A stretch of DNA of 59,012 nucleotides from an uncultured Oscillospiraceae bacterium (GTDB lineage Bacteria > Bacillota > Clostridia > Oscillospirales > Oscillospiraceae). Under the pieces are notes generated by a model. That model did not search any database. It had not been told where the DNA came from and saw only the letters and a list, made by a program, of their open reading frames with translations. Numbering within the stretch: position 1 is the first letter of the stretch; each line of letters opens with the position of its first letter. This document shows positions 1 through 59,012 of this stretch, piece after piece. The stretch spans positions 1-59,012 of the forward strand of contig CAJFVK010000001.1 of NCBI GenBank assembly GCA_904420435.1. Reading direction: 5' to 3'. The position numbers and the translations under genes were made by a program.

Positions 1-86
1 CCCCCTCACCAGTCTGCGGACTGGTGTGTGCGCCCAGGGCGCACGGGTCAGGGGATTTCCGGCAGGCGCATGTCCTGCCGGAAATG
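1..86. repeat. Copy 1 of an ~86-nt GC-rich dispersed intergenic element (left end may be cut by the window)
   Basis: Aligns ungapped to 35814-35899 with 77 of 86 identical positions by manual count. Built of modules: hairpin CCAGTC-TGCG-GACTGG, 8-1-8 palindrome GTGCGCCC-A-GGGCGCAC, and hairpin CCGGCAGG-N7-CCTGCCGG. Partial extra copies of the last module lie at 124-138 and 158-175. Confidence 0.75.
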
Positions 87-325
87 GGAAGCGCCGCCCG
101 GGGCGGCTGAGTCGGGGAGTTTTTGCCAGGCGCATGTCCCCGGAAAAACAGACCGCCCCATGTCCTGCCGGAAAAAGGATTTTATTTTCTTCCTTTCGCC
201 CCAGGGCGAAAGAACCGGGGGGCCCAGCCCCTGCCCTTTGGAGGGACTGAGCCGGCGGAGAGGCCGCAGGGAAAGACCGCTCTCCTCCTGGTTTCCCCCC
301 ATCGCTGATTTGATGAAGAAAGGCA

Positions 326-2113
326 GTGAAGAGCTTGAGTCAAGGCAAGATCATCAAGGTATCCGGCCCGCTGGTGGTAGCGAACGGCATGGCGGACGCC
401 AACATGGCGGACGTGGTCCGTGTGGGTGAGCAGCGGCTCATCGGCGAGATTTTGAACATGACCGGCGACCAGGCCTCCATCCAGGTTTACGAGGAGACCA
501 GCGGCCTGGGGCCCGGCGCCGCGGTGGAGACCACCGGCGCGCCCCTAAGCGTGGAGCTGGGGCCGGGCCTGATGGAGAACATCTATGACGGCATCCAGCG
601 CCCCCTGGAGGAGATCGTCAAAAAGACCGGCGCCAACCTCCAGCGGGGCGTGGAGGTTCCCGCCCTGGACCGGGAGCGCCGGTGGGACTACACCCCGGCG
701 GCCAAGGTGGGCGACCAGGTGGTGGGCGGCGACGTGCTGGGCACCGTCCCGGAGACCAGCGTGGTGCTCCACAAGATCATGGTGCCCAACGGCGTCACCG
801 GCACGGTGGAGTGGGCCATTGAGGCCGGCAGCTACACCGTGGACCAGGTGGTGGCCAAGGTCCGCACCGACAAGGGCGAGCTCCGGGAGCTGACCATGGT
901 GCAGAAGTGGCCCGTCCGGGTGGGACGCCCCTACAAGAAGAAGTTCAACCCCTCGGCCCCCCTCCAGTCGGGCCAGCGGGTGATCGACACCCTCTTCCCC
1001 ATCGCCAAGGGCGGCACAGCCGCTGTCCCGGGGCCCTTCGGCTCCGGCAAGACCGTGGTCCAGCACCAGCTGGCCAAGTGGTCGGACGTGGACATCGTGG
1101 TGTACGTAGGCTGCGGCGAGCGGGGCAACGAGATGACCGACGTGCTCCGGGAGTTCCCGGAGCTCACCGACCCCCGCACCGGGGAGACCCTGATGAAGCG
1201 GACGGTGCTCATCGCCAACACCTCCGACATGCCCGTGGCCGCCCGTGAGGCCAGCGTCTACACCGGCATCACCATCGCCGAGTACTTCCGGGATATGGGC
1301 TATGACGTGGCCGTCATCGCCGACTCCACCTCCCGCTGGGCCGAGGCCCTCCGCGAGATGTCCGGCCGGCTGGAGGAGATGCCCGGCGAGGAGGGCTATC
1401 CCGCGTACCTGGCCAGCCGCCTGGCCCAGTTCTATGAGCGCTCCGGCGTGGTGCAGTGCGTGGGCAGCGAGGACCGCCAGGGGAGCCTGACCGCCGTGGG
1501 CGCCGTGTCACCCCCGGGCGGCGACCTCTCCGAGCCGGTGAGCCAGGCCACCATGCGGATCGTCAAGGTCTTCTGGGCCCTGGACGCCTCCCTGGCCTAC
1601 CGCCGCCACTTCCCCGCCATCAACTGGCTGAACTCCTACAGCCTGTATCTGGATACCCTGAAGCCCTGGTTTGACCAGCACTTCGGCCCGGCCTTCATGG
1701 AGAACCGCCAGAAGGCCATGGCCCTGCTCCAGGAGGAGGCCAGCCTCAACGAGATCGTCCAGCTGGTGGGCAAGGACGCCCTGAGCCCCGGCGACCAGCT
1801 GACGCTGGAGGTGGCCAAGATGATCCGGGAGGACTTCCTCCAGCAGAACGCCTTCATGGATGTGGACTCCTACTCCAGCCACGACCGGCAGGTGCGCCTG
1901 CTGGCCCTGATCATGGACTACGACCGGCTGGCCCGGGCCGCCATCGGCAGGGGCGCGCCCCTGCAGCCCCTGCTGGAGATCGGCGCCCGGGAGCGGATCG
2001 GCCGCGCCAAGAGCGTGGAGGCCGACCGCTACGCGGCGGAATACGGGGAGATTGCCCGGCAGATGGAGGAGGAGATCTCCGCCATCGCCGAGAAAGGCGG
2101 TGAGGACGAATGA
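326..2113 (+). CDS. atpA: V-type ATP synthase catalytic subunit A
   Basis: 595-aa ORF. It has the N-terminus [17 protein letters not shown], Walker A GPFGSGKT, and full-length resemblance to A/V-type ATPase A subunits. GTG start at 326; an alternative TTG at 335 (MSQGKII) cannot be excluded. Confidence 0.95.
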
Positions 2114-3492
2114 TGAAGGAATATCGCACCATCCACGAGGTGTCCGGCCCCCTGATGGTGGTCAACCAGGTGGAGGGCGTCACCTACGACGAGCTGGGCG
2201 AGATCGAGCTCAGCGACGGCAGCGTCCGCCGCTGCCAGGTGCTGGAGGTCAGCGGGGACACCGCGGTGGTCCAGCTCTTTGACAGCAGCGCCGGCATCAA
2301 CCTGCGGGACTCCAAGATCCGCTTTTTGGGCCACCCCCTGGAGCTGGCCGTCAGCGGCGATATGCTGGGCCGGGTCTTCAACGGCATGGGCCAGCCCATC
2401 GACGGGGGCCCCGCCATCCTGCCGGAGGCCTACAAGGACATCAACGGCCTGCCCATGAACCCGGCCGCCCGGGACTACCCCAACGAGTTCATCCAGACCG
2501 GGGTCAGCACCATCGACGGGCTGAACACCCTGGTCCGCGGCCAGAAGCTGCCCATCTTCTCCGGTTCCGGCCTGCCCCACGCCCAGCTGGCGGCCCAGAT
2601 CGCCCGCCAGGCCAAGGTGCTGGGGGACGACACCTCCAACTTCGCCGTGGTGTTCGCCGCCATCGGCATCACCTTCGAGGAGTCGGAGTACTTCGTCAAT
2701 GAGTTCAAGCGCACCGGCGCCATCGACCGGACCGTGCTCTTCACCAACCTGGCCAACGACCCCGCTGTGGAGCGGATCGCCACCCCCCGGATGGCCCTGA
2801 CCGCCGCGGAGTACCTGGCCTTTGAGAAGGATATGCACGTGCTGGTGATTCTCACGGATATCACCAACTACGCCGAGGCCCTCCGGGAGGTGTCCGCGGC
2901 CAAGAAGGAGGTGCCGGGCCGCCGGGGCTATCCGGGCTACCTGTACACCAACCTGGCCACCATCTACGAGCGGGCCGGCCGGCAGCTGGGGAAGAAGGGC
3001 TCCATTACCCTGATCCCCATTCTGACCATGCCCGAGGACGACAAGACCCACCCCATCCCGGACCTGACCGGCTATATCACCGAGGGCCAGATCATCCTCT
3101 CCCGGGACCTGTACCACAAGGGCATCCTGCCCCCGGTAGACGTGCTGCCCAGCCTGAGCCGCCTGAAGGACAAGGGCATCGGCGCGGGCAAGACCCGGGA
3201 GGACCACGCCTCCACCATGAACCAGCTCTTCGCCGCCTACGCCGCCGGCAAGGAGGCCAAGGAGCTCATGACCATTCTGGGCGAGGCGGCCCTGAGCCCC
3301 ACGGACCTGCTGTACGCCAAATTTGCCGACGAGTTTGAGCGGCGCTACGTGTCCCAGGGCTTTGAGGAGAACCGCTCCATTGAGGAGACCCTGGACCTGG
3401 GCTGGGAGCTGCTCTCCATCCTGCCCAGAGGCGAGCTCAAGCGCATCAAGGAGGACATGATCGACAAGTATCTGCCCAAGGCAGAGGCGTAG
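2110..3492 (+). CDS. atpB: V-type ATP synthase subunit B
   Basis: 460-aa ORF. Its start overlaps the atpA stop by 4 nt (ATGA). [14 protein letters not shown] and the rest of the protein are typical of the non-catalytic B subunit. Confidence 0.95.
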
Positions 3493-3510
3493 GAGGGGGA
3501 GGGAACCGGA

Positions 3511-3630
3511 ATGCTGCGATATATTGCCAGGCGAGCCCTCCGGCATATGACGAACCTGCTGGCCGCGACGTTTTTGGTGTACGCGATGTTCTCCCATGTG
3601 CCGAACTACTCCATTTTGATACTCGGCTGA
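3511..3630 (+). other. Orphan 39-codon ORF resembling the N-terminus of an Opp/Dpp-type ABC permease (gene fragment or small membrane peptide)
   Basis: ATG at 3511 sits 8 nt after AGGAGGGGGAGGG. Translation is MLRYIARRALRHMTNLLAATFLVYAMFSHVPNYSILILG, ending with a stop at 3628-3630. The pattern MLxYIxRR + hydrophobic helix + H.P mimics OppB/DppB N-termini. It lies in the 173-nt atpB-atpD spacer. Confidence 0.3.
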
Positions 3631-3665
3631 CGCGGCGATGATTCTCGTGAAAAGAGGTGACGACT

Positions 3666-4322
3666 ATGCCCTCCGCAACCGTAAACCCCACCCGGATGGA
3701 GCTGACCCGGCTGAAGGGCCGGCTGAAGACCGCCACCCGGGGCCACAAGCTTTTGAAGGATAAGCGGGACGAGCTGATGAAGCAGTTCCTGGAGGTCATG
3801 CGGAAGAACAAGGCCCTCCGGGCCAAGGTGGAGGCCGGGCTGGAGGAGGCCAACGCCGCCTTCACCGTGGCCAGCGCCGTCATGTCCCCGGAGATGCTGG
3901 AGCAGGCCCTGCTCTACCCCAAGCAGAGCGTGGAGCTGGAGATGACCTTCCGGAACATCATGAGCGTGGATGTGCCGGTGTACACCTTCCACACCCGCAA
4001 CGAGGACCCCACGGAGATCTATCCCTACGGCTTCGCCCAGACCAGCGGCGAGCTGGATATCGCCCTGGAGGCCCTGAGCCGGGTGTTCCGGGACATGCTG
4101 GAGCTGGCGGAGGTGGAGAAGACCATGCAGCTGCTGGCCCAGGACATTGAGAAGACCCGCCGCCGGGTCAACGCCCTGGAGTATGTGATGATCCCGGAGA
4201 TGCAGGAGAAGATCCGCTATATCTCCATGAAGCTGGAGGAGAACGAGCGGGGCAACATCACCCGCCTGATGAAGGTGAAAGACATGGTGCTCCAGGAGGC
4301 CCACAACTTCAAGCCCGCGTAA
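3666..4322 (+). CDS. atpD: V-type ATP synthase subunit D
   Basis: ORF frame 3657-4322, with ATG at 3666 preceded by AGAGGTG. TRMELTRLKGRLKTATRGHKLLKDKRDEL is the conserved subunit D N-terminus. Confidence 0.93.
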   Translation: MPSATVNPTRMELTRLKGRLKTATRGHKLLKDKRDELMKQFLEVMRKNKALRAKVEAGLEEANAAFTVASAVMSPEMLEQALLYPKQSVELEMTFRNIMSVDVPVYTFHTRNEDPTEIYPYGFAQTSGELDIALEALSRVFRDMLELAEVEKTMQLLAQDIEKTRRRVNALEYVMIPEMQEKIRYISMKLEENERGNITRLMKVKDMVLQEAHNFKPA

Positions 4323-4336
4323 CAAAAAAGGAAAAG

Positions 4337-4366
4337 GAGGCCCCATTCCACTGGAATGGGGCCTCC
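4337..4366. terminator. Perfect 14-bp-arm hairpin just after atpD (copy 1 of a duplicated palindrome)
   Basis: GGAGGCCCCATTCC-ACTG-GAATGGGGCCTCC. The T-run is only on the minus-strand side (AAAAAAGGAAAA precedes it on plus). A near-identical core occurs at 4568-4594. Confidence 0.6.
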
Positions 4367-4567
4367 CTTGTGACAAGAAAGCCGCGCAGCGTTCGCGCCC
4401 GCAGGCGCGAAAAAAAGAAGATTCGTTTTCGGCCGCGACATGTGCGTGGGCGAAAACACTTCTCGGAGCGCAAACGTGCGAGCCGGCCGCCTGAGGCGGC
4501 CGGTGCGTGCGCTGCGGCGCTCTGCAAGCGATCCGCCGAAAATGGCGCCTCCTTTTTCGGCGGTGAA

Positions 4568-4594
4568 AGGCCCCATTCCATTGGAATGGGGCCT
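4568..4594. terminator. Hairpin just downstream of gatD (copy 2 of the duplicated palindrome)
   Basis: AGGCCCCATTCCATTGGAATGGGGCCT lies 44 nt after the gatD stop on the minus strand. It shares the core GGCCCCATTCCAYTGGAATGGGGCC with 4337-4366. Confidence 0.55.
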
Positions 4595-4637
4595 CCTTTA
4601 CCGAACATCCTCTGACCGAAGGGCATGAAAGCGATCC

Positions 4638-5366
4638 TCAGCCCAGCCGGGAGCGCAGCTCCCCCGCTGTCACCGCCCAGGCCGCCGCCTCGTGGGGATA
4701 GACAGGCCGCTCCGCCGGCAGTTCCCAGCCCTTGGCGGCAAAGAGCCGCTTCACCAGCAGGTCGGTGAAGGCCGGGTTTTTCACCAGCACCGGCCCGGTG
4801 ATGTGGGTGGCGAACACGTTCCCGGACACGTACCCCTCGCCGCCCCCCTCCCGGTCGTTGCCAAAGCCCATGGACAGGGCGGAGAACAGGGGCGTGGTGA
4901 TGCCGGCGGTGGTGGAGCACTTGTTCATGAACCCCACCGCCGTTTCCTCCCACAGCACCGGCGCGGCCAGCACGTCGTGGGGGGTCCGCCGGTCGGTCTC
5001 CACCGTGGTGAAGTCCCCGAAGCCCAGGCCCTGCCAGACCTTTCCATCCTTGTCCGTGACCGAGGCGCCCAGGGCTTCCATGGCGTTTCCGGTGAAGAGG
5101 AGCACAGCCCCCGCCTCCGCCGCCGCCTTCAGGGAAGCGGCGTGGGGCTGCAGGTCCGTGAGCACCGCCTTCTGGCTGCGCTCCGTGCCGGCGCCCATGT
5201 AGATGAGGTCCGCGCCGGAGAAGTCCTTTTCGTCCTCAAAGGTCAGCCCACGGATCGCTGTTTCCACCCCCAGATCCTGGAGGTGGCGGCACAGCACCGC
5301 CAGGTTGGCGTACTCCCCGTAGAGGCTCATGAGCTCCGGGTAGAGATGGATCATATTCAGCTTCAT
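4638..5366 (-). CDS. gatD: GatD-like (CobB/CobQ-type) glutamine amidotransferase partner of MurT; nucleophile Cys apparently absent
   Basis: 242-aa ORF directly downstream of murT. It has family-like blocks (LIYMGAGTE, GFMNK, ATHITGPVLVKNP). The expected G-x-C-G-G-x-Q elbow is replaced by FTGNAMEALG in my by-eye alignment. Confidence 0.75.
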   Translation of the reverse strand: MKLNMIHLYPELMSLYGEYANLAVLCRHLQDLGVETAIRGLTFEDEKDFSGADLIYMGAGTERSQKAVLTDLQPHAASLKAAAEAGAVLLFTGNAMEALGASVTDKDGKVWQGLGFGDFTTVETDRRTPHDVLAAPVLWEETAVGFMNKCSTTAGITTPLFSALSMGFGNDREGGGEGYVSGNVFATHITGPVLVKNPAFTDLLVKRLFAAKGWELPAERPVYPHEAAAWAVTAGELRSRLG

Positions 5367-5378
5367 AGCGCTTCCCTC

Positions 5379-6707
5379 CTATGCTTCCGCCTGGGTGTGC
5401 TCCAGCAGCTTGTCCCGGTCGGAGAAGCAGGTGACCACGTACAGGTCCTCCTCCCCCTCCGCCGCCAGCCGCCGGGCGGCCTGGGCGATGTCCGGCTCCA
5501 GGACGATCCGCTCCGCCGGCACGCTGGTGTAGTCAAAGCGCATGGCCAGGTCGTTGACATATTTGCCGCAGAGCCAGACCCTCCTGACGTGGGGGCAGCT
5601 GAGCTGGTCGAAGTCGATGTCCCACAGCCAGCTGGTCTCCCCGGTGAAGTACTTCCGGCTCACCGCGTCCACGATCACCAGCACCGAGCACTCCCGCTCC
5701 AGGCTCCGGATATACCGGAGGTTGGTGTCGTAGGCCACGGAGTTCTCGTGCTTGCTGGTGAGGAGGGTGCCCTGGTGCTGCCCCAGGCGGAAGCGGACCA
5801 TCCGGCCGTTTTTCAGGATATACCGGCTGATCACCGCCGCCATGTCCGCCCCCGGCACGCCGCACAGCCGACACACGGACCAGGCGGCCAGGATGTTGTA
5901 GACGTTGTAGATACTCCGGAAGGAGAGGTCCACGGCAAACTGGCCGTCGATCTCCAGGCGGCCTGCCTGCAGATCCAGATTGGTGCCGGCGAAGTCCGGC
6001 GCGGGCCGGTGGTGGCCGCACCGGGTGCAGCGGTAGTGGCCGATGTGGTTGTAGTGGTAGAGGGTGTATGCCATCTTCCCCTTGCACAGGGGACACCGGG
6101 CCCCGTCGTTGTAGACCCCGTGGTGCTCCGCCGTGGCGCCGCTCCAGGCCTCCAGGCCGAACCACTTGACCTTTTCGTGGTTTTGGGCGAAGCAGGACAC
6201 CAGGGGGTCGTCGGCGTTGAGGACCAGGGTGGTTTCCGGGTGGATGGCGGGGAGGATGGCGTCAAAGACCCACTCCGGGTGGCCGTTGCGGGTCAGCTGG
6301 TCCCGGTAGAGGTTGGTGATGACGAAGTGGGTGGGGTGGAAGTAGCGGAAGGAGTAGCGGGCGTAGCGCTCGTCGCTCTCCAGCAGCAGCACGTCCCCCT
6401 TCATCCGGCCCCCCAGGGTGCAGTGGGAGAGGATCAGGGTGGTGACCCCCTCGATCTGGTTGGAGCCCTCGGCGTTGTAGACCACCTGCTTCCCCTGGCT
6501 CCGGAGGATGGCGGCGATCATCTCCACGGTGGAGGTCTTGCCGTTGGAGCCGGTGACGGCGATCACATGAGGGGGCAGCTTCACCCGGCCCAGCACGTCA
6601 GGGCAGACCTTCAGGGCATACTGGCCCGGCAGGCTGCTGCCCTTCCCTACCAGCTTGCCGATGAACCGCAGGATTTTGCACAGGATAATGGCCAGAACCA
6701 TTCTCAT
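5379..6707 (-). CDS. murT: MurT-like Mur ligase family protein (lipid II isoglutaminyl synthase subunit)
   Basis: 442 aa. It has the P-loop VTGSNGKTST, a Cys4 ribbon CPLC...CTRC, and C-terminal ETSWLWDIDFD as in the MurT C-terminal domain. Its start overlaps the upstream hydrolase stop (ATGA). Confidence 0.88.
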   Translation of the reverse strand: MRMVLAIILCKILRFIGKLVGKGSSLPGQYALKVCPDVLGRVKLPPHVIAVTGSNGKTSTVEMIAAILRSQGKQVVYNAEGSNQIEGVTTLILSHCTLGGRMKGDVLLLESDERYARYSFRYFHPTHFVITNLYRDQLTRNGHPEWVFDAILPAIHPETTLVLNADDPLVSCFAQNHEKVKWFGLEAWSGATAEHHGVYNDGARCPLCKGKMAYTLYHYNHIGHYRCTRCGHHRPAPDFAGTNLDLQAGRLEIDGQFAVDLSFRSIYNVYNILAAWSVCRLCGVPGADMAAVISRYILKNGRMVRFRLGQHQGTLLTSKHENSVAYDTNLRYIRSLERECSVLVIVDAVSRKYFTGETSWLWDIDFDQLSCPHVRRVWLCGKYVNDLAMRFDYTSVPAERIVLEPDIAQAARRLAAEGEEDLYVVTCFSDRDKLLEHTQAEA

Positions 6708-7423
6708 AGGGAATCCCTCCTTGCCTCCGGACGGCGCTCACCCGGGGGCTGGGCCAGAAAATCGGCCACAGCCCGGTAAAAGGCGTCCGGGCTTTCTTTT
6801 GCGATAAAATGGCTCCCCTCCAGCAGCTGGAGCCGGGCGCCGGGGATGTGCTCGGCGATCAGCCGGGTGTGCTCCGGCCGGATCATGTCCCGGGTCCCGG
6901 CGATCACCAGGGTGGGCATGGTGAGCCGCTCCAGCTCCCCGGGCGGGATGTGGGGCTCCCGGACCATGAGGCCCAGCAGCTCCGCGTTGCGCCGGGCCTT
7001 CTGCCCGGGAAACAGGGAGGCTATCCGGTAGCCCAGGACAATGGGGATCTGGGTGGAGGGCTTCACGCCGCCGGGGTCCAGGTTGGCTCCGTTGAGCACC
7101 AGCCGGCTCACCCGCTCCGGGTGTTCCAGGGCGAAGAGCAGGGCGATGTTGCCCCCGTCGCTGAAGCCCAGCAGGTCCGCCTGTTCGATCCCCTCCCGGT
7201 CCAGGAAGGCCAGCAGATCCCGGGCAAACTGGACGAGGGTGAAGGGGGCGTTCCCCCGGGGGGACTGGCCGTGGCCCCGGGTGTCCAGGGCGTAGACCCG
7301 GCGGAAGGCGGCAAAGCGGGGGATCAGGGGAGCGAAGTAGGTGTGGTCCTCCCCGTTGCCGTGGAGCAGGACCAGCGGATGCCCCTGGCCGACGCGCTGG
7401 CAGTAGAGCTGGATGTCGTCCAT
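6704..7423 (-). CDS. Alpha/beta hydrolase fold protein
   Basis: ORF frame 6704-7444, with ATG at 7423 preceded by AAAGGAG. It has HGNGED (oxyanion region) and the GFSDGG nucleophile elbow. Confidence 0.85.
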   Translation of the reverse strand: MDDIQLYCQRVGQGHPLVLLHGNGEDHTYFAPLIPRFAAFRRVYALDTRGHGQSPRGNAPFTLVQFARDLLAFLDREGIEQADLLGFSDGGNIALLFALEHPERVSRLVLNGANLDPGGVKPSTQIPIVLGYRIASLFPGQKARRNAELLGLMVREPHIPPGELERLTMPTLVIAGTRDMIRPEHTRLIAEHIPGARLQLLEGSHFIAKESPDAFYRAVADFLAQPPGERRPEARRDSL

Positions 7424-7491
7424 GAAGTTCTCCTTTTTCGGCACTGGCCGTGCCGGCGTTTTTGCATGGCAAATGCCACAAAACGCCCCCT

Positions 7492-9363
7492 TTACCCCTG
7501 CCGCTCCAGCGCGATCATCAGCGCGGCCACATCCGCCGGGCTGACGCCGGAGATCCGGCTGGCCTGCCCCAGGTTCAGGGGCCGGACGGCGCTGAGTTTC
7601 TCCCGGGCCTCCAGCCGGAGCCCCTGGATGGACTGGTAGTCCAGCTCCGGCGGCAGCCTCCGGCTCTCCAGCCTCCGGAAGTCCTCCACCTCCTGGAGCT
7701 GGCGCTGGATGTACCCCTCGTATTTGACGGCGATCTCCACCTCCTCCGCCACCTCCGGCGGCAGGTCGGGGAAGGCCGGGTCAAAGGGCCGGAGATCCTC
7801 ATAGCGGATCTGGGGCCGCCGCAGCAGGGCCAGCAGGGAGGCTCCATCGCTGACCGGGGTGGTGCCACGGCTGGTGAGAAAGTCGTTCAGGGCCGGAGAG
7901 GGGGCCACCCCCTGGCGGCCCAGCCGCCGGATCTCCCGGCGGACGGCGGCGTATTTCTCCTCCACCGCCCGGAGCCGCTCCTCGCTGACCAGGCCGATCT
8001 CGCGGCCGATGGCGCACAGCCGCTCGTCGGCGTTGTCCTGGCGCAGGAGCAGCCGGTACTCGCTGCGGCTGGTCATCATCCGGTAGGGCTCCTCGGTGCC
8101 CTTGGTGACCAGGTCGTCGATCAGGGTGCCGATGTAGGACTGGCTACGGGACAGGATCAGGGGGGGCTTCCCCTGGAGCTTCCTGGCGGCGTTGACCCCG
8201 GCCACAAAGCCCTGGACCGCCGCCTCCTCATACCCGGAGGAGCCGCAGAACTGCCCCGCCCCGTAGAGGCCGGGGATTTTTTTTGCCTCCAGTGTGGGCA
8301 GCAGCTCCAGGGGGTCCACGCAGTCGTACTCGATGGCGTAGGCCGGCCGCATCATCTCCGCGTGCTCCAGGCCGGGGATGGTGTGGAGCATCTGCAGCTG
8401 CACCTCCTCCGGCATGGCCGAGGAGAAGCCCTGGATGTAGAGCTCCTCCGTATCAAGGCCCATGGGCTCGATGAACAGCTGGTGGCGCTTCTTGTCGGCA
8501 AAGCGGGTGACCTTGGTCTCAATGCTGGGGCAGTACCGGGGCCCTACCCCCTCGATGACGCCGCTGTGCATGGGGGAGCGGTGGAGATTGGCCCGGATGA
8601 TGGCGTGGGTTTCCTCGTTGGTGTAGGTCAGGTAGCACACCGCCCGGTTCACCGGCCGCTCCCTGGTTTCAAAGGAGAAGGGCTGGGTCTCCCGGTCCCC
8701 CTCCTGGAGCTCCATTCTGGAGAAGTCCACCGTCCGCCGGTTCACCCGGGGGGGCGTGCCGGTCTTGAAGCGCCGCAGGCGCAATCCCATGGCGGTCAGC
8801 TTCCCGGTGAGCTCCGTGGCGGCGAACATGCCGTCGGGCCCTCCCTGGCGGACGCACTCCCCCACGATGGTCCGGCCGTTCAGATAGGTGCCTGAGCAGA
8901 CGATGGCCGCCTTCACCCGGAACACCGCCCCGGTCTGGAGGGTGACGGAGGCCACCCGGCCTCCCTCGAGGCCGATGTCCACCACCTCCCCCTGGCGCAG
9001 GGACAGGTTCTCCTGCCGCTCCAGGGTGTGCTTCATGATCTCCTGGTACCGCCGGCGGTCCGCCTGGGCCCGGAGGCTGTGGACCGCCGGCCCCTTCCCC
9101 CGGTTCAAAAGCCGGTACTGGATGCAGGCGGCGTCCGCCGCCCGGGCCATCTCCCCCCCCAGGGCGTCCAGCTCCCGGACCAGGTGGCCCTTGCCGGTGC
9201 CGCCGATGGCCGGGTTGCAGGGCATGTTGCCCACCGCGTCCAGGTTGATGGTGAAGCAGAGGGTCCGCAGGCCCAGCCGGGCCGCGGCCAGGGCCGCCTC
9301 GATCCCCGCGTGTCCCGCGCCGATGACGGCGATATCGTATTGTCCTGCCAGAAACGTGTCCAT
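7492..9363 (-). CDS. mnmG: tRNA uridine 5-carboxymethylaminomethyl modification enzyme MnmG (GidA)
   Basis: 623 aa. It has the FAD motif [15 protein letters not shown] and full-length GidA-like sequence. Confidence 0.95.
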
Positions 9364-9386
9364 AGCGCTCCTCTGATCTGTTGGAG

Positions 9387-10256
9387 TTATCCCCGCTCCA
9401 GGGTCATCACCACCAGCTGGGCCGGGTTGAACAGGCGGAAGCTGATGCCGGAGTTGCCGATGCCCCGGGAAATGAACACCTGGGCGCCGTTGGCCTCATA
9501 GAAGCCGCTGGTGTAGGAGGGGAACAGGGTCCGCTCAGTGCTGAGCAGGCCGTCGGTAAAGGGCAGGCGGATCAATCCCCCGTGGCCGTGGCCGGAGAGG
9601 ACCAGGTCCGCCCCCAGAAGGCTGTACTGCTTTTCAAAGTAGGTGTTGCGGTGGGCCAGCAGGAGCCAGAAGACGTCCTCCCCAAAGGCGGAGCGGACCT
9701 CCGCCGCCAGCTCCTCCGGGGTTTTCTGATCCGCGTAGCCGTTGGGGTCGTCGATCCCCGCCAGGACGATCTGCTGGCCGCTTCGCTCCAGGGCCACGTA
9801 CTGGTTGCTGAGCACGGTGACCCCGGCGGCCTCCAGGCCCTCCTTCAGCTCCGGCACGCGGCCGATGCCCCACTCGTGGTTGCCGGTGATGAAGTAGGTG
9901 GGGGCGATGGCCGCCAGCTGGGCCCCCAGCTCCCAGGCGTAGGAGAAGGGGGTGTTCCGGTGCCGGTCCACGATGTCGCCGGTAATGGCGATCAGATCCG
10001 GCTCCGCCGCCTCCACCGCCTCCAGGAGGTCCTGGTTGTCCTGGCCGAACACAGCCCCGTGGAGGTCGCTGAGTTGGACGATCCGGAAGCCGTCAAAGGC
10101 CTCCGGCAGGCGGCTGCTGGTGAAGGTGTAGGACTCGGTGAACAGGATAAAGTTGCTTTGATAAAACGCGCCCGCCCCCAAAAGGAGGGCCAGGAGCAGA
10201 AGGATCAGCAGGGGCCGCCGCCACCGGCGGCGGGATTTGGAGTTGGAACGTGCCAT
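9387..10256 (-). CDS. Membrane-anchored metallophosphoesterase (YkuE-like)
   Basis: ORF frame runs to 10313. ATG at 10256 gives [12 protein letters not shown] plus a TM segment. Motifs present: DLHG, GDIVD, GNHE, GHGHGG. Confidence 0.85.
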
Positions 10257-10365
10257 GAAACTGCCTCGCTCTGTGAGATCGTGCCCCGCCGGCGGACCGG
10301 TACCAGGGCCCATAATTTATATAGTATACCATATCATGCCAAAAAATCCAATAGGGAACAGCGAA

Positions 10366-10391
10366 AGGGAGGGAGCCAAGGCTCCCTCCCT
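10366..10391 (-). terminator. Hairpin downstream of the aminotransferase gene
   Basis: AGGGAGGGAGCC-AA-GGCTCCCTCCCT lies 20 nt after the stop at 10412. The T-tract is weak. Confidence 0.45.
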
Positions 10392-10411
10392 CTTCTCTTG
10401 CTCTGCCGCGG

Positions 10412-11608
10412 TCAGCGCTTCCGGTTGTTGTAGGCCTGGATGCCCAGGGCCAGCAGGTCGATGGCCCGCTCCAGGTCCTCCGTCTTCAGCACATAGGCGA
10501 TGCGGATCTCGTCCAGACCCAGGCCGGGGGTCCCGTAGAAGGGGCCGCCGGGAGCGAACATCACCGTCTCCCCATGGTCCTCAAAGTCCGTCAGCAGCCA
10601 CTGCTGGAAGGCGTCCGCGTCGTCCACCGGCAGCTTGGCCATCAGGTAGAAGGCGCCCCCCGGGCACTCGCACAGGACCCCGGGGATCTCCTGGAGCTTG
10701 CGCACCACCGTGTCCCGCCGGCGCTTATACTCCTCCCGGGTGGCGGCGAAGTAGTCCGCCGGCACCGTGTACAGGGCCGCCGCCGCCGTCTGGTCCAGGG
10801 TGGCCACGGACAGCCGGGCCTGACAGTACTTCAGGGCGTGGGCCATCAGCTCCCGATTCCGGGAGATGATCACGCCCACCCGGGCGCCGCAGGCGGAGAA
10901 CCGCTTGGAAACCGAGTCGATCAGCACCACATTCTCCGCCGCGTCGGCAAAGGAGGCCATGGAGGCCAGGTCCTCCCCGCCGTAGACGAACTCCCGGTAC
11001 ACCTCGTCGCTGATGAGGAACAGGCCGTGGTCCCTGGCCACGTCCGCGATCATCCGCATCTCCTCGGGTGTCAGCACCACGCCGGTGGGGTTGCCGGGGT
11101 TGGTGATCAGAATGGCCCGGGTGCGCTCGTTGATCAGGGCCTCAAACCGCTCCCGCTGGGCGTACCGGTACCCCTCGTGGGGGGTGGTGGTCAAGGGGCG
11201 GATCGAGCCGCCGGCGGTGTAGATAAAGGTGCTGTAGTTGGGGTAGAAGGGCTCGGGAATGATGATCTCGTCCCCGTCGTCCAGCACACAGTTGAGGACG
11301 ATCTGCAGAGCCTCGCTGCCGCCGGTGGTCACCAGGATGTCCTCCTCATCCAGGGAGATCCCCAGCCGGTCGTAGTAGCCCCGGACGCCGGAGATCAGCT
11401 CCGGGATGCCGGGGGAGGGGGCGTACTCCAGCACCGGCTGGCTGAAATGGCGCACCGCCTCGAAGGCCACCTCCGGCGTGGCAATATCCGGCTGGCCGAT
11501 GTTCAGGTGATAGATCTTCTTGCCTGCTGCTGCGGCGGCCACTGCGTAGGGATGGAACTTACGCATGGGGGAGAGCCCGCACTTCTCAACTTTGGATGAA
11601 AACTTCAT
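10412..11608 (-). CDS. Class I/II PLP-dependent aminotransferase (aspartate/aromatic aminotransferase-like)
   Basis: 398 aa. It has the PLP-lysine block SVSKRFSACGARVG and is a typical AspB/AspC-family protein in length and sequence. Confidence 0.88.
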   Translation of the reverse strand: MKFSSKVEKCGLSPMRKFHPYAVAAAAAGKKIYHLNIGQPDIATPEVAFEAVRHFSQPVLEYAPSPGIPELISGVRGYYDRLGISLDEEDILVTTGGSEALQIVLNCVLDDGDEIIIPEPFYPNYSTFIYTAGGSIRPLTTTPHEGYRYAQRERFEALINERTRAILITNPGNPTGVVLTPEEMRMIADVARDHGLFLISDEVYREFVYGGEDLASMASFADAAENVVLIDSVSKRFSACGARVGVIISRNRELMAHALKYCQARLSVATLDQTAAAALYTVPADYFAATREEYKRRRDTVVRKLQEIPGVLCECPGGAFYLMAKLPVDDADAFQQWLLTDFEDHGETVMFAPGGPFYGTPGLGLDEIRIAYVLKTEDLERAIDLLALGIQAYNNRKR

Positions 11609-11676
11609 AATATCTCTCCTTTTCTCTTTTCGCAGCAGGGCCGCGCCCGGGCGCCGCCCGGCGTGTGGTTCTATCC

Positions 11677-11705
11677 ATTATACCGTACCTGATCTGAGAC
11701 CGCAA
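11677..11705 (-). promoter_or_regulatory. Sigma-A-type promoter for the aminotransferase gene
   Basis: On the minus strand: TTGCGG (11705-11700), 17 nt, TATAAT (11682-11677). Confidence 0.55.
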
Positions 11706-11932
11706 GGAAAATCCGCCCGATCCGCGTTTTCCGTCATTTTGCACAGATAAACCGAAGGACTGTCAAAAATATTGGGACGGAATCGCCGCGAAACCGGCGG
11801 AATCGGGGGGTTTACAGGCTGCCGTTCACAGAAACTTTACAATTATGCAGGAGCGTGGTATGATACCTTCATTACCGGGCCGGCTTCTGCCGGCGGAATC
11901 GGAAAACCTGTGTGAAAGAGAGGGGAACGACT

Positions 11933-13360
11933 ATGCAGACCATACCACTGATCATCGTGGCGGCGTATCTGATCGGCATGCTGCTCATCGGCTTCATTGT
12001 AGGGAAGCTCAACATCAAGGACAGCGACGACTATATGCTGGCCGGCCGGCGGATGGGCCTCTTTATGGTGGCCTTCTCCCTGTCCGCCAACAACATCGGC
12101 GGCGGGTCCACCACGGGCCTGGCCCAAAAGGCCTTCGGCGAGTGGGGCATGTCCGCCATCTGGTACGTGCTGGCGGCGTCCATCGCCATGATTCCCCTGG
12201 CCTATTTCGCCCCCAAGATCCGCAAGACCATGGCCGTCACCATTCCCGAGGTGGTGGGCCGGCGCTTCGGCAAGGGCTCCAGCACCTTCACCGCTGTGCT
12301 GGGCGTGCTGTCCCTGTTCTGCCTGACCTCCAGCCAGATCGCCGCCTCCGGCACGGTGGTGGCCACCCTCACCGGCATCCCCACCAACGTGGCGCTGGTG
12401 ATCGCGGGCCTGGTGGTGATCCTCTACACCACCTTCGGCGGCATGATCGCCGACCAGATCTCCGACCTGGTGCAGTTTGTCATCATCCTGGTGGGCCTTG
12501 CGGTGGCCACGCCCTTTGTCATCCAGGGCTGCGGCGGCTGGGAGGCCATCTCCGCCGCCCTGCCGCCGGTGCAGCTGAGCTTCACCAAGATCGGCTGGGT
12601 CACCATCATCGGCTACATCTTCAACTACTTCTGCACCTTCCTGGCGGGTCCGGAGATGGTGTCCCGGTTTGAAACCGCCAAGAGCGAGAAGACCGCCCGG
12701 AACGCCTCCTGGCTCTCCGCCATCCTCATGGCGGCCATGGCCATCTTCCCCACCCTGCTGGGCCTGGCCGCCCTGGCCATGAAGGACTCCATCCCCGGCC
12801 TGGCGGAGGACGGCGCCAACGCCATGATGGCCGTCACCAGCGCCTACGCCCCCGGCGTGATGGTGGGGCTGATCTCCGCGGCCATCATCTGCGCCACCAT
12901 GTCCTCGGCGGACTCCAACCTGCTGTGCATGTCCACCATGGTGATCAACGACCTGTACATGGGCCTGGGCGGGAAGAGGAACCTGCCGGAGAAGCGCATC
13001 ATCTTCTACACCCGGGCCTGCAACGTGGTGTTCGCCCTGGTGGCCATGGGCATCGCCATGTTCGGTGTGGACATCGTCACCATGAACACCTTCGCCTTCG
13101 GCATCCGGTGCGCCGGCCCCTTCGCCGCCTACGGCCTGGGCCTGGCGGTGCCCCGGGCCACCAAGCGCTCCGGGGTCATCTCCCTCTTTGCCGGCACCGT
13201 GGGCTTCTGCTTCTGGCAGTGGCTCAGCGGCGGGGACTTCTACTGGGGGATCCTGCCGGTGGTGTTCGGCTGCGCGGTCAGCGTGGCGGCCTTCTTCCTG
13301 GTGAACCTGATCGAGTGGCGCCGGGGCGTCCAGCCGGCCCCCTCCGCCTATCAGGACTGA
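11933..13360 (+). CDS. Sodium:solute symporter (SSS) family transporter
   Basis: ORF frame starts at 11912, with ATG at 11933 after AGAGAGGGG. The protein is polytopic with about 13 hydrophobic segments and has the PutP/PanF-like N-terminus MQTIPLIIVAAYLIGMLLIGF. Confidence 0.88.
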   Translation: MQTIPLIIVAAYLIGMLLIGFIVGKLNIKDSDDYMLAGRRMGLFMVAFSLSANNIGGGSTTGLAQKAFGEWGMSAIWYVLAASIAMIPLAYFAPKIRKTMAVTIPEVVGRRFGKGSSTFTAVLGVLSLFCLTSSQIAASGTVVATLTGIPTNVALVIAGLVVILYTTFGGMIADQISDLVQFVIILVGLAVATPFVIQGCGGWEAISAALPPVQLSFTKIGWVTIIGYIFNYFCTFLAGPEMVSRFETAKSEKTARNASWLSAILMAAMAIFPTLLGLAALAMKDSIPGLAEDGANAMMAVTSAYAPGVMVGLISAAIICATMSSADSNLLCMSTMVINDLYMGLGGKRNLPEKRIIFYTRACNVVFALVAMGIAMFGVDIVTMNTFAFGIRCAGPFAAYGLGLAVPRATKRSGVISLFAGTVGFCFWQWLSGGDFYWGILPVVFGCAVSVAAFFLVNLIEWRRGVQPAPSAYQD

Positions 13361-13436
13361 CCGGCCCGAAGGGCGCCGCCTGTCCCTGACGAAATATACG
13401 CCCCGCCCCGCGGCCTGTCCCCGGGAGCGGGCAAGG

Positions 13437-13473
13437 AAAAACCGGGAAGCCCCGCGGGGCTTCCCGGTTTTTT
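13437..13473. terminator. Bidirectional intrinsic terminator between the symporter and the anti-sigma gene
   Basis: AAAAA-CCGGGAAGCCCCGCGGGGCTTCCCGG-TTTTTT: a perfect palindrome flanked by A5 and T6. Confidence 0.85.
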
Positions 13474-13481
13474 GCGCGGAC

Positions 13482-15107
13482 TCAGTCGTCGTCCATGTCG
13501 TACTCCAGAATGACGCCGGAGGAGCCGTCGATCTTGACCTCGTACTCCCTGCCGCCGGAGCGGAACTCCACCTCGTACTCCAGGCGGCCGTCGTCGTAGT
13601 CCCGCTCCACCTTCAGGCCGGTTATGTCGGAGAGGCTGAGGCCGGCGTAGCTGAGGGCGGCGTCCCTGGCACCCTCCGCGCCGATATCCCCGGAGGACGC
13701 GGCGGCGTGGGTCTTCGCCTCGCTCTTCAGGATGGCACCGGAGGAGCCGTCGACCTCGTAGTCGTACTCCGTATCCCCCGCCCAGAACTCGATCTCGTAC
13801 TCCAGGCGGCCGTCGTCATAGTCCCGCTTGGTGGAGGTGAACGCCGCCTGGTCCGCGGACACGCCGGCGTGGCTGAGGGCCGCGCTCTTGGCCGCCTCCA
13901 GGCCGATGTCCCCGGTGGACGCGCCGCTCTCCGCGCCGTCCTGCTCGTGGTCAAAGCCGATCACCTGGCCGGTGGCGGCGTCGATCTCGTACTCATACTC
14001 GGTGCTGCCCACCCAGAACTCCACCTCGTACTCCAGGCGGCCGTCCTCGTAGTCCCGCTTGGCCCAGATGCTGGACACCTGGTCCGCGGACACGCCGGCG
14101 TGGCTGAGGGCCGCGGCCTTGGCCGCCTCGGCGCCGATATCCGCCGGGCTGAGGACGCCGCTGTCCCCCGCCCCGGCCAGGATGCCGGCCTGTCCCCGGA
14201 GCACCTGGCCGGTGTAGGCGTCGACCGCATACTCAAACTCCCCGATGGAGAGCTTCAGCTCCACCTCGTAGTGGGGGGTCCTCTCGTCCAGCTCCGCGTC
14301 CACCTCGCAGACCACCGCGGTGGTGTCCCCCACCCCGGCGTACTCCCGGGCGATCCGCTCCGCCTCGCTCCGGCCGATGGGCAGCTGCCCGGCGCCGGCG
14401 GCGGCCATCTGGCTGAGCTCCTCCACGCTGAGGGCGGACAGGTCCGAAAAGCTCAGGCTGCTGTTCACCGCCCGGATGGCCTCGATCAGGGAGGCCTTGC
14501 CCACGGACACGTTGTTCTCCTGGGCCAAACTGTTCAGGGAGGCGTCCTGGGCCACGGTCTGGCTGAGCACCGACGCGCCGGACTGGGCGTTCTGCAGGGC
14601 CAGCCCCACCTCGCTGCTGAGACTCTCCTGGAGCCGGGCCGCCCGGCCGGCGTCCGCGTCCTCCACGGAGATCAGGATGGCCGAGGAGAGGCTCTCCAGA
14701 TAGCCGTGGCGCAGGAGGCTGCCCACAATGGCGTTCACCGCCACGTTCAGGTCCGTCCCCTCCAGGGGCATATCCCGGAGGATCTCCTCCGCCTCGGCAT
14801 TCAGGGCCCGGGCGGTGAGGACCTTTTCGCTCTGGCTCACCTCCAGCTGGATGCTGGGGTTCACATCCAGGGAAACCACCGAGGCCACGGCACTCTGCTG
14901 CCGGAGATAGAACCCCAGGATGCCGCCGCCCACCAGCAGCAGCGCCAGGCAGACGGCCACCGCCATCCGGGCAAAGGGCCGCTTCTTTCTCAGGGGGATC
15001 ACCACCCCGGACCGGTCGGCGCACCGGGAGAGGATGCTCTCCAGCTGGTCCGGCGCCGCGTGCTCCACGGCCAGGGCCAGCTTCTCTTCCAGTTGGCGGT
15101 CTGTCAC
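13482..15107 (-). CDS. Anti-sigma factor with one TM segment and four tandem PepSY domains
   Basis: GTG at 15107 follows GGAAGGAGGGGA and overlaps the sigma stop (GTGA). The TM segment is MAVAVCLALLLVGGGILGFYL. The C-terminal half has four repeats of the type AKxAALSHAGVSxxQ...RDYDDGRLEYEVEF...EYEYEIDxxxGxIL. The ORF-track N-terminal extension to 15425 overlaps the sigma gene and is rejected. Confidence 0.85.
   Translation of the reverse strand: MTDRQLEEKLALAVEHAAPDQLESILSRCADRSGVVIPLRKKRPFARMAVAVCLALLLVGGGILGFYLRQQSAVASVVSLDVNPSIQLEVSQSEKVLTARALNAEAEEILRDMPLEGTDLNVAVNAIVGSLLRHGYLESLSSAILISVEDADAGRAARLQESLSSEVGLALQNAQSGASVLSQTVAQDASLNSLAQENNVSVGKASLIEAIRAVNSSLSFSDLSALSVEELSQMAAAGAGQLPIGRSEAERIAREYAGVGDTTAVVCEVDAELDERTPHYEVELKLSIGEFEYAVDAYTGQVLRGQAGILAGAGDSGVLSPADIGAEAAKAAALSHAGVSADQVSSIWAKRDYEDGRLEYEVEFWVGSTEYEYEIDAATGQVIGFDHEQDGAESGASTGDIGLEAAKSAALSHAGVSADQAAFTSTKRDYDDGRLEYEIEFWAGDTEYDYEVDGSSGAILKSEAKTHAAASSGDIGAEGARDAALSYAGLSLSDITGLKVERDYDDGRLEYEVEFRSGGREYEVKIDGSSGVILEYDMDDD
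13485..14290 (-). repeat. Intragenic tandem repeats (about 222-240 nt period) encoding the PepSY modules
   Basis: The anchor GTACTCCAGGCGGCCGTC recurs at 13575, 13797 and 14028 on the plus strand. A degenerate fourth unit lies near 14268. Confidence 0.8.
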
Positions 15108-15679
15108 AGGGCGTCCCCTCCTTCCAGTTGTTTTCTCAGCTTCTTCAGCGCCCGGTGATACTTGGAGAGGACCGTGGGCAGGGGCAGCTCCAGAATCTCC
15201 GCGATCTCCCGGTGCTTCAGCCCGCTCACCGCGTGGAGGAGCACCGCCTGGCGCTCCTGGTCGTCCAGGGCCCCCAGGGCCGCCTGGAGCACCGCACGGT
15301 CCTCCGCCGTCACCGCCGGGGAGTCCACCGCCAGGCTCTCCCAGTCCTCCTGGGGCAGATCCTGCTCCCTGCCCCGCCGGCGCAGGCGCATCAGGGCAAA
15401 ATTTTTCGCGATGGTCAGCACCCACCCCATGGGCTTCCCCTGGGGGCGGTAGCCGGGGGCCGTGTCCCAGACGCGGACGTAGGTGTCCTGGGTCACATCC
15501 TCCGCGTCGTGTCCGTTTTTCAAGTAGGACAGGGCCAGGCCGTAGACAGAGCGCCTGGTCCTGTCATAGAACGCCGACAGCGCCTCCCGGTCCCCGGCGG
15601 CGATGTCCAGCAGCAGCTCCTCCAGCTGGTCCGGCGCCGCGGCGCCGGCGTCCGCCAGTGTGCCAAGTATCATCAGCAT
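15104..15679 (-). CDS. ECF-type RNA polymerase sigma-70 family factor
   Basis: 191 aa. Region 2 is DAEDVTQDTYVRVW and the region 4 HTH is LKHREIAEILELPLPTVLSKYHRALKKLR. SD is GGAGAGGGG. Confidence 0.92.
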   Translation of the reverse strand: MLMILGTLADAGAAAPDQLEELLLDIAAGDREALSAFYDRTRRSVYGLALSYLKNGHDAEDVTQDTYVRVWDTAPGYRPQGKPMGWVLTIAKNFALMRLRRRGREQDLPQEDWESLAVDSPAVTAEDRAVLQAALGALDDQERQAVLLHAVSGLKHREIAEILELPLPTVLSKYHRALKKLRKQLEGGDAL

Positions 15680-15768
15680 GGGATCCCCTCTCCTGTCACT
15701 TCTATAATGCTGCCGAGGCCCGTTTTATTGCGCGCAGCGGCAGAAAATTTTTCCGCCGGGCCCGGACC

Positions 15769-16320
15769 TCAGCCCCGGTCCGCCCGGTAGTCCCGGTAGA
15801 CCTCTCCCTCCAAAGTCTTCCACTGGAAGAGGCCGCCCTCCAGGGTCATGTAGCCCTTGGCGCTGCCCCCCTTGGGGATGGACACGGAGCCCGGGTTCAG
15901 ATAGACGTACCCCTGGTGCTCCGCGCAGGCGGGCACATGGGTGTGGCCGTGGAGCAGGACGCTCCAGGCGCCCATGGGGGGCAGGTGCTCCTCGTTCCAC
16001 AGGTGGCCGTGGGTGGCGTAGATCCGCACCCCGTCCGCCTCCACCAGGGCGTAGTCGGCCAGGATGGGGAACTGGAGGACCATCTGGTCCACCTCCGCGT
16101 CGCAGTTGCCCCGGACGGCCAGGATCCGGTCCCGGAGGCCGTTGAGCATCTCACAGACCCTGGGGCAGTCGTACTCCTCCGGCAGGGCGTTGCGGGGGCC
16201 GTGGTAGAGCAGGTCCCCCAGCAGGAGGATCTGATCCGGCGCCTCCCGCTCCACCGCCTCCATGAGCTTGCCGCAGCAGCGGGCGCTGCCGTGAATATCG
16301 GACGCAATCAGCAGTTTCAT
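15769..16320 (-). CDS. YfcE-type phosphodiesterase (MJ0936 metallophosphoesterase family)
   Basis: 183 aa. Motifs present: SDIHGS, GDLLYHGPRN, GNCD, GHTH. Confidence 0.88.
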   Translation of the reverse strand: MKLLIASDIHGSARCCGKLMEAVEREAPDQILLLGDLLYHGPRNALPEEYDCPRVCEMLNGLRDRILAVRGNCDAEVDQMVLQFPILADYALVEADGVRIYATHGHLWNEEHLPPMGAWSVLLHGHTHVPACAEHQGYVYLNPGSVSIPKGGSAKGYMTLEGGLFQWKTLEGEVYRDYRADRG

Positions 16321-16388
16321 ATAGGAATCTCCTTTTGTCGCTTTGAATTCAGGAAACAGTATACCATTTTTGCGGCAAAATTCAACTG

Positions 16389-16417
16389 TTGCCTTTTGTC
16401 GGAAACTTGCGTATACT
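16389..16417 (+). promoter_or_regulatory. Sigma-A-type promoter for the HAD hydrolase gene
   Basis: TTGCCT (16389-16394), 17 nt, TATACT (16412-16417). It is followed by an about 115-nt GC-rich leader. Confidence 0.5.
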
Positions 16418-16536
16418 GGCAGGCAGAGGGCGCGTGCCCCCCGGAGCCGGCGGCTGACAGGCGGCTTTGGAGGGGCGGTGCGCCCCGTGGAAAAAGAAGC
16501 GCGCCGGGCAGACGCCGGCGCGGGGGAGGAAGCCCT

Positions 16537-17202
16537 ATGGCATATGATACGATTCTCTTTGATCTGGACGGCACCCTGCTGGACACCCTGGAGGACTTAA
16601 AGGACGCGGTGAACCACGAGCTGGAGCGGGAGGGGGATCCCCCCCGGACCCTGGAGGAGGTCCGGGGCTTTGTGGGCAACGGCTTTCGGATGCTCATGAC
16701 CCGGGCCCTGCCCCAGGGCCTGAGCCAGGAGGAGATCGACCGGCGGACCGCCTCCATGGCCGCCTGGTACGGGGACCACAGCCAGGTACGCACCCGGCCC
16801 TACGATGGGATCCTGCCCCTGCTGGAGGCCCTGCGCCAGGCGGGCAGGGCCCTGGCGGTGGTGTCCAACAAGGGGGACGCGGTGGTGGGCCCCCTGTGCG
16901 AGCACTACTTCCCCGGCCTGCTGGACGCGGCGGTGGGGGAGGTGCCGGGATTGCGGCGAAAGCCCGATCCGGACACGGTGGAGCTGGCCCTCCGGCGGAT
17001 GAACCGGGGCAGGGAGGGGGCCGTGTACATCGGGGACTCGGACGTGGACATCGCCACCGCCCGGAACGCGGGGCTCCCCTGCATCTCCGTCACCTGGGGC
17101 TTTCGCAGCCGGGAGGAGCTGGAGCGCGCCGGGGCCTCCGTGCTGGTGGACACCCCGGAGCAGCTGCTGGCCCTGCTCACCGGCTCCGCCGGCGCGGATT
17201 GA
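16537..17202 (+). CDS. HAD-superfamily hydrolase (phosphoglycolate phosphatase-like)
   Basis: ATG at 16537 follows GGGGGAGGAAG. It has motif I FDLDGTLLDT, plus SNK and GDSDVD. The 760-aa ORF-track frame upstream is a GC-driven extension. Confidence 0.88.
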   Translation: MAYDTILFDLDGTLLDTLEDLKDAVNHELEREGDPPRTLEEVRGFVGNGFRMLMTRALPQGLSQEEIDRRTASMAAWYGDHSQVRTRPYDGILPLLEALRQAGRALAVVSNKGDAVVGPLCEHYFPGLLDAAVGEVPGLRRKPDPDTVELALRRMNRGREGAVYIGDSDVDIATARNAGLPCISVTWGFRSREELERAGASVLVDTPEQLLALLTGSAGAD

Positions 17203-17205
17203 GCC

Positions 17206-17234
17206 TTGCAAAGCCCGGCGGATCGTGCTATACT
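17206..17234 (+). promoter_or_regulatory. Sigma-A-type promoter of the riboswitch-guanine deaminase transcript
   Basis: TTGCAA (17206-17211), 17 nt, TATACT (17229-17234), with TG at -15/-14. Confidence 0.7.
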
Positions 17235-17247
17235 GATTACAGAACCG

Positions 17248-17320
17248 AACACCATATAATTTCGTCGAAAAATGGCACGAAAGTTTCTACGGGGTCGCCA
17301 AGGACTCTGCTATGAGTGTT
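17248..17320 (+). promoter_or_regulatory. Purine riboswitch aptamer, guanine class
   Basis: AACACCAUAUAAUUUCGUCGAAAAAUGGCACGAAAGUUUCUACGGGGUCGCCAAGGACUCUGCUAUGAGUGUU matches the xpt aptamer blocks UAUAAU, AUGGCACG-AAGUUUCUAC and CUAUG. The specificity position before UAUG is C. Confidence 0.88.
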
Positions 17321-17361
17321 CCGCCCAGGGGCAGGCCCCCGGCGCGGAATGCTCTTTTTTT
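17314..17361 (+). terminator. Riboswitch expression-platform terminator
   Basis: Stem GAGUGUUCCGC (17314-17324) pairs with GCGGAAUGCUC (17344-17354), with inner GGGG/CCCC pairs, then U7 (17355-17361). The 5' arm reuses 7 nt of the P1 3' strand. Confidence 0.8.
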
Positions 17362-17399
17362 GTCCCCGTAGGGCAGCCGTTCAGAAAGGAGCCACCGCT

Positions 17400-18656
17400 A
17401 TGACCACCATTTTCCGCGGCAATATCGTCCACACCCCCCGGCTGGGGGAGCTGAAAACCATCCCCAGGGGCTACCTCGTCCTGGAGGACGGGGTGATCGA
17501 CGGCCTGTACGACCACCTGCCTCACCGCTACGACGGCGTCCCGGTAGAGGACTGGGGGGACCGGCTCATCATGCAGTCCTTCGCGGATATGCACGTCCAC
17601 GCCCCCCAGTACGCCATGGAGGCCATAGGCATGGACCTGCCCCTGCTGGAGTGGCTCCAGACCTACGCCTTCCCCACCGAGGCCCGGTACGCGGACACGG
17701 AGTTTGCCCGCCGGACCTACCGCCGGCTGGCCCAGGAGCTGATCAGCTGGGGCACCACCCGGGTGGCCATGTTCTCCTCCCTCCACACCGACGCCACCCT
17801 GATTTTGATGGAGGAGCTGGAGAAGGCGGGGATCTGCGGCTACGTGGGCAAGGTGAACATGGACCGCAACGGCGGCGAGAACCTCCAGGAAACCACGGAG
17901 GAGTCCCTGCGGGAGACGGTCCGCTGGCTGGACAGCTGCCACTTTGCGCACATCCATCCCATCATCACCCCCCGCTTCACCCCCTCCTGCACCGACGAGC
18001 TCATGCGGGGGCTGGGCAAGCTGGGCCGGGAGCGGGGGCTCTACGTCCAGAGCCACCTGTCGGAGAATCTCAGCGAGATGGAGTGGGTCCGCCAGCTCCA
18101 TCCGGACTGCCGGCGGTACTGGGAAACCTACCAGAAGTTCGGCATGTGGCGCAGCCACACCATCATGGCCCACTGCGTCCACTCCGACGTGCGGGAGCAG
18201 GAGGCCATCCGGGACGCCAACGTGCTGGTGGCCCACTGCGCGGCCTCCAACGTGAACCTGTGCAGCGGCACGGCCCCGGTGCGGGAGATGCTGGACCGGG
18301 GGCTCTGGGTGGCCCTGGGGTCCGATGTGGCCGGGGGGGATCACCTGTCCATGGCCCGGAACATCGAGCACGCCATCCGGGCCTCCAAGATCCGCCGGAT
18401 CGAGAGCAACTGGCACACCCCCTTCCTCACCGTGGCGGAGGGGCTGTACCTGGGCACCACGGCGGGACACCGGTACTTCGGCGCCGGCAACGGCTTTGCC
18501 AAGGGGGATAAGCTCCACGCCATCGTGGTGGACGACAGCGCCCTGCCGGAGGGGGTCCGGGAGCTGACCGTCCGGGAGCGGGCGGAGCGGCTGGTCTACC
18601 AGATGCGCCAGGAGTTTATCACGGCCGTCTACAGCGACAGCCGCCGGGTCCGCTGA
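17400..18656 (+). CDS. guaD: Guanine deaminase-like amidohydrolase
   Basis: ATG at 17400 follows AAAGGAG. It has the metal motif DMHVHAPQ, later HLSE and HCV...D blocks, and guanine deaminase-like length. A purine riboswitch lies upstream. Confidence 0.85.
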   Translation: MTTIFRGNIVHTPRLGELKTIPRGYLVLEDGVIDGLYDHLPHRYDGVPVEDWGDRLIMQSFADMHVHAPQYAMEAIGMDLPLLEWLQTYAFPTEARYADTEFARRTYRRLAQELISWGTTRVAMFSSLHTDATLILMEELEKAGICGYVGKVNMDRNGGENLQETTEESLRETVRWLDSCHFAHIHPIITPRFTPSCTDELMRGLGKLGRERGLYVQSHLSENLSEMEWVRQLHPDCRRYWETYQKFGMWRSHTIMAHCVHSDVREQEAIRDANVLVAHCAASNVNLCSGTAPVREMLDRGLWVALGSDVAGGDHLSMARNIEHAIRASKIRRIESNWHTPFLTVAEGLYLGTTAGHRYFGAGNGFAKGDKLHAIVVDDSALPEGVRELTVRERAERLVYQMRQEFITAVYSDSRRVR

Positions 18657-18680
18657 GGGCCGGAAGCGGGGAAAACGGCA

Positions 18681-18712
18681 GAGGGGAGAGATCCAATCGG
18701 ATCTCTCCCTCT
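18681..18712. terminator. Hairpin between the convergent guaD and 523-aa genes
   Basis: GAGGGGAGAGATCC-AATC-GGATCTCTCCCTCT. Confidence 0.6.
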
Positions 18713-18731
18713 TCTCTGCGCAGCAGAGGGC

Positions 18732-20303
18732 CTACCGCTCCCCCCAGAGCTGGCCCAGCCGCTGGACCAGCACCAGGGCGTTCAGCAGCTGCTGGGCGTA
18801 GGCGGCCTCCTCCGGCCGGGCCATGGTCACGTACCGGGAGAAGCCCTCCCACAGGGCCTCCCCCTTCTCGGGGCTGCCTCCGGCCCGGAGGGCGAACAGC
18901 GTCCCAAAGAGGGGCCGCAGGTCCTCCCCCGCCTCCTCCAGGTGCGCCTTGGCCTCCGCCTCGTAGAGGGGGAAGGCGCTGCGGTCGGCGGTGATCTCCT
19001 CCGCCTCGCCCACGATCCCCTCCATCACCGCCCAGGGCAGCATGGCCTCCAGGGCATCCCTGGGTGCGGCAGCCCCCTCAAAGGGGTCCGGCTGCTGGTC
19101 GTCCCGCTCGAAGTGGTACCGGCCGTCGCAGCTCAGGTGGATCTCCCGGATGCGGCCCACGCTGTCCGGAACCACGAAGCACAGGGCCACATACTGCTCC
19201 GGGCCGCCCTGGGCCAGCAGCAGGCACTTCTTCCCGGGGCGGAAGGGGGGCTCCTGGCCGTTTTCCGCCTCCACCCGGGTGATGTGGGCCGGATAGGCGA
19301 AGTACCGGCTCTCCTCGTCCAGGGCGGACTCCACGTCCTTCAGCAGGGCCACCGTGGCCTCCGCCCCCTCCAGGCGGCTGCCGGAGTAGTCGGACTGGTA
19401 GACGCACTCGCTGTGGAGGGCCGGGCGGAGCCGGTCGGCGCCGCCTTTTTCAAAGAAATGGCGCAGCAGGGACAGGTCCTCCTCCTCGCTGTGGAAGATG
19501 CCCCCGGCATACTGGCCGATGGCGGGATTGCCGGAGAGGATGCACAGGGCCGACAGGGTGGCCCCCACCTGCACCAGGTTCTTCTGCTCCTCCGCCACCT
19601 GGTCCGCCAGGTGGCACACCTCCAGGTCGCCGAAGGTGGTCTCCACCGTGGCGCGGATGAAGGTGGTCATGGGCTGGAGCCCCATCATGGTGTCCCCTAC
19701 CCGCACGTCCTTCACCCGGCCCCGGAGGAGCACAAAGTCGTCCTCCAGCCCGGCGGCGGGCGCCTGGCCCCCACGGCGGAGCACATAGCCCTGGGAGAAG
19801 AGGCCCCCCTGGGCCAGGACCATGTTCTCGCCGGGGCCCTTCTTTCCCTGCAGGGCCAGGTAGCCCGCCTCGTCGGCGGCGTACTCCACCCACAGGGGGA
19901 AGGCGGCCATGTTCAGCCGCAGGGCCGTGCCGGGGTAGAAGGCGGGCAGCACGTCGGCGTTTACCAGATCCACCGCCACCGTGCCGCCGCCCCGGCCGGT
20001 GACGAGCAGGCGGCGCTCCATGCTGTCGAAGTCCGCCGGAGTGATGTCCTGGGCGATGGTCACATCCCACACGCAGTCCGAGGCGGCGTGGGTGTCCATG
20101 CCCAGCAGCTCCGACTCGTCGGTGTCGTAGTTCATGGCGGTGCGGACCACCACGCTGGCGTCCCCCATCCGGTACTGGAAGTAGTTGCCGCCGTAGCCGC
20201 GGATCTTGTCCCCCTCTACCGCCGCCAGGGAGGCAAGGCGCAGGGCGTCCTCCGGCTTTGCCACCAGGTCGCTCAGGCCGAAATTTTCAAAGGCTGTGGC
20301 CAT
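18732..20303 (-). CDS. Hypothetical protein (523 aa), no family recognised
   Basis: Long ORF with SD GAGAGGGGGAGAAG, starting 13 nt after the Dabb gene stop. The middle part (LLRHFFEKGGADRLRPALHSECVYQSDYSG) is vaguely NTF2/SnoaL-like. No motif I can name. Confidence 0.7.
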   Translation of the reverse strand: MATAFENFGLSDLVAKPEDALRLASLAAVEGDKIRGYGGNYFQYRMGDASVVVRTAMNYDTDESELLGMDTHAASDCVWDVTIAQDITPADFDSMERRLLVTGRGGGTVAVDLVNADVLPAFYPGTALRLNMAAFPLWVEYAADEAGYLALQGKKGPGENMVLAQGGLFSQGYVLRRGGQAPAAGLEDDFVLLRGRVKDVRVGDTMMGLQPMTTFIRATVETTFGDLEVCHLADQVAEEQKNLVQVGATLSALCILSGNPAIGQYAGGIFHSEEEDLSLLRHFFEKGGADRLRPALHSECVYQSDYSGSRLEGAEATVALLKDVESALDEESRYFAYPAHITRVEAENGQEPPFRPGKKCLLLAQGGPEQYVALCFVVPDSVGRIREIHLSCDGRYHFERDDQQPDPFEGAAAPRDALEAMLPWAVMEGIVGEAEEITADRSAFPLYEAEAKAHLEEAGEDLRPLFGTLFALRAGGSPEKGEALWEGFSRYVTMARPEEAAYAQQLLNALVLVQRLGQLWGER

Positions 20304-20316
20304 GCTTCTCCCCCTC

Positions 20317-20601
20317 TCAGAACTGGTAGTCCACGGCCACCCGGTCCAGGCGGATGGACTTGCACAGCTGGGACACCGCCACGTGGCGGGGGTCGTTCTT
20401 GTAGGTGTTCAGGTCCTCCAGGGAGTCAAAGTCGGACACCAGCACGGCGCTGTAGTTGCCGCCGCCGGCGCAGTCCACCCCCACCTCCTGGGCGCGGATC
20501 TGGGGGATGACCCCGTAGAGCCCCCGGAGCTGGTCCAGGAACTGCTCCATCTCCGCCTGGGTGCCCTCCCGGAACTTCCACATCACAATATGCCGAATCA
20601 T
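20317..20601 (-). CDS. Dabb (stress-responsive alpha/beta barrel) domain protein
   Basis: 94 aa. It has MIRHIVMWKF and DFDSLEDLNTYKNDPRHVAV, typical of Dabb. Confidence 0.85.
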   Translation of the reverse strand: MIRHIVMWKFREGTQAEMEQFLDQLRGLYGVIPQIRAQEVGVDCAGGGNYSAVLVSDFDSLEDLNTYKNDPRHVAVSQLCKSIRLDRVAVDYQF

Positions 20602-20669
20602 ATGGCTTCTCCTTTTTCAGAAATGGTTTCTTCTCATGGGCCCCTGGCGGGGCCCTGCCTGATTTTCCT

Positions 20670-20698
20670 ATTATACCGGAGGGGCGGGAAAAAATCAA
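20670..20698 (-). promoter_or_regulatory. Consensus-like promoter of the Dabb / 523-aa operon
   Basis: On the minus strand: TTGATT (20698-20693), 17 nt, TATAAT (20675-20670). Confidence 0.65.
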
Positions 20699-20752
20699 CC
20701 GAAGGGTGGCCGGCGGCGGGGCGGATCCCCCGGCCTTCCCCCGGAGAAAGAG

Positions 20753-20780
20753 GCCCCGGCGGAGGTTCCTCCGCCGGGGC
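20753..20780 (-). terminator. Terminator hairpin after metA
   Basis: GCCCCGGCGGAGG-TTC-CTCCGCCGGGGC, followed on the minus strand by CTCTTTCTCC. Confidence 0.65.
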
Positions 20781-20788
20781 TCCGGGCG

Positions 20789-21721
20789 CTATTTGTGGGG
20801 AATGCCCGGCAGCTGGGCCAGGTCGTAGGGGGTGGTCTGGTAGACAAAGTAGTTCAGCCAGTTGCTGTAGAGCAGGTTGGCGCAGGAGCGCCAGGTCACC
20901 CGGGGGGGCTGGGTGTCGTCGTCGTTGGGGTAGTAGTTCTTGGGCACCTCGATGGGCAGGCCCAGGTTCTTGTCCCGCAGGTACTCCTGCTCCAGGGTTC
21001 GGGCGTCGTACTCGCTGTGGCCGGTGATGAAGATCTGCCGGCCGCTCTCGGTGGACAGGGCGTAGATCCCCGCCTCCGGGGAGGTGGAGAGGATCTTCAG
21101 GGCCGGCACCTTCTCGATGTCCTCCCGCAGCACGGTGGTGTGCCGGGAGTGGGGCACCATGAACACGTCGTCAAAGCCCCGGAAGAGCATGTTGCTCCGC
21201 CGCTCCACAATGTGGGGGAAGATGCCGAAGAGCTTCTTCTCCAGGGGCACCTTCTGGATGCCGTAGTGGTAGTAGAGCCCCGCCTGGGCCCCCCAGCAGA
21301 TGTGGAAGGTGGAGTGGACGTGGGTCTTGCTCCACTCCATGATCTCGCACAGCTCCTCCCAGTACTCCACCTCCTCGAAGGGGAGATGCTCCACCGGCGC
21401 GCCGGTGATCACCAGCCCGTCGAAGTTCCGGTCCCTCACGTCGGCAAAGTGCTTGTAGAAGGCCAGCATGTGCTCCTGGGGGGTGTTCTTGGGCACGTGG
21501 CCGGCGGTGCAGATCAGCTCCAGCTCCACCTGGAGGGGGGTGTTGCTCAAAAGGCGGCTGAGCTGGGTCTCCGTGGCGATCTTGGTGGGCATCAGGTTCA
21601 AAAGCAAAATCTGCAGGGGGCGGATCTCCTGGGTGGTGGCCCGGGTTTCCGTCATGACGAAGATGTTCTCCTCCGTCAGCGTCTGAAAGGCGGGCAGCTC
21701 GTTTGGAATTTTAATGGGCAT
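20789..21721 (-). CDS. metA: Homoserine O-acyltransferase (MetA family; acetyl- or succinyl-transferring)
   Basis: 310 aa. It has [11 protein letters not shown] and [13 protein letters not shown], and is MetA-like over its full length. Confidence 0.93.
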
Positions 21722-21745
21722 CGGCTCGCTCCCTCCCCGCCGGCC

Positions 21746-23023
21746 TTACGCCTGCTCCAGGGCCTGGCTCAGGTCGGCGATCAGGTCCTCCTTGCTCTCC
21801 AGGCCCACGCTCAGGCGCACCAGGTCCGCGCTGACGCCGGCGGCCACCAGCTCCTCGTCGTTCATCTGCCGGTGGGTGGTGCTGGCCGGGTGGAGGCAGC
21901 AGGTCCGGGCGTCGGCCACGTGGGTGGCGATGGCCCCCAGACGGAGGGCCTTCATGAAGCGGCCGGCGGCCTCCCGGCCCCCCTTCACGCCGAAGCTCAC
22001 CACGCCGCAGGAGCCCTTGGGCAGGTACCTCTGGGCCAGAGCGTGGTAGGGATCCCCCTCCAGGCCGCTGTAGCGGACCCAGGCGATCTTGGGGTGGCTC
22101 TGGAGGAACCGGGCGATGGCCAGGGCGTTCTCACAGTGGCGCTCCATGCGCACGTGGAGGCTCTCCAGGCCCAGATTCAGGTAGAAGGCGCTCTGGGGGG
22201 AGAGGGTGGAGCCGAAGTCCCGCATGAGCTGGGCCGTGGCCTTGGTGATATAGGCGGCCTTGCCGAACTTGGCGGCGTAGGTGATGCCGTGGTAGCTGTC
22301 GTCGGGGGTGGTGAGGCCGGGGAACTTGTCCGCGTGGGCCATCCAGTCGAAGTTGCCGCTGTCCACGATGGCGCCGCCGATGGCGCTGGCGTGGCCGTCC
22401 ATGTACTTGGTGGTGGAGTGGGTCACAATGTCCGCCCCCCACTCAAAGGGCCGGCACAGGACGGGGGTGGCGAAGGTGTTGTCCACAATGAGAGGCACGC
22501 CGTGGGCGTGGGCGGCCCTGGCAAACTTCTCGATGTCCAGCACCGTCAGGGCGGGGTTTGCGATGGTCTCTCCAAACACGGCCTTGGTGTTGGGGCGGAA
22601 GGCGGCGTCCAGCTCCTCCTCCGTGCAGTCCGGGGAGACGAAGGTGAACTCCACGCCCATCTTCTTCATGGTCACGGAGAAGAGGTTATAGGTGCCCCCG
22701 TAGATGCTGTTGGAGGCCACCACGTGGTCCCCGCAGGAGGCGATGTTGAACACGGCGAAGAAGTTGGCCGCCTGGCCGGAGGAGGTGAGCATGGCGGCGG
22801 CGCCCCCCTCCAGGGCGCAGATCTTGGCGGCCACATGGTCGCAGGTGGGGTTCTGGAGGCGGCTGTAGAAGTAGCCCTCGGCCTCCAGGTCGAAGAGCTT
22901 GCCCATGTCCTCGCTGGTGTCGTACTTGAAGGTGGTGGACTGGATGATGGGGACCTGCCGGGGTTCCCCATTTCCGGGGTGGTAGCCCCCCTGGACGCAG
23001 GTGGTTTCGATGCGCTGGCTCAT
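21746..23023 (-). CDS. metY: O-acetylhomoserine aminocarboxypropyltransferase (sulfhydrylase)
   Basis: ATG at 23023 follows AAAGGAG. The N-terminus is TTCVQGGYHPGNGEPRQVPIIQSTTFKY and the PLP-lysine block is HSTTKYMDGH. The ORF-track extension to 23176 is rejected. Confidence 0.92.
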   Translation of the reverse strand: MSQRIETTCVQGGYHPGNGEPRQVPIIQSTTFKYDTSEDMGKLFDLEAEGYFYSRLQNPTCDHVAAKICALEGGAAAMLTSSGQAANFFAVFNIASCGDHVVASNSIYGGTYNLFSVTMKKMGVEFTFVSPDCTEEELDAAFRPNTKAVFGETIANPALTVLDIEKFARAAHAHGVPLIVDNTFATPVLCRPFEWGADIVTHSTTKYMDGHASAIGGAIVDSGNFDWMAHADKFPGLTTPDDSYHGITYAAKFGKAAYITKATAQLMRDFGSTLSPQSAFYLNLGLESLHVRMERHCENALAIARFLQSHPKIAWVRYSGLEGDPYHALAQRYLPKGSCGVVSFGVKGGREAAGRFMKALRLGAIATHVADARTCCLHPASTTHRQMNDEELVAAGVSADLVRLSVGLESKEDLIADLSQALEQA

Positions 23024-23062
23024 ACTTGATCGGCTCCTTTTCTGTGATCTCTTTGGAAACTT

Positions 23063-23097
23063 AAAAAAATAAAAGGGACCGCCCGGTGAGCGATCCC
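23063..23097 (-). terminator. Leader (attenuator) terminator in front of metY
   Basis: On the minus strand: GGGAUCGC-UCACCGG-GCGGUCCC, then UUUUAUUUUUUU. It ends about 40 nt before the metY ATG. Confidence 0.8.
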
Positions 23098-23130
23098 AAT
23101 GTACCCTTTGCTCCGGCCCCTGAAACGGGC

Positions 23131-23226
23131 TCAGCGGGAAGAGGAAGCGGCACAATGGGAACGACAAGACATGCACATGCCGAACATGTACATCTCCATC
23201 TGATCCAGCATCATGCTGCGGGCCAT
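23131..23226 (-). CDS. Met/Cys-rich leader peptide (31 aa) of the metY-metA operon
   Basis: ATG at 23226 sits 7 nt after GAGAGGAAAGGGGA. Translation is MARSMMLDQMEMYMFGMCMSCRSHCAASSSR, with 8 Met in the first 19 codons and 3 Cys. The stop is at 23131-23133. Confidence 0.6.
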   Translation of the reverse strand: MARSMMLDQMEMYMFGMCMSCRSHCAASSSR

Positions 23227-23259
23227 GGACGAGTCCCCTTTCCTCTCGTATTCACGGGT

Positions 23260-23288
23260 ATCATACCAGCATCCGCCCCGTTTGTCAA
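23260..23288 (-). promoter_or_regulatory. Promoter of the leader-metY-metA transcript
   Basis: On the minus strand: TTGACA (23288-23283), 17 nt, TATGAT (23265-23260), with TG at -15/-14. Confidence 0.7.
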
Positions 23289-23295
23289 GGCGCCG

Positions 23296-23331
23296 GGGAA
23301 AAAGGAGGCGGAGGGGCGAGAGCCCCTCCGC
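23296..23331 (-). terminator. Terminator of the upstream membrane-protein gene
   Basis: On the minus strand: GCGGAGGGGC-UCUC-GCCCCUCCGC, followed by CUCCUUUUUCCCC. Confidence 0.7.
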
Positions 23332-23376
23332 GCCAGCTACAATCAATGAGAATAGGATGAAGTTGACCAAAAAAGC

Positions 23377-23826
23377 TTACGGGTCATCTTCCAACAGGTG
23401 GCCAAAACGCTCCATGATATATTCCCGGGAGTAGACAAAATCATCCTCCGTCCAGGACATATCCAGCATGGAAACAAATCCCGCCCAGCCGCCGCATTGA
23501 TCCAATATTACGAGCAAGATCCGCCATACGTTCCAGGTTAACCAAAAGATGAAAAAGGCACCGAGTAAAGAGCTGAGCTTGGCCGGAACCCGTCGGACAA
23601 TATGATACAGGAGAACCCCCGCATAGGCGGCGGACCAAAGGGTCAAAATCCCTGTCGGATACAGGAGGAAGAAAGCGGTTCGGGCTTCCACATACCAAAA
23701 AGCGGAGAAAACACCCGACATGAGTGAATATAAAACGATGGTGGGAACCACAAGAATCAGGACAAAAAGCGTGGTCTTCTTTCCCATCCAGCCCAGCGGG
23801 GTTAAGGTTTGAACTTCATCCATCAT
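23377..23826 (-). CDS. Hypothetical polytopic membrane protein (149 aa)
   Basis: ATG at 23826 sits 5 nt after GGAGG (the frame is open from GTG 23841). It has four hydrophobic segments and is visibly more AT-rich than its neighbours. Confidence 0.6.
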   Translation of the reverse strand: MMDEVQTLTPLGWMGKKTTLFVLILVVPTIVLYSLMSGVFSAFWYVEARTAFFLLYPTGILTLWSAAYAGVLLYHIVRRVPAKLSSLLGAFFIFWLTWNVWRILLVILDQCGGWAGFVSMLDMSWTEDDFVYSREYIMERFGHLLEDDP

Positions 23827-23992
23827 GAACCTCCATTCCACAAAGCGAAGAAAGTGACGGGATGGGCAAAATTTACATCTTTAGTTTATCAAAAGATTTA
23901 ATATTTGTCAAATAATACCTTATCGCTGGTGCGAAATATCGAAAAGATTTTGAAAAAACAGGAAGGAAGGCTTTTGCCCTCCCCCCACTCCC

Positions 23993-24021
23993 TTGACAGC
24001 CGCCGGGCAAAACCTTACAAT
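23993..24021 (+). promoter_or_regulatory. Promoter of the alcohol dehydrogenase gene
   Basis: TTGACA (23993-23998), 17 nt, TACAAT (24016-24021). Confidence 0.65.
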
Positions 24022-24072
24022 GAGAACAGCAGAGAAACGAAACGCTCCGGCGTAGGAAAGGAAGGGTTTCCC

Positions 24073-25257
24073 ATGTTCAATTTTACCTACTGTGCCCCCA
24101 CCAAGGTGGTCTTCGGCCGGGACACGGTGTCCCAGGTGGGGCAGCTGGCCGCCCAGTGCGGCGCCAAAAAGGTGCTGGTCCACTTCGGCGGCAAGAGCGC
24201 CAAGGCCAGCGGCCTGCTGGACCGGGTCTGCCGCTCCCTGGAGGAGAGCGGCGTGGCCTATGTGACCCTGGGGGGCGTCCAGCCCAATCCCCGGCTCTCC
24301 AAGGTCCTGGAGGGCATTGACCTGGGCCGCCGGGAGGGGGTGGACTTCCTGCTCCCCGTGGGCGGCGGCAGCGTCATCGACTCCGCCAAGGCCATCGGCT
24401 ACGGCCTGGCCAACGAGGGGGACGTGTGGGACTTCTACGAGGGCACCAGGGAGCCCGCCGGCTGCCTCCCCCTGGGGGCGGTGCTGACCATCGCCGCCGC
24501 CGGCAGCGAGATGAGCAACTCCTCCGTCATCACCAAGGACGAGGGGATGCTCAAGCGGGGCTGCACCAGCGAGCTGTGCCGCTGCCGCTTCGCCGTGATG
24601 GACCCGGAGCTGACCTTCACCCTGCCCGACTACCAGACCGCCTGCGGCTGCGTGGATATCAACATGCACACCATGGAGCGGTACTTCCACGGCCAGCAGG
24701 TGAAAAATGAGCTCACCGACGCCTTCTCCGAGGCCCTGATGCGCACGGTGATCCACAACGCCCGGATCCTCCGGGAGAACCCCAGGGACTACGACGCCCG
24801 GGCGGAGATCATGTGGGCGGGGAGCCTGGCCCACAACGACCTGCTCAACTGCGGCATCCAGGGCCGGGGGGACTGGGCCTGCCACCAGCTGGAGCACGAG
24901 TTGGGGGGCATGTTCGACGTGGCCCACGGGGCGGGCCTGGCCGCCGTGTGGGGCAGCTGGGCCCGGTACGTGTACCAGGCCGACCCCAGCCGCTTCGCCG
25001 GCTTTGCCCTCCGGGTCATGGGGGTGGAGCCGGGCCGGGACGACCAGGAGACCGCCCTCCGGGGCATCGAGGCCTATGAGGCCTTCCTCACGGAGATCGG
25101 CATGCCGGTGAACCTGCCCCAGCTGGGCCTCCAGGTGACGGACGAGCAGATCGACGAGCTGGTCTGGAAGTGCAGTTTTATGGGCAAGCGGACCATCGGC
25201 AGCTTCCGGGTGCTGGACACGGAGGACATGAAGGCCATCTACCGGATGGCCCGGTAA
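24073..25257 (+). CDS. Iron-containing (group III) alcohol dehydrogenase, butanol dehydrogenase/YqhD-like
   Basis: ATG at 24073 follows AGGAAAGGAAGGG. It has MFNFTYCAPTKVVFG, GGGSVIDSAK, and His-rich metal site blocks (HTMERYF, HQLEHELG). Confidence 0.9.
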   Translation: MFNFTYCAPTKVVFGRDTVSQVGQLAAQCGAKKVLVHFGGKSAKASGLLDRVCRSLEESGVAYVTLGGVQPNPRLSKVLEGIDLGRREGVDFLLPVGGGSVIDSAKAIGYGLANEGDVWDFYEGTREPAGCLPLGAVLTIAAAGSEMSNSSVITKDEGMLKRGCTSELCRCRFAVMDPELTFTLPDYQTACGCVDINMHTMERYFHGQQVKNELTDAFSEALMRTVIHNARILRENPRDYDARAEIMWAGSLAHNDLLNCGIQGRGDWACHQLEHELGGMFDVAHGAGLAAVWGSWARYVYQADPSRFAGFALRVMGVEPGRDDQETALRGIEAYEAFLTEIGMPVNLPQLGLQVTDEQIDELVWKCSFMGKRTIGSFRVLDTEDMKAIYRMAR

Positions 25258-25288
25258 CCGGTAAGGGAAAAACGGAGCAACAAACGAA

Positions 25289-25329
25289 GCATCCCCGGGA
25301 CGCCAGCGGCGTCCCGGGGATGCTCTTTT
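25289..25329. terminator. Terminator between the convergent ADH and 2-hydroxyacid dehydrogenase genes
   Basis: GCATCCCCGGGACGCC-AGC-GGCGTCCCGGGGATGC, followed by TCTTTTG. Confidence 0.8.
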
Positions 25330-25340
25330 GTGAGGGGGAA

Positions 25341-26303
25341 TCAGTTCACCACGTTCACCGGCCCGCCGGCCAGGAAGGCACGGATGTTCTCCGCCGTGGC
25401 GTCCATGATCCGCTGGCGGCTCTCCCGGGGGGCCCAGGAGATGTGGGGGGTGATGAAGCAGTTTTTCGCGCTCAGCAGGGGGTTGTCCCCCCGGATGGGC
25501 TCCTGGGACACCACGTCCAGGCCGGCGGCGTAGACCTTGCCGCTGTTCAGGGCGTCCGCCAGGTCCTGCTCCACGATCAGGGGGCCCCGGCTGTTGTTCA
25601 GGAGGATCACTCCGTCCCGCATTTTGGCAATGGTGTCCCGGTTGATGATGCCCTCCGTTTCCGGGAACAGGGGGCAGTGGAGGGCGATCACGTGGGACCG
25701 GGCCAGGAGAGTGTCCAGATCCACATAGGCGCCGATGGCCCGGCCACTGTCGGTGGGGTGGCTGTCGTAGGCCAGGACCTCCATGCCCATGGCCTTGGCG
25801 ATCCGGCCGGTCTGCTGGCCGATCCGGCCGAAGCCGATGATGCCCATGGTCTTGCCGTCCAGCTCAATGAGGGGGTAGTCCCAGAAGCACCAGTCCGGGC
25901 AGCTCTCCCACCGGCCCTCGTGGACCGCCTGGCTGTGGTGGGCCACATGGTGGCAGATCTCCAGGAGCATGGCGATGGCGAACTGGCCCACGGCGGCGGT
26001 GCCATAGGTGGGGATGTTGCTCACCGGGATCCCCCGCTCCCGGGCGGCGGCGCAGTCCACCACGTTGTAGCCCGTGGCCATCACGGCGATGAAGCGAAGG
26101 CCCTGGCAGGCGTCCAGCAGCCTGCGGGTGACCGGGGTCTTGTTGACCACCAGGATCTCCGCCTCCTGGGAGCGGCGGATGATCTCCTCCTCCCCGCAGG
26201 CAAAGGAGCGGTCGTAAACCGTCAGCTCCCCCAGGGCCTCCAGGGGGGCCCAGCTCAGATCCCCCGGGTTTTCCGCGTAGCCGTCCAGTACCACAATTTT
26301 CAT
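25341..26303 (-). CDS. D-isomer-specific 2-hydroxyacid dehydrogenase (glycerate dehydrogenase-like)
   Basis: 320 aa. It has the NAD fold GIIGFGRIGQ, a catalytic R...E...H arrangement (NNSRG, PHISW), and SD GAAGGAGG. Confidence 0.9.
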   Translation of the reverse strand: MKIVVLDGYAENPGDLSWAPLEALGELTVYDRSFACGEEEIIRRSQEAEILVVNKTPVTRRLLDACQGLRFIAVMATGYNVVDCAAARERGIPVSNIPTYGTAAVGQFAIAMLLEICHHVAHHSQAVHEGRWESCPDWCFWDYPLIELDGKTMGIIGFGRIGQQTGRIAKAMGMEVLAYDSHPTDSGRAIGAYVDLDTLLARSHVIALHCPLFPETEGIINRDTIAKMRDGVILLNNSRGPLIVEQDLADALNSGKVYAAGLDVVSQEPIRGDNPLLSAKNCFITPHISWAPRESRQRIMDATAENIRAFLAGGPVNVVN

Positions 26304-26450
26304 GGGATGTTCCTCCTTCTCATGCCGGCGGCGTCTGGGCGCCCCGGGCGGTTAGTCCCATTGTACACTGTTTTTCTTCCGGTGTAAATAAGATCAGGGA
26401 GAGGCCCCCTCATGAGAGGAGCCTCCCCCCTGCCGGAGAGCCGCCGGGCC

Positions 26451-28226
26451 TCAGTCCCCGGCGCCCTCGAACTGGCTGTTGTAGAGCTTGGCGTAGAAGC
26501 CCTTTTGGGCCATGAGGGCGTCGTGGGTGCCCTGCTCCACGATCCGCCCGTCCCGCATGACCAGGATCACGTCCGCCTCCCGGATGGTGGAGAGCCGGTG
26601 GGCCACGATGAAGCTGGTCCGCCCGGCCATCAGCTGGCCGAAGGCGTCCTGGATCTTCAGCTCCGTGCGGGTGTCGATGGAGCTGGTGGCCTCGTCCAAA
26701 ATCAGCATGGGGGGCAGGTAGAGCATGACCCGGGCGATGCACAGCAGCTGCTTCTGCCCCTGGCTCAGGTTGCCCCCGTCCTCGCTCACCGGGCTGTCGT
26801 AGCCCTGGGGCAGGCGCTTGATGAAGCTGTGGGCGTGGGCGCGCTTGGCGGCGGCGACGATCTCCTCCTCCGTGGCCTCCGGCCGGCCGTAGGCGATGTT
26901 CTCCCGGATGGTGCCGGTCTTCAGCCAGGTGTCCTGGAGGACCATGCCGTAGCTCCGGCGCAGGGCATGGCGCGTCAGGGTCCGGATGTCCCGGCCGCTG
27001 ACGGCGATGGAGCCCCCGTCCACGTCGTAAAAGCGCATGAGGAGGTTGATGAGGGTGGTCTTGCCGCAGCCGGTGGGGCCCACGATGGCGATATGCTGCC
27101 CCGGCCGCACCCGGAGGTTCAGATCCTCGATCAGGGGCCGGTCCGCCTCGTAGCGGAAGGACACCTGGGAGAGCTCCACCGCCCCGGTGACCTGGTCCGG
27201 CGGCAGGTCCAGGGCCTGGGGACCGTCGGGGACCTCCTCTTCCTCGTCCAGCAGCTCAAAGAGCCGGCCGGCGCAGGTCAGGGCGTTCTGGAGCTCCGTC
27301 ACCACGCCGGAGATCTCGTTGAAGGGCTTGGTGTACTGGTTGGCGTAGCCCAAAAAGCTGGAGAGGCCGCCGATGGAGATTCCCCCGCCCACGGCGGAGA
27401 GGGCCCCGGCCAGGGCCACGCCGGCGTAGACCATGCTGTTGACAAAGCGGGTGGTGGGGTTGGTGAGGCTGCTGTAGAACACCGCCCGGAGGCTGGCGTG
27501 GCGCAGCCGGCCGTTGATCTCGTCGAAGCGCTCCAGCACCGGCCCCTCCTGGCGGAAGGACTGGACCACCTTCTGCCCCTCGATCATCTCGTTGATGAGG
27601 GCGGTCTGCTCCCCCCGGATCTGGCTCTGCCGCCGGAAGTATTTCTCGCTCTTGTAGGCGATGAAGCCGGCGGTGAGGATGCTCAGGGGGGTGATGAAGA
27701 TCACCACCAGGGCGATGGGCACGTCGATATAGAGCATAAAGGCCAGGGTGCCCAGAATGGTGAGGACGCCGCTGAAGAGCTGGGTGAAGCCCATGAGCAG
27801 CCCGTCGGAGAACACGTCCACGTCCGCGATCACCCGGCTGACCAGGTCCCCGGTGGGGTGGCCGTCCAGATACTTCAGGGGCAGCCGCTGGATCTTCCCG
27901 ATGGCCGCGTTGCGCAGATCCCGGCTGACGCAGAAGGCCATCCGGTTGTTGCACTCGCTCATCCCCCACTGGGCCAGGGCGGTGACGCCGGCGGAGATGG
28001 CGATGGCCAGGAGAATGGGCCACAGGGCGGCGAAGTTCACCGCTCCGGCCCCCAGCATCTGATCGATGGCCCAGCCGGAGAGAATGGGGATCAGCAGCTG
28101 GGTGCCCACGCTGAGGGCAGCCAGCACCAGGCTCAGAATCAGGAGCAGCCGGTAGGGCCGGATGCTCCGGAGGACCCGGCGCACCACGGCGCCGGAAATT
28201 TTCTGCCGGGCTTTTCCGCTTTTCAT
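26451..28226 (-). CDS. ABC exporter, fused permease/ATPase (heterodimer subunit 2)
   Basis: 591 aa. It has six N-terminal TM segments, Walker A GPTGCGKTT, signature LSQGQKQ and Walker B ILILDEATS. Its ATG overlaps the upstream stop (ATGA). Confidence 0.92.
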   Translation of the reverse strand: MKSGKARQKISGAVVRRVLRSIRPYRLLLILSLVLAALSVGTQLLIPILSGWAIDQMLGAGAVNFAALWPILLAIAISAGVTALAQWGMSECNNRMAFCVSRDLRNAAIGKIQRLPLKYLDGHPTGDLVSRVIADVDVFSDGLLMGFTQLFSGVLTILGTLAFMLYIDVPIALVVIFITPLSILTAGFIAYKSEKYFRRQSQIRGEQTALINEMIEGQKVVQSFRQEGPVLERFDEINGRLRHASLRAVFYSSLTNPTTRFVNSMVYAGVALAGALSAVGGGISIGGLSSFLGYANQYTKPFNEISGVVTELQNALTCAGRLFELLDEEEEVPDGPQALDLPPDQVTGAVELSQVSFRYEADRPLIEDLNLRVRPGQHIAIVGPTGCGKTTLINLLMRFYDVDGGSIAVSGRDIRTLTRHALRRSYGMVLQDTWLKTGTIRENIAYGRPEATEEEIVAAAKRAHAHSFIKRLPQGYDSPVSEDGGNLSQGQKQLLCIARVMLYLPPMLILDEATSSIDTRTELKIQDAFGQLMAGRTSFIVAHRLSTIREADVILVMRDGRIVEQGTHDALMAQKGFYAKLYNSQFEGAGD

Positions 28227-29965
28227 GCGCTCTCCCCTCCCTTCCGGAACTGGCTCTCATAGATCTCCCGGTAGACCGGGCAGGAGGCCAGCAGCTCCTC
28301 GTGGGTGCCGAGGCCCGCCTGCTGGCCGTCCTCCAGCACCAGGATCTGGTCGGCGTGCTGGAGGCTGGAGGTCCGCTGGCTGACGATCACCACCGTCAGC
28401 TCCCCGCGGAGGGCCCGGAGGGCCCGGCGCAGGGCCGCGTCGGTGGCGAAGTCCAGGGCGCTGGCACTGTCGTCCAGGATCAGGACCCTGGGCCGGCCCA
28501 CCAGGGCCCGGGCGATGGTCAGCCGCTGGCGCTGGCCGCCGGACAGGTTCCGTCCCCCCTGCTCCACGGGCTCGTCCAGGCCCAGGGGCTTTTTGCGGAC
28601 GAACTCCGCCGCCTGGGCGGTCTCCAGGGCCTGCCACAGGGCCGCGTCGTCCGCTCCGGCGTTGCCCCACAGCAGGTTGGAGCGGATGGTGCCGGAGAAC
28701 AGCTGGGGCCGCTGCATGACCACGGCAACCTCCCGGCGGATCTGGTCCTTGGGGTAGTCCGCCGCATCCCGGCCGAAGAGCCGGACATGGCCGGCGGTGG
28801 CGTCATAGAACCGGGGGATCAGGTTCACCACGCTGGTCTTGCCGCTGCCGGTGCCGCCGATGATGCCGAAGGTCTCCCCCCGGCGGACGGTGAAGGTGAT
28901 GTCCCGGAGGCTCTCGCCGCCGGCGCCGGCGTAGGTGAGGCCCACGTGGTCAAAGGCGATGGCCTCCTCCCCCTCCGGGGCGACCTCCTCCCGGGGGAAG
29001 GCCATCTGGGGCTCCAGGTCCAGCACCGCCTGGACCCGGCCGGCGCAGGCCAGGGCCTTGGAGGTGAGGACGATGGTGTTGGCCATCTTCACCAGCTCCA
29101 CCAGGATCTGGCTCATGTAGTTGACCAGGGCGTACACGTCCCCGCTGAGAAGGACGCCCCCCTCCACCTGCTGGGCGCCGGCGTACAGCACCGCCACCGT
29201 GGCCAGGTTCACCACCACGTAGGTCAGGGGGTTCATCAGGGCCGACAGGCGGCCCACCCGCAGCTGCATCCGGGTCAGGGCCTGGTTCTCCCGGCGAAAC
29301 TGCTCCTCCTCCTGCTCCTCCCGGCCGAAGGCCCGGATCACCCGCACGCCGGTGAGATTTTCCCGGGTCAGCCGCAGCACCCCGTCCAGCTGGTTCTGGG
29401 TCCGGCGGTACATGGGGCTGGTCAGGCGCATGATGCCGAAGACGATCAGGCTCAGCACCGGCACCGCCACGGCGAAGGCCATGGCCGCCCGCCGGTCGAT
29501 GGAGAAGGCCAGGATCACGCTGCCGAACACGATGAAGGGCGAGCGCATGAACAGCCGCAGGAACATGTTCAGGCCGTTCTGCACCTGGTTGATGTCGCTG
29601 GTCAGCCGGGTGATCAGGGTGCTGGTGCCCAGGGCGTCCATCTGGGAGAAGTCCAGGACCTGGATGTGCTGGAACAGGGCGTGGCGCATGGCGGTGGCGC
29701 AGCCGATGGCCGCCTGGGCGGCGAACCACTGGGCGGTGATGGCGCAGGCCAGCCCCACCACCCCCAGCCCCACCAGCAGGGCGCAGCGCTGGAGAATAAA
29801 GGGCACGTTATTTTGGGCGATGCCCACGTTGATGATCTCCGCCACCACCAGGGGCACCAGCAGGTCAAACAGCGCCTCCAGCAGCTTAAACAGCGGCGCC
29901 AGGACGCTCTGCCGGCCGTAGCCCTTCAGGTAGCGGAGCAGCTTGTGACGGGTTTTCTTGTTCAA
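28223..29965 (-). CDS. ABC exporter, fused permease/ATPase (heterodimer subunit 1)
   Basis: 580 aa. TTG start at 29965 follows GAGGAGGG. It has Walker A GGTGSGKTS, signature LSGGQRQ and Walker B VLILDDSAS. Confidence 0.92.
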   Translation of the reverse strand: MNKKTRHKLLRYLKGYGRQSVLAPLFKLLEALFDLLVPLVVAEIINVGIAQNNVPFILQRCALLVGLGVVGLACAITAQWFAAQAAIGCATAMRHALFQHIQVLDFSQMDALGTSTLITRLTSDINQVQNGLNMFLRLFMRSPFIVFGSVILAFSIDRRAAMAFAVAVPVLSLIVFGIMRLTSPMYRRTQNQLDGVLRLTRENLTGVRVIRAFGREEQEEEQFRRENQALTRMQLRVGRLSALMNPLTYVVVNLATVAVLYAGAQQVEGGVLLSGDVYALVNYMSQILVELVKMANTIVLTSKALACAGRVQAVLDLEPQMAFPREEVAPEGEEAIAFDHVGLTYAGAGGESLRDITFTVRRGETFGIIGGTGSGKTSVVNLIPRFYDATAGHVRLFGRDAADYPKDQIRREVAVVMQRPQLFSGTIRSNLLWGNAGADDAALWQALETAQAAEFVRKKPLGLDEPVEQGGRNLSGGQRQRLTIARALVGRPRVLILDDSASALDFATDAALRRALRALRGELTVVIVSQRTSSLQHADQILVLEDGQQAGLGTHEELLASCPVYREIYESQFRKGGESA

Positions 29966-30075
29966 ATGCGGATCCCTCCTCTGTCTTGCCCTCCTATTTT
30001 ACCACGGCTCTTGCCATATGCAATTCATTAGTTTAGAATAGAAGCTATAGTAAAAAGATATGGGGGAGCGGCGAA

Positions 30076-30960
30076 ATGGACTTGAAGCAGATCCGGTATT
30101 TTGTGGAGGTGGTGGAGCAGGGGAGCATCAGCATGGCCGCCCGGAAGCTGGGGCTGACCCAGCCGCCGGTGAGCAAGCAGATGCAGCTGCTGGAGCGGGA
30201 GCTGGGCTGCGCCCTCTTCCTGCGGAGCAGCCAGCCCCTAGAGCTGACGGCGGAGGGGAAGCTCCTCTACGAGCGGGGGGTGAACCTGCTGGCCATGGCG
30301 GCGGGGATGGTCCAGGCGGTGGCCGACTGCCGGGACACCCAGGGGGGCACCCTCCGCCTGGGCCTGGTCAGCAGCGTCAGCCAGCTGGCGGTGGAGCGGT
30401 GGGTCGCCCCCTTCCACCGCAGCCACCCGGGGGTGTCCTTTGAGCTCTACGAGGCCAACACCTACCTCCTGCTGGACCAGCTGCGCAGCCGCCAGTTCGA
30501 CCTGGCCCTGGTGCGCACGCCCTTTGCCAGCCGGGGGGTTGCCTGCCATGTGCTGCCGCCCCGGCCCATGCTGGCCCTCTGGCGGCCGGAGCGCTTTGCC
30601 TTCCGGAGCGGGGAGCCGGTCTCCCTGGAGGAGCTGGCGGAGGTGCCCCTGATCCTCTACCGCCGGTGGGAGGACCTGGTGACCGAGGCCTTCGACCGGC
30701 GGGGGCTGCGCCCCCAGGTCCTGGCCCGCAGCGACAGCGCCGGCACCTGCCTGGCCCTGGCCAGGACCGGCCTGGGCGTCGCCATCTCCCCGGACTCCAT
30801 GGAGCAGCCCGCCCTGGCCGCCGGCCTGGGCACCTGCCCCATCGGCGACCCCTCCCTGCGCAGCGGCATCGCCCTGGCCCGTTCTGAGAGCGGCTGCGAT
30901 ACCGCCGCGGGGCAGGCCTTCTGGGACTTCTTCTGCCATATGGAGGCCGTCCGCCCCTAG
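30076..30960 (+). CDS. LysR-family transcriptional regulator
   Basis: 294 aa. The HTH is MDLKQIRYFVEVVEQGSISMAARKLGLTQPPVSKQMQLLE. It is divergent from the ABC exporter pair. Confidence 0.92.
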   Translation: MDLKQIRYFVEVVEQGSISMAARKLGLTQPPVSKQMQLLERELGCALFLRSSQPLELTAEGKLLYERGVNLLAMAAGMVQAVADCRDTQGGTLRLGLVSSVSQLAVERWVAPFHRSHPGVSFELYEANTYLLLDQLRSRQFDLALVRTPFASRGVACHVLPPRPMLALWRPERFAFRSGEPVSLEELAEVPLILYRRWEDLVTEAFDRRGLRPQVLARSDSAGTCLALARTGLGVAISPDSMEQPALAAGLGTCPIGDPSLRSGIALARSESGCDTAAGQAFWDFFCHMEAVRP

Positions 30961-31104
30961 GCCGCCGGGCGGCTCCCGACAATCCGCCTGGACGCTCCCC
31001 GCCCGATGCTTTCCCGGCTGGGGGCTGTGGTGTTTTTGCACAAAACCGGATGGGCTTATTCTGCGCTAAAATTCACAAAATTTGAGAAGCTGGAAAAATT
31101 CGCT

Positions 31105-31134
31105 TTGAAAATGGCGCAAAAAATGCGCTAAAAT
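31105..31134 (+). promoter_or_regulatory. Candidate promoter of the orf81 / carD-like pair
   Basis: TTGAAA (31105-31110), 18 nt, TAAAAT (31129-31134). Confidence 0.45.
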
Positions 31135-31162
31135 GGGGTTACCAAAAACGAGGAGGTAACCC

Positions 31163-31408
31163 ATGAAGCGGATCAAGGCGGCCTGCCTGATGCAGACCAT
31201 TCATTTTCAGCTGAAGGAGGACATGGACCACGAGGCGGCTGTCCAGGCCGCCCAGGCGGAGTACATCCACTACAAGGCCCAGATGGACCGGAACCGCACC
31301 CGGTATGAGATCGTCAAGGAGACGGTCCAGCCGGACGGCTCCCTGATGGTGGAGCTGAAAAAGCAGGTGAACCACTACGACTGCACCCCCTACTTCACCC
31401 GTGTTTGA
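31163..31408 (+). CDS. Hypothetical small protein (81 aa)
   Basis: ATG follows GAGGAGG. The ORF end overlaps the GTG start of the CarD-like gene. No family recognised. Confidence 0.6.
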   Translation: MKRIKAACLMQTIHFQLKEDMDHEAAVQAAQAEYIHYKAQMDRNRTRYEIVKETVQPDGSLMVELKKQVNHYDCTPYFTRV

Positions 31409-31904
31409 GAAGGGGAGCTACGTCATGTACGGCCAGGCGGGGGCCTGCCAGGTCACGGAGATCGGTCCCCTGCCCGGCGGCCGGCCGGACAGGCGCTACT
31501 ACACCCTCCGGCCCGTGGACGGGGCGGGGGTCATCTATGTGCCGGTGGACACCCAGGTCTGGATGGAGCCGGTGTTCTCCCGGCAGGAGGCGGAGAGCCT
31601 CCTGGGCAGGGCAGCGGCCATCGGCGCCTGGTCGCCCGGCGCGCCGGGGCGGCTCCAGCAGCAGGAGGCCCAGTACCGGGCCCTCTTCCGCCGCCACTCC
31701 CGGGAGGCCCTGGTGGGCATGCTCAAGACCGTGGAGCGCAAGCGGTCCCAGGGGCGGGGGCGGCTCGGCAGCGTGGACGACCGGTACGGCCGTCTGGCGG
31801 AGAAAATTTTGAGCTCGGAGCTGTCCGTGGCCCTGGCCCTCCCTCTGGAGGAGGCCCGCCGCCGGCTGCTGCTGAGCGTGGGCGGCAGCCCACGGGCTAC
31901 ATAA
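31401..31904 (+). CDS. CarD/CdnL-family transcriptional regulator
   Basis: 167 aa. The N-terminal Tudor-like block FEKGSYVMYGQAGACQVTEI...YYTLRPV resembles the CarD RNAP-interacting domain. Confidence 0.75.
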   Translation: MFEKGSYVMYGQAGACQVTEIGPLPGGRPDRRYYTLRPVDGAGVIYVPVDTQVWMEPVFSRQEAESLLGRAAAIGAWSPGAPGRLQQQEAQYRALFRRHSREALVGMLKTVERKRSQGRGRLGSVDDRYGRLAEKILSSELSVALALPLEEARRRLLLSVGGSPRAT

Positions 31905-31919
31905 GAAACGGAAAACCGC

Positions 31920-31939
31920 GCGGAAGAGGATTCTTCCGC
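31920..31939. terminator. Small hairpin between the convergent carD-like and lipoprotein genes
   Basis: GCGGAAGA-GGAT-TCTTCCGC. Confidence 0.4.
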
Positions 31940-31953
31940 ACGGTGTTTGCCTG

Positions 31954-32493
31954 TCAGGACGCCGGCACAGGGGCCAGGACGGGCCGGACAAAGCGGTGGA
32001 AATCGAGATAGCCCGCCCGGCTGCTTGCGGGCCGCTCCAAAGAGGGGTAAACCGCAGAAACGCCGCCCTCCAGGGGGAAGAAGAAATCCGACTTGACCTC
32101 CGCCTCCGCCGCCTCCGCGGCGCCCCTGTAGAACACATCCCCGTTGATAGCGACCTCCAGAGTCTGGCTGCCCCGCTGCCAGACCGCCACATTGCCGCTG
32201 AAGGCCAGGGGCGCGGCCTCCGCCTCCGGAAAGACCAGGCGCACCCCCCGGACCTCCAGAATCCCCCAGTGGAAAGGGGACTCGGAGGTTTCCACCAGGA
32301 TCTCCAGAGTCACGGGAAAAGCCATGGACTCGTAGAGCACCTCCTCCGTACAGGAGATCCGGGCCGCCCGCAGGGTTTCCCCCGGGGAAGCCTCCGGACG
32401 AAAGCCCCCGTCCGGGTAGGACCCCAGGGCGGAGGGCGCGGCGGCGCACAGGCCCAGGGCCAGCAACAGGCAGACCAGCCGCCTCATCTTCAT
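31954..32493 (-). CDS. Hypothetical secreted protein or lipoprotein (179 aa)
   Basis: ATG at 32493 follows GGAGAGGAGG. The signal peptide is MKMRRLVCLLLALGLCAAAPSA, with a lipobox-like LGLC. Confidence 0.7.
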   Translation of the reverse strand: MKMRRLVCLLLALGLCAAAPSALGSYPDGGFRPEASPGETLRAARISCTEEVLYESMAFPVTLEILVETSESPFHWGILEVRGVRLVFPEAEAAPLAFSGNVAVWQRGSQTLEVAINGDVFYRGAAEAAEAEVKSDFFFPLEGGVSAVYPSLERPASSRAGYLDFHRFVRPVLAPVPAS

Positions 32494-32637
32494 GGAAACG
32501 CCTCCTCTCCAGTCCGGCGGGGAACCCATCTTCTCAGGAACATGATACCACAGGGCGGGCGGACACCGTCTTGCGCGGGGCGCAAAAAACCGATCGCGGC
32601 GCGCAAAAACCGGCGGGTGCGGGAGGGGACGCCCGCC

Positions 32638-33390
32638 CTACCGCAGCTCCAGCACCACCGGGCAGTGGTCGCTGCCCAGCACGTCGCTGCGGATCTCCGC
32701 CGCAGCCACCCGGCTTCGGAGCCGGTCGGACACGATGAAGTAGTCGATCCGCCATCCGGCATTGTTCTTCCGGGCATTGAACCGGTAGCTCCACCAGCTG
32801 TAGGCCCCGGTAGCGTCCGGGTGGAGATACCGGAAGGTGTCGGTGAAGCCGGAGGAGAGGAGGGCGGTCATCTGGGCGCGCTCCTCATCGGAGAAGCCGG
32901 CGTTGCCCCGATTGGGGCCCGGGTTTTTCAGGTCGATCTCCTGGTGGGCCACGTTCAGGTCCCCGCACAGCACCACGGGCTTGACCCGGTCCAGCTCCGC
33001 CAGGTAGGCCCGGAAGTCCTCCTCCCAGCGCATCCGGTAGTCCAGGCGCTTGAGGCCCTCCTGGGCGTTGGGGGTGTAGCAGCACACCAGGGTGAAGTCC
33101 GGGTATTCGGCGGTGATCACCCGGCCCTCGTGGCGGTGGATGTCCTCCCCGAAGTCACGGACGACGGACAGGGGCTGGGCCCTGGTGAAGATGGCGGTGC
33201 CGGAGTAGCCCTTTTTGTCGGCGCTGTTCCAGTAGCGCTCATAGCCGGGCAGGTCAAAGTCCGCCTGGCCCTCCTCCATTTTCGTTTCCTGCAGGCAGTA
33301 GACGTCCGCCCCCTCCTGGAGGCAGTAGTCCACAAAGCCCTTCTTTAGGCAGGAGCGCAGTCCGTTCACGTTCCAGGATACCAGTTTCAT
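32638..33390 (-). CDS. xth: Exodeoxyribonuclease III (AP endonuclease)
   Basis: 250 aa. It has MKLVSWNVNGLRS, QETK, GDLNVAH and SDHCPV. Confidence 0.95.
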   Translation of the reverse strand: MKLVSWNVNGLRSCLKKGFVDYCLQEGADVYCLQETKMEEGQADFDLPGYERYWNSADKKGYSGTAIFTRAQPLSVVRDFGEDIHRHEGRVITAEYPDFTLVCCYTPNAQEGLKRLDYRMRWEEDFRAYLAELDRVKPVVLCGDLNVAHQEIDLKNPGPNRGNAGFSDEERAQMTALLSSGFTDTFRYLHPDATGAYSWWSYRFNARKNNAGWRIDYFIVSDRLRSRVAAAEIRSDVLGSDHCPVVLELR

Positions 33391-33499
33391 GTCCCTTGTC
33401 CTCCCTGCGGCTGTTTTTCCACAGCATACCGTGAATCCGGGGGATTGTCAATACGCCGGCGGAGAGGGGGAAAGCCGGCCAAAACAGCGGGATTTCTCC

Positions 33500-33529
33500 T
33501 TGTCAGGGCGGCGTGGGCTGTGCTATACT
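33500..33529 (+). promoter_or_regulatory. Promoter of metG
   Basis: TTGTCA (33500-33505), 18 nt, TATACT (33524-33529), with TG at -15/-14. The leader is short (about 45 nt) with no T-box-sized element. Confidence 0.55.
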
Positions 33530-33579
33530 TAATAGTTGAGAAAGATTGCGCCCCGCTGGGCGTTCAGGAGGAATCGCCA

Positions 33580-35620
<2,041 letters not shown>

Positions 35621-35622
<2 letters not shown>

Positions 35623-35778
35623 GCATTTCGAGGGGGAGCTGGCTGACACCGTTGCGGCATTGCGATTCCCGGCTCTGCTGGGGCCGCCAATCGCGCCGCT
35701 CTTGCGTACCGTCGGGCCAAACCGGTTGACCGGCGCTGCCCGCGCCTGCCAACCGGGGCCCTTCCTCGAAATCAGCTC
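35621..35778. repeat. About 158-nt GC-rich unit bounded by inverted repeats, starting at the metG stop codon
   Basis: GAGC-ATTTCGAGG (35621-35633) is complementary to CCTCGAAAT-CA-GCTC (35764-35778). Confidence 0.5.
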
Positions 35779-35813
35779 GCTTACTCTGCCGCCGGCAGCG
35801 CTTCGCCGCTTTC

Positions 35814-35899
35814 CCCCCTCGCCAGTCTGCGGACTGGTGTGTGCGCCCAGGGCGCGCGAGTCAAAGTATGTTCGGCAGGCGCATGTCCTGCCGGACATG
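35814..35899. repeat. Copy 2 of the ~86-nt dispersed intergenic element
   Basis: See 1-86. It has the same module order and ends 26 nt before the PNPOx-like gene ATG. Confidence 0.75.
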
Positions 35900-35925
35900 A
35901 TATAAAATCAAAAGGAGGTTTCCCC

Positions 35926-36318
35926 ATGGAAGAAGTGTATGCGTTTTTGAAGGCCTGCGGCACCTACTATCTGGCCACCGTGGAGGGGGATCAGCCCCGG
36001 GTCCGGCCCTTCGGCACCGTGGACATCTTTGACGGCCGCCTGACCATCCAGACCGGCCGGAAGAAGGACGTGGCCCGGCAGATTTTCCAGAACCCCAAGG
36101 TGGAGCTCTGCGGCTTCCACGGCGGAAAGTGGCTCCGGGTGGCGGCCAAGGCCGTGGAGGAGCCCCGGCTGGAGGCCCAGGAGCACATGCTGGACGCCTA
36201 CCCCAACCTGCGGGACCGGTACGCCCCCGGGGATGGCAACAACCTGATCTTTGCCCTGACCGAGGTGACGGCCACCTTCTCCTCCTTTACCGAGGAGCCC
36301 AGGACCGTGACCTTCTAA
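35926..36318 (+). CDS. Pyridoxamine 5'-phosphate oxidase-family (FMN-binding split-barrel) protein
   Basis: ATG at 35926 follows AAAGGAGG. The blocks YLATVEGDQPRVRPFG and VELCGF are typical of the family. The upstream part of the ORF-track frame lies in the repeat. Confidence 0.8.
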   Translation: MEEVYAFLKACGTYYLATVEGDQPRVRPFGTVDIFDGRLTIQTGRKKDVARQIFQNPKVELCGFHGGKWLRVAAKAVEEPRLEAQEHMLDAYPNLRDRYAPGDGNNLIFALTEVTATFSSFTEEPRTVTF

Positions 36319-36355
36319 ACACCCCTGTCCGGGTGCGGACCGCGCCAGAGAGCCA

Positions 36356-36389
36356 GCGGCGGCGGCAATTTGCCGCCGCCGCGGCTTTT
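36356..36389 (+). terminator. Terminator after the PNPOx-like gene
   Basis: GCGGCGGCGGCA-ATT-TGCCGCCGCCGC, then GGCTTTT. Confidence 0.7.
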
Positions 36390-36445
36390 GCCGGGCGCCC
36401 AGTTTCCCGCCGGCCTTGCCGGGGGAGGAAAAAGGAGAGCAGACC

Positions 36446-37213
36446 ATGAACCTGTTTGATACCCACGCCCACTACGACGACGCCGCCTTTGACGCTGACC
36501 GGGAGGCGCTCCTGGCGTCCCTGCCGGAACGGGGGGTGTCCCTGGTGGTGAACCCCGGGTGCGACGTCCCCTCCAGCCGGAGGGCGGTGGAGCTCTCGGA
36601 GAGGTTCCCCCATGTGTATGCCGCCGTGGGCGTCCATCCGGAGAACTGCGCCGGGTACGGCCCGGCGGACCTGGCGGCCATCCGGGACCTGGCGGCGGCG
36701 CCCAAGGTCCGGGCCATCGGGGAGATCGGCCTGGACTACTACTGGGAGGAGAATCCCCCCCGGGAGCTCCAGCAGCGGGTTTTTCGGGACCAGATGGCCC
36801 TGGCGGAGGAACTGGACCTGCCGGTGATCGTCCACGACCGGGAGGCCCACGGGGACAGTCTTGCCATCGTCAGGGCGTTCCCCCGTGTCCGTGGGGTGTT
36901 CCACTGCTACTCCGGCAGCGTGGAGATGGCCCGGGAGCTGGTAAAGCTGGGCTGGATGATCTCCTTCACCGGGGTGCTCACCTACAAAAACGCCCGGAAG
37001 GCGGTGGAGACGGCCCGGGAGATCCCCCTGGAGCGGCTGATGATCGAGACCGACAGCCCCTATATGGCGCCGGTGCCCTGCCGGGGGAGGCGCTGCGACT
37101 CCACCCTGGTCCGCTATGTCTGCGAAAAGCTCTCGGAGATCAAGGGCATCTCCCCGGAGGAGTGCGCCCGGATCACCCTGGAAAACGGGAAGCGGTTTTT
37201 CCGCATTCCCTAG
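36446..37213 (+). CDS. tatD: TatD-family metal-dependent hydrolase (DNase)
   Basis: ATG at 36446 follows AAAGGAGAG. It has FDTHAHYDD, EIGLDYYW, VIVHDREAH and IETDSPYM. Confidence 0.92.
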   Translation: MNLFDTHAHYDDAAFDADREALLASLPERGVSLVVNPGCDVPSSRRAVELSERFPHVYAAVGVHPENCAGYGPADLAAIRDLAAAPKVRAIGEIGLDYYWEENPPRELQQRVFRDQMALAEELDLPVIVHDREAHGDSLAIVRAFPRVRGVFHCYSGSVEMARELVKLGWMISFTGVLTYKNARKAVETAREIPLERLMIETDSPYMAPVPCRGRRCDSTLVRYVCEKLSEIKGISPEECARITLENGKRFFRIP

Positions 37214-37254
37214 GGAAAAACCCGGCGAAAAACGGAAGAAACCGGAAAAAGTTC

Positions 37255-37282
37255 TTGACTTTTCAGGAAAAACTTATATAAT
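37255..37282 (+). promoter_or_regulatory. Promoter of rpsF-ssb-rpsR
   Basis: TTGACT (37255-37260), 16 nt, TATAAT (37277-37282). Confidence 0.6.
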
Positions 37283-37361
37283 AATAGGGCTTGCTTTGGC
37301 AGGCAGATCCTTGCTCCCGGCGAGGACCGGGGGCCATCAGTCCAAAAGGAGGTGCAACAAA

Positions 37362-37658
37362 ATGGCAAAAGTATCTGCGAATTACGAGGTCGTGTATATC
37401 ATCGACCCCGCGTTCAGCGAGGAGGAGACCGCCGCCACCGTGGCGAAGTTCAAGGACCTGGCTGAGCAGCACGGCAGCGCTGTTGAGGTTGAGGAGTGGG
37501 GCAAGCGGAAGCTGGCCTACGCCATCAACTACAAGACCGAGGGCTACTATGTCCTCATGTCCTTCACCAGCGACCCGTCCTTCCCCAAGGAGCTGGACCG
37601 TATCCTGGGCATTACCGACGGCATCCTGCGTTCCCTGATTGTCTGCAAGGACGTGTAA
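37362..37658 (+). CDS. rpsF: 30S ribosomal protein S6
   Basis: 98 aa. It has YEVVYIIDP and WGKRKLAYAI. SD is AAAGGAGG. Confidence 0.95.
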   Translation: MAKVSANYEVVYIIDPAFSEEETAATVAKFKDLAEQHGSAVEVEEWGKRKLAYAINYKTEGYYVLMSFTSDPSFPKELDRILGITDGILRSLIVCKDV

Positions 37659-37670
37659 GGGGGCGCGACG

Positions 37671-38141
37671 ATGCTGAACCGCATTATCATCATGGGCCGC
37701 CTGACCCGCGACCCGGAGCTGCGCCGCACCCAGAGCGGCCTGGCGGTGACGTCCTTCTCCCTGGCCGTGGACCGGGATTTCAAGAACCAGTCCGGCGAGA
37801 AGGAAACGGATTTCATCGACGTGGTGGCGTGGCGCCAGACAGCGGAGTTTGTCTGCAACTACTTCTCCAAGGGCCGCATGGCCGTGGTGGAGGGCCGGCT
37901 GCAGATCCGCGACTGGAAGGACCGTGACGGCAACAACCGCCGCAGCGCGGAGGTGCAGGCCGATAACGTCTATTTTGGCGACAGTAAGCGGGACAACGCC
38001 GGCGGCGGCTATGACGCGCCCCCGGCCTACGGCATGCCCGCCTACGGCCAGCAGAGCGCCGGCGGCGGCTACAGCGCCCCCACCGGTGAACCGTCCGGCT
38101 TCGCGGAGCTGGACGACCAGGACGGCGAGCTGCCGTTCTAA
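37671..38141 (+). CDS. ssb: Single-stranded DNA-binding protein
   Basis: 156 aa. It has [18 protein letters not shown] (OB fold), a Gly/Pro/Tyr-rich linker, and the acidic tail DDQDGELPF. Confidence 0.95.
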
Positions 38142-38166
38142 CGAAACTGAAGAGGAGGAATCAGCC

Positions 38167-38418
38167 ATGGCTATGGAACGTGAAAATAGACCCGCCCGTC
38201 CCGCCAACCGCAAGCGCCGGAAGGTTTGCCAGTTCTGCGCGGACAAGTGCGAGCACATCGATTACAAGGACGCCGCCAAGCTGCGCCGCTTTATCTCCGA
38301 GCGCTCCAAGATCCTGCCCCGCAGGACCACCGGCACCTGCGCCATGCATCAGCGCCAGCTGACCGAGGCCATCAAGCGGGCCCGCCAGCTCGCCCTGCTG
38401 CCCTACGTGACCGAGTAA
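38167..38418 (+). CDS. rpsR: 30S ribosomal protein S18
   Basis: 83 aa. It has [14 protein letters not shown] and ARQLALLPY. Confidence 0.95.
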
Positions 38419-38456
38419 AGACCGGCCCGCGTCAGGAGCGTCTGCTGAAAGACTGT

Positions 38457-38491
38457 CCCCGCCGCAGTGTTCCCCTGCGGCGGGGCTTTTT
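38457..38491 (+). terminator. Terminator after rpsR
   Basis: CCCCGCCGCA-GTGTTCCC-TGCGGCGGGG, then CTTTTT. Confidence 0.8.
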
Positions 38492-38540
38492 CTCTCCGGG
38501 CGGGGAATTGCTTCCGCCGGCGGCCCGGAAAAGTTTCCTC

Positions 38541-38569
38541 TTGACAAATGGGCGGCAATATGGTAATCT
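38541..38569 (+). promoter_or_regulatory. Promoter of the tRNA pair
   Basis: TTGACA (38541-38546), 17 nt, TAATCT (38564-38569), with TG at -15/-14. Confidence 0.6.
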
Positions 38570-38586
38570 ATTTATTGCCGATATCT

Positions 38587-38673
38587 GCCGGTGTGGTGGA
38601 ATTGGTAGACACAAGGGACTTAAAATCCCTCGGTAGCGATACCGTACCGGTTCGAGCCCGGTCACCGGCACCA
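38587..38673 (+). tRNA. tRNA-Leu (anticodon UAA), class II long variable arm, CCA encoded
   Basis: The acceptor GCCGGTG pairs with CACCGGC. The anticodon loop is CT-TAA-AA within AGGGA/TCCCT, the variable arm is CGGTAGCGATACCGT, and the T-arm is ACCGG-TTCGAGC-CCGGT. Confidence 0.93.
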
Positions 38674-38696
38674 TGGGATTTTAAGAAACCACATAT

Positions 38697-38772
38697 CGCG
38701 GCGTAGAGCAGTTGGTAGCTTGTCGGGCTCATAACCCGGAGGTCGCAGGTTCGAGTCCTGCCGCCGCAACCA
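38697..38772 (+). tRNA. Initiator tRNA-Met (anticodon CAU), CCA encoded
   Basis: The acceptor CGCGGCG/CGCCGCA gives a C1:A72 mismatch. The anticodon stem has three consecutive G:C pairs (GGG/CCC) flanking CT-CAT-AA. Both are bacterial initiator hallmarks. Confidence 0.88.
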
Positions 38773-38808
38773 AAAAGAAAGACACGCTTTTAGCGTGTCT
38801 TTCTTTTT
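38773..38808 (+). terminator. Terminator after the tRNA pair
   Basis: AAAAAGAAAGACACGC-TTTTA-GCGTGTCTTTCTTTTT. Confidence 0.85.
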
Positions 38809-39008
38809 GGGTTCCGCCGCCCAAAGGGCGGCTCCACCCTTCGGCATTTCAATGCTCGGGGTCGGCAGAGCCGCCCCTGCGCCAAGGTTTTCACCTGGGG
38901 CGAAACGCTTGTGCGGCGCGAACGCACCGCGGCCCAGAAGGGCAGTGGTTGTCTTTCCGCCGCAGGGCGGCGTTCTGCAGGTCTGCATAGGGGAATGGCA
39001 GCATAGGA

Positions 39009-39037
39009 AAGGCCCCCCGGATTTCCGGGGGGGCCTT
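39009..39037 (-). terminator. Hairpin downstream of the SLH protein gene
   Basis: AAGGCCCCCCGG-ATTTC-CGGGGGGGCCTT lies about 47 nt after the stop at 39084. Confidence 0.5.
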
Positions 39038-39083
39038 GGGGTGCGATGTTTACATGAGCAGTCGCACAATATATTTTTTCCGA

Positions 39084-40328
39084 TCAGGAGTTTGTCAGGG
39101 TCACAGTGACAGACTCGATGTCATCAGAGATCGTGCCGCCAATTTCAAACTGAACTGTGTAGGTAGTGCTGTTGACTCTGGTAACCGTAGCAGAACCGTC
39201 TACAGTCAGACCATCCACACTGGCACTGTTGTAAGTCCCGCTGAAGCCGGCGTCGCGGGTGAGTGTGAAGGTGATGGTATCACCAACGTTCACATACTCC
39301 TTGTCAGCCACAATGCGGTCAACACCATCGTTGCCCTTGACGACTTCTTCAATCAGGTAGATCGGAGTAACATTTATCGTCACATCGGTATAAGTGGTGT
39401 AGCCTCTGCTGAAAGTCCAGACGGAGCCGTCGCTGCTGACGCTGGTGTAACCCTGATCCTCCAGCCACTCGCCAATCACGTCAGAATCCACAGCATCCGT
39501 ATCACCGTAGACATCCAGGTCGACAGGATCCTCACTGGTCACGGTGCCGCCGAATCCGATGATCTCGTACTCGCCATCGGCAGGCTCATCATCGCCGCCG
39601 GCATCCACCGCGTCACCCATGGAGGTGACCGCCACGAACACGATCTCGCCGTCCTCTACCTTGGAGGCGTTGGAGCCAGAGGTGACAACAGTGGTGCCGT
39701 CGGGAGTGGTGACCACGGTACCGGCGGTGGCGTACTCAACCATGGTGGCCTCCAGGGTGTTCAGGCACATCTGGGCGGCGACCTCACGGGTGACCTCGTC
39801 GCTCAGGGCTACGCCGTCCACGTCGATGCCGGCGGTGACAGCGTCCTTGGCGACCTCGATGGTCCAGCCGGTGCCGGTGTAGCCCTCCCGGGCGGAGTCG
39901 TAGCCCAGGGCCACCAGCAGCATCTTGGCGAAAGCGTGGCCGGTCAGCTCGCCGGTGGGGTCAAAGGTACCGTCGCCGTTGCCGGAGATGATGCCGGTCT
40001 GGACGCAGTACTCAATGAAGGGGGCAGACCAGCGGCTGGCGCTCACATCGGTGAAGCTGCTGGAGCTGGTGCCCAGCTGGTCGGCGCCGCTGCCCAGGAG
40101 CATGGTGCAGATCAGCTTGGCGGCCTCCTCGCGGGTGAGGGTGCCTTCCGGCTGGAAGGAGCCGTCTTCATAGCCATTGATCACGCCGAAGGCGCTCATG
40201 ACATCCACGGCTTCCTTGTAACTGATATCGCCGTCATCGGTGAAATCAGTCGCGTTTGCGACGGTGACAAGGCTCAGGGACATGACCAGAGCCAGCGCCA
40301 TCGCGAGGATCTTTTTGAGATTCCTCAT
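39084..40328 (-). CDS. SLH-domain cell-surface protein (414 aa)
   Basis: ATG at 40328 follows GAGGAGG. The signal peptide is MRNLKKILAMALALVMSLSLVTVANA. It has SLH repeats (FTDDGDISYKEAVDVMSAFGVINGY, FTDVSASRWSAPFIEYCVQTGIISGN) and a Thr/Val/Asp-rich C-terminal part. Confidence 0.88.
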   Translation of the reverse strand: MRNLKKILAMALALVMSLSLVTVANATDFTDDGDISYKEAVDVMSAFGVINGYEDGSFQPEGTLTREEAAKLICTMLLGSGADQLGTSSSSFTDVSASRWSAPFIEYCVQTGIISGNGDGTFDPTGELTGHAFAKMLLVALGYDSAREGYTGTGWTIEVAKDAVTAGIDVDGVALSDEVTREVAAQMCLNTLEATMVEYATAGTVVTTPDGTTVVTSGSNASKVEDGEIVFVAVTSMGDAVDAGGDDEPADGEYEIIGFGGTVTSEDPVDLDVYGDTDAVDSDVIGEWLEDQGYTSVSSDGSVWTFSRGYTTYTDVTINVTPIYLIEEVVKGNDGVDRIVADKEYVNVGDTITFTLTRDAGFSGTYNSASVDGLTVDGSATVTRVNSTTYTVQFEIGGTISDDIESVTVTLTNS

Positions 40329-40511
40329 GGTGGATTTCCTCCTCTTCAATTTTGCGATAAAGTTCGACAAATTCTCCAAAAGTTCCGTTTTCATCGCTTT
40401 TCACGCCGGAAAAGTGAAACCTAAGGAGGGCATTATCCCCTCTTAGGTTTTGGGGTATAGATAACGAAACGCAAGTGATATCAAAAGAAATCCGCCCTAA
40501 AAGGTCACGCC

Positions 40512-40614
40512 GGGTAGCCATTCCGGTAGCCAATGGGCGGTTTTTCGACGGCATCAGCGCCCGCAAATCCTTGTGCCCCAAGGCTTTGACCTGGGTAGCC
40601 ATTGGGTAGCCACG
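40512..40614. repeat. Four copies of GGTAGCCA arranged as two tandem pairs upstream of the SLH gene
   Basis: GGGTAGCCATT at 40512, CGGTAGCCAAT at 40525, GGGTAGCCATT at 40593, GGGTAGCCACG at 40604. These lie 185-290 nt upstream of the 40328 start, on the non-coding side. Confidence 0.6.
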
Positions 40615-40784
40615 GGGGTTTTCGCCATTTTTTAGTTTTCCAGAATTTTCTAGCACGGGGGCGCAGGAAGGGGAAAGCGGGCGCTCTTTTCGTCCAGAGG
40701 GCCGGCGGAAATTTTTCTCCCGGCAGGTTTAGAAGGGGGATTCCCGGGCATATACTTGGGTATCCTGCCAATGGAGGGATTTCT

Positions 40785-41315
40785 ATGTCCAAGACGCTGC
40801 GCCGCTGGGAGCTGGCCGCCTTTCTGGTGACGGCCGCAGCCGGCGCCCTGCTGCATTTTACCTACGCCTGGAGCGGCGAGAACCGGATCGTCGCCGCCTT
40901 TTCCGCAGTCAACGAGTCCACTTGGGAGCACATGAAGCTCCTGTTTGTGCCCCTGTTTCTCACCACCCTGGTGGAGATGGCCTTTCTGGCCGACCGGTTC
41001 CGGGGGTTTTTGGCGGTGAAGCTGGTCAGCACCCTGGCGGGGCTCCTGGCGATCCCGGTCCTGTTCTACACTTACACCGGCGTCTGGGGCCGGGACAGCG
41101 ACATTGTCAACATCGCGATTTTCTATCTGGCGGAGATCCTGGCCTTTCTCCTCAGCGTCCGCCTTCTGGAGCGGGGGCGGCTGCTGGGCGGGGCCTTGCA
41201 GATCGGCGCCCTGCTGGGGCTGTGGGCCCTGGCGTTCCTGTTCGTCTACTTCACCTTCCAGCCGCCCCACATCGCCCTGTTCCAGGATCCGGTCACCGGG
41301 CTCTACGGCATCTAG
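40785..41315 (+). CDS. Hypothetical polytopic membrane protein (176 aa)
   Basis: ATG at 40785 follows GGAGGG. It has five hydrophobic segments and the block NESTWEHMKLLFVP. I think it resembles a DUF-type family but cannot verify this. Confidence 0.7.
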   Translation: MSKTLRRWELAAFLVTAAAGALLHFTYAWSGENRIVAAFSAVNESTWEHMKLLFVPLFLTTLVEMAFLADRFRGFLAVKLVSTLAGLLAIPVLFYTYTGVWGRDSDIVNIAIFYLAEILAFLLSVRLLERGRLLGGALQIGALLGLWALAFLFVYFTFQPPHIALFQDPVTGLYGI

Positions 41316-41330
41316 CGGCCGGCTGGGCGC

Positions 41331-41365
41331 AAAAAAAGCAGGCAGAGCCCCAAAGCTCTGCCTGC
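41331..41365 (-). terminator. Terminator after spoVT
   Basis: On the minus strand: GCAGGCAGAGC-UUUGGG-GCUCUGCCUGC, then UUUUUUU. Confidence 0.8.
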
Positions 41366-41378
41366 CGCCTCAGGGCAG

Positions 41379-41918
41379 TCAGCCCTCCATGTGCTTTCCC
41401 AGGAACGCGGCGATGGTCTGGGCCAGCTTGTACTCGGTTTCGCCGGTGGTCTTCTCCCCGTCGGTGATAAACAGGACCAGGCCCAGCACGTCCCCCTCGG
41501 CGATGATGGGCGCCGCCACCGAGGCGCAGAACCGATCGCCGGTGTCGGTGACAAAGACGCACCGCTCCCCGTCCTTCTGCTGGTAGATTTTCCGCTCCTC
41601 CATGATCTGCTCCAGCTCGCTGCTCAGGCGCTTGCCCAGCAGCTCCCGCTTTCCCCCGCCGGCCACGGCGATGACGGAGTCCCGGTCGGTCACCGCGGCG
41701 GGCACGCCGGCGCTCTTGCTCAGGGTTTCACAGAACTGGGCGGCAAAGTCGTCCAGCCCGCCCAGCAGGGAATACTTTTTGAAAATCACCTCGCCGTCCC
41801 GGCTGGTGTAAATTTCCAGGGGATCGCCCTCCCGGATCCGCATGGTCCGGCGGATCTCCTTGGGGATGACCACCCGCCCCAGATCGTCGATACGGCGTAC
41901 AATTCCGGTTGCTTTCAT
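41379..41918 (-). CDS. spoVT: Stage V sporulation protein T (AbrB-family regulator with GAF-like C-domain)
   Basis: ATG at 41918 follows CAGGAGGAAAAAGGA. The sequence MKATGIVRRIDDLGRVVIPKEIRRTMRIREGDPLEI is the SpoVT/AbrB swapped-hairpin domain. The 179-aa length fits SpoVT. Confidence 0.9.
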   Translation of the reverse strand: MKATGIVRRIDDLGRVVIPKEIRRTMRIREGDPLEIYTSRDGEVIFKKYSLLGGLDDFAAQFCETLSKSAGVPAAVTDRDSVIAVAGGGKRELLGKRLSSELEQIMEERKIYQQKDGERCVFVTDTGDRFCASVAAPIIAEGDVLGLVLFITDGEKTTGETEYKLAQTIAAFLGKHMEG

Positions 41919-42004
41919 TCCTTTTTCCTCCTGCGCTCTCCGCGGCGGCCCCGGGGGGAGCGGGAAGCTCCCCGCCGCCGTTTCTGATTTTTCTAAGACG
42001 GCCA

Positions 42005-42033
42005 TAGTATCCGCAGGATTTGGCACCGTATGC
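42005..42033 (-). promoter_or_regulatory. Forespore sigma (sigma-G/F-like) promoter candidate for spoVT
   Basis: On the minus strand: GCATA (42033-42029), 18 nt, ATACTA (42010-42005). Compare the sigma-G consensus GHATR-N17/18-CATNNTA. Confidence 0.4.
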
Positions 42034-42142
42034 AAAAACCGGGCTGGGTTTGTCTGGAAGGAGTCGCGGCGATGGCGGAAAAAACCGGCCGCATCCCGGG
42101 CGTTTTCCCGCTGTATCATGGATTTTTCCAACGTTTTCAATC

Positions 42143-42188
42143 AAAAAGACGCACATGGCGGGACGGCTTTTGCCGTCCCGCCATGTGC
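42143..42188 (-). terminator. Terminator after eda
   Basis: 17-bp stem GCACATGGCGGGACGGC-TTTT-GCCGTCCCGCCATGTGC, with T-runs on both sides. Confidence 0.8.
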
Positions 42189-42238
42189 TTTCCCACGCCC
42201 GCCGCCCGGGAGCGGGGCGGCGGAGGGGCAGTCGATTT

Positions 42239-43195
42239 TTACCGCTGGACCAGGTGCACCGCGAAGCCGCCGAACTCCTGCTCCAGATAGGCCACCGTCA
42301 TCCGGCCGCCCTTGTACTTCACAGACTCCGGCCTGATGGTGAAGCCCTTCGCCGCCAGATAGGCCACCGCCCGGTCCACGCTGTTGGTGCGGATGCCGAT
42401 GTGCCCGCTCCGGCCATAGAACATGCTCTTCATCACCTCAATGGCATCAGTGGAGAAGATGGAGCTGTTGCCCACCTTGGCCGGGAAGAAAAAGGCGTTT
42501 CCGAACTGCTCCGCCACATCCTGGGCGGCGCCGGCGTCGGCGGTGTTGATGCCCAGGTGGGCCACCTCAAAGCCGAAGACCGCCTGCCGGGCCTGGGCGC
42601 ACAGGGCGGTGATCCGGTCGTAATTGCCGGCGCTGATGTCCTCTTTGCTGCACAGCCAGCTGCCGCCCACGGCGAAGATAAAGGGCGCGGCGATGTACTC
42701 CCCCAGGTTCTGGGCGTTGACGCCGCCGGTGGGGATGAATTTGACCGAGCCGAAGGGGCCGGACAGGGCCTTCATGGCCCCCAGGCCGCCGTAGACGCTG
42801 GCGGGGAAGAACTTGAGCACCTGGAGGCCCAGCTTCATGGCGGCCATGATCTCCGAGGGGGTCACGCAGCCGGGCACCACCGGCACCTGGTGCTCCACGC
42901 ACCAGGACGCCACCTCCCCGTCAAAACCGGGGGTCACAATGAACTTGGCTCCCAGCTCCACCGCCTGCCTGCACTGGTCCAGGGTGATGACGGTGCCGGC
43001 GCCCACCAGCATCTCCGGGCACTGCTCGGCGATGATGCGGATGGCCTCCGGCGCGGCCTGGGTGCGGAACGTGATCTCCATCACATCAACGCCGCCGGCC
43101 AGCATGGCTCTCGCGGTGGGCAGCGCGTGGGACGCGTCCTCAATCACCACCACCGGCGCAATGCCGGCCTGCCCGATTCTCTGCAAAACATCCAT
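42239..43195 (-). CDS. eda: KDPG/KHG aldolase (Eda) fused to a C-terminal VOC/glyoxalase-like domain
   Basis: 318 aa. Residues 1 to about 205 are Eda-like (VVVIED, EITFRT, GAGTV, KFFPA). Residues about 210-318 (FEVAHLGIN...GHIGIRT...GGFAVHLVQ) look like a VOC beta-alpha-beta-beta-beta module. Confidence 0.85.
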   Translation of the reverse strand: MDVLQRIGQAGIAPVVVIEDASHALPTARAMLAGGVDVMEITFRTQAAPEAIRIIAEQCPEMLVGAGTVITLDQCRQAVELGAKFIVTPGFDGEVASWCVEHQVPVVPGCVTPSEIMAAMKLGLQVLKFFPASVYGGLGAMKALSGPFGSVKFIPTGGVNAQNLGEYIAAPFIFAVGGSWLCSKEDISAGNYDRITALCAQARQAVFGFEVAHLGINTADAGAAQDVAEQFGNAFFFPAKVGNSSIFSTDAIEVMKSMFYGRSGHIGIRTNSVDRAVAYLAAKGFTIRPESVKYKGGRMTVAYLEQEFGGFAVHLVQR

Positions 43196-43457
43196 AAAAC
43201 TACCTCCCTATCCTTTCGCACACAGGCGTGATCTTCGTCTGATCCATCAGCCTTGCCCCTATCATACCAGCAGGGGCGGGGCGCCGTCAACCGAAACCCG
43301 GACAAAATTCCCGGCGGAAGGCCCCTGAAAATCCGGCGCCCTCCGCCGGGCCTCTTGCCAGAGCGGGGGCTGCATGGTAGAATGGGGCAGAGCGCCGGCG
43401 GGCGGGAATCCGCGCCGCCGGCCGGAAAGATCCGCCGGATCCGGCGGAGGGAAGGAA

Positions 43458-44021
43458 GTGGCAATATTGGAGCTGTGGATACAGGCGGAGGGCGCGGTCC
43501 TGCTCTGGATTCAGGAGAATCTCCGCTTCGACCTGCTGACGCCCCTGGTGCGCTTCATCACCTTTCTGGGCAACGGCGGCTGGTTCTGGATCGTCCTGGC
43601 CCTGCTGCTGTGCGGCTTTCGCCGGACCCGCCGGGCGGGGCTGGCCGCCGGAGCGGCCCTGCTGCTGAGCCTGCTGGTGAACAACCTGCTGCTCAAGAAC
43701 CTGGTGGCCCGGGTCAGACCCTATGAGGTGATCCAGGGGCTGCGGATTTTGATTCCCCCGCCCCAGGACTTCTCCTTCCCCTCGGGCCACGCCGGGGCCT
43801 CCTTCGCCGCGGCGGCGGCCATGTACCCCTATCTGAGACGTCCCTACGGCAGGGGGCTTCTGATCCTGGCGGGGCTCATCGCCCTGTCCCGGCTGTACCT
43901 GGGAGTTCACTACCCCACGGACGTGCTGGCGGGGGCGCTGATCGGCACCCTGCTGGGGGTGGCGGCGGCCCGGCTGATCGGGCGGCTGCGGGGCCGGTTC
44001 CTGGACCGGCTGCCGGATTGA
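43458..44021 (+). CDS. PAP2-family phosphatase (undecaprenyl-diphosphatase/BcrC-like)
   Basis: GTG at 43458 follows GGAGGGAAGGAA. Motifs present: KNLVARVRP, PSGH, SRLYLGVHYPTD. Confidence 0.85.
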   Translation: MAILELWIQAEGAVLLWIQENLRFDLLTPLVRFITFLGNGGWFWIVLALLLCGFRRTRRAGLAAGAALLLSLLVNNLLLKNLVARVRPYEVIQGLRILIPPPQDFSFPSGHAGASFAAAAAMYPYLRRPYGRGLLILAGLIALSRLYLGVHYPTDVLAGALIGTLLGVAAARLIGRLRGRFLDRLPD

Positions 44022-44067
44022 AAACCCATTGCCGCGGCAGGGAGTCCTGCCGCCAAAGGAGGACGCT

Positions 44068-44652
44068 ATGACAGAGCTGGAAAAAATGGCCGGCGGCCAG
44101 ATCTACGACGCGGCGGGGAGCCGGGAGCTCCTGGAGCTGCGGGACCGGTGCAAGGATCTCTGCCACCGGTTCAACCAGCTCCTCCCCTCCCAGCACCGGG
44201 AGCAGGAGGAGCTGCTGCGGCAGATCTTCGCTTCCGCCGGGGAGAGTCCCGTGGTCACCGCACCCTTCTGGTGCGACTACGGCTTCCACATCACCGTGGG
44301 GGACAACTTTTATGCCAACCACAACTGCGTGATCCTGGACACGGCTCCGGTGACCTTCGGCCATAACGTGATGATCGGGCCCAACTGCTGCTTCGCCGCG
44401 GCGGCCCACCCCCTGGACCTCCGCCGCCGGCGGGCGGGGCTGGAGTTCTCCCGGCCCATTGCGGTGGGGGACGACGTATGGTTCGGGGCAAACGTCACCG
44501 TCCTCCCCGGGGTCACCATCGGTGCGGGCAGCGTCATCGGCGCGGGCAGCGTGGTGAGCCGGGATATCCCCGCCGGCGTCATTGCCGTGGGGACCCCCTG
44601 CCGGCCGGTGCGTCCCATCCCGGCGGAGGAGGAGCAGGAGGCGCTCCGGTAG
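44068..44652 (+). CDS. maa: Sugar O-acetyltransferase (maltose/galactoside acetyltransferase family)
   Basis: ATG at 44068 follows AAAGGAGG. It has an Mac-type N-terminal domain and left-handed beta-helix hexapeptide repeats (VWFGANVTVLPGVTIGAGSVIGAGSVV). Confidence 0.88.
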   Translation: MTELEKMAGGQIYDAAGSRELLELRDRCKDLCHRFNQLLPSQHREQEELLRQIFASAGESPVVTAPFWCDYGFHITVGDNFYANHNCVILDTAPVTFGHNVMIGPNCCFAAAAHPLDLRRRRAGLEFSRPIAVGDDVWFGANVTVLPGVTIGAGSVIGAGSVVSRDIPAGVIAVGTPCRPVRPIPAEEEQEALR

Positions 44653-44794
44653 CTTCCGGCGCAGAAAGCCGGCAATAAAAAGGAGATGGCTGTATAAAAT
44701 CCCCCGTCCCTGTCCACACTACGCCTGAGAGGAAGTTTTGGATGCTCCTCAATACGGCGGGCCGCATGCCGGAAAAGCGGCGGAGGCATGAATC

Positions 44795-45517
44795 ATGGAA
44801 CGAGGGAAACGACAGGCTTGGTCCTCCTTCTTCGGCAGCACGGGCTTCTACATAGCCCTGCTGCTATGTGTAGTTGTCGCCGGAATTGCGGGACTGTTCG
44901 CCCTTTTGAATCGGGACGGTGAGGAGGAAACCACTCCCCCGGCGGTGGAAGCCAACCAGCCGGACACCGCGGTGACAGCGCCGCCGGTGGAGGTCAGCGG
45001 CGTGGAGGAGGAGATTCCCGCCCAGGGGGAGCCGGACCCGGCGCCGGCGGTGACGGTCACCATGCCGGAGACCCAGGAGGAAACGGAGACCGCGGCGCCG
45101 GAGGAGCCGGTGGCGGTGGTGTCCCCTCTGGCCGGGGAGACGGTGACGGTGTTCTCGGTGGAGGAGCTCCAGTATAACGCCACCACTGACGACTGGCGCA
45201 TCCACGACGGGGTGGACATCGCCGCGTCGGCGGGCACGCCGGTGGTGGCCGCCAGCGCCGGCACGGTGGTGGCGGTGGAGCGGGACGGCTCCATGGGCAC
45301 CACTGTGGTGATCGGACACGCCGGCGGCTATGAAACCACCTACGCCAGCCTCCAGGAGGAGCTCCAGGTGGAGGTGGGGGACACGGTGTCCGCCGGGGAG
45401 CAGATCGGCACCGTGGGGAACACCTCCCTGAGCGAGTCTGCCCTGGGGGCCCACCTCCACTTCTCCGTCCGCCAGGACGGGGAGACGGTGGACCCGGAGG
45501 AGTTCCTGGGCAGCTGA
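44795..45517 (+). CDS. M23-family (LytM) metallopeptidase with N-terminal TM anchor
   Basis: 240 aa. It has one TM segment, an acidic/Pro-rich linker, and the catalytic motifs HDGVD and HLHF. A SpoIIQ-like role is possible but not supported further. Confidence 0.85.
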   Translation: MERGKRQAWSSFFGSTGFYIALLLCVVVAGIAGLFALLNRDGEEETTPPAVEANQPDTAVTAPPVEVSGVEEEIPAQGEPDPAPAVTVTMPETQEETETAAPEEPVAVVSPLAGETVTVFSVEELQYNATTDDWRIHDGVDIAASAGTPVVAASAGTVVAVERDGSMGTTVVIGHAGGYETTYASLQEELQVEVGDTVSAGEQIGTVGNTSLSESALGAHLHFSVRQDGETVDPEEFLGS

Positions 45518-45537
45518 AAGGATCAAAGCGAAAAGAG

Positions 45538-45568
45538 GACCGGGCGGAGCCAGCGGCTCCGCCCGGTC
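45538..45568. terminator. Bidirectional hairpin between the M23 peptidase gene and the SLH gene
   Basis: GACCGGGCGGAGCC-AGC-GGCTCCGCCCGGTC. Confidence 0.7.
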
Positions 45569-45602
45569 GTTGTTCTGCGCTCTGTTTCCGCTCCGGCGGC
45601 GG

Positions 45603-47849
45603 TTACCGCTGGCGGACTTCAATGCCCCGCACCACGTTCCGGCTGTCCACAAAGAGGGACATCTTCCCGTCAAAGGCCAGGCAGCGGCCCAGGGAGGCAA
45701 ACCACTCGCCGGTGGTGACGTTGTAGCAGGACACCTCCTCGCTGACGGTGTAGGTGGTGCCGTTTACCACCACAACGGAGCTGCTGCGGAAGTCCGAGGC
45801 GGATACCCCCTCGATCTCCTTGAGCACTACGTAGGCGGACAGACGCTTATAGTTTCCGACACTTTCCTGGCCGGGAACGATGCCGCCCCAGTCCCCATCC
45901 CGGAAGGCAGAACAAATATAGGACCCGGCTCCAGTAGAAGTCCCGTTTTGAACCGTAATCACTTTATTGCTGATGGGAGAGCCATCCACAGAGGTTCCGG
46001 TTTCCACTGTACTCACTTCTATCCGGCCGTAGAGATAGCCTGCGCCGGTGACGTCCTCCAGCACCAGGATATCGATATCCCCGGCGTAGTTGCGGTGGGC
46101 GTAGACGATGTCGCTCTGCTTGACAGAGGCCGTGGGGATGTCCGTCAGGGCAATCTGGGTCATGGCGCTGCCGGCCACCTTGTCGTAGATCCGGGCGTTG
46201 GCGGCCAGGGACACATCCCCCACCTTGCCGGTTTCCACGTTCAGATCCCCCGAGGCCTTGCCGCCGGTGACCCGGCTCAGGTTCAGCTTGTCTTTGCTGC
46301 TGGAGGACACGGTGACCACCTGCCCGTCCAGATCCGCGGCGGACCCGCTGACGCTGCCCTCCAGGGTCAGGCCGCAGAAGAGGTTCACTTTGGCGGAGCC
46401 GCCATCCACGTCGGCCACGCCCATGGCGTTGCCCCGGGCGGAGGAGCCGGTGACGGCCCCGGCCACCTGGTTGTCCTGGGTGAGCAGCAGGGTCATGGTG
46501 TTGCCCAGCTTGAACCGGGACAGGCTCTCCCGGGCGGAGGGCAGCACTGTGAAGTCGTAGCCTGCGGCGGTGATGGTTTCCGGTGCGCCGGTGTTAGGGT
46601 ACACATCCTCATAGTACACCGTCAGCCGGGTGTCGCTGACGTAGACGATGTTGGTGGAGGAGCTGTAGGTGGCCACGTCGTACTGCTCCAGGGCGGAGCG
46701 GGTGACCTGCTCTCCGTTCTTGTAAATCCGGTAGTCCGTGCGGTCGGTGAGCAGCTCAAAGCCGGCAGTGCTGCCGTCGGCGCTGACGATCACCGCCTCA
46801 CCGGCGGTGCTGCCGCCGATGTAGACGAACTCCACCTTCCCGTTGCCGCCGGTGTACACGGTGGCCAGGGTGCCGGCGTTCAGGAAGCTGTACACATCCA
46901 CCCAGGAGGTCTTCTTGTCCTGGTAGTAGGTCACCGTGTCCGTGGATACGGTGAACCGGACCCCGCCGCTGGCGGAGATGGTGTCCGTGGAAGTGGAGGA
47001 GATGGTGATGTCCTGGGTGGTGCCGGTATCTGTGGGCACAAAGGTCAGCACCTTCCCGGCGGTGTTCAGCAGCAGCGTCCCCTTCCGGCCGCTGAGGGCG
47101 GAGGAGCCGGTGCGGTTGGCCACGGGGATGGGGTTCTCACTGTAGCTGGTGAGGACTGCGGGGACGCCGTCGGAGGTGGTGGTGTCGGGATTGAGCATCA
47201 CCACGTCCTCCTGGGCGTTGCCGATGGAGGCGGCGAAGGTGGAGCCGCTGTCCTTCTTGTTGGTGTTCAGCAGGTTCACAAAGAGCTTGGCCGCCTGGGC
47301 CCGGGTCACGGTGTCGGAGCCGGAGAGATTCATCCCCTCCGTCAGGCCGATGGAGGCCGCGGAGCTCAGGTACCCGTCGGGCCAGACCACGCCCACGTCC
47401 TCATCCTTGTAGCCCAGCAGCCGCATGAGCACCGTCACCGCCTGGCCGTAGGTGATGGTGCTGTTGGGCTGGAAGGTGCCGTCGGGGAAGCCGGCGATGA
47501 ACTTGTCCTCCCCCCGGACGGCCAGGTTGATGTACCCGGCGGCCCAGAAGCCGGCCTTCACGTCCGGGAAGATGGTGTAGTTCTGGTAGATCACCGCCTG
47601 GTCGCTCTTGCCCAGGGCCTCCACGGCCATCTTGCAGAACTGGGCCCGGGTCAGGGTGCTGTTTGGCTCGAAGGTGGTGGCGGTGACGCCGTCGATGACG
47701 CCCATCATCCGCAGGACCTCCACGTTCCGGGCGGTCTCCGGGTCGGTGATATCCGTGAAGACCGTGTCCGCCGCCAGGGCTCCCGTCAGGCTCAGGACCA
47801 TCGCCAGGGCCAGCGCCAGGGCGGCGCACCGTGTGAGTAGCTGTTTCAT
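45603..47849 (-). CDS. Large SLH-domain cell-surface protein (748 aa)
   Basis: ATG at 47849 follows AAGGAGGG. The signal peptide is MKQLLTRCAALALALAMVLSLTGALA. It has three SLH repeats (FTDITDPETARNVEVLRMMGVIDG, FPDVKAGFWAAGYINLAVRG) and a long beta-rich C-terminal region. The ORF-track extension to 48416 is rejected. Confidence 0.88.
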   Translation of the reverse strand: MKQLLTRCAALALALAMVLSLTGALAADTVFTDITDPETARNVEVLRMMGVIDGVTATTFEPNSTLTRAQFCKMAVEALGKSDQAVIYQNYTIFPDVKAGFWAAGYINLAVRGEDKFIAGFPDGTFQPNSTITYGQAVTVLMRLLGYKDEDVGVVWPDGYLSSAASIGLTEGMNLSGSDTVTRAQAAKLFVNLLNTNKKDSGSTFAASIGNAQEDVVMLNPDTTTSDGVPAVLTSYSENPIPVANRTGSSALSGRKGTLLLNTAGKVLTFVPTDTGTTQDITISSTSTDTISASGGVRFTVSTDTVTYYQDKKTSWVDVYSFLNAGTLATVYTGGNGKVEFVYIGGSTAGEAVIVSADGSTAGFELLTDRTDYRIYKNGEQVTRSALEQYDVATYSSSTNIVYVSDTRLTVYYEDVYPNTGAPETITAAGYDFTVLPSARESLSRFKLGNTMTLLLTQDNQVAGAVTGSSARGNAMGVADVDGGSAKVNLFCGLTLEGSVSGSAADLDGQVVTVSSSSKDKLNLSRVTGGKASGDLNVETGKVGDVSLAANARIYDKVAGSAMTQIALTDIPTASVKQSDIVYAHRNYAGDIDILVLEDVTGAGYLYGRIEVSTVETGTSVDGSPISNKVITVQNGTSTGAGSYICSAFRDGDWGGIVPGQESVGNYKRLSAYVVLKEIEGVSASDFRSSSVVVVNGTTYTVSEEVSCYNVTTGEWFASLGRCLAFDGKMSLFVDSRNVVRGIEVRQR

Positions 47850-47863
47850 AGTTCGTTCCCTCC

Positions 47864-49078
47864 TTAATCCGCCCGCAGGGCGACCACCGGCTGCAGGCCA
47901 GAGGCCTTGATGGCCGGATACATGCCGAAGATGACGCCCAGCACCACCGAGAAGAGCACCGCCGCCAGGGTGATGCCCGCCGATGGCAGCAGGATCGTCT
48001 TCAGGTGCAGAAGCATCTTTCCTCCCAGCATGGTAAACAAGAATCCGAAGGCCGCGCCGATCACGCCGCCGATACCGCAGATCGTCCCCGACTCGATGAG
48101 GAACTGGGTCACAATGCTCTTGCGCTGGGCGCCGATGGCCCGGCGGATGCCGATCTCCTTGGTGCGCTCGGTGACGGTCACCAGCATGATGTTCATAATG
48201 CCGATGCCGCCCACCAGGAGGGAGATGCCGGCGATGCCGCCCAGCACCAGGCTCATGCCCTGGGCCTGCTCGTTGATGCTCTCGGTATACTCGTCGTTGC
48301 TGTAGGTGTAGAAGTACCCCTTCTGGTTGGTGTAGTCGTTGGGATCGCCGCAGATGCCGGTGAGGAAGCCCTCGATCATGGCCTTGGCCTGCCGCAGGGC
48401 GTTGCCGTCCCGGCACTTGACGTAGAACTGGGACATATCCACGCTCTGGTTCAGGGACCGGGCGGCGGTGTAGGGCAGGACGATCACGTTGTCCAGGGAG
48501 TAGTCGTTGTCCGGGTCCTTCTCCGCGTAGACCCCCACCACCCGGAAGGGGACGCCGTCGATCTGGATGCTCTTGCCCACCGGGTCGGTGAAGTCGAAGA
48601 AGTTCCGGGCCGCCCGGGCCCCCAGGACGCAGACGTTGCTGTAGCTGTCCACGTCGATCTTGCTGAGATCCCGGCCCTCCGCCAGCTGAAAGTTGTTGAC
48701 GATGGCGTACTGGTCGCTGCCGAAGTAGACCTCCGGCGGGTAGTCCATGGAGTTGCCGCTCTTGCTCTCGTAGGTGACGTTTCCCCAGTAGTTGCCCGCA
48801 GGGGTCACGCCCTCCACATAGTCGTCCAGATAGAGGCAGTAGTCGTACAGGCTGTCAAAGACGCTGTTGCCGTTGTAGAGGGAGGCGTACACCTCCAGCC
48901 GGTTGGTGCCCATGGCCTTGAGCCGGTCCAGGGTGGCCTTGTTCTGGGCCATCATCACGGACACGATGGTCATCACCGAAGCCACGCCGATGATAATGCC
49001 CAGCATGGTGAGAAAGGAGCGGCCCTTGTTGCCGCCGATGGATTTGAAGGCCATTTTGAAGGCCTGACCCAGTTTCAC
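47864..49078 (-). CDS. ABC transporter permease, MacB/FtsX type
   Basis: GTG at 49078 overlaps the ATPase stop (GTGA). It has the N-terminus FKMAFKSIGGNKGRSFLTMLGIIIGV, a large extracytoplasmic loop, and a C-terminal FtsX 3-TM bundle. Confidence 0.9.
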   Translation of the reverse strand: MKLGQAFKMAFKSIGGNKGRSFLTMLGIIIGVASVMTIVSVMMAQNKATLDRLKAMGTNRLEVYASLYNGNSVFDSLYDYCLYLDDYVEGVTPAGNYWGNVTYESKSGNSMDYPPEVYFGSDQYAIVNNFQLAEGRDLSKIDVDSYSNVCVLGARAARNFFDFTDPVGKSIQIDGVPFRVVGVYAEKDPDNDYSLDNVIVLPYTAARSLNQSVDMSQFYVKCRDGNALRQAKAMIEGFLTGICGDPNDYTNQKGYFYTYSNDEYTESINEQAQGMSLVLGGIAGISLLVGGIGIMNIMLVTVTERTKEIGIRRAIGAQRKSIVTQFLIESGTICGIGGVIGAAFGFLFTMLGGKMLLHLKTILLPSAGITLAAVLFSVVLGVIFGMYPAIKASGLQPVVALRAD

Positions 49079-49770
49079 AGCCAGTCCACCTCCTGTTCCT
49101 GGTCCTCCACGATCCTGCCGTCGGAGATGCGGATGATCCGCCGGGCCGTGGCGGCGATGGAGTTGTCGTGGGTGATGAGAATCACGGTGCTGCCCTCCTT
49201 GTTCAGCTCCTGGAGGAAGTGGAGCACCTCCTGGCCGGTGTGGCTGTCCAGGGCGCCGGTGGGCTCGTCGGCCATGATGATGGGGGGCTTGGCGGCGATG
49301 GCCCGGGCGATGGCCACCCGCTGCTGCTGGCCGCCGGACATCTCCGAGGGGTGGTGCTTCCACCGGGAGGCGATGTCCACCCGCTCCATGGCCTCCATCA
49401 CCATGTCCCGGCGCTTGAAGACGGACACGTTCTGGTAGATCAGGGGCAGCTCCACGTTCTCATAGGCGGTGAGCCCCTGGATCAGGTTGTAGCTCTGGAA
49501 GATAAACCCCACCTCCCTGTTGCGGATGTGGGAGAGCTGGGCGTCGTCCAGATCGTCCACGTCCTGCCCGTCGATCAGGTAGGTGCCCCGGGTGGGCACA
49601 TCCAGGCAGCCCAGAATGTTCATCAGGGTGGACTTGCCGGAGCCGGACTGGCCCACCACCGCCACGAACTCCCCCCGGTCGATGGTGAGGCTCACCCCGT
49701 CCAGGGCCCGGACCTCCGCCTCCGTGCCCTCTCCGTAGATCTTGTAGACGTCGCGAATATCAATCAGCAT
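49075..49770 (-). CDS. ABC transporter ATP-binding protein (MacB/LolD-like)
   Basis: 231 aa. It has Walker A GQSGSGKST, signature MSGGQQQR and Walker B IIMADEPTG. Confidence 0.93.
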   Translation of the reverse strand: MLIDIRDVYKIYGEGTEAEVRALDGVSLTIDRGEFVAVVGQSGSGKSTLMNILGCLDVPTRGTYLIDGQDVDDLDDAQLSHIRNREVGFIFQSYNLIQGLTAYENVELPLIYQNVSVFKRRDMVMEAMERVDIASRWKHHPSEMSGGQQQRVAIARAIAAKPPIIMADEPTGALDSHTGQEVLHFLQELNKEGSTVILITHDNSIAATARRIIRISDGRIVEDQEQEVDWL

Positions 49771-49787
49771 TCCATCACCTCACCTCA

Positions 49788-51452
49788 TCAATAGTACATG
49801 TTCATGTTCTGGGTGGTGTTCTGGAATACGGTGTCGCCCTCGCTGACGCCGCTGCGGATCTCAATATTATATGTATCGTTGATCCCTGTTTCCACCGGCA
49901 CGGCGTAGTAGCCCTCGGCGGGCACGCCCATGGCGCTGCCGTCGATGTCGATGGCGTTGTCCGGCCGGGCGTCCGTCTTCAGGAACACCACGCTGATGCT
50001 CTCGCCGGTTTCACTGTTGGGGTCGGTGACGTACTTGACGCACTGGATGGGCAGCACCAGGCACCCGTCGCTCTGGCTGGCCACCAGGCTATAGGTGACG
50101 GAGCTGTTGGGGTAGATGCCGCTGCCGGTCTCCGCGGCCATGGAGTTGTCCACGGAGATGGTGGCCGGGTAGAAGACGGCGCCGTTGTTGTTCTCCGCGT
50201 TGAGGCTGATGCTCTCCACAACGCCCGTGTAGGGGGTGCCCCACTGGTTGATGTCCACCATCATGCCCACCTTCACGTAGGACAGGTTCCGCTCGTCCAC
50301 CTGGGCGGTGATGGTGATGACGGAGGTGTCGGCGATGGTGATCACCGCGGTGTTGGCGTCCACCTCCTGGCCCGGGGAGATGGCAAGGCCCGACACAGTG
50401 CCGGAGATGGGCGCCACCGCCTCCAGGTTCGCCAGGTTCTTCTCCGCCTTCTCCAGGTCCTCCTGGGCGGTCTTCACGTCCTCCTCGGCGTTGTAGATGT
50501 CCGCCTCGTTGTCCTCCCCGTCGATCTGCATGAGCACATCCCCGGCGGACACGGACAGGTAGTCCAGCAGGCTGTTGCTGATCACGTCGCCGCTGGCCTT
50601 GACCACCACGTCCGCCGTGCGGCTGTACTTCAGCTCCCCCTGCTCATAGGGGTAGATGGCCTGGCCGCCGGAGGTGATGGAGGCGGAGGCCTTCATGCCC
50701 TCGGTGAGGGCGCCCTCGTTGGGAACCGAGATCTCCACCATGAAGAGCCGGCTGCCCTCGGCGGAGATCCGCTCCACCATGTTGACCCGCTCCACCGTGC
50801 CGGTGACCTGCCCCATGACCGCCGGGATGGAAACGGAAACGCTCTGCCCCTGGCGGATATCGTTTTCATAGGCGTAGCTGTAGTACTGCTCCAGGGTCAG
50901 GGTGTGGTCGTCCACCAGCTTGGCGATGGTGGTGCCGCTGGAGATGGGATCCCCCGGCTCGAAGCGGGGGCTGTCCCCCAGGAGGATCTTCCCGGAGAAG
51001 GGGGCCGTGACGGTCAGGTTGTTGGCCGCCTCATAGAGGTCGTCCAGGGCCTGCTGCTTGGCCTTCAGGGCGTCCCGGGCGTTGACCACCGCGGCCTGGG
51101 CGCCGGGGCTGTCGATGGAAAACAGCTGCTGGCCGGCCTCCACCGTCTGTCCCTCGGTGACGTACACGTCCAGCACGGTGCCCGAGGTGGTGATGGTGAT
51201 GGTCTCCTGGCTCTTGGCCTTGGCGGTGCCGGAGCCCTCCACCTTGCTGGTGATGGAGCCCAGCTGCACCATGGCGTCATTGATCGTAACGCTCCCGTCG
51301 TCGGCAGTCATCAGCTTGACCATGCCGAAGACAATGGCACCCACCACCACAAGGGCAATGACGCTGAGGATGATCCGCTTGCGGAGCTTGGGATTCTTCT
51401 TTTTCTTGGGCGCCTGTACCTCCGTGGCGGGCGGGGTGACTGTTGCATTCAT
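49788..51452 (-). CDS. Membrane-fusion (HlyD/MacA/YknX-like) periplasmic adaptor protein
   Basis: ATG at 51452 follows GGAGGAAAGGAAGG. It has an N-terminal TM anchor, lipoyl-like hairpin segments (VYVTEGQTVEAGQQLFSID, APISGTVSGLAISPGQEV) and a coiled-coil. At 554 aa it is long for the family. Confidence 0.85.
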   Translation of the reverse strand: MNATVTPPATEVQAPKKKKNPKLRKRIILSVIALVVVGAIVFGMVKLMTADDGSVTINDAMVQLGSITSKVEGSGTAKAKSQETITITTSGTVLDVYVTEGQTVEAGQQLFSIDSPGAQAAVVNARDALKAKQQALDDLYEAANNLTVTAPFSGKILLGDSPRFEPGDPISSGTTIAKLVDDHTLTLEQYYSYAYENDIRQGQSVSVSIPAVMGQVTGTVERVNMVERISAEGSRLFMVEISVPNEGALTEGMKASASITSGGQAIYPYEQGELKYSRTADVVVKASGDVISNSLLDYLSVSAGDVLMQIDGEDNEADIYNAEEDVKTAQEDLEKAEKNLANLEAVAPISGTVSGLAISPGQEVDANTAVITIADTSVITITAQVDERNLSYVKVGMMVDINQWGTPYTGVVESISLNAENNNGAVFYPATISVDNSMAAETGSGIYPNSSVTYSLVASQSDGCLVLPIQCVKYVTDPNSETGESISVVFLKTDARPDNAIDIDGSAMGVPAEGYYAVPVETGINDTYNIEIRSGVSEGDTVFQNTTQNMNMYY

Positions 51453-51505
51453 GGTTTCTTTCCTTCCTTTCCTCCGGTCCGGAAAATTCGCGTACTGTAC
51501 TGCTG

Positions 51506-51534
51506 ATAGTAATACAGTTGGCAATGCTTGTCAA
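51506..51534 (-). promoter_or_regulatory. Promoter of the MFP-ABC-FtsX-SLH operon
   Basis: On the minus strand: TTGACA (51534-51529), 17 nt, TACTAT (51511-51506). Confidence 0.6.
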
Positions 51535-51544
51535 CCTGAAAACA

Positions 51545-51562
51545 GTTACAGTTAGGTTACAG
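51545..51562. promoter_or_regulatory. Direct repeat GTTACAG-N4-GTTACAG (11-bp period) abutting the -35 of the efflux/SLH operon
   Basis: GTTACAG occurs at 51545-51551 and 51556-51562, 10 nt upstream of the -35 on the minus-strand promoter. This geometry is typical of response-regulator activator sites. Confidence 0.4.
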
Positions 51563-51764
51563 CTTTCCGGCGCTGCCGGGCGGGCGCGGCCCAGGGCCGG
51601 ACAGGAGCCATTGCCATACTAATTTTATAGACGACAGAGCGGGGCAAATGTTCCCTCTCCGCCTAAAAAAATTCTGGTCCGCGGGGGGCGGGAGCTTTTC
51701 GGCTGGTTTTTCATTTTTTTGACATGGAACAGAAAATTTTTTTAAAAATTCCCCCTTCTGCTCC

Positions 51765-51793
51765 TTGCAAAACGACACAATTTGGAGTATAGT
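51765..51793 (+). promoter_or_regulatory. Promoter of the His-rich / cooT / metF / acs operon
   Basis: TTGCAA (51765-51770), 17 nt, TATAGT (51788-51793). Confidence 0.65.
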
Positions 51794-51838
51794 GTATACG
51801 GTTAAAATTATGTCAATTCATAGATTGGAGTGACCACT

Positions 51839-52123
51839 GTGGAACACAGCCATGAACATACCCATCCCCACAGCCACGACGGCGTGGAGCACACCCATCC
51901 CCACACCCATGAGGGCCATTCCCACGGGGACGTCCAGGGGGAGGACAAGACGGCGGCCCTGCTGCAGTACATGCTGGACCACAACGTCCACCACTGCGGC
52001 GAGCTCAAGGAGATGGCCGGCGGCCTCTCCGGCGAGGCGCAGCACCAGCTGCTCCACGCGGTGGAGAGCTTCGAGGAGGCCAACGGCCATCTGGCAAAGG
52101 CCATCGAGGAACTGAAAAAGTAA
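51839..52123 (+). CDS. Histidine-rich small protein (putative metal-binding or nickel-handling protein)
   Basis: GTG at 51839 sits 8 nt after GGAG (the frame also opens at GTG 51830). The N-terminus is EHSHEHTHPHSHDGVEHTHPHTHEGHSHGD, with 12 His in about 30 residues, followed by a helical C-terminal half with further His/Cys (HNVHHC). Confidence 0.7.
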   Translation: MEHSHEHTHPHSHDGVEHTHPHTHEGHSHGDVQGEDKTAALLQYMLDHNVHHCGELKEMAGGLSGEAQHQLLHAVESFEEANGHLAKAIEELKK

Positions 52124-52136
52124 GGAGCGATTTTCC

Positions 52137-52325
52137 ATGTGTCTTTCTACGGTTTATAAAGGAAGCAAGTCTGACGACAACGTCTGCGCCAAGTATGTGG
52201 CGAAGATCGACGTGGACGGCGACACCCTCACCTTTACCGACGTGCTGGGCGAGGTGACGAAGGTGGAGGGCCGCCTGGTCAGCGCGGACCTGACCGCCGG
52301 CGTGGTGGTCTTCGACGCCGCCTGA
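52137..52325 (+). CDS. cooT: CooT-family nickel-binding protein
   Basis: 62 aa. It has the N-terminal Met-Cys (Cys2) and an all-beta pattern like R. rubrum CooT. SD is AAGGAG. Confidence 0.75.
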   Translation: MCLSTVYKGSKSDDNVCAKYVAKIDVDGDTLTFTDVLGEVTKVEGRLVSADLTAGVVVFDAA

Positions 52326-52326
52326 G

Positions 52327-52548
52327 ATGAGAGCGTACGAACTGTGCTGCGAGATCTTCAACAGCTGCAGCAACAACCAGATGCGGGACGTGGATTTCCA
52401 GGAGGTGGAGGTGGAGGACACCGACGCCTACGTCCGGAATCTGGAGCCCCGGGCCGTTATTGAGAAGGAGGTCCTCTCCGACGGCGCGGTGATTTACCAT
52501 ACGGATACCGCCGGACTGTGCAAGCGGTATTCCTTCACCCCGATCTGA
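52327..52548 (+). CDS. Hypothetical small protein (73 aa)
   Basis: ATG lies 1 nt after the cooT stop, which suggests translational coupling. The N-terminus is Cys-rich (ELCCEIFNSCSNN). No family recognised. Confidence 0.55.
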   Translation: MRAYELCCEIFNSCSNNQMRDVDFQEVEVEDTDAYVRNLEPRAVIEKEVLSDGAVIYHTDTAGLCKRYSFTPI

Positions 52549-52765
52549 CGCCGGCGCCGCCGGACGCCGGAGCGGGGCCGCCGCGCCCGGGCGCCCAGCG
52601 CCGGCCTTCGCGGCGGACGGTCGAGCCAGGCTGCCAGGGGGCCCGGGGAGGGCACGGCGGAGCGTTCCGCCGGCGTCCCGCCGGCCCGCCTGGAAATGGA
52701 TATGCTGGCTCCGGTATCGGCCGGAGTCCGCGGCAGAGAAGCGAAACAAACAAATGGAGGTTTTT

Positions 52766-53689
52766 ATGAAAGTTTCCGAGATTTTTGAGGAGCGGGCAAC
52801 ATTCTCCTTTGAGGTGTTCCCGCCCAAGACCGACGCCGGCATGGAGAAGCTGTGCGGCAAGGGCGGCGTGCTGGAGCAGCTGTACACCATGCACCCGGAC
52901 TACATCTCCTGCACCTACGGCGCCGGCGGCACCAACGTGGGCAAGAACCTGGAGGTCCTCCAGAAGATCAAGGCCGACGGCAAGTGCACCCCGGTCACCC
53001 ACTTCACCTGCATCGGCAACACCAAGGAGGGCATCAAGGAGCAGCTCCAGACCTACCTGGACAACGGCATCGACCACATCCTGGCCCTGCGGGGCGACCT
53101 GCCCTTCGGCTGGACAGGCACCAACGGCGACCTGCACTACGCCACGGAGCTGGTGAAGTTCATCCGCAAGGAGTTTGACGACAAGTTCACCATCGCCGTG
53201 GCCGGCTCCCCCGAGGGCCATGTCCAGTGCCGCAGCCTGGAGTCCGACATCTCCTTCCTCAAGCAGAAGCAGGACAACGGCGCCGACTACATCATCACCC
53301 AGCTGTGCTGGGATATGGACCAGTTCCGCTACTGGCTGGACGCCATCCGGGCCGCCGGCATCTGGCTGCCTGTGGACGTGGGCATCATGCCCATCACCAC
53401 CATCTCCGGCACCCTGACCAACGCCCTGAGCCGCAACGCCTGCGTCATGGACCGCAAGCTCTGCGAGATCATCTCCAAGTACTGGCTGTTCCCCAACCCC
53501 TACGCCCCCGAGGACGCCATGGCGGATCAGAAGAAGGCCGATTTCCGCAAGGCCGGCCTGGACTACACCATCGACCTGATCGACCAGTACCGGGCCTGCG
53601 GCATCGACGGTATCCACCTCTATGCCCTGAACAAGTACGAGGATGTGGCTTACATCGTCGAGAACTCCGGCATCATCGACCTGGTCTGA
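52766..53689 (+). CDS. metF: Methylenetetrahydrofolate reductase
   Basis: ATG at 52766 follows ATGGAGG. It has FSFEVFPPKT, LRGD and DYIITQLCWD, typical of MetF. Confidence 0.92.
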   Translation: MKVSEIFEERATFSFEVFPPKTDAGMEKLCGKGGVLEQLYTMHPDYISCTYGAGGTNVGKNLEVLQKIKADGKCTPVTHFTCIGNTKEGIKEQLQTYLDNGIDHILALRGDLPFGWTGTNGDLHYATELVKFIRKEFDDKFTIAVAGSPEGHVQCRSLESDISFLKQKQDNGADYIITQLCWDMDQFRYWLDAIRAAGIWLPVDVGIMPITTISGTLTNALSRNACVMDRKLCEIISKYWLFPNPYAPEDAMADQKKADFRKAGLDYTIDLIDQYRACGIDGIHLYALNKYEDVAYIVENSGIIDLV

Positions 53690-53758
53690 CGCAGGACCGC
53701 TCCGGGGCCTCTCCGGCCGGCGGAGCGGATCATCCCTTTGGAAGGAGCCGCAAGCACT

Positions 53759-54529
53759 ATGACACAAACCATCGCTTTCGCCGGCAAGGGCGGGGTCGGC
53801 AAGACCACCATCTGCGGGATGCTGATCCAGTACCTGTGCCGCAAGAATAAGGGCGCCGTCCTGGCTGTGGATGCGGACGCCAACTCCAACCTCAACGAGG
53901 TGCTGGGGGTGGACGTGGAGATGACTCTGGGCGACATCCGCGAGAACATCGCCCGGGCGGACATCACCGATCCCAGCCCCATCCCCGCCGGCATGACCAA
54001 GGCCGACTACGCGGACATGATGTTCGGCAACGCCCTCATCGAGGGGGACGACTTCGACATGCTGGTCATGGGCCGCACCCAGGGCAAGGGCTGCTACTGC
54101 TACGTCAACGGCATCCTCTCCGCCCAGGTGGACAAGTACGCCAAGAACTACCGCTATGTGGTGGTGGACAACGAGGCGGGCCTGGAGCACATCAGCCGGG
54201 GCATCCTGCCCAAGGTGGACATGATCCTCCTGGTCAGCGACTGCTCCCGCCGGGGCATCCAGGCGGTGGGCCGCATCGCTGAGATGATCGAGGAGCTGAA
54301 GCTGGGCGTGAAGGACGTGAAGCTCATCGTCAACCGCGCCCCCGGCGGCCAGCTCAACGACGGCGTCCGGGAGGAGATCGAGAAGCACGGCCTGGACCTG
54401 CTGGGCGTCGTGCCCCAGGACGAAACCGTCTACCAGTATGACGCCGAGGGCAAGCCCAGCGTGGACGTGCCGGAGGACGCGCCCATCAAGCAGGCGGTCC
54501 ACGGCCTCTTTGACCAGCTTCCCCTGTAA
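53759..54529 (+). CDS. cooC: CooC/AcsF-type nickel-insertion ATPase
   Basis: It has the deviant Walker A GKGGVGKTT and the CxC nickel motif GKGCYCYVN. It is a MinD/ParA-like fold of 256 aa. Confidence 0.9.
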   Translation: MTQTIAFAGKGGVGKTTICGMLIQYLCRKNKGAVLAVDADANSNLNEVLGVDVEMTLGDIRENIARADITDPSPIPAGMTKADYADMMFGNALIEGDDFDMLVMGRTQGKGCYCYVNGILSAQVDKYAKNYRYVVVDNEAGLEHISRGILPKVDMILLVSDCSRRGIQAVGRIAEMIEELKLGVKDVKLIVNRAPGGQLNDGVREEIEKHGLDLLGVVPQDETVYQYDAEGKPSVDVPEDAPIKQAVHGLFDQLPL

Positions 54530-54613
54530 GAACCGCGTGTATCTGTGAGAGCGCACCCAACTATGTTTTCTATTAATTTTCAATAGACAAATTTTTGAAG
54601 GGAGTAAACCACT

Positions 54614-55552
54614 ATGCCGTTTGCAAAGAAACCCCAGGTATTCGGCGCGTCCATCAACGCCCTGACGCTGGGCACCGGCGACAAGGCCATCACCCTGGGC
54701 GGTCAGAATGTGTACAATCTCTACACCTTCGACGCCCCCATCGCCAACCGCCCCAAGATCGGTATCGATGTGTCCGACGATCCCCAGCAGCCCTCCCCGG
54801 GCCTGGCCGCCTTCTATGAGGGCTGCACCACCCTGGCTGACCGGGCCAAGAAGGCCGCGTCCCTGGAGGATGTGGACTTTGTCTGCATCCGCTTCGATCT
54901 GGCCGACCCCAACGGCGCCGACAAGTCCATCGAGGACTGCGTGGCCGACGCCAAGGCTGTGGCCGAGGTAGTCGACAAGCCCATCGTGGTGGCCGGCTGC
55001 AAGAACACCAGCAAGGATACCGAGCTCTTCGGCAAGGTGTCCGAGGCCCTGCAGGGCAAGAACATCCTGGTCCTCTCCGCCCGCGAGGAGGACTACAAGG
55101 GCGTGGCCGCCTCCGCCGTCATGGCCTATGGCCAGAAGGTGGGCGCCGAGTCCGCCGTGGACATCAACCTGGCCAAGCAGCTCAACGTCCTCATCACCCA
55201 GATGGGCGTTGACGGCCACAACATCGCCATGAACGTGGGCAGCGCTGCCGCCGGCTACGGCTTTGAGTACGTCGTTTCCACCCTGGAGCGCGTCAAGGCC
55301 GCCGCCCTGGGCCAGAGCGACACCACCCTCCAGATGCCGATCATCACCCCCGTGGGCAACGAAACCTGGGCTGTGAAGGAGTCCACCGCTCCCGAGTCCG
55401 ACAACCCCGAGTGGGGCGATCAGGACGAGCGCGGCATCGACATGGAAGTCGAAACCGCCGCCGCCTGCCTGGCTTACGGCAGCGACGCCGTCATCCTGCG
55501 GCATCCTGAATCCATTAAGACCGTTGCGCAGCTGATTGCTGCTTTGATGTAA
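54614..55552 (+). CDS. acsD: Corrinoid iron-sulfur protein small subunit (AcsD/CdhD)
   Basis: 312 aa. It resembles the CFeSP delta/small subunit (TIM-barrel) throughout, for example VVAGCKN and AVILRHPES. Confidence 0.9.
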   Translation: MPFAKKPQVFGASINALTLGTGDKAITLGGQNVYNLYTFDAPIANRPKIGIDVSDDPQQPSPGLAAFYEGCTTLADRAKKAASLEDVDFVCIRFDLADPNGADKSIEDCVADAKAVAEVVDKPIVVAGCKNTSKDTELFGKVSEALQGKNILVLSAREEDYKGVAASAVMAYGQKVGAESAVDINLAKQLNVLITQMGVDGHNIAMNVGSAAAGYGFEYVVSTLERVKAAALGQSDTTLQMPIITPVGNETWAVKESTAPESDNPEWGDQDERGIDMEVETAAACLAYGSDAVILRHPESIKTVAQLIAALM

Positions 55553-55566
55553 GGAGGGTGTGAACC

Positions 55567-57858
55567 ATGGCACTGAAAGGTCTTGACATCTTTAAGCTGA
55601 CCCCGAAAACCAACTGTAAGGACTGCGGCAGCCCCACCTGCATGGCGTTCGCCATGAAGGTCGCCCAGGGCGCCGTTCCCATTGAGAAGTGCCCCCACAT
55701 GTCCGCTGAGGCGCTGTCCACTCTGTCCGAGGCCACCGCGCCCCCGATGAAGAGCTACAAGGTGGGCGAGCTGAGCCTGGGCGGCGAGACCGTCCTGAGC
55801 CGCCACGAGAAGACCTTCGTTTCCAAGACCCTGTATGCCGTGAGCGTCTGCGACTGCATGGACGAGGCCAAGCAGGACGAGGTCATCGCCTCCATCCCCA
55901 AGGTGGACTATGAGCGCATCAGCGAGCGGATGTATGTGGAGATGGTCTACGTCAACCACAGCGCCGACAAGAGCGCCGACGACTATGTGGCTCTGATCAA
56001 CAAGGTCAAGGGCCTGGGCCGTCCCCTGGTGCTGGGCTGCACCGACGTGGCCGTGGCCAAGGCCGCTGTGGCCGCCGCTGCCGGCTGCGACTTCATCCTC
56101 AACGGCGCCGACGAGAGCAACTACGCCGACATGAGCGCCATCGCCACCGAGGCCAAGGTGCTCCTGGGCGTCCGTGCCGCCTCCCTGGAGGCTCTCCACG
56201 ACACCGTGGAGAAGCTGGAGGCCGCCGGCAACAAGAACCTGATCCTGGATGTGGGCACCGCCTCCATCAAGGACGCCTACGCCAACGCCGTGCAGATCCG
56301 CCGGGCCGCTCTGAAGGACGGCGACCGGACCTTCGGCTATCCCTCCATCGTCAACGTGGCTGCCATCGCCGGCGGCAACGCCCACATGGAGGCCGCCCTG
56401 CTGAGCCTGTTCACCTGCAAGTACGGCTCCATCGTGGTCTGCTCCGAGATGACCTACGCCAAGGCCCTGCCTCTGTACGGCCTGCGCCAGAACATCTTCA
56501 CCGACCCCCAGAAGCCCATGAAGGTGACCCCGGGTATCTACCCCATCAACGGCGCCGACGAGAACAGCCCCTGCTGCCTGACCGTGGACTTCGCCCTGAC
56601 CTACTTCCTGGTGTCCGGCGAGCTGGAGCGCTCCAAGTGCCCGGTGAACCTGCTGATCTCCGACGCCTCCGGTATGTCCGTGCTGACCGCCTGGGCCGCC
56701 GGCAAGTTCTCCAGCTCCTCCGTGAAGAAGTTCATGGACGAGTTCGACATCGCGGGTAAGATCAAGAGCCGCGCCCTGATCATCCCCGGCAAGGTGGCCG
56801 TGATGAAGGGCGAGATCCAGGATAAGCTGCCCGAGTGGGACGTGATCGTGGCGCCCAACGAGGCGGTGCAGCTGGTGAAGTACCTGAAGGACGAGGAGTG
56901 GAAGAAGAGCCTGACCGGCAAGAGCGCCGGCGCTGGCGCCGCCGCCTCCGCTGCCGCCGCGACTGAGCCCGCCCCGGCCCCCAAGAAGGTCATCCCCGCG
57001 CCTCCCATCGTCGTCACCGGCCCCTACAAGCTGGAGGACCAGGTGGTTACTTACAAGCACCGGGATGCTTCCAGCAACCGCTTCGTGGTCATCGGCGAGC
57101 GGATCCACTGCATCTCCCCCGCCATCCGCAAGGCTATGGACAGCTACGACGAGGGCCCCATCCTGAAGCGTGCCGCCGAGCAGATCGCCGCCGGCGCCAC
57201 CTACCTGGATGTGAACATCGGGCCTGCTGAGAGCAACGGCCCCGAGCTGATGCAGTGGGCGGTTCAGCTGCTGCAGCAGAACTTCAACAACGTGCCTCTG
57301 GCCCTGGATACCGCCAACAAGGCCGCTATCGAGGCCGGCATCAAGGTCTACAACCGTGAGAACGGCAAGCCCATCGTGAACTCCGCCGACGCCGGCAGCC
57401 GGATCGACAACATCAACCTGGCCGCCGCCAACGACGCCATCGTCATCGCCCTGTGCTCCGCCGACGGTATCGCCAAGGACAACGAGGAGCGCATGATGCA
57501 CTGCCACAACATGCTGGAGCGCGGCCTTGCCCTGGGCATGGAGTCCGACGACCTGTGGTTCGACCCCCTGTTCCTGGTGGTCAAGGGTATGCAGGACAAG
57601 CAGATGGACGTGCTGAACGCCATCAAGGCCTTCTCCGACGAGGGCCTGAAGAGCACCGGCGGCCTCTCCAACAACTCCAACGGCATGCCCAAGCACATCC
57701 GTCCCATCATGGACAGCGCCCTGGTGGCCATGTGCATGATGCAGGGCCTGACCTCCGCCATCGTCAACCCCTGCGACCAGCGCCTGATGGAGACCATCAA
57801 GAGCTGCGACGTGTTCAAGAACAACATCCTGTACGCCGATTCCTACCTGGACATCTAA
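55567..57858 (+). CDS. acsC-acsE: Fusion protein: corrinoid iron-sulfur protein large subunit (AcsC/CdhE) + methyl-THF:corrinoid methyltransferase (AcsE)
   Basis: 763 aa. Residues 1 to about 445 are AcsC-like: [4Fe-4S] motif CKDCGSPTCMAFAMK...C, TIM barrel, and a C-terminal corrinoid domain ending IIPGKVAVMKGEIQD. An Ala/Pro-rich linker (about nt 56905-57080) follows. Residues about 506-763 are AcsE-like (VIGERI, LDVNIGP, LALDT, GLSNNS). Confidence 0.9.
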   Translation: MALKGLDIFKLTPKTNCKDCGSPTCMAFAMKVAQGAVPIEKCPHMSAEALSTLSEATAPPMKSYKVGELSLGGETVLSRHEKTFVSKTLYAVSVCDCMDEAKQDEVIASIPKVDYERISERMYVEMVYVNHSADKSADDYVALINKVKGLGRPLVLGCTDVAVAKAAVAAAAGCDFILNGADESNYADMSAIATEAKVLLGVRAASLEALHDTVEKLEAAGNKNLILDVGTASIKDAYANAVQIRRAALKDGDRTFGYPSIVNVAAIAGGNAHMEAALLSLFTCKYGSIVVCSEMTYAKALPLYGLRQNIFTDPQKPMKVTPGIYPINGADENSPCCLTVDFALTYFLVSGELERSKCPVNLLISDASGMSVLTAWAAGKFSSSSVKKFMDEFDIAGKIKSRALIIPGKVAVMKGEIQDKLPEWDVIVAPNEAVQLVKYLKDEEWKKSLTGKSAGAGAAASAAAATEPAPAPKKVIPAPPIVVTGPYKLEDQVVTYKHRDASSNRFVVIGERIHCISPAIRKAMDSYDEGPILKRAAEQIAAGATYLDVNIGPAESNGPELMQWAVQLLQQNFNNVPLALDTANKAAIEAGIKVYNRENGKPIVNSADAGSRIDNINLAAANDAIVIALCSADGIAKDNEERMMHCHNMLERGLALGMESDDLWFDPLFLVVKGMQDKQMDVLNAIKAFSDEGLKSTGGLSNNSNGMPKHIRPIMDSALVAMCMMQGLTSAIVNPCDQRLMETIKSCDVFKNNILYADSYLDI

Positions 57859-57887
57859 GTCGGGATCTCACCGTTCTGACAAACAAG

Positions 57888-57921
57888 AATCCCGGAGCTG
57901 CTGTGCAGCTCCGGGATTTTT
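57888..57921 (+). terminator. Terminator of the acs operon
   Basis: AATCCCGGAGCTGC-TGT-GCAGCTCCGGGATT, then TTT. Confidence 0.88.
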
Positions 57922-58122
57922 ATACCATTGAAACAGGCTGCGCCTTCCCGCCGGAAAGATTGGGGCCCGCGGCAGCGCACGAACCGGCCGACAAAGGCGG
58001 CTGGTTCCCCCGTTTGCACGCCGGGAAGTGGTTTCGTCCACGCCGCAGCGGCTGTGCCGCGAGGAAGGCGCTGTTTTACCGCCGCCTGGGGCGCGAACGC
58101 TGCGAAACTTGTTCGGCAGATG

Positions 58123-58167
58123 GAAAAGGTCCCCGGAAACCGCACAGCGGTTTCCGGGGACCTTTTC
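58123..58167. terminator. 21-bp-stem hairpin downstream of the homocysteine methyltransferase gene
   Basis: GAAAAGGTCCCCGGAAACCGC-ACA-GCGGTTTCCGGGGACCTTTTC. Confidence 0.65.
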
Positions 58168-58235
58168 TCAAATGCGCCCTGCAAATGGCGGCCCGGCGGA
58201 ACCCCCCGGCGCCGCCGGCGGAAGCGGCGGCGCTA

Positions 58236-59012
58236 CTACTTGCCCACCTTCTGGCAGAAGTAGCCGGACAGGAAGTCCCCGCTGCCCGGCCGCTCCTGGC
58301 CGGCCTGCCGTGTCAGCCGGCTGACCCACTCCATGATCAGCCGCATGTGCCGGTCGTCCGTGCCGCAGCAGCCGCCGTAGAACTTCAGGGGGAAGGCCTG
58401 GTGGAGCCGCTGGAGGGCGGAGAGGAGCTCCGTGGGGGAGCTGGGGTGGAGGCTGGCCCCGGCGGCAATCTGGGACGGGCTCAGCCGGGAGGTGTTGGCG
58501 TAGGTGCCCCGCAGGCGGGCGCGGACGGTTTCCGTCTGGTTGAAGGGCTGCTCCAGCCCCTCCCACAGGTTGTCCGGGTGGATGCAGCTGCACTGGTAGA
58601 AGAGGGGCGGCCGGTCCGGCACCGTGGCGTCGATCCGGGTGATGGCGTCGTGGATGGTTGTGCCGTCCAGCAGATGGCCGGTGTGGTCGCACATGAGGTT
58701 GATCCAGTAGGGGATGCCCGTTTCCGACAGGGCTGCCGCCATGCCCCGGGCCTCGTTGACCTCCGGCATGATCCCGGCCACCAGCACGTCCGCCCCGGTT
58801 TTGGCGAAGGCCTGGGCCTGATGGCGGTGAAACTCCGCCGCCTCCTCGAAGGGAAGGGCCTCCCCGGGGTTGTAGGCGTCCCCCTTGCAGCCCAGGAGCG
58901 CCCCGATGTAGAGGGGCTGGCTCCGCCCCTTGGCCAGCTGCCGCAGGAAGTCCATGTTGTCCTCCAGCACCGGGCGGCCGGCGAAGGGGGAGGCGGCGAT
59001 GCTCTCAAAGGT
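58236..59012 (-). CDS. Homocysteine S-methyltransferase-domain protein (N-terminus outside the window)
   Basis: The frame is open to the window edge. It has the C-terminal zinc motif YGGCCGT plus an upstream Cys (QCSCIHP), and blocks FAKTGADVLVAGIMP typical of the Hcy-binding domain of MetH/MmuM/BHMT. Confidence 0.85.
   Translation of the reverse strand, partial: TFESIAASPFAGRPVLEDNMDFLRQLAKGRSQPLYIGALLGCKGDAYNPGEALPFEEAAEFHRHQAQAFAKTGADVLVAGIMPEVNEARGMAAALSETGIPYWINLMCDHTGHLLDGTTIHDAITRIDATVPDRPPLFYQCSCIHPDNLWEGLEQPFNQTETVRARLRGTYANTSRLSPSQIAAGASLHPSSPTELLSALQRLHQAFPLKFYGGCCGTDDRHMRLIMEWVSRLTRQAGQERPGSGDFLSGYFCQKVGK

Follow-up and report, generated by a model that had tools for sequence, protein, structure and literature searches.

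The 5' leader of the metY-metA operon described here is probably a ribosome-mediated leader-peptide transcription attenuator, which tunes expression of the two genes to the charging of elongator tRNA-Met. The leader lies on the minus strand of a 59-kb stretch of DNA (hereafter the window, meaning the whole stretch analysed) from an organism represented by metagenome assemblies only, and the features below are all on this strand. Four hallmarks of a leader attenuator were found. The 5' leader carries, downstream of a promoter, a short ORF served by a ribosome-binding site of its own; this ORF is enriched for the codon of the pathway's end product (AUG ahead of metY-metA); an intrinsic terminator separates it from the first structural gene; and both the ORF and its regulatory codons are kept in relatives, based on two lineages only.

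Transcription is expected to start near 23253, from a sigma-70-type promoter (23260-23288) formed by a -35 hexamer TTGACA (23288-23283), a 17-nt spacer and an extended -10 element TGgTATGAT (23267-23260, with TG at 23267-23266 and TATGAT at 23265-23260). Of the 12 consensus positions 11 are matched, and the promoter sits just where the original prediction, made from the bare sequence, had placed it; a scan of the 3.7-kb region returned five promoter-like sites against 0.7 expected. The Shine-Dalgarno region that had been proposed is also present, GAGAGGAAAGGGGA (23247-23234), with a core AAAGGGG (23241-23235) ending 8 nt before the AUG of a 31-codon ORF closed by a UGA stop (23131-23226; coding part 23226-23134, stop 23133-23131). 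The encoded peptide, MARSMMLDQMEMYMFGMCMSCRSHCAASSSR, has Met codons at positions 1, 5, 6, 10, 12, 14, 17 and 19, that is, eight in the first 19 with the start included, and Cys codons at positions 18, 21 and 25, as first reported. All eight ATG triplets of the ORF are in frame. Such a density, eight ATG in 19 codons, is unique to the leader among the approximately 118,000 intervals of this size in the six frames of the window, and at least seven ATG per 19 codons were found nowhere in 579 kb of related loci, copies of the leader excepted. The window holds no further leader-peptide-like ORF preceding a terminator.

The intrinsic terminator (23063-23097) is composed of a 10-bp stem, with GGGAUCGCUC (23097-23088) and GGGCGGUCCC (23084-23075) enclosing the loop ACC, and a U tract UUUUAUUUUUUU (23074-23063) with 11 U in 12 nt, and has a folding energy of -17.1 kcal/mol. 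It begins 33 nt after the leader stop codon, and its U tract is separated by 39 nt from the metY AUG (23023), close to the approximately 35 and 40 nt estimated originally. These 39 nt leave no space for a second promoter, and metY-metA can therefore be expressed only via read-through of the terminator. The metY gene (21746-23023) codes for an O-acetylhomoserine sulfhydrylase of 425 aa (TIGR01326, E 2e-176), and its Shine-Dalgarno sequence, GGAG (23037-23034), is free of pairing in the predicted leader folds. It is followed by metA (20789-21721), coding for a homoserine O-acetyltransferase of 310 aa (NF047918, E 3.5e-148). Directly 3' of metA there is a terminator-like hairpin (20753-20780) with a 12-bp stem containing 11 G-C pairs, which is likely the end of the operon.

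Two complementary segments provide a candidate antiterminator. Segment 2, CGUUCCCAUUGUGCC (23149-23163, codons 22-26), would form its 5' strand and segment 3, GGUACAUUGGGAUCG (23091-23105), which takes in the 7 nt at the start of the terminator 5' arm, its 3' strand. The 13 of 15 pairing positions claimed between 23163-23149 and 23105-23091 can be read directly from the sequence (12 Watson-Crick and one G-U). The 2:3 duplex has an energy of -20.9 kcal/mol, which beats dinucleotide shuffles of the same segment marginally (mean -15.9, sd 2.7; 5% as good, p~0.05), and the full antiterminator hairpin, over 23170-23088, reaches -34.8 kcal/mol. The folding energy of the whole leader is unexceptional (z = -1.57), and pairing of the 5'UTR with the 3' end of the leader is insignificant in both lineages that carry the leader (dinucleotide shuffles).

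A further hairpin, absent from the earlier description and here called P1 (23152-23214), pairs Met codons 5-6 and codons 8-11 (23214-23195) with 23163-23152, thus sharing segment 2 in its lower stem, and has an apical stem AUGUACAUGU/GCAUGUGCAU (23193-23171); its energy is -22.5 kcal/mol. In the folding model P1 would be the 1:2 element, through which termination becomes the default, completing a trp-like design of 1:2, 2:3 and 3:4 pairings. With no ribosome, from codon 5 onward, P1 together with the terminator is the predicted minimum-energy state, at -59.3 kcal/mol versus -55.1 kcal/mol when the antiterminator is forced.

From this anatomy we infer leader translation, ribosome stalling, methionine-responsive read-through and a kinetic order of folding, as follows. 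Transcription would begin at the strong promoter, near 23253, and a ribosome would load on the leader Shine-Dalgarno as the RNA leaves the polymerase. When methionine is plentiful, this ribosome would pass the seven internal AUGs and move into codons 19-31, covering segment 2 (23163-23149), so that segment 3 would pair with segment 4, the terminator would form and RNA polymerase would halt at the U tract (23074-23063). When Met-tRNA is scarce, a stall at one of Met codons 5-17 would melt P1 and set segment 2 free, and the 2:3 pairing would then extend the middle hairpin across the terminator 5' arm, allowing read-through into metY-metA. With no ribosome on the leader, P1 would sequester segment 2 by its pairing with segment 1, giving termination by default. 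Methionine starvation would also deplete initiator fMet-tRNA, leading to fewer leader initiations and favouring default termination, a weakness in concept that any methionine attenuator would share.

A mask model of the window leader is consistent with most of these steps. A 30-nt ribosome footprint on Met codons 6-17 lowers the predicted pair probability of the terminator to 0.00-0.22, and a footprint on codons 19-31 gives 0.89-0.99. The original prediction had a ribosome at the stop codon masking the antiterminator, which does not hold: the stop is located 15 nt 3' of segment 2, the footprint there (about -15 to +14 nt) starts just 3' of 23149, and segment 2, masked during codons 19-31, is uncovered at codon 32, with a terminator probability of 0.13. 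Thus, termination under methionine-replete conditions would depend on timing or on steric effects. When a queue of ribosomes masks all sequence 5' of the stall, the probability in the window leader becomes 0.37-0.84. These equilibrium folding predictions are fragile, being sensitive to the assumptions of the model.

In Clostridia, met genes are normally under the control of S-box or T-box RNAs. The original prediction had seen neither signature in this leader, and a covariance-model check bore this out, coming out clean even at E<=10. Over 22950-23420 no Rfam family matched at E<0.02, and the nine weak matches at E<=10 were irrelevant. The T-box model RF00230 gave no match in this region, whether the gathering threshold or E<=10 was applied, and the same model detects the T-boxes of the related loci L008, L012, L214 and L215. 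Of the SAM classes (RF00162, SAM-I, and the others in Rfam 15), none matched the leader at E<=10 and none any part of the window at the gathering threshold.

A homologous leader was identified at two related loci, L214 and L215. A phmmer search of 1.84 billion proteins with the 31-aa peptide gave exactly one match, P0140, which is encoded upstream of metY on L214, and a variant of the L214 leader is present upstream of metY on L215; when the 43-aa homolog was searched by word index against 5.8 billion clusters, only the homolog itself was recovered. The MetY proteins of these loci are 89-92% identical to that of the window, with 76-78% of the codons for identical residues unchanged. The L214/L215 leader ORF, MRHAMLMDMMEMYMFGMCMSCRSHFSVQTAR, has again exactly 31 codons, with nine in-frame AUGs versus eight in the window, and the Met codons are exchanged in frame: from the window to L214/L215, codon 6 changes from AUG to CUG, codon 7 from CUG to AUG and codon 9 from CAG to AUG. 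Indels are absent from the ORF and occur on either side of it (2 nt in the 5' UTR, and 13, 1 and 4-7 nt past the stop). In L214 the promoter hexamers and the spacer length are the same, and the Shine-Dalgarno sequence, GGGGAAAGGAG, stands at an equal distance from the AUG.

Inside the ORF, a 47-nt core (23154-23200), which spans Met codons 10-19 and extends 10 nt into segment 2, is 100% identical between the window and L214, and the flanking parts of the leader (codons 2-9 and 25-31) have strongly diverged. The central 15 residues of the peptide, MEMYMFGMCMSCRSH, are identical between the window and L214 lineages, and in L215 Val-Arg takes the place of Ser-Cys within this core. The leader had been proposed to respond to methionine or cysteine. 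The Met-codon load is kept in L214 and L215, in support of the first part, whereas the case for cysteine is weak, with only Cys18 constant in all three versions (Cys21 is replaced by Arg in L215, and Cys25 by Phe in both L214 and L215).

The terminator is kept in L214 and L215, with one compensatory change from an A-U to a G-C pair and two one-sided changes, and an A to G change in its 5' arm keeps the pairing with a U of segment 2, as G-U. P1 is also predicted in L214, at -25.3 kcal/mol. The best 2:3 duplex of L214 is a different, lineage-specific helix, CUGUUCAG with CUGGACAG, which is no better than chance, as 47% of dinucleotide shuffles are as good, and in the mask model the L214 terminator stays formed with one stalled ribosome. 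The covariation evidence amounts to a single comparison, since only two lineages carry the leader and its sequence is 100% identical in the three conspecific contigs. Taken against the original proposal of a methionine attenuator, the anatomy stands and this reading is the best explanation, whereas the antiterminator is marginal in the window and its L214 counterpart at chance level.

Other explanations of the same element have to be considered. The short ORF may code for a Met/Cys/His-rich peptide with a function of its own, metal- or redox-related or simply a methionine-rich product, in which case the terminator would be leaky and the Met codons no sensor. The identity of the 15 central residues between two lineages would be in line with such a function, and the MxM and CxxC-like spacing resembles soft-metal-binding motifs. 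In addition, a 75-aa Cys-rich gene with an HMA domain occupies the site directly upstream of metY in L082 and L217, and its product shares a weak local similarity, HCAA, with the leader peptide (E 0.007, single comparison). We considered the possibility that the two are homologous and rejected it, because the match is limited to HCAA and alignment of the leader and HMA loci shows no credible DNA-level homology past the metY ribosome-binding region. Moreover, the residues beyond the core diverge freely, the core itself tolerates the Ser-Cys to Val-Arg change in L215, and the two protein searches described above recovered no relatives past the L214/L215 cluster. With read-through as the sole route to metY-metA, a terminator there would be hard to understand if it were not conditional, and the amino acid that is enriched is precisely the one that the downstream pathway produces. 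We regard a peptide with its own function as very unlikely. By comparison, there is a small chance that the leader ORF is translated and does act on the terminator but senses general translation capacity or stress (slow ribosomes, antibiotics or (p)ppGpp), or that it acts on mRNA stability or metY translation. Attenuators with leader ORFs of the ermC type sense general stalling (PMC2965389), and equilibrium folding is indecisive on a Met-specific geometry. However, the genes downstream are those of methionine biosynthesis, the codon bias is extreme and specifically for AUG, the number of AUGs is upheld by in-frame turnover between the lineages, and the metY Shine-Dalgarno is unsequestered in the predicted folds.

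The AUG-rich hairpin of 47 nt could also be an RNA sensor independent of the ribosome, recognising SAM or methionine, a protein, or tRNA-Met via its CAU anticodon, with the ORF being incidental. This is suggested by the conservation of all 47 nt of the core next to diverged flanks, and by the stability of the hairpin (-17.4 kcal/mol when only the core is folded, -22.5 kcal/mol when the lower stem is included); the size of this core is similar to that of small SAM riboswitch classes. However, no Rfam family, all SAM classes and the T-box included, matches the leader, and the nucleotide identity of the core is within the coding expectation: of 12 non-Met codons for identical residues, 11 are unchanged versus approximately 9 expected from metY, an insignificant excess of synonymous conservation as a measure of RNA-level constraint. 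All eight or nine AUGs share one frame, the newly gained ones too, the ORF is constant at 31 codons with indels only outside it, and the Shine-Dalgarno is at the right distance in both lineages. An untranslated RNA sensor has no need of frame, ORF length or Shine-Dalgarno, and these features count against it; we consider it slightly less probable even than a peptide with its own function. Least likely, in our view, is that the hairpin either senses uncharged tRNA-Met (by catching its CAU anticodon on the repeated AUGs), SAM or methionine independently of the ribosome or is a dual device in which ribosome stalling and the binding of a ligand by the RNA jointly decide on termination; if true, it would represent a new Met-responsive RNA class at the place where some relatives have a T-box.

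The methionine leader attenuator, which we favour, has the order of parts of the enterobacterial trpL, hisL, leuL, thrL, pheL and ilvL systems (promoter, Shine-Dalgarno, ORF rich in codons for the end product, terminator and first gene), and shares with these classical attenuators the four-segment logic of its predicted 1:2, 2:3 and 3:4 pairings and the location of the regulatory codons within segment 1. In contrast, there is no sequence homology to them, methionine is outside the classical set, and the leader belongs to a high-G+C bacterium of the Clostridia, unlike the enterobacterial hosts. The Met codons of the window leader are interspersed (MMxxxMxMxMxxMxM), whereas the classical regulatory codons form a tandem run, and its stop codon follows segment 2, whereas the classical one is located just upstream, with the consequence that segment 2 is already uncovered once a ribosome terminates.

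The original prediction considered the mechanism not described for this operon type, which the literature contradicts. A leader peptide, MetL, was predicted in 2013 upstream of MetYA (cj1727c-cj1726c) in Campylobacter jejuni and also in C. coli and C. doylei (Porcelli et al., PMC3847290), and its translation start was later detected by start-site ribosome profiling (PMC11955535). The operon type (metY-metA) and the proposed mechanism are the same as in the window, and MetL is likewise encoded by a small ORF in a 5' RNA that is short and terminated (PMC3847290); it, too, is confined to a narrow clade. It comes from another phylum, and the two elements are both proposed attenuators. MetL, MSYISFNLMLSSFCMRAWHA, has 20 aa and two internal Met codons versus seven or eight in the window and L214 leaders, and by eye the window peptide has no alignable similarity to it; the resemblance is one of mechanism and gene context, not of descent. 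For Streptomyces lividans, too, a metL leader has been proposed, upstream of metNIQ, whose final part (...ARCMCRRMCAF) includes Met as well as Cys codons and whose proposed dependence on methionine is as in the window (PMC8079986). It differs from the window leader in being leaderless, in preceding a methionine transporter, in having no clear intrinsic terminator and in its far fewer Met codons. The 5'UTR of the Xanthomonas met operon was discarded as a precedent, since it resembles a SAM-I riboswitch, not a leader peptide.

Several leader attenuators are described in Gram-positive bacteria, including the hisS/hisZ His leader, a Leu-rich ilv attenuator peptide in S. aureus and mycobacterial poly-Cys uORFs (PMC2965389; PMC5794164 and bioRxiv 10.1101/834739). 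These cases from Firmicutes and Actinobacteria indicate that ribosome-mediated attenuation exists in Gram-positives and can replace T-boxes, but they involve other amino acids and other sequences, and the mycobacterial Cys uORFs have no intrinsic terminator. Exchanges of T-box for leader peptide, or the reverse, ahead of the same genes are a pattern that has been documented (PMC2965389). The Met T-boxes found before metY or metA in related Clostridia occupy the same position as the window leader and have the charging signal from tRNA-Met and the conditional terminator read-through that are proposed for it, but a T-box binds the tRNA directly, with no translation, and the window leader has no T-box features. 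It appears to be an independent solution in the place held by a T-box in some relatives. In our view, leader attenuation by methionine follows a classical principle that is rare for this amino acid and apparently unreported so far in this bacterial group. If confirmed, the present case would be the clearest methionine-specific leader-peptide attenuator so far, with seven to eight sensing codons versus two in the Campylobacter candidate, and, within the literature searched, the first in Clostridia. How attenuation can operate with the one amino acid that is also required in initiation could be studied in it as a compact test case. Gene callers and Rfam-based annotation miss such elements in gut and metagenome genomes.

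The distribution of the element among relatives is narrow. Aligning the upstream regions, as had been suggested, shows the ORF, its Met load, the promoter and the terminator in L214 and L215, whereas the element is missing at approximately 90 other metY or metA loci, including those with MetY proteins of 88-92% identity. Close MetY/MetA relatives (L083-L085, L210 and L216) have no leader, and no Met-rich upstream ORF was found in 80 metY loci of GTDB species representatives (MetY identity 76-83%). Upstream ORFs with 5-7 Met in 40-70 codons, in L053, L015 and L080, were judged to arise by chance in AT-rich DNA. A metagenome-wide search for the pattern ATGATG-N9-ATG-N3-ATG-N3-ATG-N6-ATG-N3-ATG gave, among the matches listed, (ATG)n microsatellites and one non-repeat match (L086), which is an Asp-rich coding repeat read out of frame and was rejected. 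T-boxes are present before metY, with an AUG specifier, in Oscillibacter ruminantium (L008), before metA in L209, where inspection by eye gives GAACAUGG as the candidate AUG specifier, and in L012. Depending on the lineage, the genes for MetY proteins of 88-92% identity have a T-box, an HMA gene, no recognisable element or a Met leader in front of them, suggesting a rapid turnover of regulation. In the conspecific contigs (L081, L206 and L207) the leaders are identical to that of the window, and complete divergence begins approximately 10 nt upstream of the -35 hexamer.

All parts of the Met/Cys leader-peptide attenuator of metY-metA described in the original prediction were found on the minus strand. 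As read from the sequence, the -35 hexamer TTGACA (23288-23283) is followed, after a 17-nt spacer, by an extended -10 element, TGgTATGAT (23267-23260), a purine-rich Shine-Dalgarno region (23247-23234) and a 31-codon leader ORF (23226-23134, UGA at 23133-23131), with the product MARSMMLDQMEMYMFGMCMSCRSHCAASSSR. The terminator, with a 10-bp stem (-17.1 kcal/mol; 23097-23075), lies 33 nt past this ORF, and its U tract, UUUUAUUUUUUU (23074-23063), ends 39 nt before the metY start (23023). The operon encodes an O-acetylhomoserine sulfhydrylase (MetY; TIGR01326, E 2e-176) and the homoserine O-acetyltransferase MetA (NF047918, E 3.5e-148), and a terminator-like hairpin is present immediately 3' of metA. 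The leader promoter is insulated, since the upstream gene ends in its own terminator (23331-23308). The claimed pairing at 13 of 15 positions between 23163-23149 (segment 2) and 23105-23091 (segment 3) is also correct, and this second strand of the antiterminator includes the first 7 nt of the terminator 5' arm.

The Met-codon load of the leader exceeds chance: it is the only one among ~118,000 stretches of 19 codons, in the six frames of the window, to contain 8 ATG codons, and all ATG triplets of the ORF share a single frame. Three other sites in the window have 6 ATG in 19 codons, and in 579 kb of related loci no stretch exceeded this value except copies of the window leader. The three sites, each of 19 stop-free codons in some frame, are at ~48180 on the plus strand and at ~57740 and 34445-34424 on the minus strand, the last out of frame with a long ORF (33529-35898), and are probably by-products of coding repeats.

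Covariance models upheld the reported lack of S-box/SAM and T-box elements. At gathering thresholds, cmscan of the whole window returned two tRNAs and nothing else, and a permissive scan (E<=10) of 22950-23420 gave nine irrelevant weak matches, none of them to a T-box or SAM class; the identical library easily detected T-boxes in relatives. Adjacent genes for a tRNA-Leu (anticodon TAA) and a tRNA-Met-type (anticodon CAT) are located at 38587-38772 of the plus strand.

When the 31-aa peptide was compared with 1.84 billion representative proteins (phmmer), the sole match was P0140 (MMVTVLGKGEQK-MRHAMLMDMMEMYMFGMCMSCRSHFSVQTAR; E 2.3e-5), encoded directly upstream of metY on contig L214 of a second lineage, with a variant, P0141, on contig L215. 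The first 12 residues of the gene-finder call for P0140 overlap the -10 box, and the true start is the AUG after GGGGAAAGGAG. The MetY proteins of these contigs are 89-92% identical to that of the window, with 76-78% of identical-residue codons unchanged. There is no difference in either promoter hexamer or in the 17-nt distance between them, the leader ORF again has exactly 31 codons, and a 47-nt core (23200-23154), comprising Met codons 10-19 and UCU UGU CGU UCC CAU, is 100% identical, whereas strong divergence is seen in the 5' UTR, in codons 2-9, in codons 25-31 and in the post-stop spacer. The ORF itself is free of indels, which are present in the 5' UTR and past the stop codon, and Met codons were exchanged in frame (codon 6 lost, codons 7 and 9 gained), giving nine AUGs instead of eight, all in frame. 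These features of ORF length, AUG turnover and indel placement, among others, are signatures of selection that would act on the translated frame and the number of Met codons, and not on the whole peptide sequence. The nucleotide identity of the core is accounted for by the coding expectation, with 11 of 12 identical-residue non-Met codons unchanged against ~9 expected. The terminator is conserved: one A-U pair has become G-C, a compensatory change, two changes are one-sided, and after the A-to-G change on its 5' arm, pairing with the U of segment 2 persists as G-U. The proposed role for Cys was overstated: Cys25 is replaced by Phe in both contigs and Cys21 by Arg in L215, so that Cys18 alone is constant across versions.

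Using RNAalifold on the three leader versions, together with single-sequence folds, we identified a hairpin (P1) that had been overlooked. Its lower part joins 23214-23195 (Met codons 5-6 and 8-11) to 23163-23152, its apical stem at 23193-23171 is invariant, and its folding energy is -22.5 kcal/mol for the window version and -25.3 kcal/mol for that of L214. P1 uses as its 3' strand the same segment that serves as 5' strand in the antiterminator, and the leader is therefore predicted to have the classical four-segment design, in which P1 (1:2) would sequester segment 2, the antiterminator (2:3) would block the terminator and allow read-through, and the terminator (3:4) would end transcription. 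Over the stretch that begins at codon 5 and ends with the terminator stem, the minimum-energy fold without a ribosome (-59.3 kcal/mol) consists of P1, a middle hairpin and the terminator, versus -55.1 kcal/mol with the antiterminator forced; termination is thus the predicted default, in which P1 would hold segment 2 while the terminator forms and transcription ends. When a ribosome footprint of 30 nt was masked (from -15 to +14 relative to the A-site codon), stalls on Met codons 6-17 brought the terminator pair probability to 0.00-0.22, and ribosomes placed on codons 19-31 gave 0.89-0.99. In this model, stalling on Met codons 6-17 would let segment 2 pair with segment 3, giving read-through, and a ribosome reading codons 19-31 would allow the terminator to form and stop transcription. 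The masking step had been misplaced at the stop codon, where a waiting ribosome leaves segment 2 uncovered and the modelled terminator probability is 0.13.

Equilibrium folding cannot settle a kinetic switch. Against shuffles, the whole-leader fold gains only a little (z = -1.57), 5% of dinucleotide-shuffled versions of the segment form a 2:3 duplex as stable as the real one (-20.9 kcal/mol), and with everything 5' of the stall masked, as by queued ribosomes, the window terminator probability remains 0.37-0.84. In L214 the conserved 2:3 helix is reduced to CGUUCCC with GGGGUCG, and its place is taken by a helix specific to that lineage (CUGUUCAG paired to CUGGACAG, across the 5' arm and loop of the terminator), which is no better than chance.

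The invariant core, which folds as a hairpin, could also be expected of an RNA sensor acting independently of the ribosome, but this is unlikely because the AUGs are coherent in frame, the ORF length is preserved and the Shine-Dalgarno site is conserved. It is also unlikely that the Met/Cys-rich peptide is functional in its own right, since the sequence outside the core diverges freely, no relatives other than these leaders occur in either protein library, and the terminator severs the sole route to metY-metA. A general translation-stress attenuator is possible, but would leave the AUG bias unexplained. In our view, the Met attenuator interpretation is probably right in most of its mechanism, the errors concerning the Cys role, the masking step and the degree of novelty.

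In its proposed mechanism, the element belongs with the leader-peptide attenuators of the trp, his and leu operons. Its description as new for this operon type was too strong, since Met leaders had been predicted before: MetL upstream of metYA in Campylobacter (Porcelli et al., PMC3847290), whose initiation codon was subsequently picked up by ribosome profiling of start sites, in a study that also proposed a second Met-rich uORF upstream of a D-methionine transporter (PMC11955535), and a metL leader upstream of metNIQ in Streptomyces lividans (PMC8079986). In Firmicutes, leader peptides in place of T-boxes have been noted for histidine (PMC2965389). Our full-text literature search turned up no Met leader peptide described from Firmicutes or Clostridia, and no functional test of any Met leader in the literature examined. 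The window leader has no homology to any of these leaders, and its codon signature is far stronger; it is a new, lineage-restricted case of an already known regulator type.

Comparison of metY upstream regions showed that the ORF and its Met codons are kept in L214 and L215, but most relatives lack the element. None of 80 loci from GTDB species representatives (MetY identity 76-83%) has a Met-rich ORF upstream of metY, and 2 of the 20 run through Rfam have a T-box there. The specifier of the Oscillibacter ruminantium metY T-box is AUG (Met), and in L209, a metA relative, a T-box is present whose specifier, judged by eye, may be AUG; the window leader occupies the place of the Met T-box of some relatives. 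A complete T-box (RF00230, 98-102 bits) with an AUC (Ile) specifier is also present on the minus strand of L214 (232-459) and L215 (191-419), on the strand opposite the Met leader and ~90 nt upstream of its promoter. The terminator of this T-box continues directly into a convergent ORF, at that ORF's 3' end, and no gene downstream of it is visible, the contigs being short; the T-box may be an orphan, act in antisense or be a short-contig artefact.

In three conspecific contigs (L081, L206 and L207) the leader is 100% identical to that of the window, with complete divergence from ~10 nt upstream of the -35, owing to the insertion of an additional ORF of 135 aa at this point, so that promoter, leader and metY act as one unit. 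The insertion (window 23290-23841 versus L081 1271-2245) separates the metY promoter from a neighbouring gene for a small membrane protein. This gene encodes 154 aa in the window and 133 aa in L081, and its nucleotide identity falls abruptly from ~100% to ~55% after ~25 codons, within near-identical flanking DNA.

Even at 88-92% MetY identity, upstream regions differ widely between loci, with short or unrelated leaders in L083, L085, L210 and L216, and a small HMA-domain gene in L082 (194-421) and L217 (684-914). The latter encodes a Cys-rich protein of metal-binding type, of 75-76 aa, and directly precedes metY (gap of 34-44 nt, without terminator), in the position of the leader ORF. A derivation of the leader from such a gene was rejected, as the match is limited to HCAA and fails at the DNA level. 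The MetY proteins of these two loci are ~91-92% identical across the N-terminal 263 residues compared, and the loci share with the window a conserved region for ribosome binding at metY, A[C/T]CA[C/T]AGAAAAGGAGC. MetY sequences 76-83% identical are found in contigs labelled Collinsella, Slackia, Mailhella, Erysipelotrichaceae, Lachnospiraceae and Oscillospiraceae (L001-L080 and further search matches). The protein is unusually well conserved across distant taxa, and its upstream regulatory region was repeatedly swapped, which suggests horizontal spread of metY with control re-invented locally.

Follow-up and report, generated by a model that had tools for sequence, protein, structure and literature searches.

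The window, by which we mean the whole 59,012-nt stretch of DNA analysed, in all likelihood derives from a high-GC gut Oscillospiraceae bacterium of a Pelethomonas-like clade. Towards its right end lie seven same-strand genes, which very probably constitute the upstream transcription unit of a normal gene cluster for the Wood-Ljungdahl (reductive acetyl-CoA) pathway, together with the following features:

51765..51793, + strand: promoter-like site TTGCAA-17-TATAGT (sigma-70-like consensus match, 9/12; AT-rich divergent intergenic region)
51830..52123, + strand: His-rich protein, 97 aa (Pfam-negative here)
52137..52325, + strand: cooT, 62 aa, nickel-binding accessory protein (PF10133, 6.8e-14)
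52327..52548, + strand: orf73, small conserved protein between cooT and metF (174 homologues)
52766..53689, + strand: metF, methylenetetrahydrofolate reductase, 307 aa (MTHFR PF02219, 1.9e-65)
53759..54529, + strand: cooC/acsF-type nickel-insertion ATPase, 256 aa (CooC1 3kje, 3.2e-17)
54614..55552, + strand: acsD, small subunit of corrinoid iron-sulfur protein (NF040759 WLP_AcsD, 458.6 bits)
55567..57858, + strand: acsC::acsE fusion, 763 aa (NF003195, 501 bits; NF040758, 468.5 bits)
57885..57921, + strand: intrinsic terminator hairpin with 17-nt arms, then UUUUUAU (-30.1 kcal/mol, z = -6.6)
58123..58167, no strand assigned: second hairpin, perfectly symmetric, 21-nt arms bordered by runs of A and T (-48 kcal/mol for both strands, z = -8.8)
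58236..59012, - strand: homocysteine S-methyltransferase-family gene, 3' part (PF02574, 4.5e-23)

The seven gene calls of the preliminary description were upheld by family matches and by a strong coding signal in all seven ORFs (GC3 0.83-0.93 vs GC2 0.32-0.42). All seven are intact, show strong codon bias and are 60-95% identical to their relatives, and over 100 loci share the conserved operon. The proposed bracketing of these genes by a promoter-like site and a terminator also agrees with our analysis, with a strong hairpin downstream and, upstream, a sigma-70-like site recognized by consensus match alone in a scan that returned four sites vs 1.2 expected in the scanned region. One promoter may serve all seven genes; a very GC-rich gap of 205 nt (217 nt to the likely metF start) separates orf73 from metF. 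The stretch of about 300 nt following the operon had been described as repeat DNA, which was not borne out; its two inverted repeats are terminators, the second of which (58123-58167) is bidirectional and most likely ends the convergent methyltransferase gene. The same region gave one weak match (82% over 72 nt) to intergenic DNA at 4444-4515.

The metF ORF opens at 52754, and its likely start is the ATG at 52766, which is preceded by GGAGG; the length of 307 aa was also obtained by gene callers on conspecific contigs. As previously noted, the partner gene metV is absent, since no MetV-type Pfam match was found in the proteins of the operon or in the rest of the scanned window proteins, and MetF seems to have no partner encoded beside it, which is also the case in the Blautia locus. 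AcsD, which exceeds the NF040759 cut-off of 430 bits, is 100% identical on 21 public contigs from several samples. The fusion protein is composed of the large subunit of the corrinoid iron-sulfur protein (CFeSP; residues 1-443, NF003195 cut-off 306) and the methyl-THF:corrinoid methyltransferase AcsE (residues 504-763, NF040758 cut-off 370), with an Ala/Pro-rich linker at about residues 444-503 and the Pfam domains PF04060 (1.1e-14), PF03599 and PF00809. Its translation includes an N-terminal four-cysteine Fe-S motif (C17, C20, C25 and C42) in the AcsC part. Both CFeSP subunits are present, AcsC with its Fe-S motif and corrinoid domain as well as AcsD, and so is AcsE. In 96 of 110 related loci, acsC::acsE is one ORF, and this conserved fusion of CFeSP large subunit and methyltransferase in this Oscillospiraceae cluster family is a minor new point, as is orf73.

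The His-rich protein consists of a variable N-terminal tail rich in His, Asp and Glu and a conserved C-terminal helical part with the motif YML.HN.HH..EL, and it is kept at the same position in at least 26 loci, including a Blautia-type cluster (L076). No match was found in the Pfam copy used, nor to CooJ or any other PDB entry, and a near-identical length variant of 105 aa on the conspecific contig L160, described below, carries the precomputed label DUF8180 (PF26551). This protein is presumed to bind or store nickel. Membership of the CooJ family was rejected because the protein lacks PDB or Pfam similarity and has its His tail at the N-terminus, whereas CooJ is defined by a C-terminal one; nevertheless, it may work in a CooJ-like manner. 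CooT scores 52.4 bits against PF10133 (cut-off 27) and belongs to the CooT family, while phmmer against PDB sequences returned no match. Its N-terminus, MCLSTVY, contains a Cys2 that is invariant in 39 homologues and that we take, from R. rubrum CooT, to be the nickel ligand. The cooC/acsF ORF opens at 53738 with a likely start at 53759, and encodes a P-loop ATPase of the CbiA/MinD type; among proteins of known structure its best match is CooC1 of C. hydrogenoformans, over residues 12-240. The deviant Walker A P-loop GKGGVGKT and a CYC (CXC) metal-binding motif, both present in the translation, place it in the CooC/AcsF family. As for orf73, none of its 174 homologues carries a Pfam domain or name, and its AF2 model (pLDDT 92) gave no match better than E 0.04 in a fold search against the PDB; it is present in more than 60 loci, and its place in the clusters of Oscillospiraceae is between cooT and metF. 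The 73-aa protein and the His-rich DUF8180 protein both accompany the cluster.

In agreement with the preliminary description, no gene for ACS, CODH, Fhs, FolD or MetV was found in the window: none of the 48 window proteins scanned matched these families in Pfam, and tblastn of AcsB, RACo, DUF3786 and Fhs against the 59-kb window found no match. However, its headline that the operon has no acetyl-CoA synthase gene turned out to be an effect of the window edge. On the minus strand, the ORF at 58236-59012 is cut by the end of the window, with no stop before it, and covers only positions 76-282 of the PF02574 profile. The metagenome contig L160 aligns to window positions 51854-59012 with 99.46% identity over 7160 nt, up to the last base of the window, and carries an identical AcsD. 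Because neither the AcsC::AcsE nor the MetF of the window is exactly matched by any recorded protein, L160 represents a conspecific strain rather than the same assembly. Its gene order is acsC::acsE, S-methyltransferase (minus strand), acsB, RACo (a corrinoid activator), DUF3786, ECF-S (an ECF transporter S component) and folC. On L160, acsB starts about 469 nt after the point where the window ends and encodes a full-length ACS of 709 aa (PF18537+PF03598+PF19436), which matches C. autoethanogenum ACS (6ytt_A) at 3.6e-287 and retains the CQSFAPSHVCVVTPERLGLCGA and SCGCFE A-cluster motifs. Upstream of this acsB is a promoter-like site (TATACA-17-TAGAAT with TG), and the strong terminator after acsE makes co-transcription with acsB unlikely. 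Since the window ends inside the methyltransferase gene, the position of acsB is read from L160 and not from the window's own genome, which would continue in the same way. The missing gene therefore most likely lies about 470 bases past the window end, making the locus the front half of an ordinary Wood-Ljungdahl cluster. That the cluster stops after acsE, as had been stated, is true only of the transcription unit and of the window; on L160 it continues with acsB. It had also been allowed that acsB might lie just beyond the window, and on this 99.5%-identical contig it is located there. Likewise, the retention of nickel chaperones, which had been presented as a paradox, is expected with acsB adjoining on the conspecific contig.

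The S-methyltransferase gene, 336 aa in full on L160, is absent from all 368 other loci and is a species-specific, convergent insert separating acsC::acsE from acsB. In most relatives acsC::acsE is directly followed by acsB, which is less than 1 kb away in 62 loci; in 14 others the distance is 1-5 kb. The closest GTDB relatives, L001 and L086 (AcsC::AcsE 93-94% identical), have it downstream. In other species, a PadR/DUF2812 insert occupies the acsE-acsB junction, or acsB is relocated to another locus. For 19 related loci, no acsB was found within 5 kb or more downstream, and a few Faecousia-like loci have RACo next to acsC::acsE, without an intervening acsB. At least seven related genomes with a broken cluster keep acsB elsewhere in the same assembly: the L005-L016 group without a downstream acsB does so, L006 and L094 are separated by about 73 kb of a single contig, and further pairs are L005/L100, L009/L111, L012/L102, L014/L109, L002/L118 and L021/L084. 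Fhs, FchA and FolD are encoded downstream of DUF3786 in the close relatives L081-L083, L086, L088, L091 and L097; they lie outside the window and are not reached within the 20.5 kb of L160, and MetF is the methyl-branch enzyme present.

No cooS was found in the window, nor did any of the Oscillospiraceae loci examined have one in or beside the cluster. Separate cooS-cooC-acsB modules, recovered by a motif scan with at least 120 matches, occur in Oscillospiraceae MAGs (L256, L315, L319, L340 and L360, the last from Faecousia, among the matches listed). One such module, L263, is in the same assembly (CANDEH01) as L131, whose AcsB is 90% identical to that of L160. The link between CODH and this clade thus consists of one shared assembly, a MAG bin in which contamination is possible, and of unlinked Oscillospiraceae MAGs. 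From these we infer that CODH would be encoded at a second locus by a cooS-cooC-acsB paralogue, as in related Oscillospiraceae. Together, the acsB past the window end on L160, its downstream or distant position in relatives and the separate modules support the first explanation offered previously, namely a split cluster with the nickel enzymes encoded elsewhere.

Judging from family membership, MetF would produce 5-methyl-THF, and the AcsE domain of the fusion would transfer its methyl group to the corrinoid cobalt of AcsC/AcsD. The methylated CFeSP would then methylate the Ni-Ni-[4Fe-4S] A-cluster of acetyl-CoA synthase, which would join methyl, CO and CoA. CooC, CooT and the His-rich DUF8180 protein are predicted to supply nickel to ACS, and probably to CODH too. 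The acsB gene, starting about 470 nt past the window end and behind the convergent homocysteine S-methyltransferase gene, would have its own promoter-like site.

The other two explanations offered earlier, a methyl-corrinoid shuttle and a decaying pathway, gained no support, given seven intact genes conserved in more than 100 loci and a neighbouring ACS that keeps its A-cluster motifs. In the former, CFeSP and methyltransferase would serve without ACS, with homocysteine as one candidate acceptor, forming a split MetH-like methionine synthase with the adjoining S-methyltransferase. The PF02574 gene directly downstream, the operon's own terminator, and metA with a metY-like gene in the same window (20789-23176) are in its favour. 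We consider it very improbable, however, because the S-methyltransferase gene is convergent, not co-oriented, occurs here in this species only (0/368 other loci) while the operon is widespread, and is followed by acsB on the conspecific contig; moreover, a system of this kind would have no use for nickel chaperones. That the strain has lost acsB and/or CODH, leaving relics, is the remotest of the readings: the window does end before the acsB position, and the 19 loci without nearby acsB and the Faecousia-like loci with RACo straight after acsC::acsE could be viewed as decay, but the ORFs keep their codon bias and identity to relatives, AcsD is invariant on its 21 contigs, L160 has an intact acsB-RACo-DUF3786 set, and at least seven of the broken-cluster genomes carry acsB elsewhere.

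The consistent absence of cooS from these clusters could also indicate ACS, CFeSP and methyltransferase working without a CODH of their own, on external CO or in the cleavage/exchange direction. This is improbable in view of the cooS-cooC-acsB modules in several Oscillospiraceae MAGs, including Faecousia and the assembly with the 90%-identical cluster-type AcsB, and of the N-terminal domain that the cluster-type AcsB of L160 keeps (Pfam CODH_A_N, PF18537), which, by established ACS structures, presumably docks onto CODH. A somewhat less doubtful, though still unlikely, proposal is that Oscillospiraceae and some Lachnospiraceae have two distinct ACS enzymes: AcsB1, encoded with cooS as a classical CODH/ACS, and AcsB2, following AcsC::AcsE, CODH-independent and tightly coupled to the tethered CFeSP-methyltransferase. 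AcsB2 is 45-62% identical to AcsB1. If this were true, AcsB2 might be used, for example, in acetyl-CoA cleavage, methyl exchange or with free CO, and the window operon would be the methyl-donor half of this second machine, which would have accessory factors of its own in orf73 and DUF8180.

A nickel-chaperone corrinoid operon without a nickel enzyme would have implied a new use of CFeSP and methyltransferase; the evidence instead favours the front half of an ordinary cluster. The locus is a worked example of gut Oscillospiraceae Wood-Ljungdahl genes distributed over at least two loci, with an acsE-acsB junction repeatedly interrupted by insertions. Oscillospirales MAGs bearing acsB have already been reported as putative acetogens without formate dehydrogenase (PMC12449052, PMC11773752). 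This matters when gut metagenomes are annotated for acetogenesis potential, as such genomes can be wrongly scored as incomplete if viewed through marker genes or single contigs.

Among known systems, the Dehalococcoides-type incomplete Wood-Ljungdahl pathway, in which ACS and CFeSP are kept while MeTr, CODH and MetF are absent, provides a precedent for the genuinely partial pathway that had been suspected earlier. However, it retains the opposite gene set, and the pathway of the window does not appear partial once the DNA beyond is considered. The Blautia-type cluster L076 resembles the locus in its order of His-rich protein, cooT, metF, cooC, acsD, acsC, acsE, RACo, DUF3786, fhs, fchA and folD, with proteins 61-68% identical to those of the window operon. 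Unlike the window, it has cooS-cooC2-acsB between cooC and acsD, and its acsC and acsE are separate genes, in the same frame and 189 nt apart; the window in turn has the extra orf73 before metF, and acsB after acsE (on L160). In gut Oscillospiraceae clusters (Pelethomonas-, Avoscillospira- and Faecousia-like MAGs, which PMC12449052 and PMC11773752 describe as putative acetogens with acsB), the identical unit DUF8180-cooT-orf73-metF-cooC-acsD-acsC::acsE is found, followed by acsB-RACo-DUF3786, with AcsC::AcsE 69-94% identical to that of the window, while the present species differs from them in the convergent homocysteine S-methyltransferase gene between acsC::acsE and acsB.

The window has a G+C content of 65%, and its real genes are marked by very high third-position GC. 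Seven open reading frames (GC3 0.83-0.93) occupy 51830-57858 on the plus strand, as the preliminary description had claimed; five of them have a family or solved-structure match, while the His-rich protein and orf73 matched no Pfam, NCBIfam or PDB sequence.

Operon genes and flanking signals in the window
51765-51793: promoter-like site, consensus match TTGCAA-17-TATAGT, in an AT-rich divergent intergenic region
51830-52123, plus strand: His-rich protein, 97 aa; its counterpart on the conspecific contig L160 is labelled DUF8180
Plus strand: CooT, PF10133 at 6.8e-14
52327-52548, plus strand: orf73, 73 aa, between cooT and metF
From ATG 52766, plus strand: MetF, PF02219 at 1.9e-65
From 53759, plus strand: CooC, a MinD/CbiA-type ATPase; best solved relative CooC1 of C. 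hydrogenoformans (3kje, 3.2e-17)
Plus strand: AcsD, NF040759 at 458.6 bits against a 430-bit cut-off
55567-57858, plus strand: AcsC::AcsE, 763 aa; large subunit of the corrinoid iron-sulfur protein (CFeSP) in residues 1-443 (NF003195, 501 bits), methyl-THF:CFeSP methyltransferase in residues 504-763 (NF040758, 468.5 bits)
57885-57921: terminator hairpin, -30 kcal/mol, z = -6.6, then UUUUUAU
58123-58167: second hairpin, perfectly symmetric with 21-nt arms, -48 kcal/mol on both strands

The true start of MetF is likely ATG 52766, behind a GGAGG, and that of CooC 53759; gene callers use the same starts on conspecific contigs. CooC carries a GKGGVGKT loop and a CYC motif, and Cys2 of CooT is invariant among the homologues aligned. 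The promoter previously placed at 51765-51793 is present as a consensus match, and the terminator after acsE proved to be a strong hairpin. The following 300 nt or so, described earlier as repeat DNA, is non-repetitive and contains the second hairpin, which fits a bidirectional terminator of the convergent downstream gene, and one weak intergenic match. The latter relates 57972-58104 to the intergenic 4385-4515 in inverted orientation (82% over 72 nt, 4444-4515, plus a 16-nt exact word) and may represent a small dispersed intergenic element. Rfam searches (gathering scores, whole window; E <= 1, 51400-59012) revealed neither a riboswitch nor any other RNA family in the operon's leader or spacers, and the fold of the GC-rich spacer between orf73 and metF is no more stable than those of shuffled sequences (z = -0.9).

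The other genes in the window are housekeeping ones, including V-type ATPase subunits, MurT/GatD, MnmG, a metA/metY-like pair, MetRS, SSB, SpoVT and ABC exporters, and no gene for ACS, CODH, Fhs, FolD or MetV was found among them. The pair of metA (homoserine O-succinyltransferase family) and a metY-like gene (Cys/Met PLP enzyme) at 20789-23176 lies beside a stretch of lower GC (58%, 22-24 kb), and at its gathering scores Rfam detected no S-box riboswitch there. Two tRNA genes are located at 38587-38769.

Downstream of the operon, 58236-59012 on the minus strand encodes a homocysteine S-methyltransferase-family protein (PF02574) that covers profile positions 76-282 only; the window edge truncates this gene, because no stop codon occurs before the last base. 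An exact-sequence look-up of AcsC::AcsE and MetF returned no identical record, and conspecific contigs were reached through AcsD only, which is unchanged on 21 public contigs. The longest, L160 (ENA ERZ24773310, 23.7 kb), matches window positions 51854-59012 with 99.46% identity over 7160 nt, the alignment ending at the final base of the window, and the preceding 6.9 kb with 96%; it therefore represents a conspecific strain and shows what follows acsC::acsE.

Genes after acsC::acsE on L160, in order
13214-14224, minus strand: complete S-methyltransferase, 336 aa, with a GGCCG zinc motif
14459-16588: acsB, 709 aa, with the three ACS domains PF18537, PF03598 and PF19436
RACo, the corrinoid activator, 645 aa
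DUF3786 gene
ECF S component gene
folC

Since the window ends at L160 position 13990, acsB starts 469 nt beyond it on this contig, and the headline claim of an operon with no ACS gene most likely does not hold. The encoded AcsB matches the ACS of C. autoethanogenum (6ytt_A) at 3.6e-287 and retains CQSFAPSHVCVVTPERLGLCGA and SCGCFE, Cys-rich segments of the A-cluster. Upstream of acsB is a promoter-like site whose -10 is extended, so the gene is probably a separate transcription unit, which agrees with the terminator after acsE. In the close relative L001, a hairpin is likewise present in the 181-nt acsE-acsB spacer, together with a promoter-like stretch resembling this one.

The S-methyltransferase gene is inserted, in convergent orientation, between acsC::acsE and acsB in the window species; none was found at that place in 368 other loci. 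A functional tie to the operon was rejected as the main reading, the gene being convergent and unique to this species.

At least 589 AcsC::AcsE relatives occur in a species-representative genome collection, and the best 80 of these at least 589 loci, nearly all from gut Oscillospiraceae MAGs, were kept (Pelethomonas-like 83-94%, Faecousia-like about 69%). The gene order from the His-rich protein through cooT, orf73, metF, cooC and acsD to acsC::acsE is syntenic in these loci, and the usual continuation among relatives is RACo, DUF3786 and then fhs-fchA-folD. Downstream of acsC::acsE, acsB lies within 1 kb in 62 loci and at 1-5 kb in 14, and in 19 loci the first 5 kb or more contain none. Insertion or cluster breakage recurs at the acsE-acsB junction: a PadR/DUF2812-like insert is present there in L003 (2343-5562), L004 and L083, and unrelated genes follow acsC::acsE in the group L005-L016. 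For that group acsB was found elsewhere in the same assemblies, in one case at a distance of about 73 kb on one contig (L006/L094), and further cluster/acsB pairs share an assembly (L005/L100, L009/L111, L012/L102, L014/L109, L002/L118, L021/L084). Given this unstable junction and the acsB genes elsewhere in the same assemblies, a split cluster is the normal state of the clade. Of the explanations offered earlier, the split cluster is thus borne out among the relatives, and the reading of a decaying pathway has no support, a split being no sign of loss. After breakage acsB stands solitary in varied contexts, and in some Faecousia-like loci (L053, L056, L058, L059, L066-L068, L077) RACo directly follows acsC::acsE with no acsB between them.

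None of the Oscillospiraceae cluster loci examined contains cooS. Lachnospiraceae-type loci (L048, L070, L074, L076, L135, L142, L146) carry cooS-cooC2-acsB between cooC and acsD. A genome scan with the Blautia CooS yielded Lachnospiraceae matches alone and was uninformative on Oscillospiraceae, so a GC-rich back-translation of the conserved motif LHMGSCVD was used instead. It gave at least 120 stretches, with a real CooS gene in nearly all of those listed; absence among the matches listed carries no meaning. Among them, cooS-cooC2-acsB modules are present in the Oscillospiraceae MAGs L256, L315, L319, L340 and L360 (Faecousia sp.), and a further one is L263 (CANDEH010000135.1). The same assembly, CANDEH01, includes L131, and the AcsB there, of the type encoded after acsC::acsE, shares 90% identity with its counterpart in the window species. 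A CODH at a separate locus in the window's clade is therefore supported only indirectly, through one MAG bin and unlinked relatives. Regarding the acsB/cooS cluster that the preliminary description had allowed for just beyond the window or elsewhere, the acsB part was found on the conspecific contig, and the cooS part only as modules on other contigs of related Oscillospiraceae assemblies.

Identity between the AcsB beside cooS in these modules and the AcsB after acsC::acsE is only 45-57%, which makes them two ACS paralogues in Oscillospiraceae; with the Lachnospiraceae loci included the range is 45-62%. Both occur in Oscillospiraceae assemblies, and in some Lachnospiraceae loci (L135-L147) they stand side by side. 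One or two acsB copies were reported in novel Oscillospiraceae and Lachnospiraceae MAGs and in reference acetogens (PMC11773752).

According to family membership and general pathway knowledge, MetF would reduce methylene-THF to methyl-THF, and the AcsE domain would use this to methylate Co(I) of the corrinoid held by AcsC/AcsD, the fusion presumably tethering methyl donor to acceptor. Methyl-Co(III)-CFeSP would then methylate the proximal nickel of ACS, ACS would unite this methyl group with CoA and CODH-derived CO, and RACo would repair oxidised Co(II). CooC, CooT and the His-rich DUF8180 protein are predicted to supply nickel to ACS and perhaps CODH. Nickel chaperones with such a role are expected in this operon, and their retention is no paradox.

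Orf73 is conserved, with 174 homologues, none with a Pfam domain or name; it shows an invariant C14 and an NNQMRD motif and separates cooT from metF in Oscillospiraceae clusters. Its confident AF2 model (pLDDT 92) predicts five strands and one helix; the best Foldseek hits in PDB, to roadblock/longin-like folds (E 0.04 at best, TM about 0.5), do not count as a match. The His-rich protein measures 94, 97, 105 or 109 aa on contigs with identical AcsD (coordinates in the window, 51830-52123; L160, 6784-7101; L161, 6103-6387; L162, 816-1145), because His-rich repeat units have been gained or lost, whereas its helical C-terminus (YML.HN.HH..EL) remains conserved. The protein shows no similarity to CooJ.

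AcsC and AcsE form a single 763-aa reading frame with an Ala/Pro-rich linker at about residues 444-503. Of 110 related loci among L001-L165, 96 have the fusion; acsC and acsE are separate genes in the remaining 14, which comprise Lachnospiraceae-type loci as well as L123 and L150. The two Blautia genes (L076) are separate, yet share a reading frame and lie 189 nt apart, which suggests that the fusion arose by stop-codon loss. No bacterial AcsC-AcsE fusion was found described in a limited literature search, which does not prove novelty. This fusion, orf73 and the length polymorphism of the His-rich tail (94-109 aa) are not obviously described before, and all are minor. Otherwise, the locus is most likely an ordinary instance of the known Wood-Ljungdahl type; acsB-bearing Oscillospirales have already been described as putative acetogens, mostly without formate dehydrogenase (PMC12449052, PMC11773752).

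Follow-up and report, generated by a model that had tools for sequence, protein, structure and literature searches.

A natural single-chain AcsC-AcsE protein as the predicted methyl-carrier module of the Wood-Ljungdahl pathway in gut Oscillospiraceae

The gene under study lies close to the 3′ end of the window, i.e., the whole 59,012-nucleotide stretch of contig CAJFVK010000001.1 analyzed here, which derives from an uncultured Oscillospiraceae bacterium. It is preceded on the plus strand by the other genes of a conserved operon, for which loci from related genomes (numbered with the prefix L) were compared; among these, L101 is 99.3 to 99.5% identical at the DNA level to window positions 49514 to 59012 and represents the same species. 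The first gene of the operon (51830..52123, plus strand) encodes a small His-rich protein (DUF8180), orthologs of which, with a PF26551 match, are found in L081, L083, L086, and L101; the L101 call maps to window positions 51806 to 52123, and tblastn places this gene upstream of metF in many loci. It is followed by a gene for a 62-amino-acid (aa) CooT-like nickel chaperone (52137..52325, plus strand), which gives a 99% DNA alignment to the L101 gene at 2657 to 2845 with a PF10133 (CooT) match and is also present in L081, L083, and L086. A conserved 73-aa open reading frame (ORF) of unknown function (52327..52548, plus strand), for which no Pfam or NCBIfam match was obtained, separates cooT from metF and has a counterpart at the same position in L081, L083, L086, L101, and L102. 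The metF gene itself (52754..53689, plus strand), whose 311-aa product is a predicted methylenetetrahydrofolate reductase (PF02219, 221 bits), is syntenic in most related loci. Directly 5′ of acsD in nearly all loci is a gene (53738..54529, plus strand, in the window) for a 263-aa CooC/AcsF-type P-loop NTPase (PF01656 CbiA and AAA_31), a putative nickel insertion factor whose gene position suggests an AcsF role. The acsD gene (54614..55552, plus strand) encodes the 312-aa small corrinoid iron-sulfur protein (CFeSP) subunit (NF040759 WLP_AcsD, 458.6 bits, cutoff 430) and adjoins acsC or the fused gene in every locus with upstream flank; in the window, its stop codon is located 14 nucleotides (nt) before the start of the fused gene. 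An Rfam scan at the gathering cutoffs across the whole window returned two tRNAs only.

The fused acsC-acsE gene (55567..57858, plus strand; ATG start, TAA stop) contains no internal stop codon and encodes a protein of 763 aa, with a predicted mass of 83 kDa, in which a complete AcsC (residues 1 to 443) is joined by a linker of approximately 60 residues to a complete AcsE (residues 504 to 763). Both halves score above the curated NCBIfam cutoffs: residues 1 to 443 match profile positions 1 to 446 of 450 in NF003195 (PRK04165, AcsC/CdhE gamma; 501 bits, cutoff 306), while residues 504 to 763 match positions 2 to 261 of 261 in NF040758 (CODH/ACS methyltransferase; 468.5 bits, cutoff 370). Domain searches, as proposed by the first-pass annotation, returned, alongside these NCBIfam models, the Pfam domains FeS (residues 13 to 44), CdhD (residues 70 to 439), and Pterin_bind (residues 532 to 734; PF00809, 74 bits). 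The [4Fe-4S] domain (residues 13 to 44; 55603..55698, plus strand; PF04060, 54 bits) carries a Cx2Cx4Cx16C motif whose cysteines, C17, C20, C25, and C42, are invariant in a 52-sequence alignment (A1). The AcsC TIM barrel and C-terminal corrinoid (B12) domain occupy residues 70 to 443 (55774..56895, plus strand; PF03599, 261 bits). Residues 1 to 442 align end to end with residues 1 to 446 of the CFeSP large subunit 9fzy_F (E value, 2e-144), and the predicted corrinoid-binding domain is intact, the alignment spanning the B12 domain of 9fzy_F (residues 326 to 446); the block from residue 339 to 381 is invariant across 52 aligned homologs. AlphaFold pLDDT values are approximately 90 or above in the AcsC barrel and 75 to 86 in the B12 domain.

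The methyltetrahydrofolate (methyl-THF):corrinoid methyltransferase barrel of AcsE (residues 504 to 763; 57076..57855, plus strand) is present as the C-terminal domain of the 763-aa chain and not as a stand-alone, homodimer-type protein of approximately 260 aa. Separate AcsE proteins start at FVVIGERIHC, the phenylalanine of which corresponds to residue 506 (nt 57082) of the fused protein. The methyltransferase (MeTr) structures 1f6y/4djd align with residues 507 to 761 (E value, 1e-35), and in the alignment to Moorella MeTr (1f6y/2e7f) the equivalents of D75, N96, D160, and N199, as numbered by hand on that alignment, are identical (motifs LDTAN, VNSAD, FDPL, and GLSN); the AlphaFold input alignment was shallow over the AcsE half. 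Two long antisense ORFs (55474 to 57696 and 52535 to 55573) were discarded, as they lack Pfam matches and show a GC1 of approximately 0.9, a shadow-frame signature.

The interdomain linker (residues 444 to 503; 56896..57075, plus strand) is delimited by its low conservation, its pLDDT, and its absence from both split AcsC and split AcsE proteins. It consists of an Ala/Pro-rich disordered part followed by a semiconserved segment for which a short beta hairpin is predicted. The first-pass annotation located this region accurately: the peptide GKSAGAGAAASAAAATEPAPAPKKVIPAPP corresponds to residues 451 to 480, inside the linker, nt 56905 to 57080 cover the whole interdomain stretch (residues 447 to 505), and the AcsE-like barrel does begin at nt 57082. 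Mean column conservation is 0.40 to 0.58 in the linker, compared with 0.8 to 0.98 in the domains, and across fused proteins the linker measures 40 to 61 aa, with a composition of 22% A, 12% K, 10% E, and 9% P. The pLDDT falls below 50 at residues 454 to 474 and the pTM is 0.48, and the model thus points to the absence of a fixed interdomain pose. A candidate internal start for a separate AcsE (GGAGG-N5-GTG, 57031 to 57045) was rejected as a by-product of Leu-Glu-Asp codons; just 4 of the 87 distinct linkers contain it (those of the window, L101, L001, and L059).

Taken alone, a single sequence of this kind is weak evidence for a fusion, because a 180-nt spacer of the same composition has a chance of approximately 7 to 11% of being stop-free and in frame. 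This chance would also accommodate an assembly or sequencing artifact, whereby the loss of a stop codon, or a frameshift, within a GC-rich spacer gives two genes the appearance of a single one; in the nearest split relatives, acsC and acsE do share a frame, 51 to 201 nt apart, and a broken copy is present in one assembly, L087. The L087 break is, however, situated near the C terminus (616 plus 84 aa), away from the junction, and the comparative evidence leaves the artifact with a practically negligible probability. A continuous ORF was found in 76 of the 80 loci from the best 80 related species genomes, fused status being assigned by a continuous-ORF test per locus, since the match range alone misleads (L076 matched residues 1 to 763 yet comprises two ORFs). 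The 87 distinct linkers, drawn from many independent assemblies and sources, fall into 11 lengths of 123 to 186 nt, all multiples of 3 and all devoid of stop codons, and each of the 120 best database matches is full length with all three domains. Furthermore, an identical protein (P0001) and one identical at 761 of 763 positions (L101) are present in assemblies from independent samples, and GC3 is 0.93 over the whole ORF and a coding-like 0.86 in the linker. The comparative data thus settle the predicted fusion as real, with a reading frame across it that is evidently under selection. The original description of a single AcsC-linker-AcsE polypeptide without a stop is thereby upheld by the ORF, by the curated models, and by its continuous relatives.

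A survey of how widespread the fusion is, another suggestion of the first-pass annotation, is provided by the same 80 loci, according to which a large clade of gut Oscillospiraceae has the predicted fusion as its normal architecture. Bootstrap support for monophyly of the fused sequences is 82% for AcsC and 89% for AcsC plus AcsE, compared with 48% for the AcsE region alone, and the split Lachnospiraceae genes (Blautia and Limivivens) form the sister group; with moderate bootstrap support, the fusion appears to have arisen once, at the base of this clade. A Thermodesulfobacterium-type lineage underwent a separate fusion event, as its fused protein clusters with AcsC proteins from other phyla that are not fused. 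The suspicion that the architecture might prove common and already cataloged was correct as to its frequency in the clade; the cataloging is merely implicit, under half-names, since databases refer to the protein either as "acetyl-CoA decarbonylase/synthase complex subunit gamma" or as "Methionine synthase I." A full-text literature search found no description of an AcsC-AcsE fusion, and we regard it as a genuine but undescribed form that a known system has taken.

Downstream of the fused gene, a 14-bp, GC-rich hairpin that precedes a T-run on the plus strand (57888..57918, itself unstranded; …AATCCCGGAGCTGCTGTGCAGCTCCGGGATTTTTAT…, its stem listed by the hairpin scan) is terminator-like and may end the operon in the window species; homology to L081 ceases at 57856. 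Beyond it lies a convergent gene with a homocysteine (Hcy) S-methyltransferase domain (58236..59012, minus strand; PF02574, 83 bits, profile positions 76 to 282), which is cut by the window end and is full length (336 aa) in L101. The window tail (57859 to 59012) resembles neither L001 to L082 nor any other part of the window and is explained by the L101 contig.

Homologs of acsB, acsA, and RACo are absent from the 59-kb window, and the first-pass annotation had viewed the module as an autonomous methyl-THF-to-corrinoid loader and asked whether the fusion correlates with a lack of acsB. In such a scheme the fused protein and AcsD, in a genome without acetyl-CoA synthase (ACS), would feed a non-ACS acceptor; the terminator-like hairpin and the unrelated convergent gene after acsCE would agree with it, as would one related subclade (L005 to L016 and L083 to L085) in which acsB is not found within 10 kb downstream. 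For this species the proposal is contradicted by L101, in which acsB (709 aa; NF040764, 1018 bits, cutoff 800) begins approximately 470 nt past the position of the window end and is followed by RACo, DUF3786, ECF, and folC genes; acsB escaped the first-pass annotation because the window ends approximately 470 nt too early. Such a correlation likewise fails, as acsB is located in the same cluster in 47 of the 76 fused loci, mostly with RACo and DUF3786 and often with fhs-fchA-folD. An association of the fusion with acsB loss, which had seemed plausible when only the four split loci showed acsA/acsB, was rejected on the strength of these downstream acsB genes and of L101. Also at odds with an autonomous loader, the fused gene of the independent lineage directly follows acsB, and mouse gut contigs (L096 to L100) carry stand-alone acsB at the matching identity level, although none of their sample accessions coincide with those of L083 to L085. 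Finally, CooT and CooC-type genes make little sense without a nickel enzyme, and their presence in the operon implies such a partner. We therefore consider the loader extremely improbable. Most likely, as judged from gene content, the fused protein works beside ACS within an otherwise ordinary Wood-Ljungdahl methyl branch, of which AcsB and RACo (in L101) and metF (in the window) are encoded in this species. The fhs-fchA-folD genes are found downstream in the close relatives L086 and L102 and were not seen within the 23.7 kb of L101. No match to the CODH gene acsA/cooS was obtained in the window, L101, or close relatives; among fused loci, acsA is near the cluster in L031, L033, and L036 only, and it is also near the cluster in split and Thermodesulfobacterium-type loci.

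The Hcy S-methyltransferase-domain gene raises the question of a methionine branch, whereby its product would take the methyl group from methylated CFeSP, as in a split MetH-like synthase, in addition to the feeding of ACS. The gene lies 378 nt downstream of acsCE, between it and acsB in both the window and L101, and falls well short of all curated SAM/SMM- or betaine-dependent Hcy methyltransferase equivalogs (50 bits, cutoff 215). The chemistry of MetH, with its pterin barrel, B12 domain, and Hcy barrel, is of the same kind. Nevertheless, the gene is convergent and separated from acsCE by hairpins, it occupies this position in the window species only, tblastn of L001 to L080 found no match to it, and the acsCE-acsB spacer of other species carries unrelated cargo (Lar_restr_allev, PadR plus DUF2812, or a palindromic region), which is suggestive of a hot spot for insertions and not of a functional link. 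A methionine branch is thus very unlikely, and we treat this gene as context outside the fusion.

We consider it probable that the natural single-chain AcsC-AcsE, together with AcsD, represents the methyl-carrier module of an ordinary Wood-Ljungdahl/CODH-ACS pathway, with one origin in the gut clade and a second, independent one elsewhere. Methyl-THF would be produced via MetF, its methyl group passing from the AcsE barrel to Co(I) on the B12 domain of AcsC and then to the A-cluster of AcsB, to yield acetyl-CoA; the whole pathway could also run backwards. The direction of physiological flux is presumed to be that of synthesis, yet the cluster might mainly cleave acetyl-CoA or exchange C1 units to supply methyl-THF, in which case the fusion would favor corrinoid-to-THF transfer. 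An incomplete Wood-Ljungdahl pathway used in reverse is known in Dehalococcoides, no CODH gene is found near the cluster in the clade of the window, and genes for an ECF S-component and FolC (folate uptake and polyglutamylation) follow the cluster in L081, L086, and L101. Such a role is nonetheless unlikely, given that AcsB retains its N-terminal CODH interaction domain (PF18537), that close fused relatives possess acsA and a second acsB approximately 9 kb upstream, that many fused loci include fhs-fchA-folD, which complete their methyl branch, and that acsB-bearing uncultured Oscillospiraceae are regarded as putative acetogens (PMC11773752, PMC12449052).

Returning to the methyl-carrier module, the tether probably fixes AcsE and AcsC at a 1:1 ratio, with the donor barrel held close enough for the B12 domain to reach it, while the linker would be sufficiently long and disordered for this domain still to swing to ACS and RACo. 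The reading of the fusion as a tethering of the donor enzyme to its corrinoid acceptor, also advanced in the first-pass annotation, is therefore reasonable; its extension to an autonomous loader is not, given the acsB gene approximately 470 nt past the window end. A kinetic or assembly benefit and an (AcsCE)2(AcsD)2 stoichiometry may follow from the tether. Two independent origins suggest a real benefit, and it is conceivable, albeit somewhat less than an even prospect, that the tether is adaptive and was selected at least twice, producing a permanent (AcsCE)2(AcsD)2 machine whose B12 domain is anchored at both ends and shuttles between the MeTr barrel and ACS. If so, the gut clade would offer a natural single-chain system for trapping or imaging the methyl hand-off, and surveys assigning one label per protein would count too few acsE genes, and thereby underrate acetogenic potential, among the abundant Oscillospiraceae of the gut. 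Irrespective of adaptation, gene-by-gene pathway scoring may miss acsE (or acsC) in hundreds of gut Oscillospiraceae species, and the half-names in public sources may cause their Wood-Ljungdahl capacity to be misjudged. A natural, covalent 1:1 CFeSP-MeTr is also a convenient subject for structural and kinetic study of the "juggling" of the B12 domain among MeTr, ACS, and RACo. The fusion coincides with a cluster rearrangement in which acsA-acsB are gone from between cooC and acsD, acsB is located downstream of acsCE, acsA lies outside the core cluster, and the spacer cargo is variable; this rearrangement constitutes a datable marker of pathway reorganization in gut Clostridia. No new pathway or chemistry is revealed by the fusion.

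Compared with the CFeSP and MeTr of Moorella thermoacetica, Carboxydothermus hydrogenoformans, and Clostridium autoethanogenum (4djd/4dje/4djf, 2ycl, 2h9a, and 9fzy), the fused protein has the same domains in the same order per component, namely, [4Fe-4S], TIM barrel, C-terminal B12 domain, and pterin barrel with its Asp/Asn residues. As in those systems, AcsD is encoded next door, and RACo and AcsB are encoded in the same species. The difference is that AcsC (approximately 445 aa) and AcsE (approximately 262 aa) are separate, noncovalently associated proteins in the model acetogens, as originally noted, and separate genes also in Blautia sp. Marseille-P3201T and "Ca. Limivivens," whereas the window encodes one chain with a linker of approximately 60 residues that neither separate protein possesses. 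Bacterial CoFeSP requires a dedicated MeTr, and its B12 domain (large-subunit residues 326 to 446) rotates to reach its partners (bioRxiv 10.1101/2024.08.05.606187; PMC13370988). The AcsE half, although distant from Moorella MeTr, is 82 to 84% identical to AcsE of the split loci, which (Blautia sp. Marseille-P3201T L076, "Ca. Limivivens" L074, L048, and L070) are the closest unfused relatives and share 65 to 67% identity in AcsC. These loci retain the neighbors metF-cooC...acsD-acsC-acsE-RACo-DUF3786-fhs-fchA-folD, but encode two ORFs (448 to 452 aa and 261 aa, with spacers of 51 to 201 nt) and carry acsA-cooC2-acsB inserted between cooC and acsD, an insertion that the fused lineage lacks.

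The Thermodesulfobacterium-type fusion (P0134 and P0419 to P0444; 776 to 823 aa) has the same FeS-CdhD-Pterin_bind arrangement in one chain, is approximately 34% identical to the window protein, and is annotated as "Methionine synthase I" in one source. It belongs to a complete CODH/ACS cluster (fhs-folD-CODH-DUF5981-metF-acsD-acsB-acsCE), in which the order acsD-acsB-acsCE differs from that of the window lineage. Archaeal CoFeSP (CdhDE of the ACDS complex) needs no separate methyltransferase for its methyl transfer from pterin to corrinoid (PMC13370988) and is functionally analogous in being self-sufficient; its activity is said to reside in CdhDE without an AcsE-type barrel, while the window protein has a canonical bacterial AcsE barrel appended. 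MetH similarly joins a pterin barrel to a mobile corrinoid domain within a single chain by flexible linkers, and the AcsE half matches the MetH folate domains (1q7m, E value 1e-22; TIGR02082, 87 bits, cutoff 1011, folate domain only). However, the predicted fused protein is not a MetH: it has no Hcy barrel, no MetH-type B12 cap/Rossmann domains, and no activation domain, with no match to PF02574, PF02310, or PF02607 in the Pfam search, and its corrinoid domain, unlike that of MetH, is of the CdhD/CFeSP type, paired with a [4Fe-4S] domain and AcsD.

The ORF at positions 55567 to 57858 of the window (forward strand) runs from ATG to TAA without internal stops and encodes a 763-aa protein in which the CFeSP large subunit, AcsC, is joined through a linker to the methyl-THF:corrinoid methyltransferase (MeTr), AcsE. 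Residues 1 to 443 match the NCBIfam model for AcsC/CdhE gamma (PRK04165; 501 bits, cut-off 306) and residues 504 to 763 that for AcsE, the CODH/ACS methyltransferase (NF040758; 468.5 bits, cut-off 370), while the Pfam searches recommended in the first-pass annotation located the FeS (residues 13 to 44), CdhD (residues 70 to 439), and Pterin_bind (residues 532 to 734) domains. The earlier reading of this gene as a single AcsC-AcsE polypeptide in one unbroken frame is thus upheld, and its placement of the linker (nt 56905 to 57080) and of the AcsE barrel, from nt 57082 (residue 506) onward, proved accurate. The AcsC half (residues 1 to 442) aligns end to end with residues 1 to 446 of 9fzy_F (E value, 2e-144) and also matches the solved CFeSP large subunits 2h9a/2ycl and 4djd; its cluster motif, C17-x2-C20-x4-C25-x16-C42, shows no variation across an alignment of 52 sequences. 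The AcsE half aligns with Moorella MeTr (1f6y/2e7f; E value, 1e-35) and retains the equivalents of D75, N96, D160, and N199 of that enzyme. None of the PDB chains matching the fused protein spanned both halves. Third-position GC content reaches 0.93 over the ORF and 0.86 within the linker. Two long antisense ORFs, at 52535 to 55573 (1,012 aa) and 55474 to 57696 (740 aa), both on the reverse strand, were dismissed as shadow ORFs typical of high-GC DNA, since their first-position GC content is approximately 0.9 and they have no Pfam matches.

In split relatives, AcsC ends in "...VQLVKFLKDMQG*" and AcsE starts with "MAKFVTIGERIHCI", and residues ~444 to 503 of the fused protein therefore represent extra sequence. 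Across fused proteins, this linker is 40 to 61 aa long, is rich in Ala, Lys, Glu, and Pro, and occurs in about three lineage-specific flavours, with column identities of 0.40 to 0.58 versus 0.8 to 0.98 in the domains. The AlphaFold2 model (pTM, 0.48) is confident for the domains, assigns a pLDDT of <50 to residues 454 to 474, and places a short hairpin near residues 488 to 493, an output compatible with two modules lacking a fixed relative pose. The junction DNA contains no stop codon, ATG, or long homopolymer. A candidate internal start for a separate AcsE, consisting of GGAGG, a 5-nt gap, and an in-frame GTG (57031 to 57045), is probably accidental: only 4 of the 87 distinct linkers contain it.

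The chance that a 180-nt spacer would be both stop free and in frame at the base composition of the window is about 7 to 11%, and one sequence by itself is weak evidence of fusion; the comparative data are decisive. The best 120 database matches, drawn from NCBI, ENA, JGI, and Logan assemblies, are all 757 to 766 aa long and all carry the three domains. A one-genome-per-species scan returned at least 589 related loci; split loci also yield a match range of 1 to 763 against the query, which alone is no proof of fusion, and the best 80 were each examined for a continuous ORF, of which 76 were fused, including two truncated by a contig end, and 4 were split. The 87 distinct fused linkers, from all loci fetched, fall into 11 lengths of 123 to 186 nt, all multiples of three and all free of stops, and the reading frame across the junction is under selection. 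Furthermore, an identical protein (P0001) is encoded on an independent ENA contig, and the copy on a second contig of the same species (L101) is identical at 761 of 763 residues. Gene calling in one metagenome assembly (L087, 7119 to 9211) broke the fused gene into 616 plus 84 aa; because this break lies near the C terminus and not at the junction, its probable cause is a frameshift or a fault in the assembly.

In the window, acsCE completes a conserved operon comprising genes for a His-rich small DUF8180 protein (51830 to 52123, forward strand), a nickel chaperone-like CooT of 62 aa (52137 to 52325, forward strand), and an uncharacterised 73-aa product (52327 to 52548, forward strand), followed by metF (52754 to 53689), a cooC/acsF-type NTPase gene (53738 to 54529), and acsD (54614 to 55552), which encodes the CFeSP small subunit. 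The first three genes (51830 to 52548, forward strand) are kept upstream of metF across the clade and appear to form a nickel-handling set that accompanies the acs operon. In the mouse-gut subclade (L083 to L085), an inserted 285-aa ORF (8122 to 8979, forward strand), which matches no Pfam or NCBIfam model, separates cooC from acsD, and several other loci have cooC-acsD gaps of about 1 kb at that site. The sole Rfam matches in the window are two adjacent tRNA genes (38587 to 38769, forward strand). A 14-bp GC-rich hairpin followed by a T-run (57888 to 57922) lies 3′ of acsCE.

The 59-kb window holds none of acsB (acetyl-CoA synthase, ACS), acsA (CODH), RACo (the reductive activator), fhs, or folD, and the first-pass annotation had for this reason proposed that this module acts as an autonomous methyl-THF-to-corrinoid loader, linked to the absence of acsB. 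Three lines of evidence contradict this proposal. First, L101 matches positions 49514 to 59012 at 99.3 to 99.5% identity with the same gene order and continues, beyond its own 763-aa acsCE and an Hcy methyltransferase gene 378 nt further on, into acsB (709 aa; NF040764, 1,018 bits, cut-off 800), RACo, DUF3786, an ECF S-component gene, and folC; by this alignment, acsB starts ~470 nt past the last base of the window. Second, acsB is present within the fetched flank of 47 of the 76 fused loci, which equally contradicts any tie between fusion and acsB absence; it usually lies directly downstream, followed by RACo-DUF3786 and often fhs-fchA-folD. Third, in an acsB-distal subclade (L005 to L016 and L083 to L085), where the operon abuts an arabinose operon, acsB appears to have been relocated rather than lost, as suggested by stand-alone acsB genes at a matching identity level in mouse-gut contigs (L096 to L100), the operon and the stand-alone gene not being placed in one genome. 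In these contigs, the lone acsB (8001 to 10130 in L096) lies between citrate synthase and amidase genes, far from other acs genes. No CODH gene was found near the acs cluster in the clade of the window. Some genomes of the fused lineage (L029, L031, L033, and L036) carry two acsB paralogs (~900 to 3400 and ~12400 to 14600); the copy adjoining acsA upstream of the cluster is 62 to 63% identical to Blautia AcsB, and that downstream of acsCE is 59 to 60% identical, in agreement with the remark that such genomes carry one or two acsB copies (PMC11773752).

Only in this species are acsCE and acsB separated by an Hcy S-methyltransferase-domain gene. This gene is convergent and stand-alone (reverse strand; 58236 to 59012, running off the window end; 8756 to 9766 in L101, 336 aa), and its product scores far below every curated equivalog (50 bits versus a cut-off of 215). 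Because the cargo of this spacer differs between species, the gene is most simply explained as an insertion, and the spacer has the look of a hot spot for such events. The window and L101 (8379 to 10000) carry the Hcy methyltransferase gene there, L086 (9212 to 10000) a small Lar_restr_allev gene, L102 (7380 to 10000) PadR plus DUF2812, and L081 (12290 to 13432) a self-complementary stretch of ~900 nt matching its own reverse complement at 73%.

The survey of spread advised in the first-pass annotation placed the fused loci overwhelmingly in gut Oscillospiraceae, namely Faecousia, Ca. Pelethomonas, Ca. Avoscillospira, CAG:1024, and CAG:110. At 50% identity, the whole fused family clusters to one representative (P0121), and nearly all other clustered matches are ordinary AcsC (~445 aa) or AcsE (~260 aa). 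All four split loci (L048, L070, L074 of Ca. Limivivens, and L076 of Blautia sp. Marseille-P3201T) carry acsA-cooC2-acsB between cooC and acsD. In neighbor-joining trees, all fused sequences form a clade with the split loci as sister (bootstrap support of 82% for AcsC, 89% for AcsC plus AcsE, and 48% for AcsE alone), and a single fusion event linked to rearrangement of the cluster would fit these data. A Thermodesulfobacterium-type AcsC-AcsE protein (about 26 clusters; 776 to 823 aa), which shares ~34% identity with the window protein and has unfused nearest relatives, is a second, independent fusion, its gene lying in the order fhs-folD-CODH-DUF5981-metF-acsD-acsB-acsCE. NCBI and UniRef annotate these proteins (P0428 and relatives; L103, 9001 to 11331) as "Methionine synthase I," which their domain content and CODH/ACS context show to be a misnomer. 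The AcsC-AcsE fusion is real and recurrent, and within one clade it is widespread. Literature searches turned up no account of such a protein; database labels name the fused protein by one half only, and reports on ruminant-gut Oscillospiraceae acetogens give acsC and acsE as separate genes (PMC11773752, PMC12449052).

Bacterial CoFeSP requires a dedicated MeTr, and the C-terminal B12 domain of its large subunit moves to MeTr, RACo, and the ACS A-cluster (bioRxiv 10.1101/2024.08.05.606187; PMC13370988), a movement also credited to Kung et al. 2012 in a paper citing that work. In AcsCE, the MeTr barrel hangs off the C terminus of this mobile domain by a disordered tether of ~60 residues, which we propose would set a 1:1 stoichiometry and raise the local concentration of donor and acceptor, with a length that would leave the B12 domain able to reach ACS and RACo. 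Should the AcsE domains form dimers like those of free MeTr, an (AcsCE)2(AcsD)2 assembly may result.

The fused protein passed the membership tests for AcsC and all but one of those for AcsE, the exception being that AcsE is here no separate polypeptide; it failed that for MetH (87 bits versus a cut-off of 1,011). It resembles MetH in uniting a pterin barrel with a corrinoid domain in a single chain, but differs in having neither the Hcy barrel nor the MetH-type B12 module. AcsCE instead works like the CFeSP-MeTr of Moorella, Carboxydothermus, and C. autoethanogenum; it joins neighbouring partners of the pathway and brings no new chemistry.
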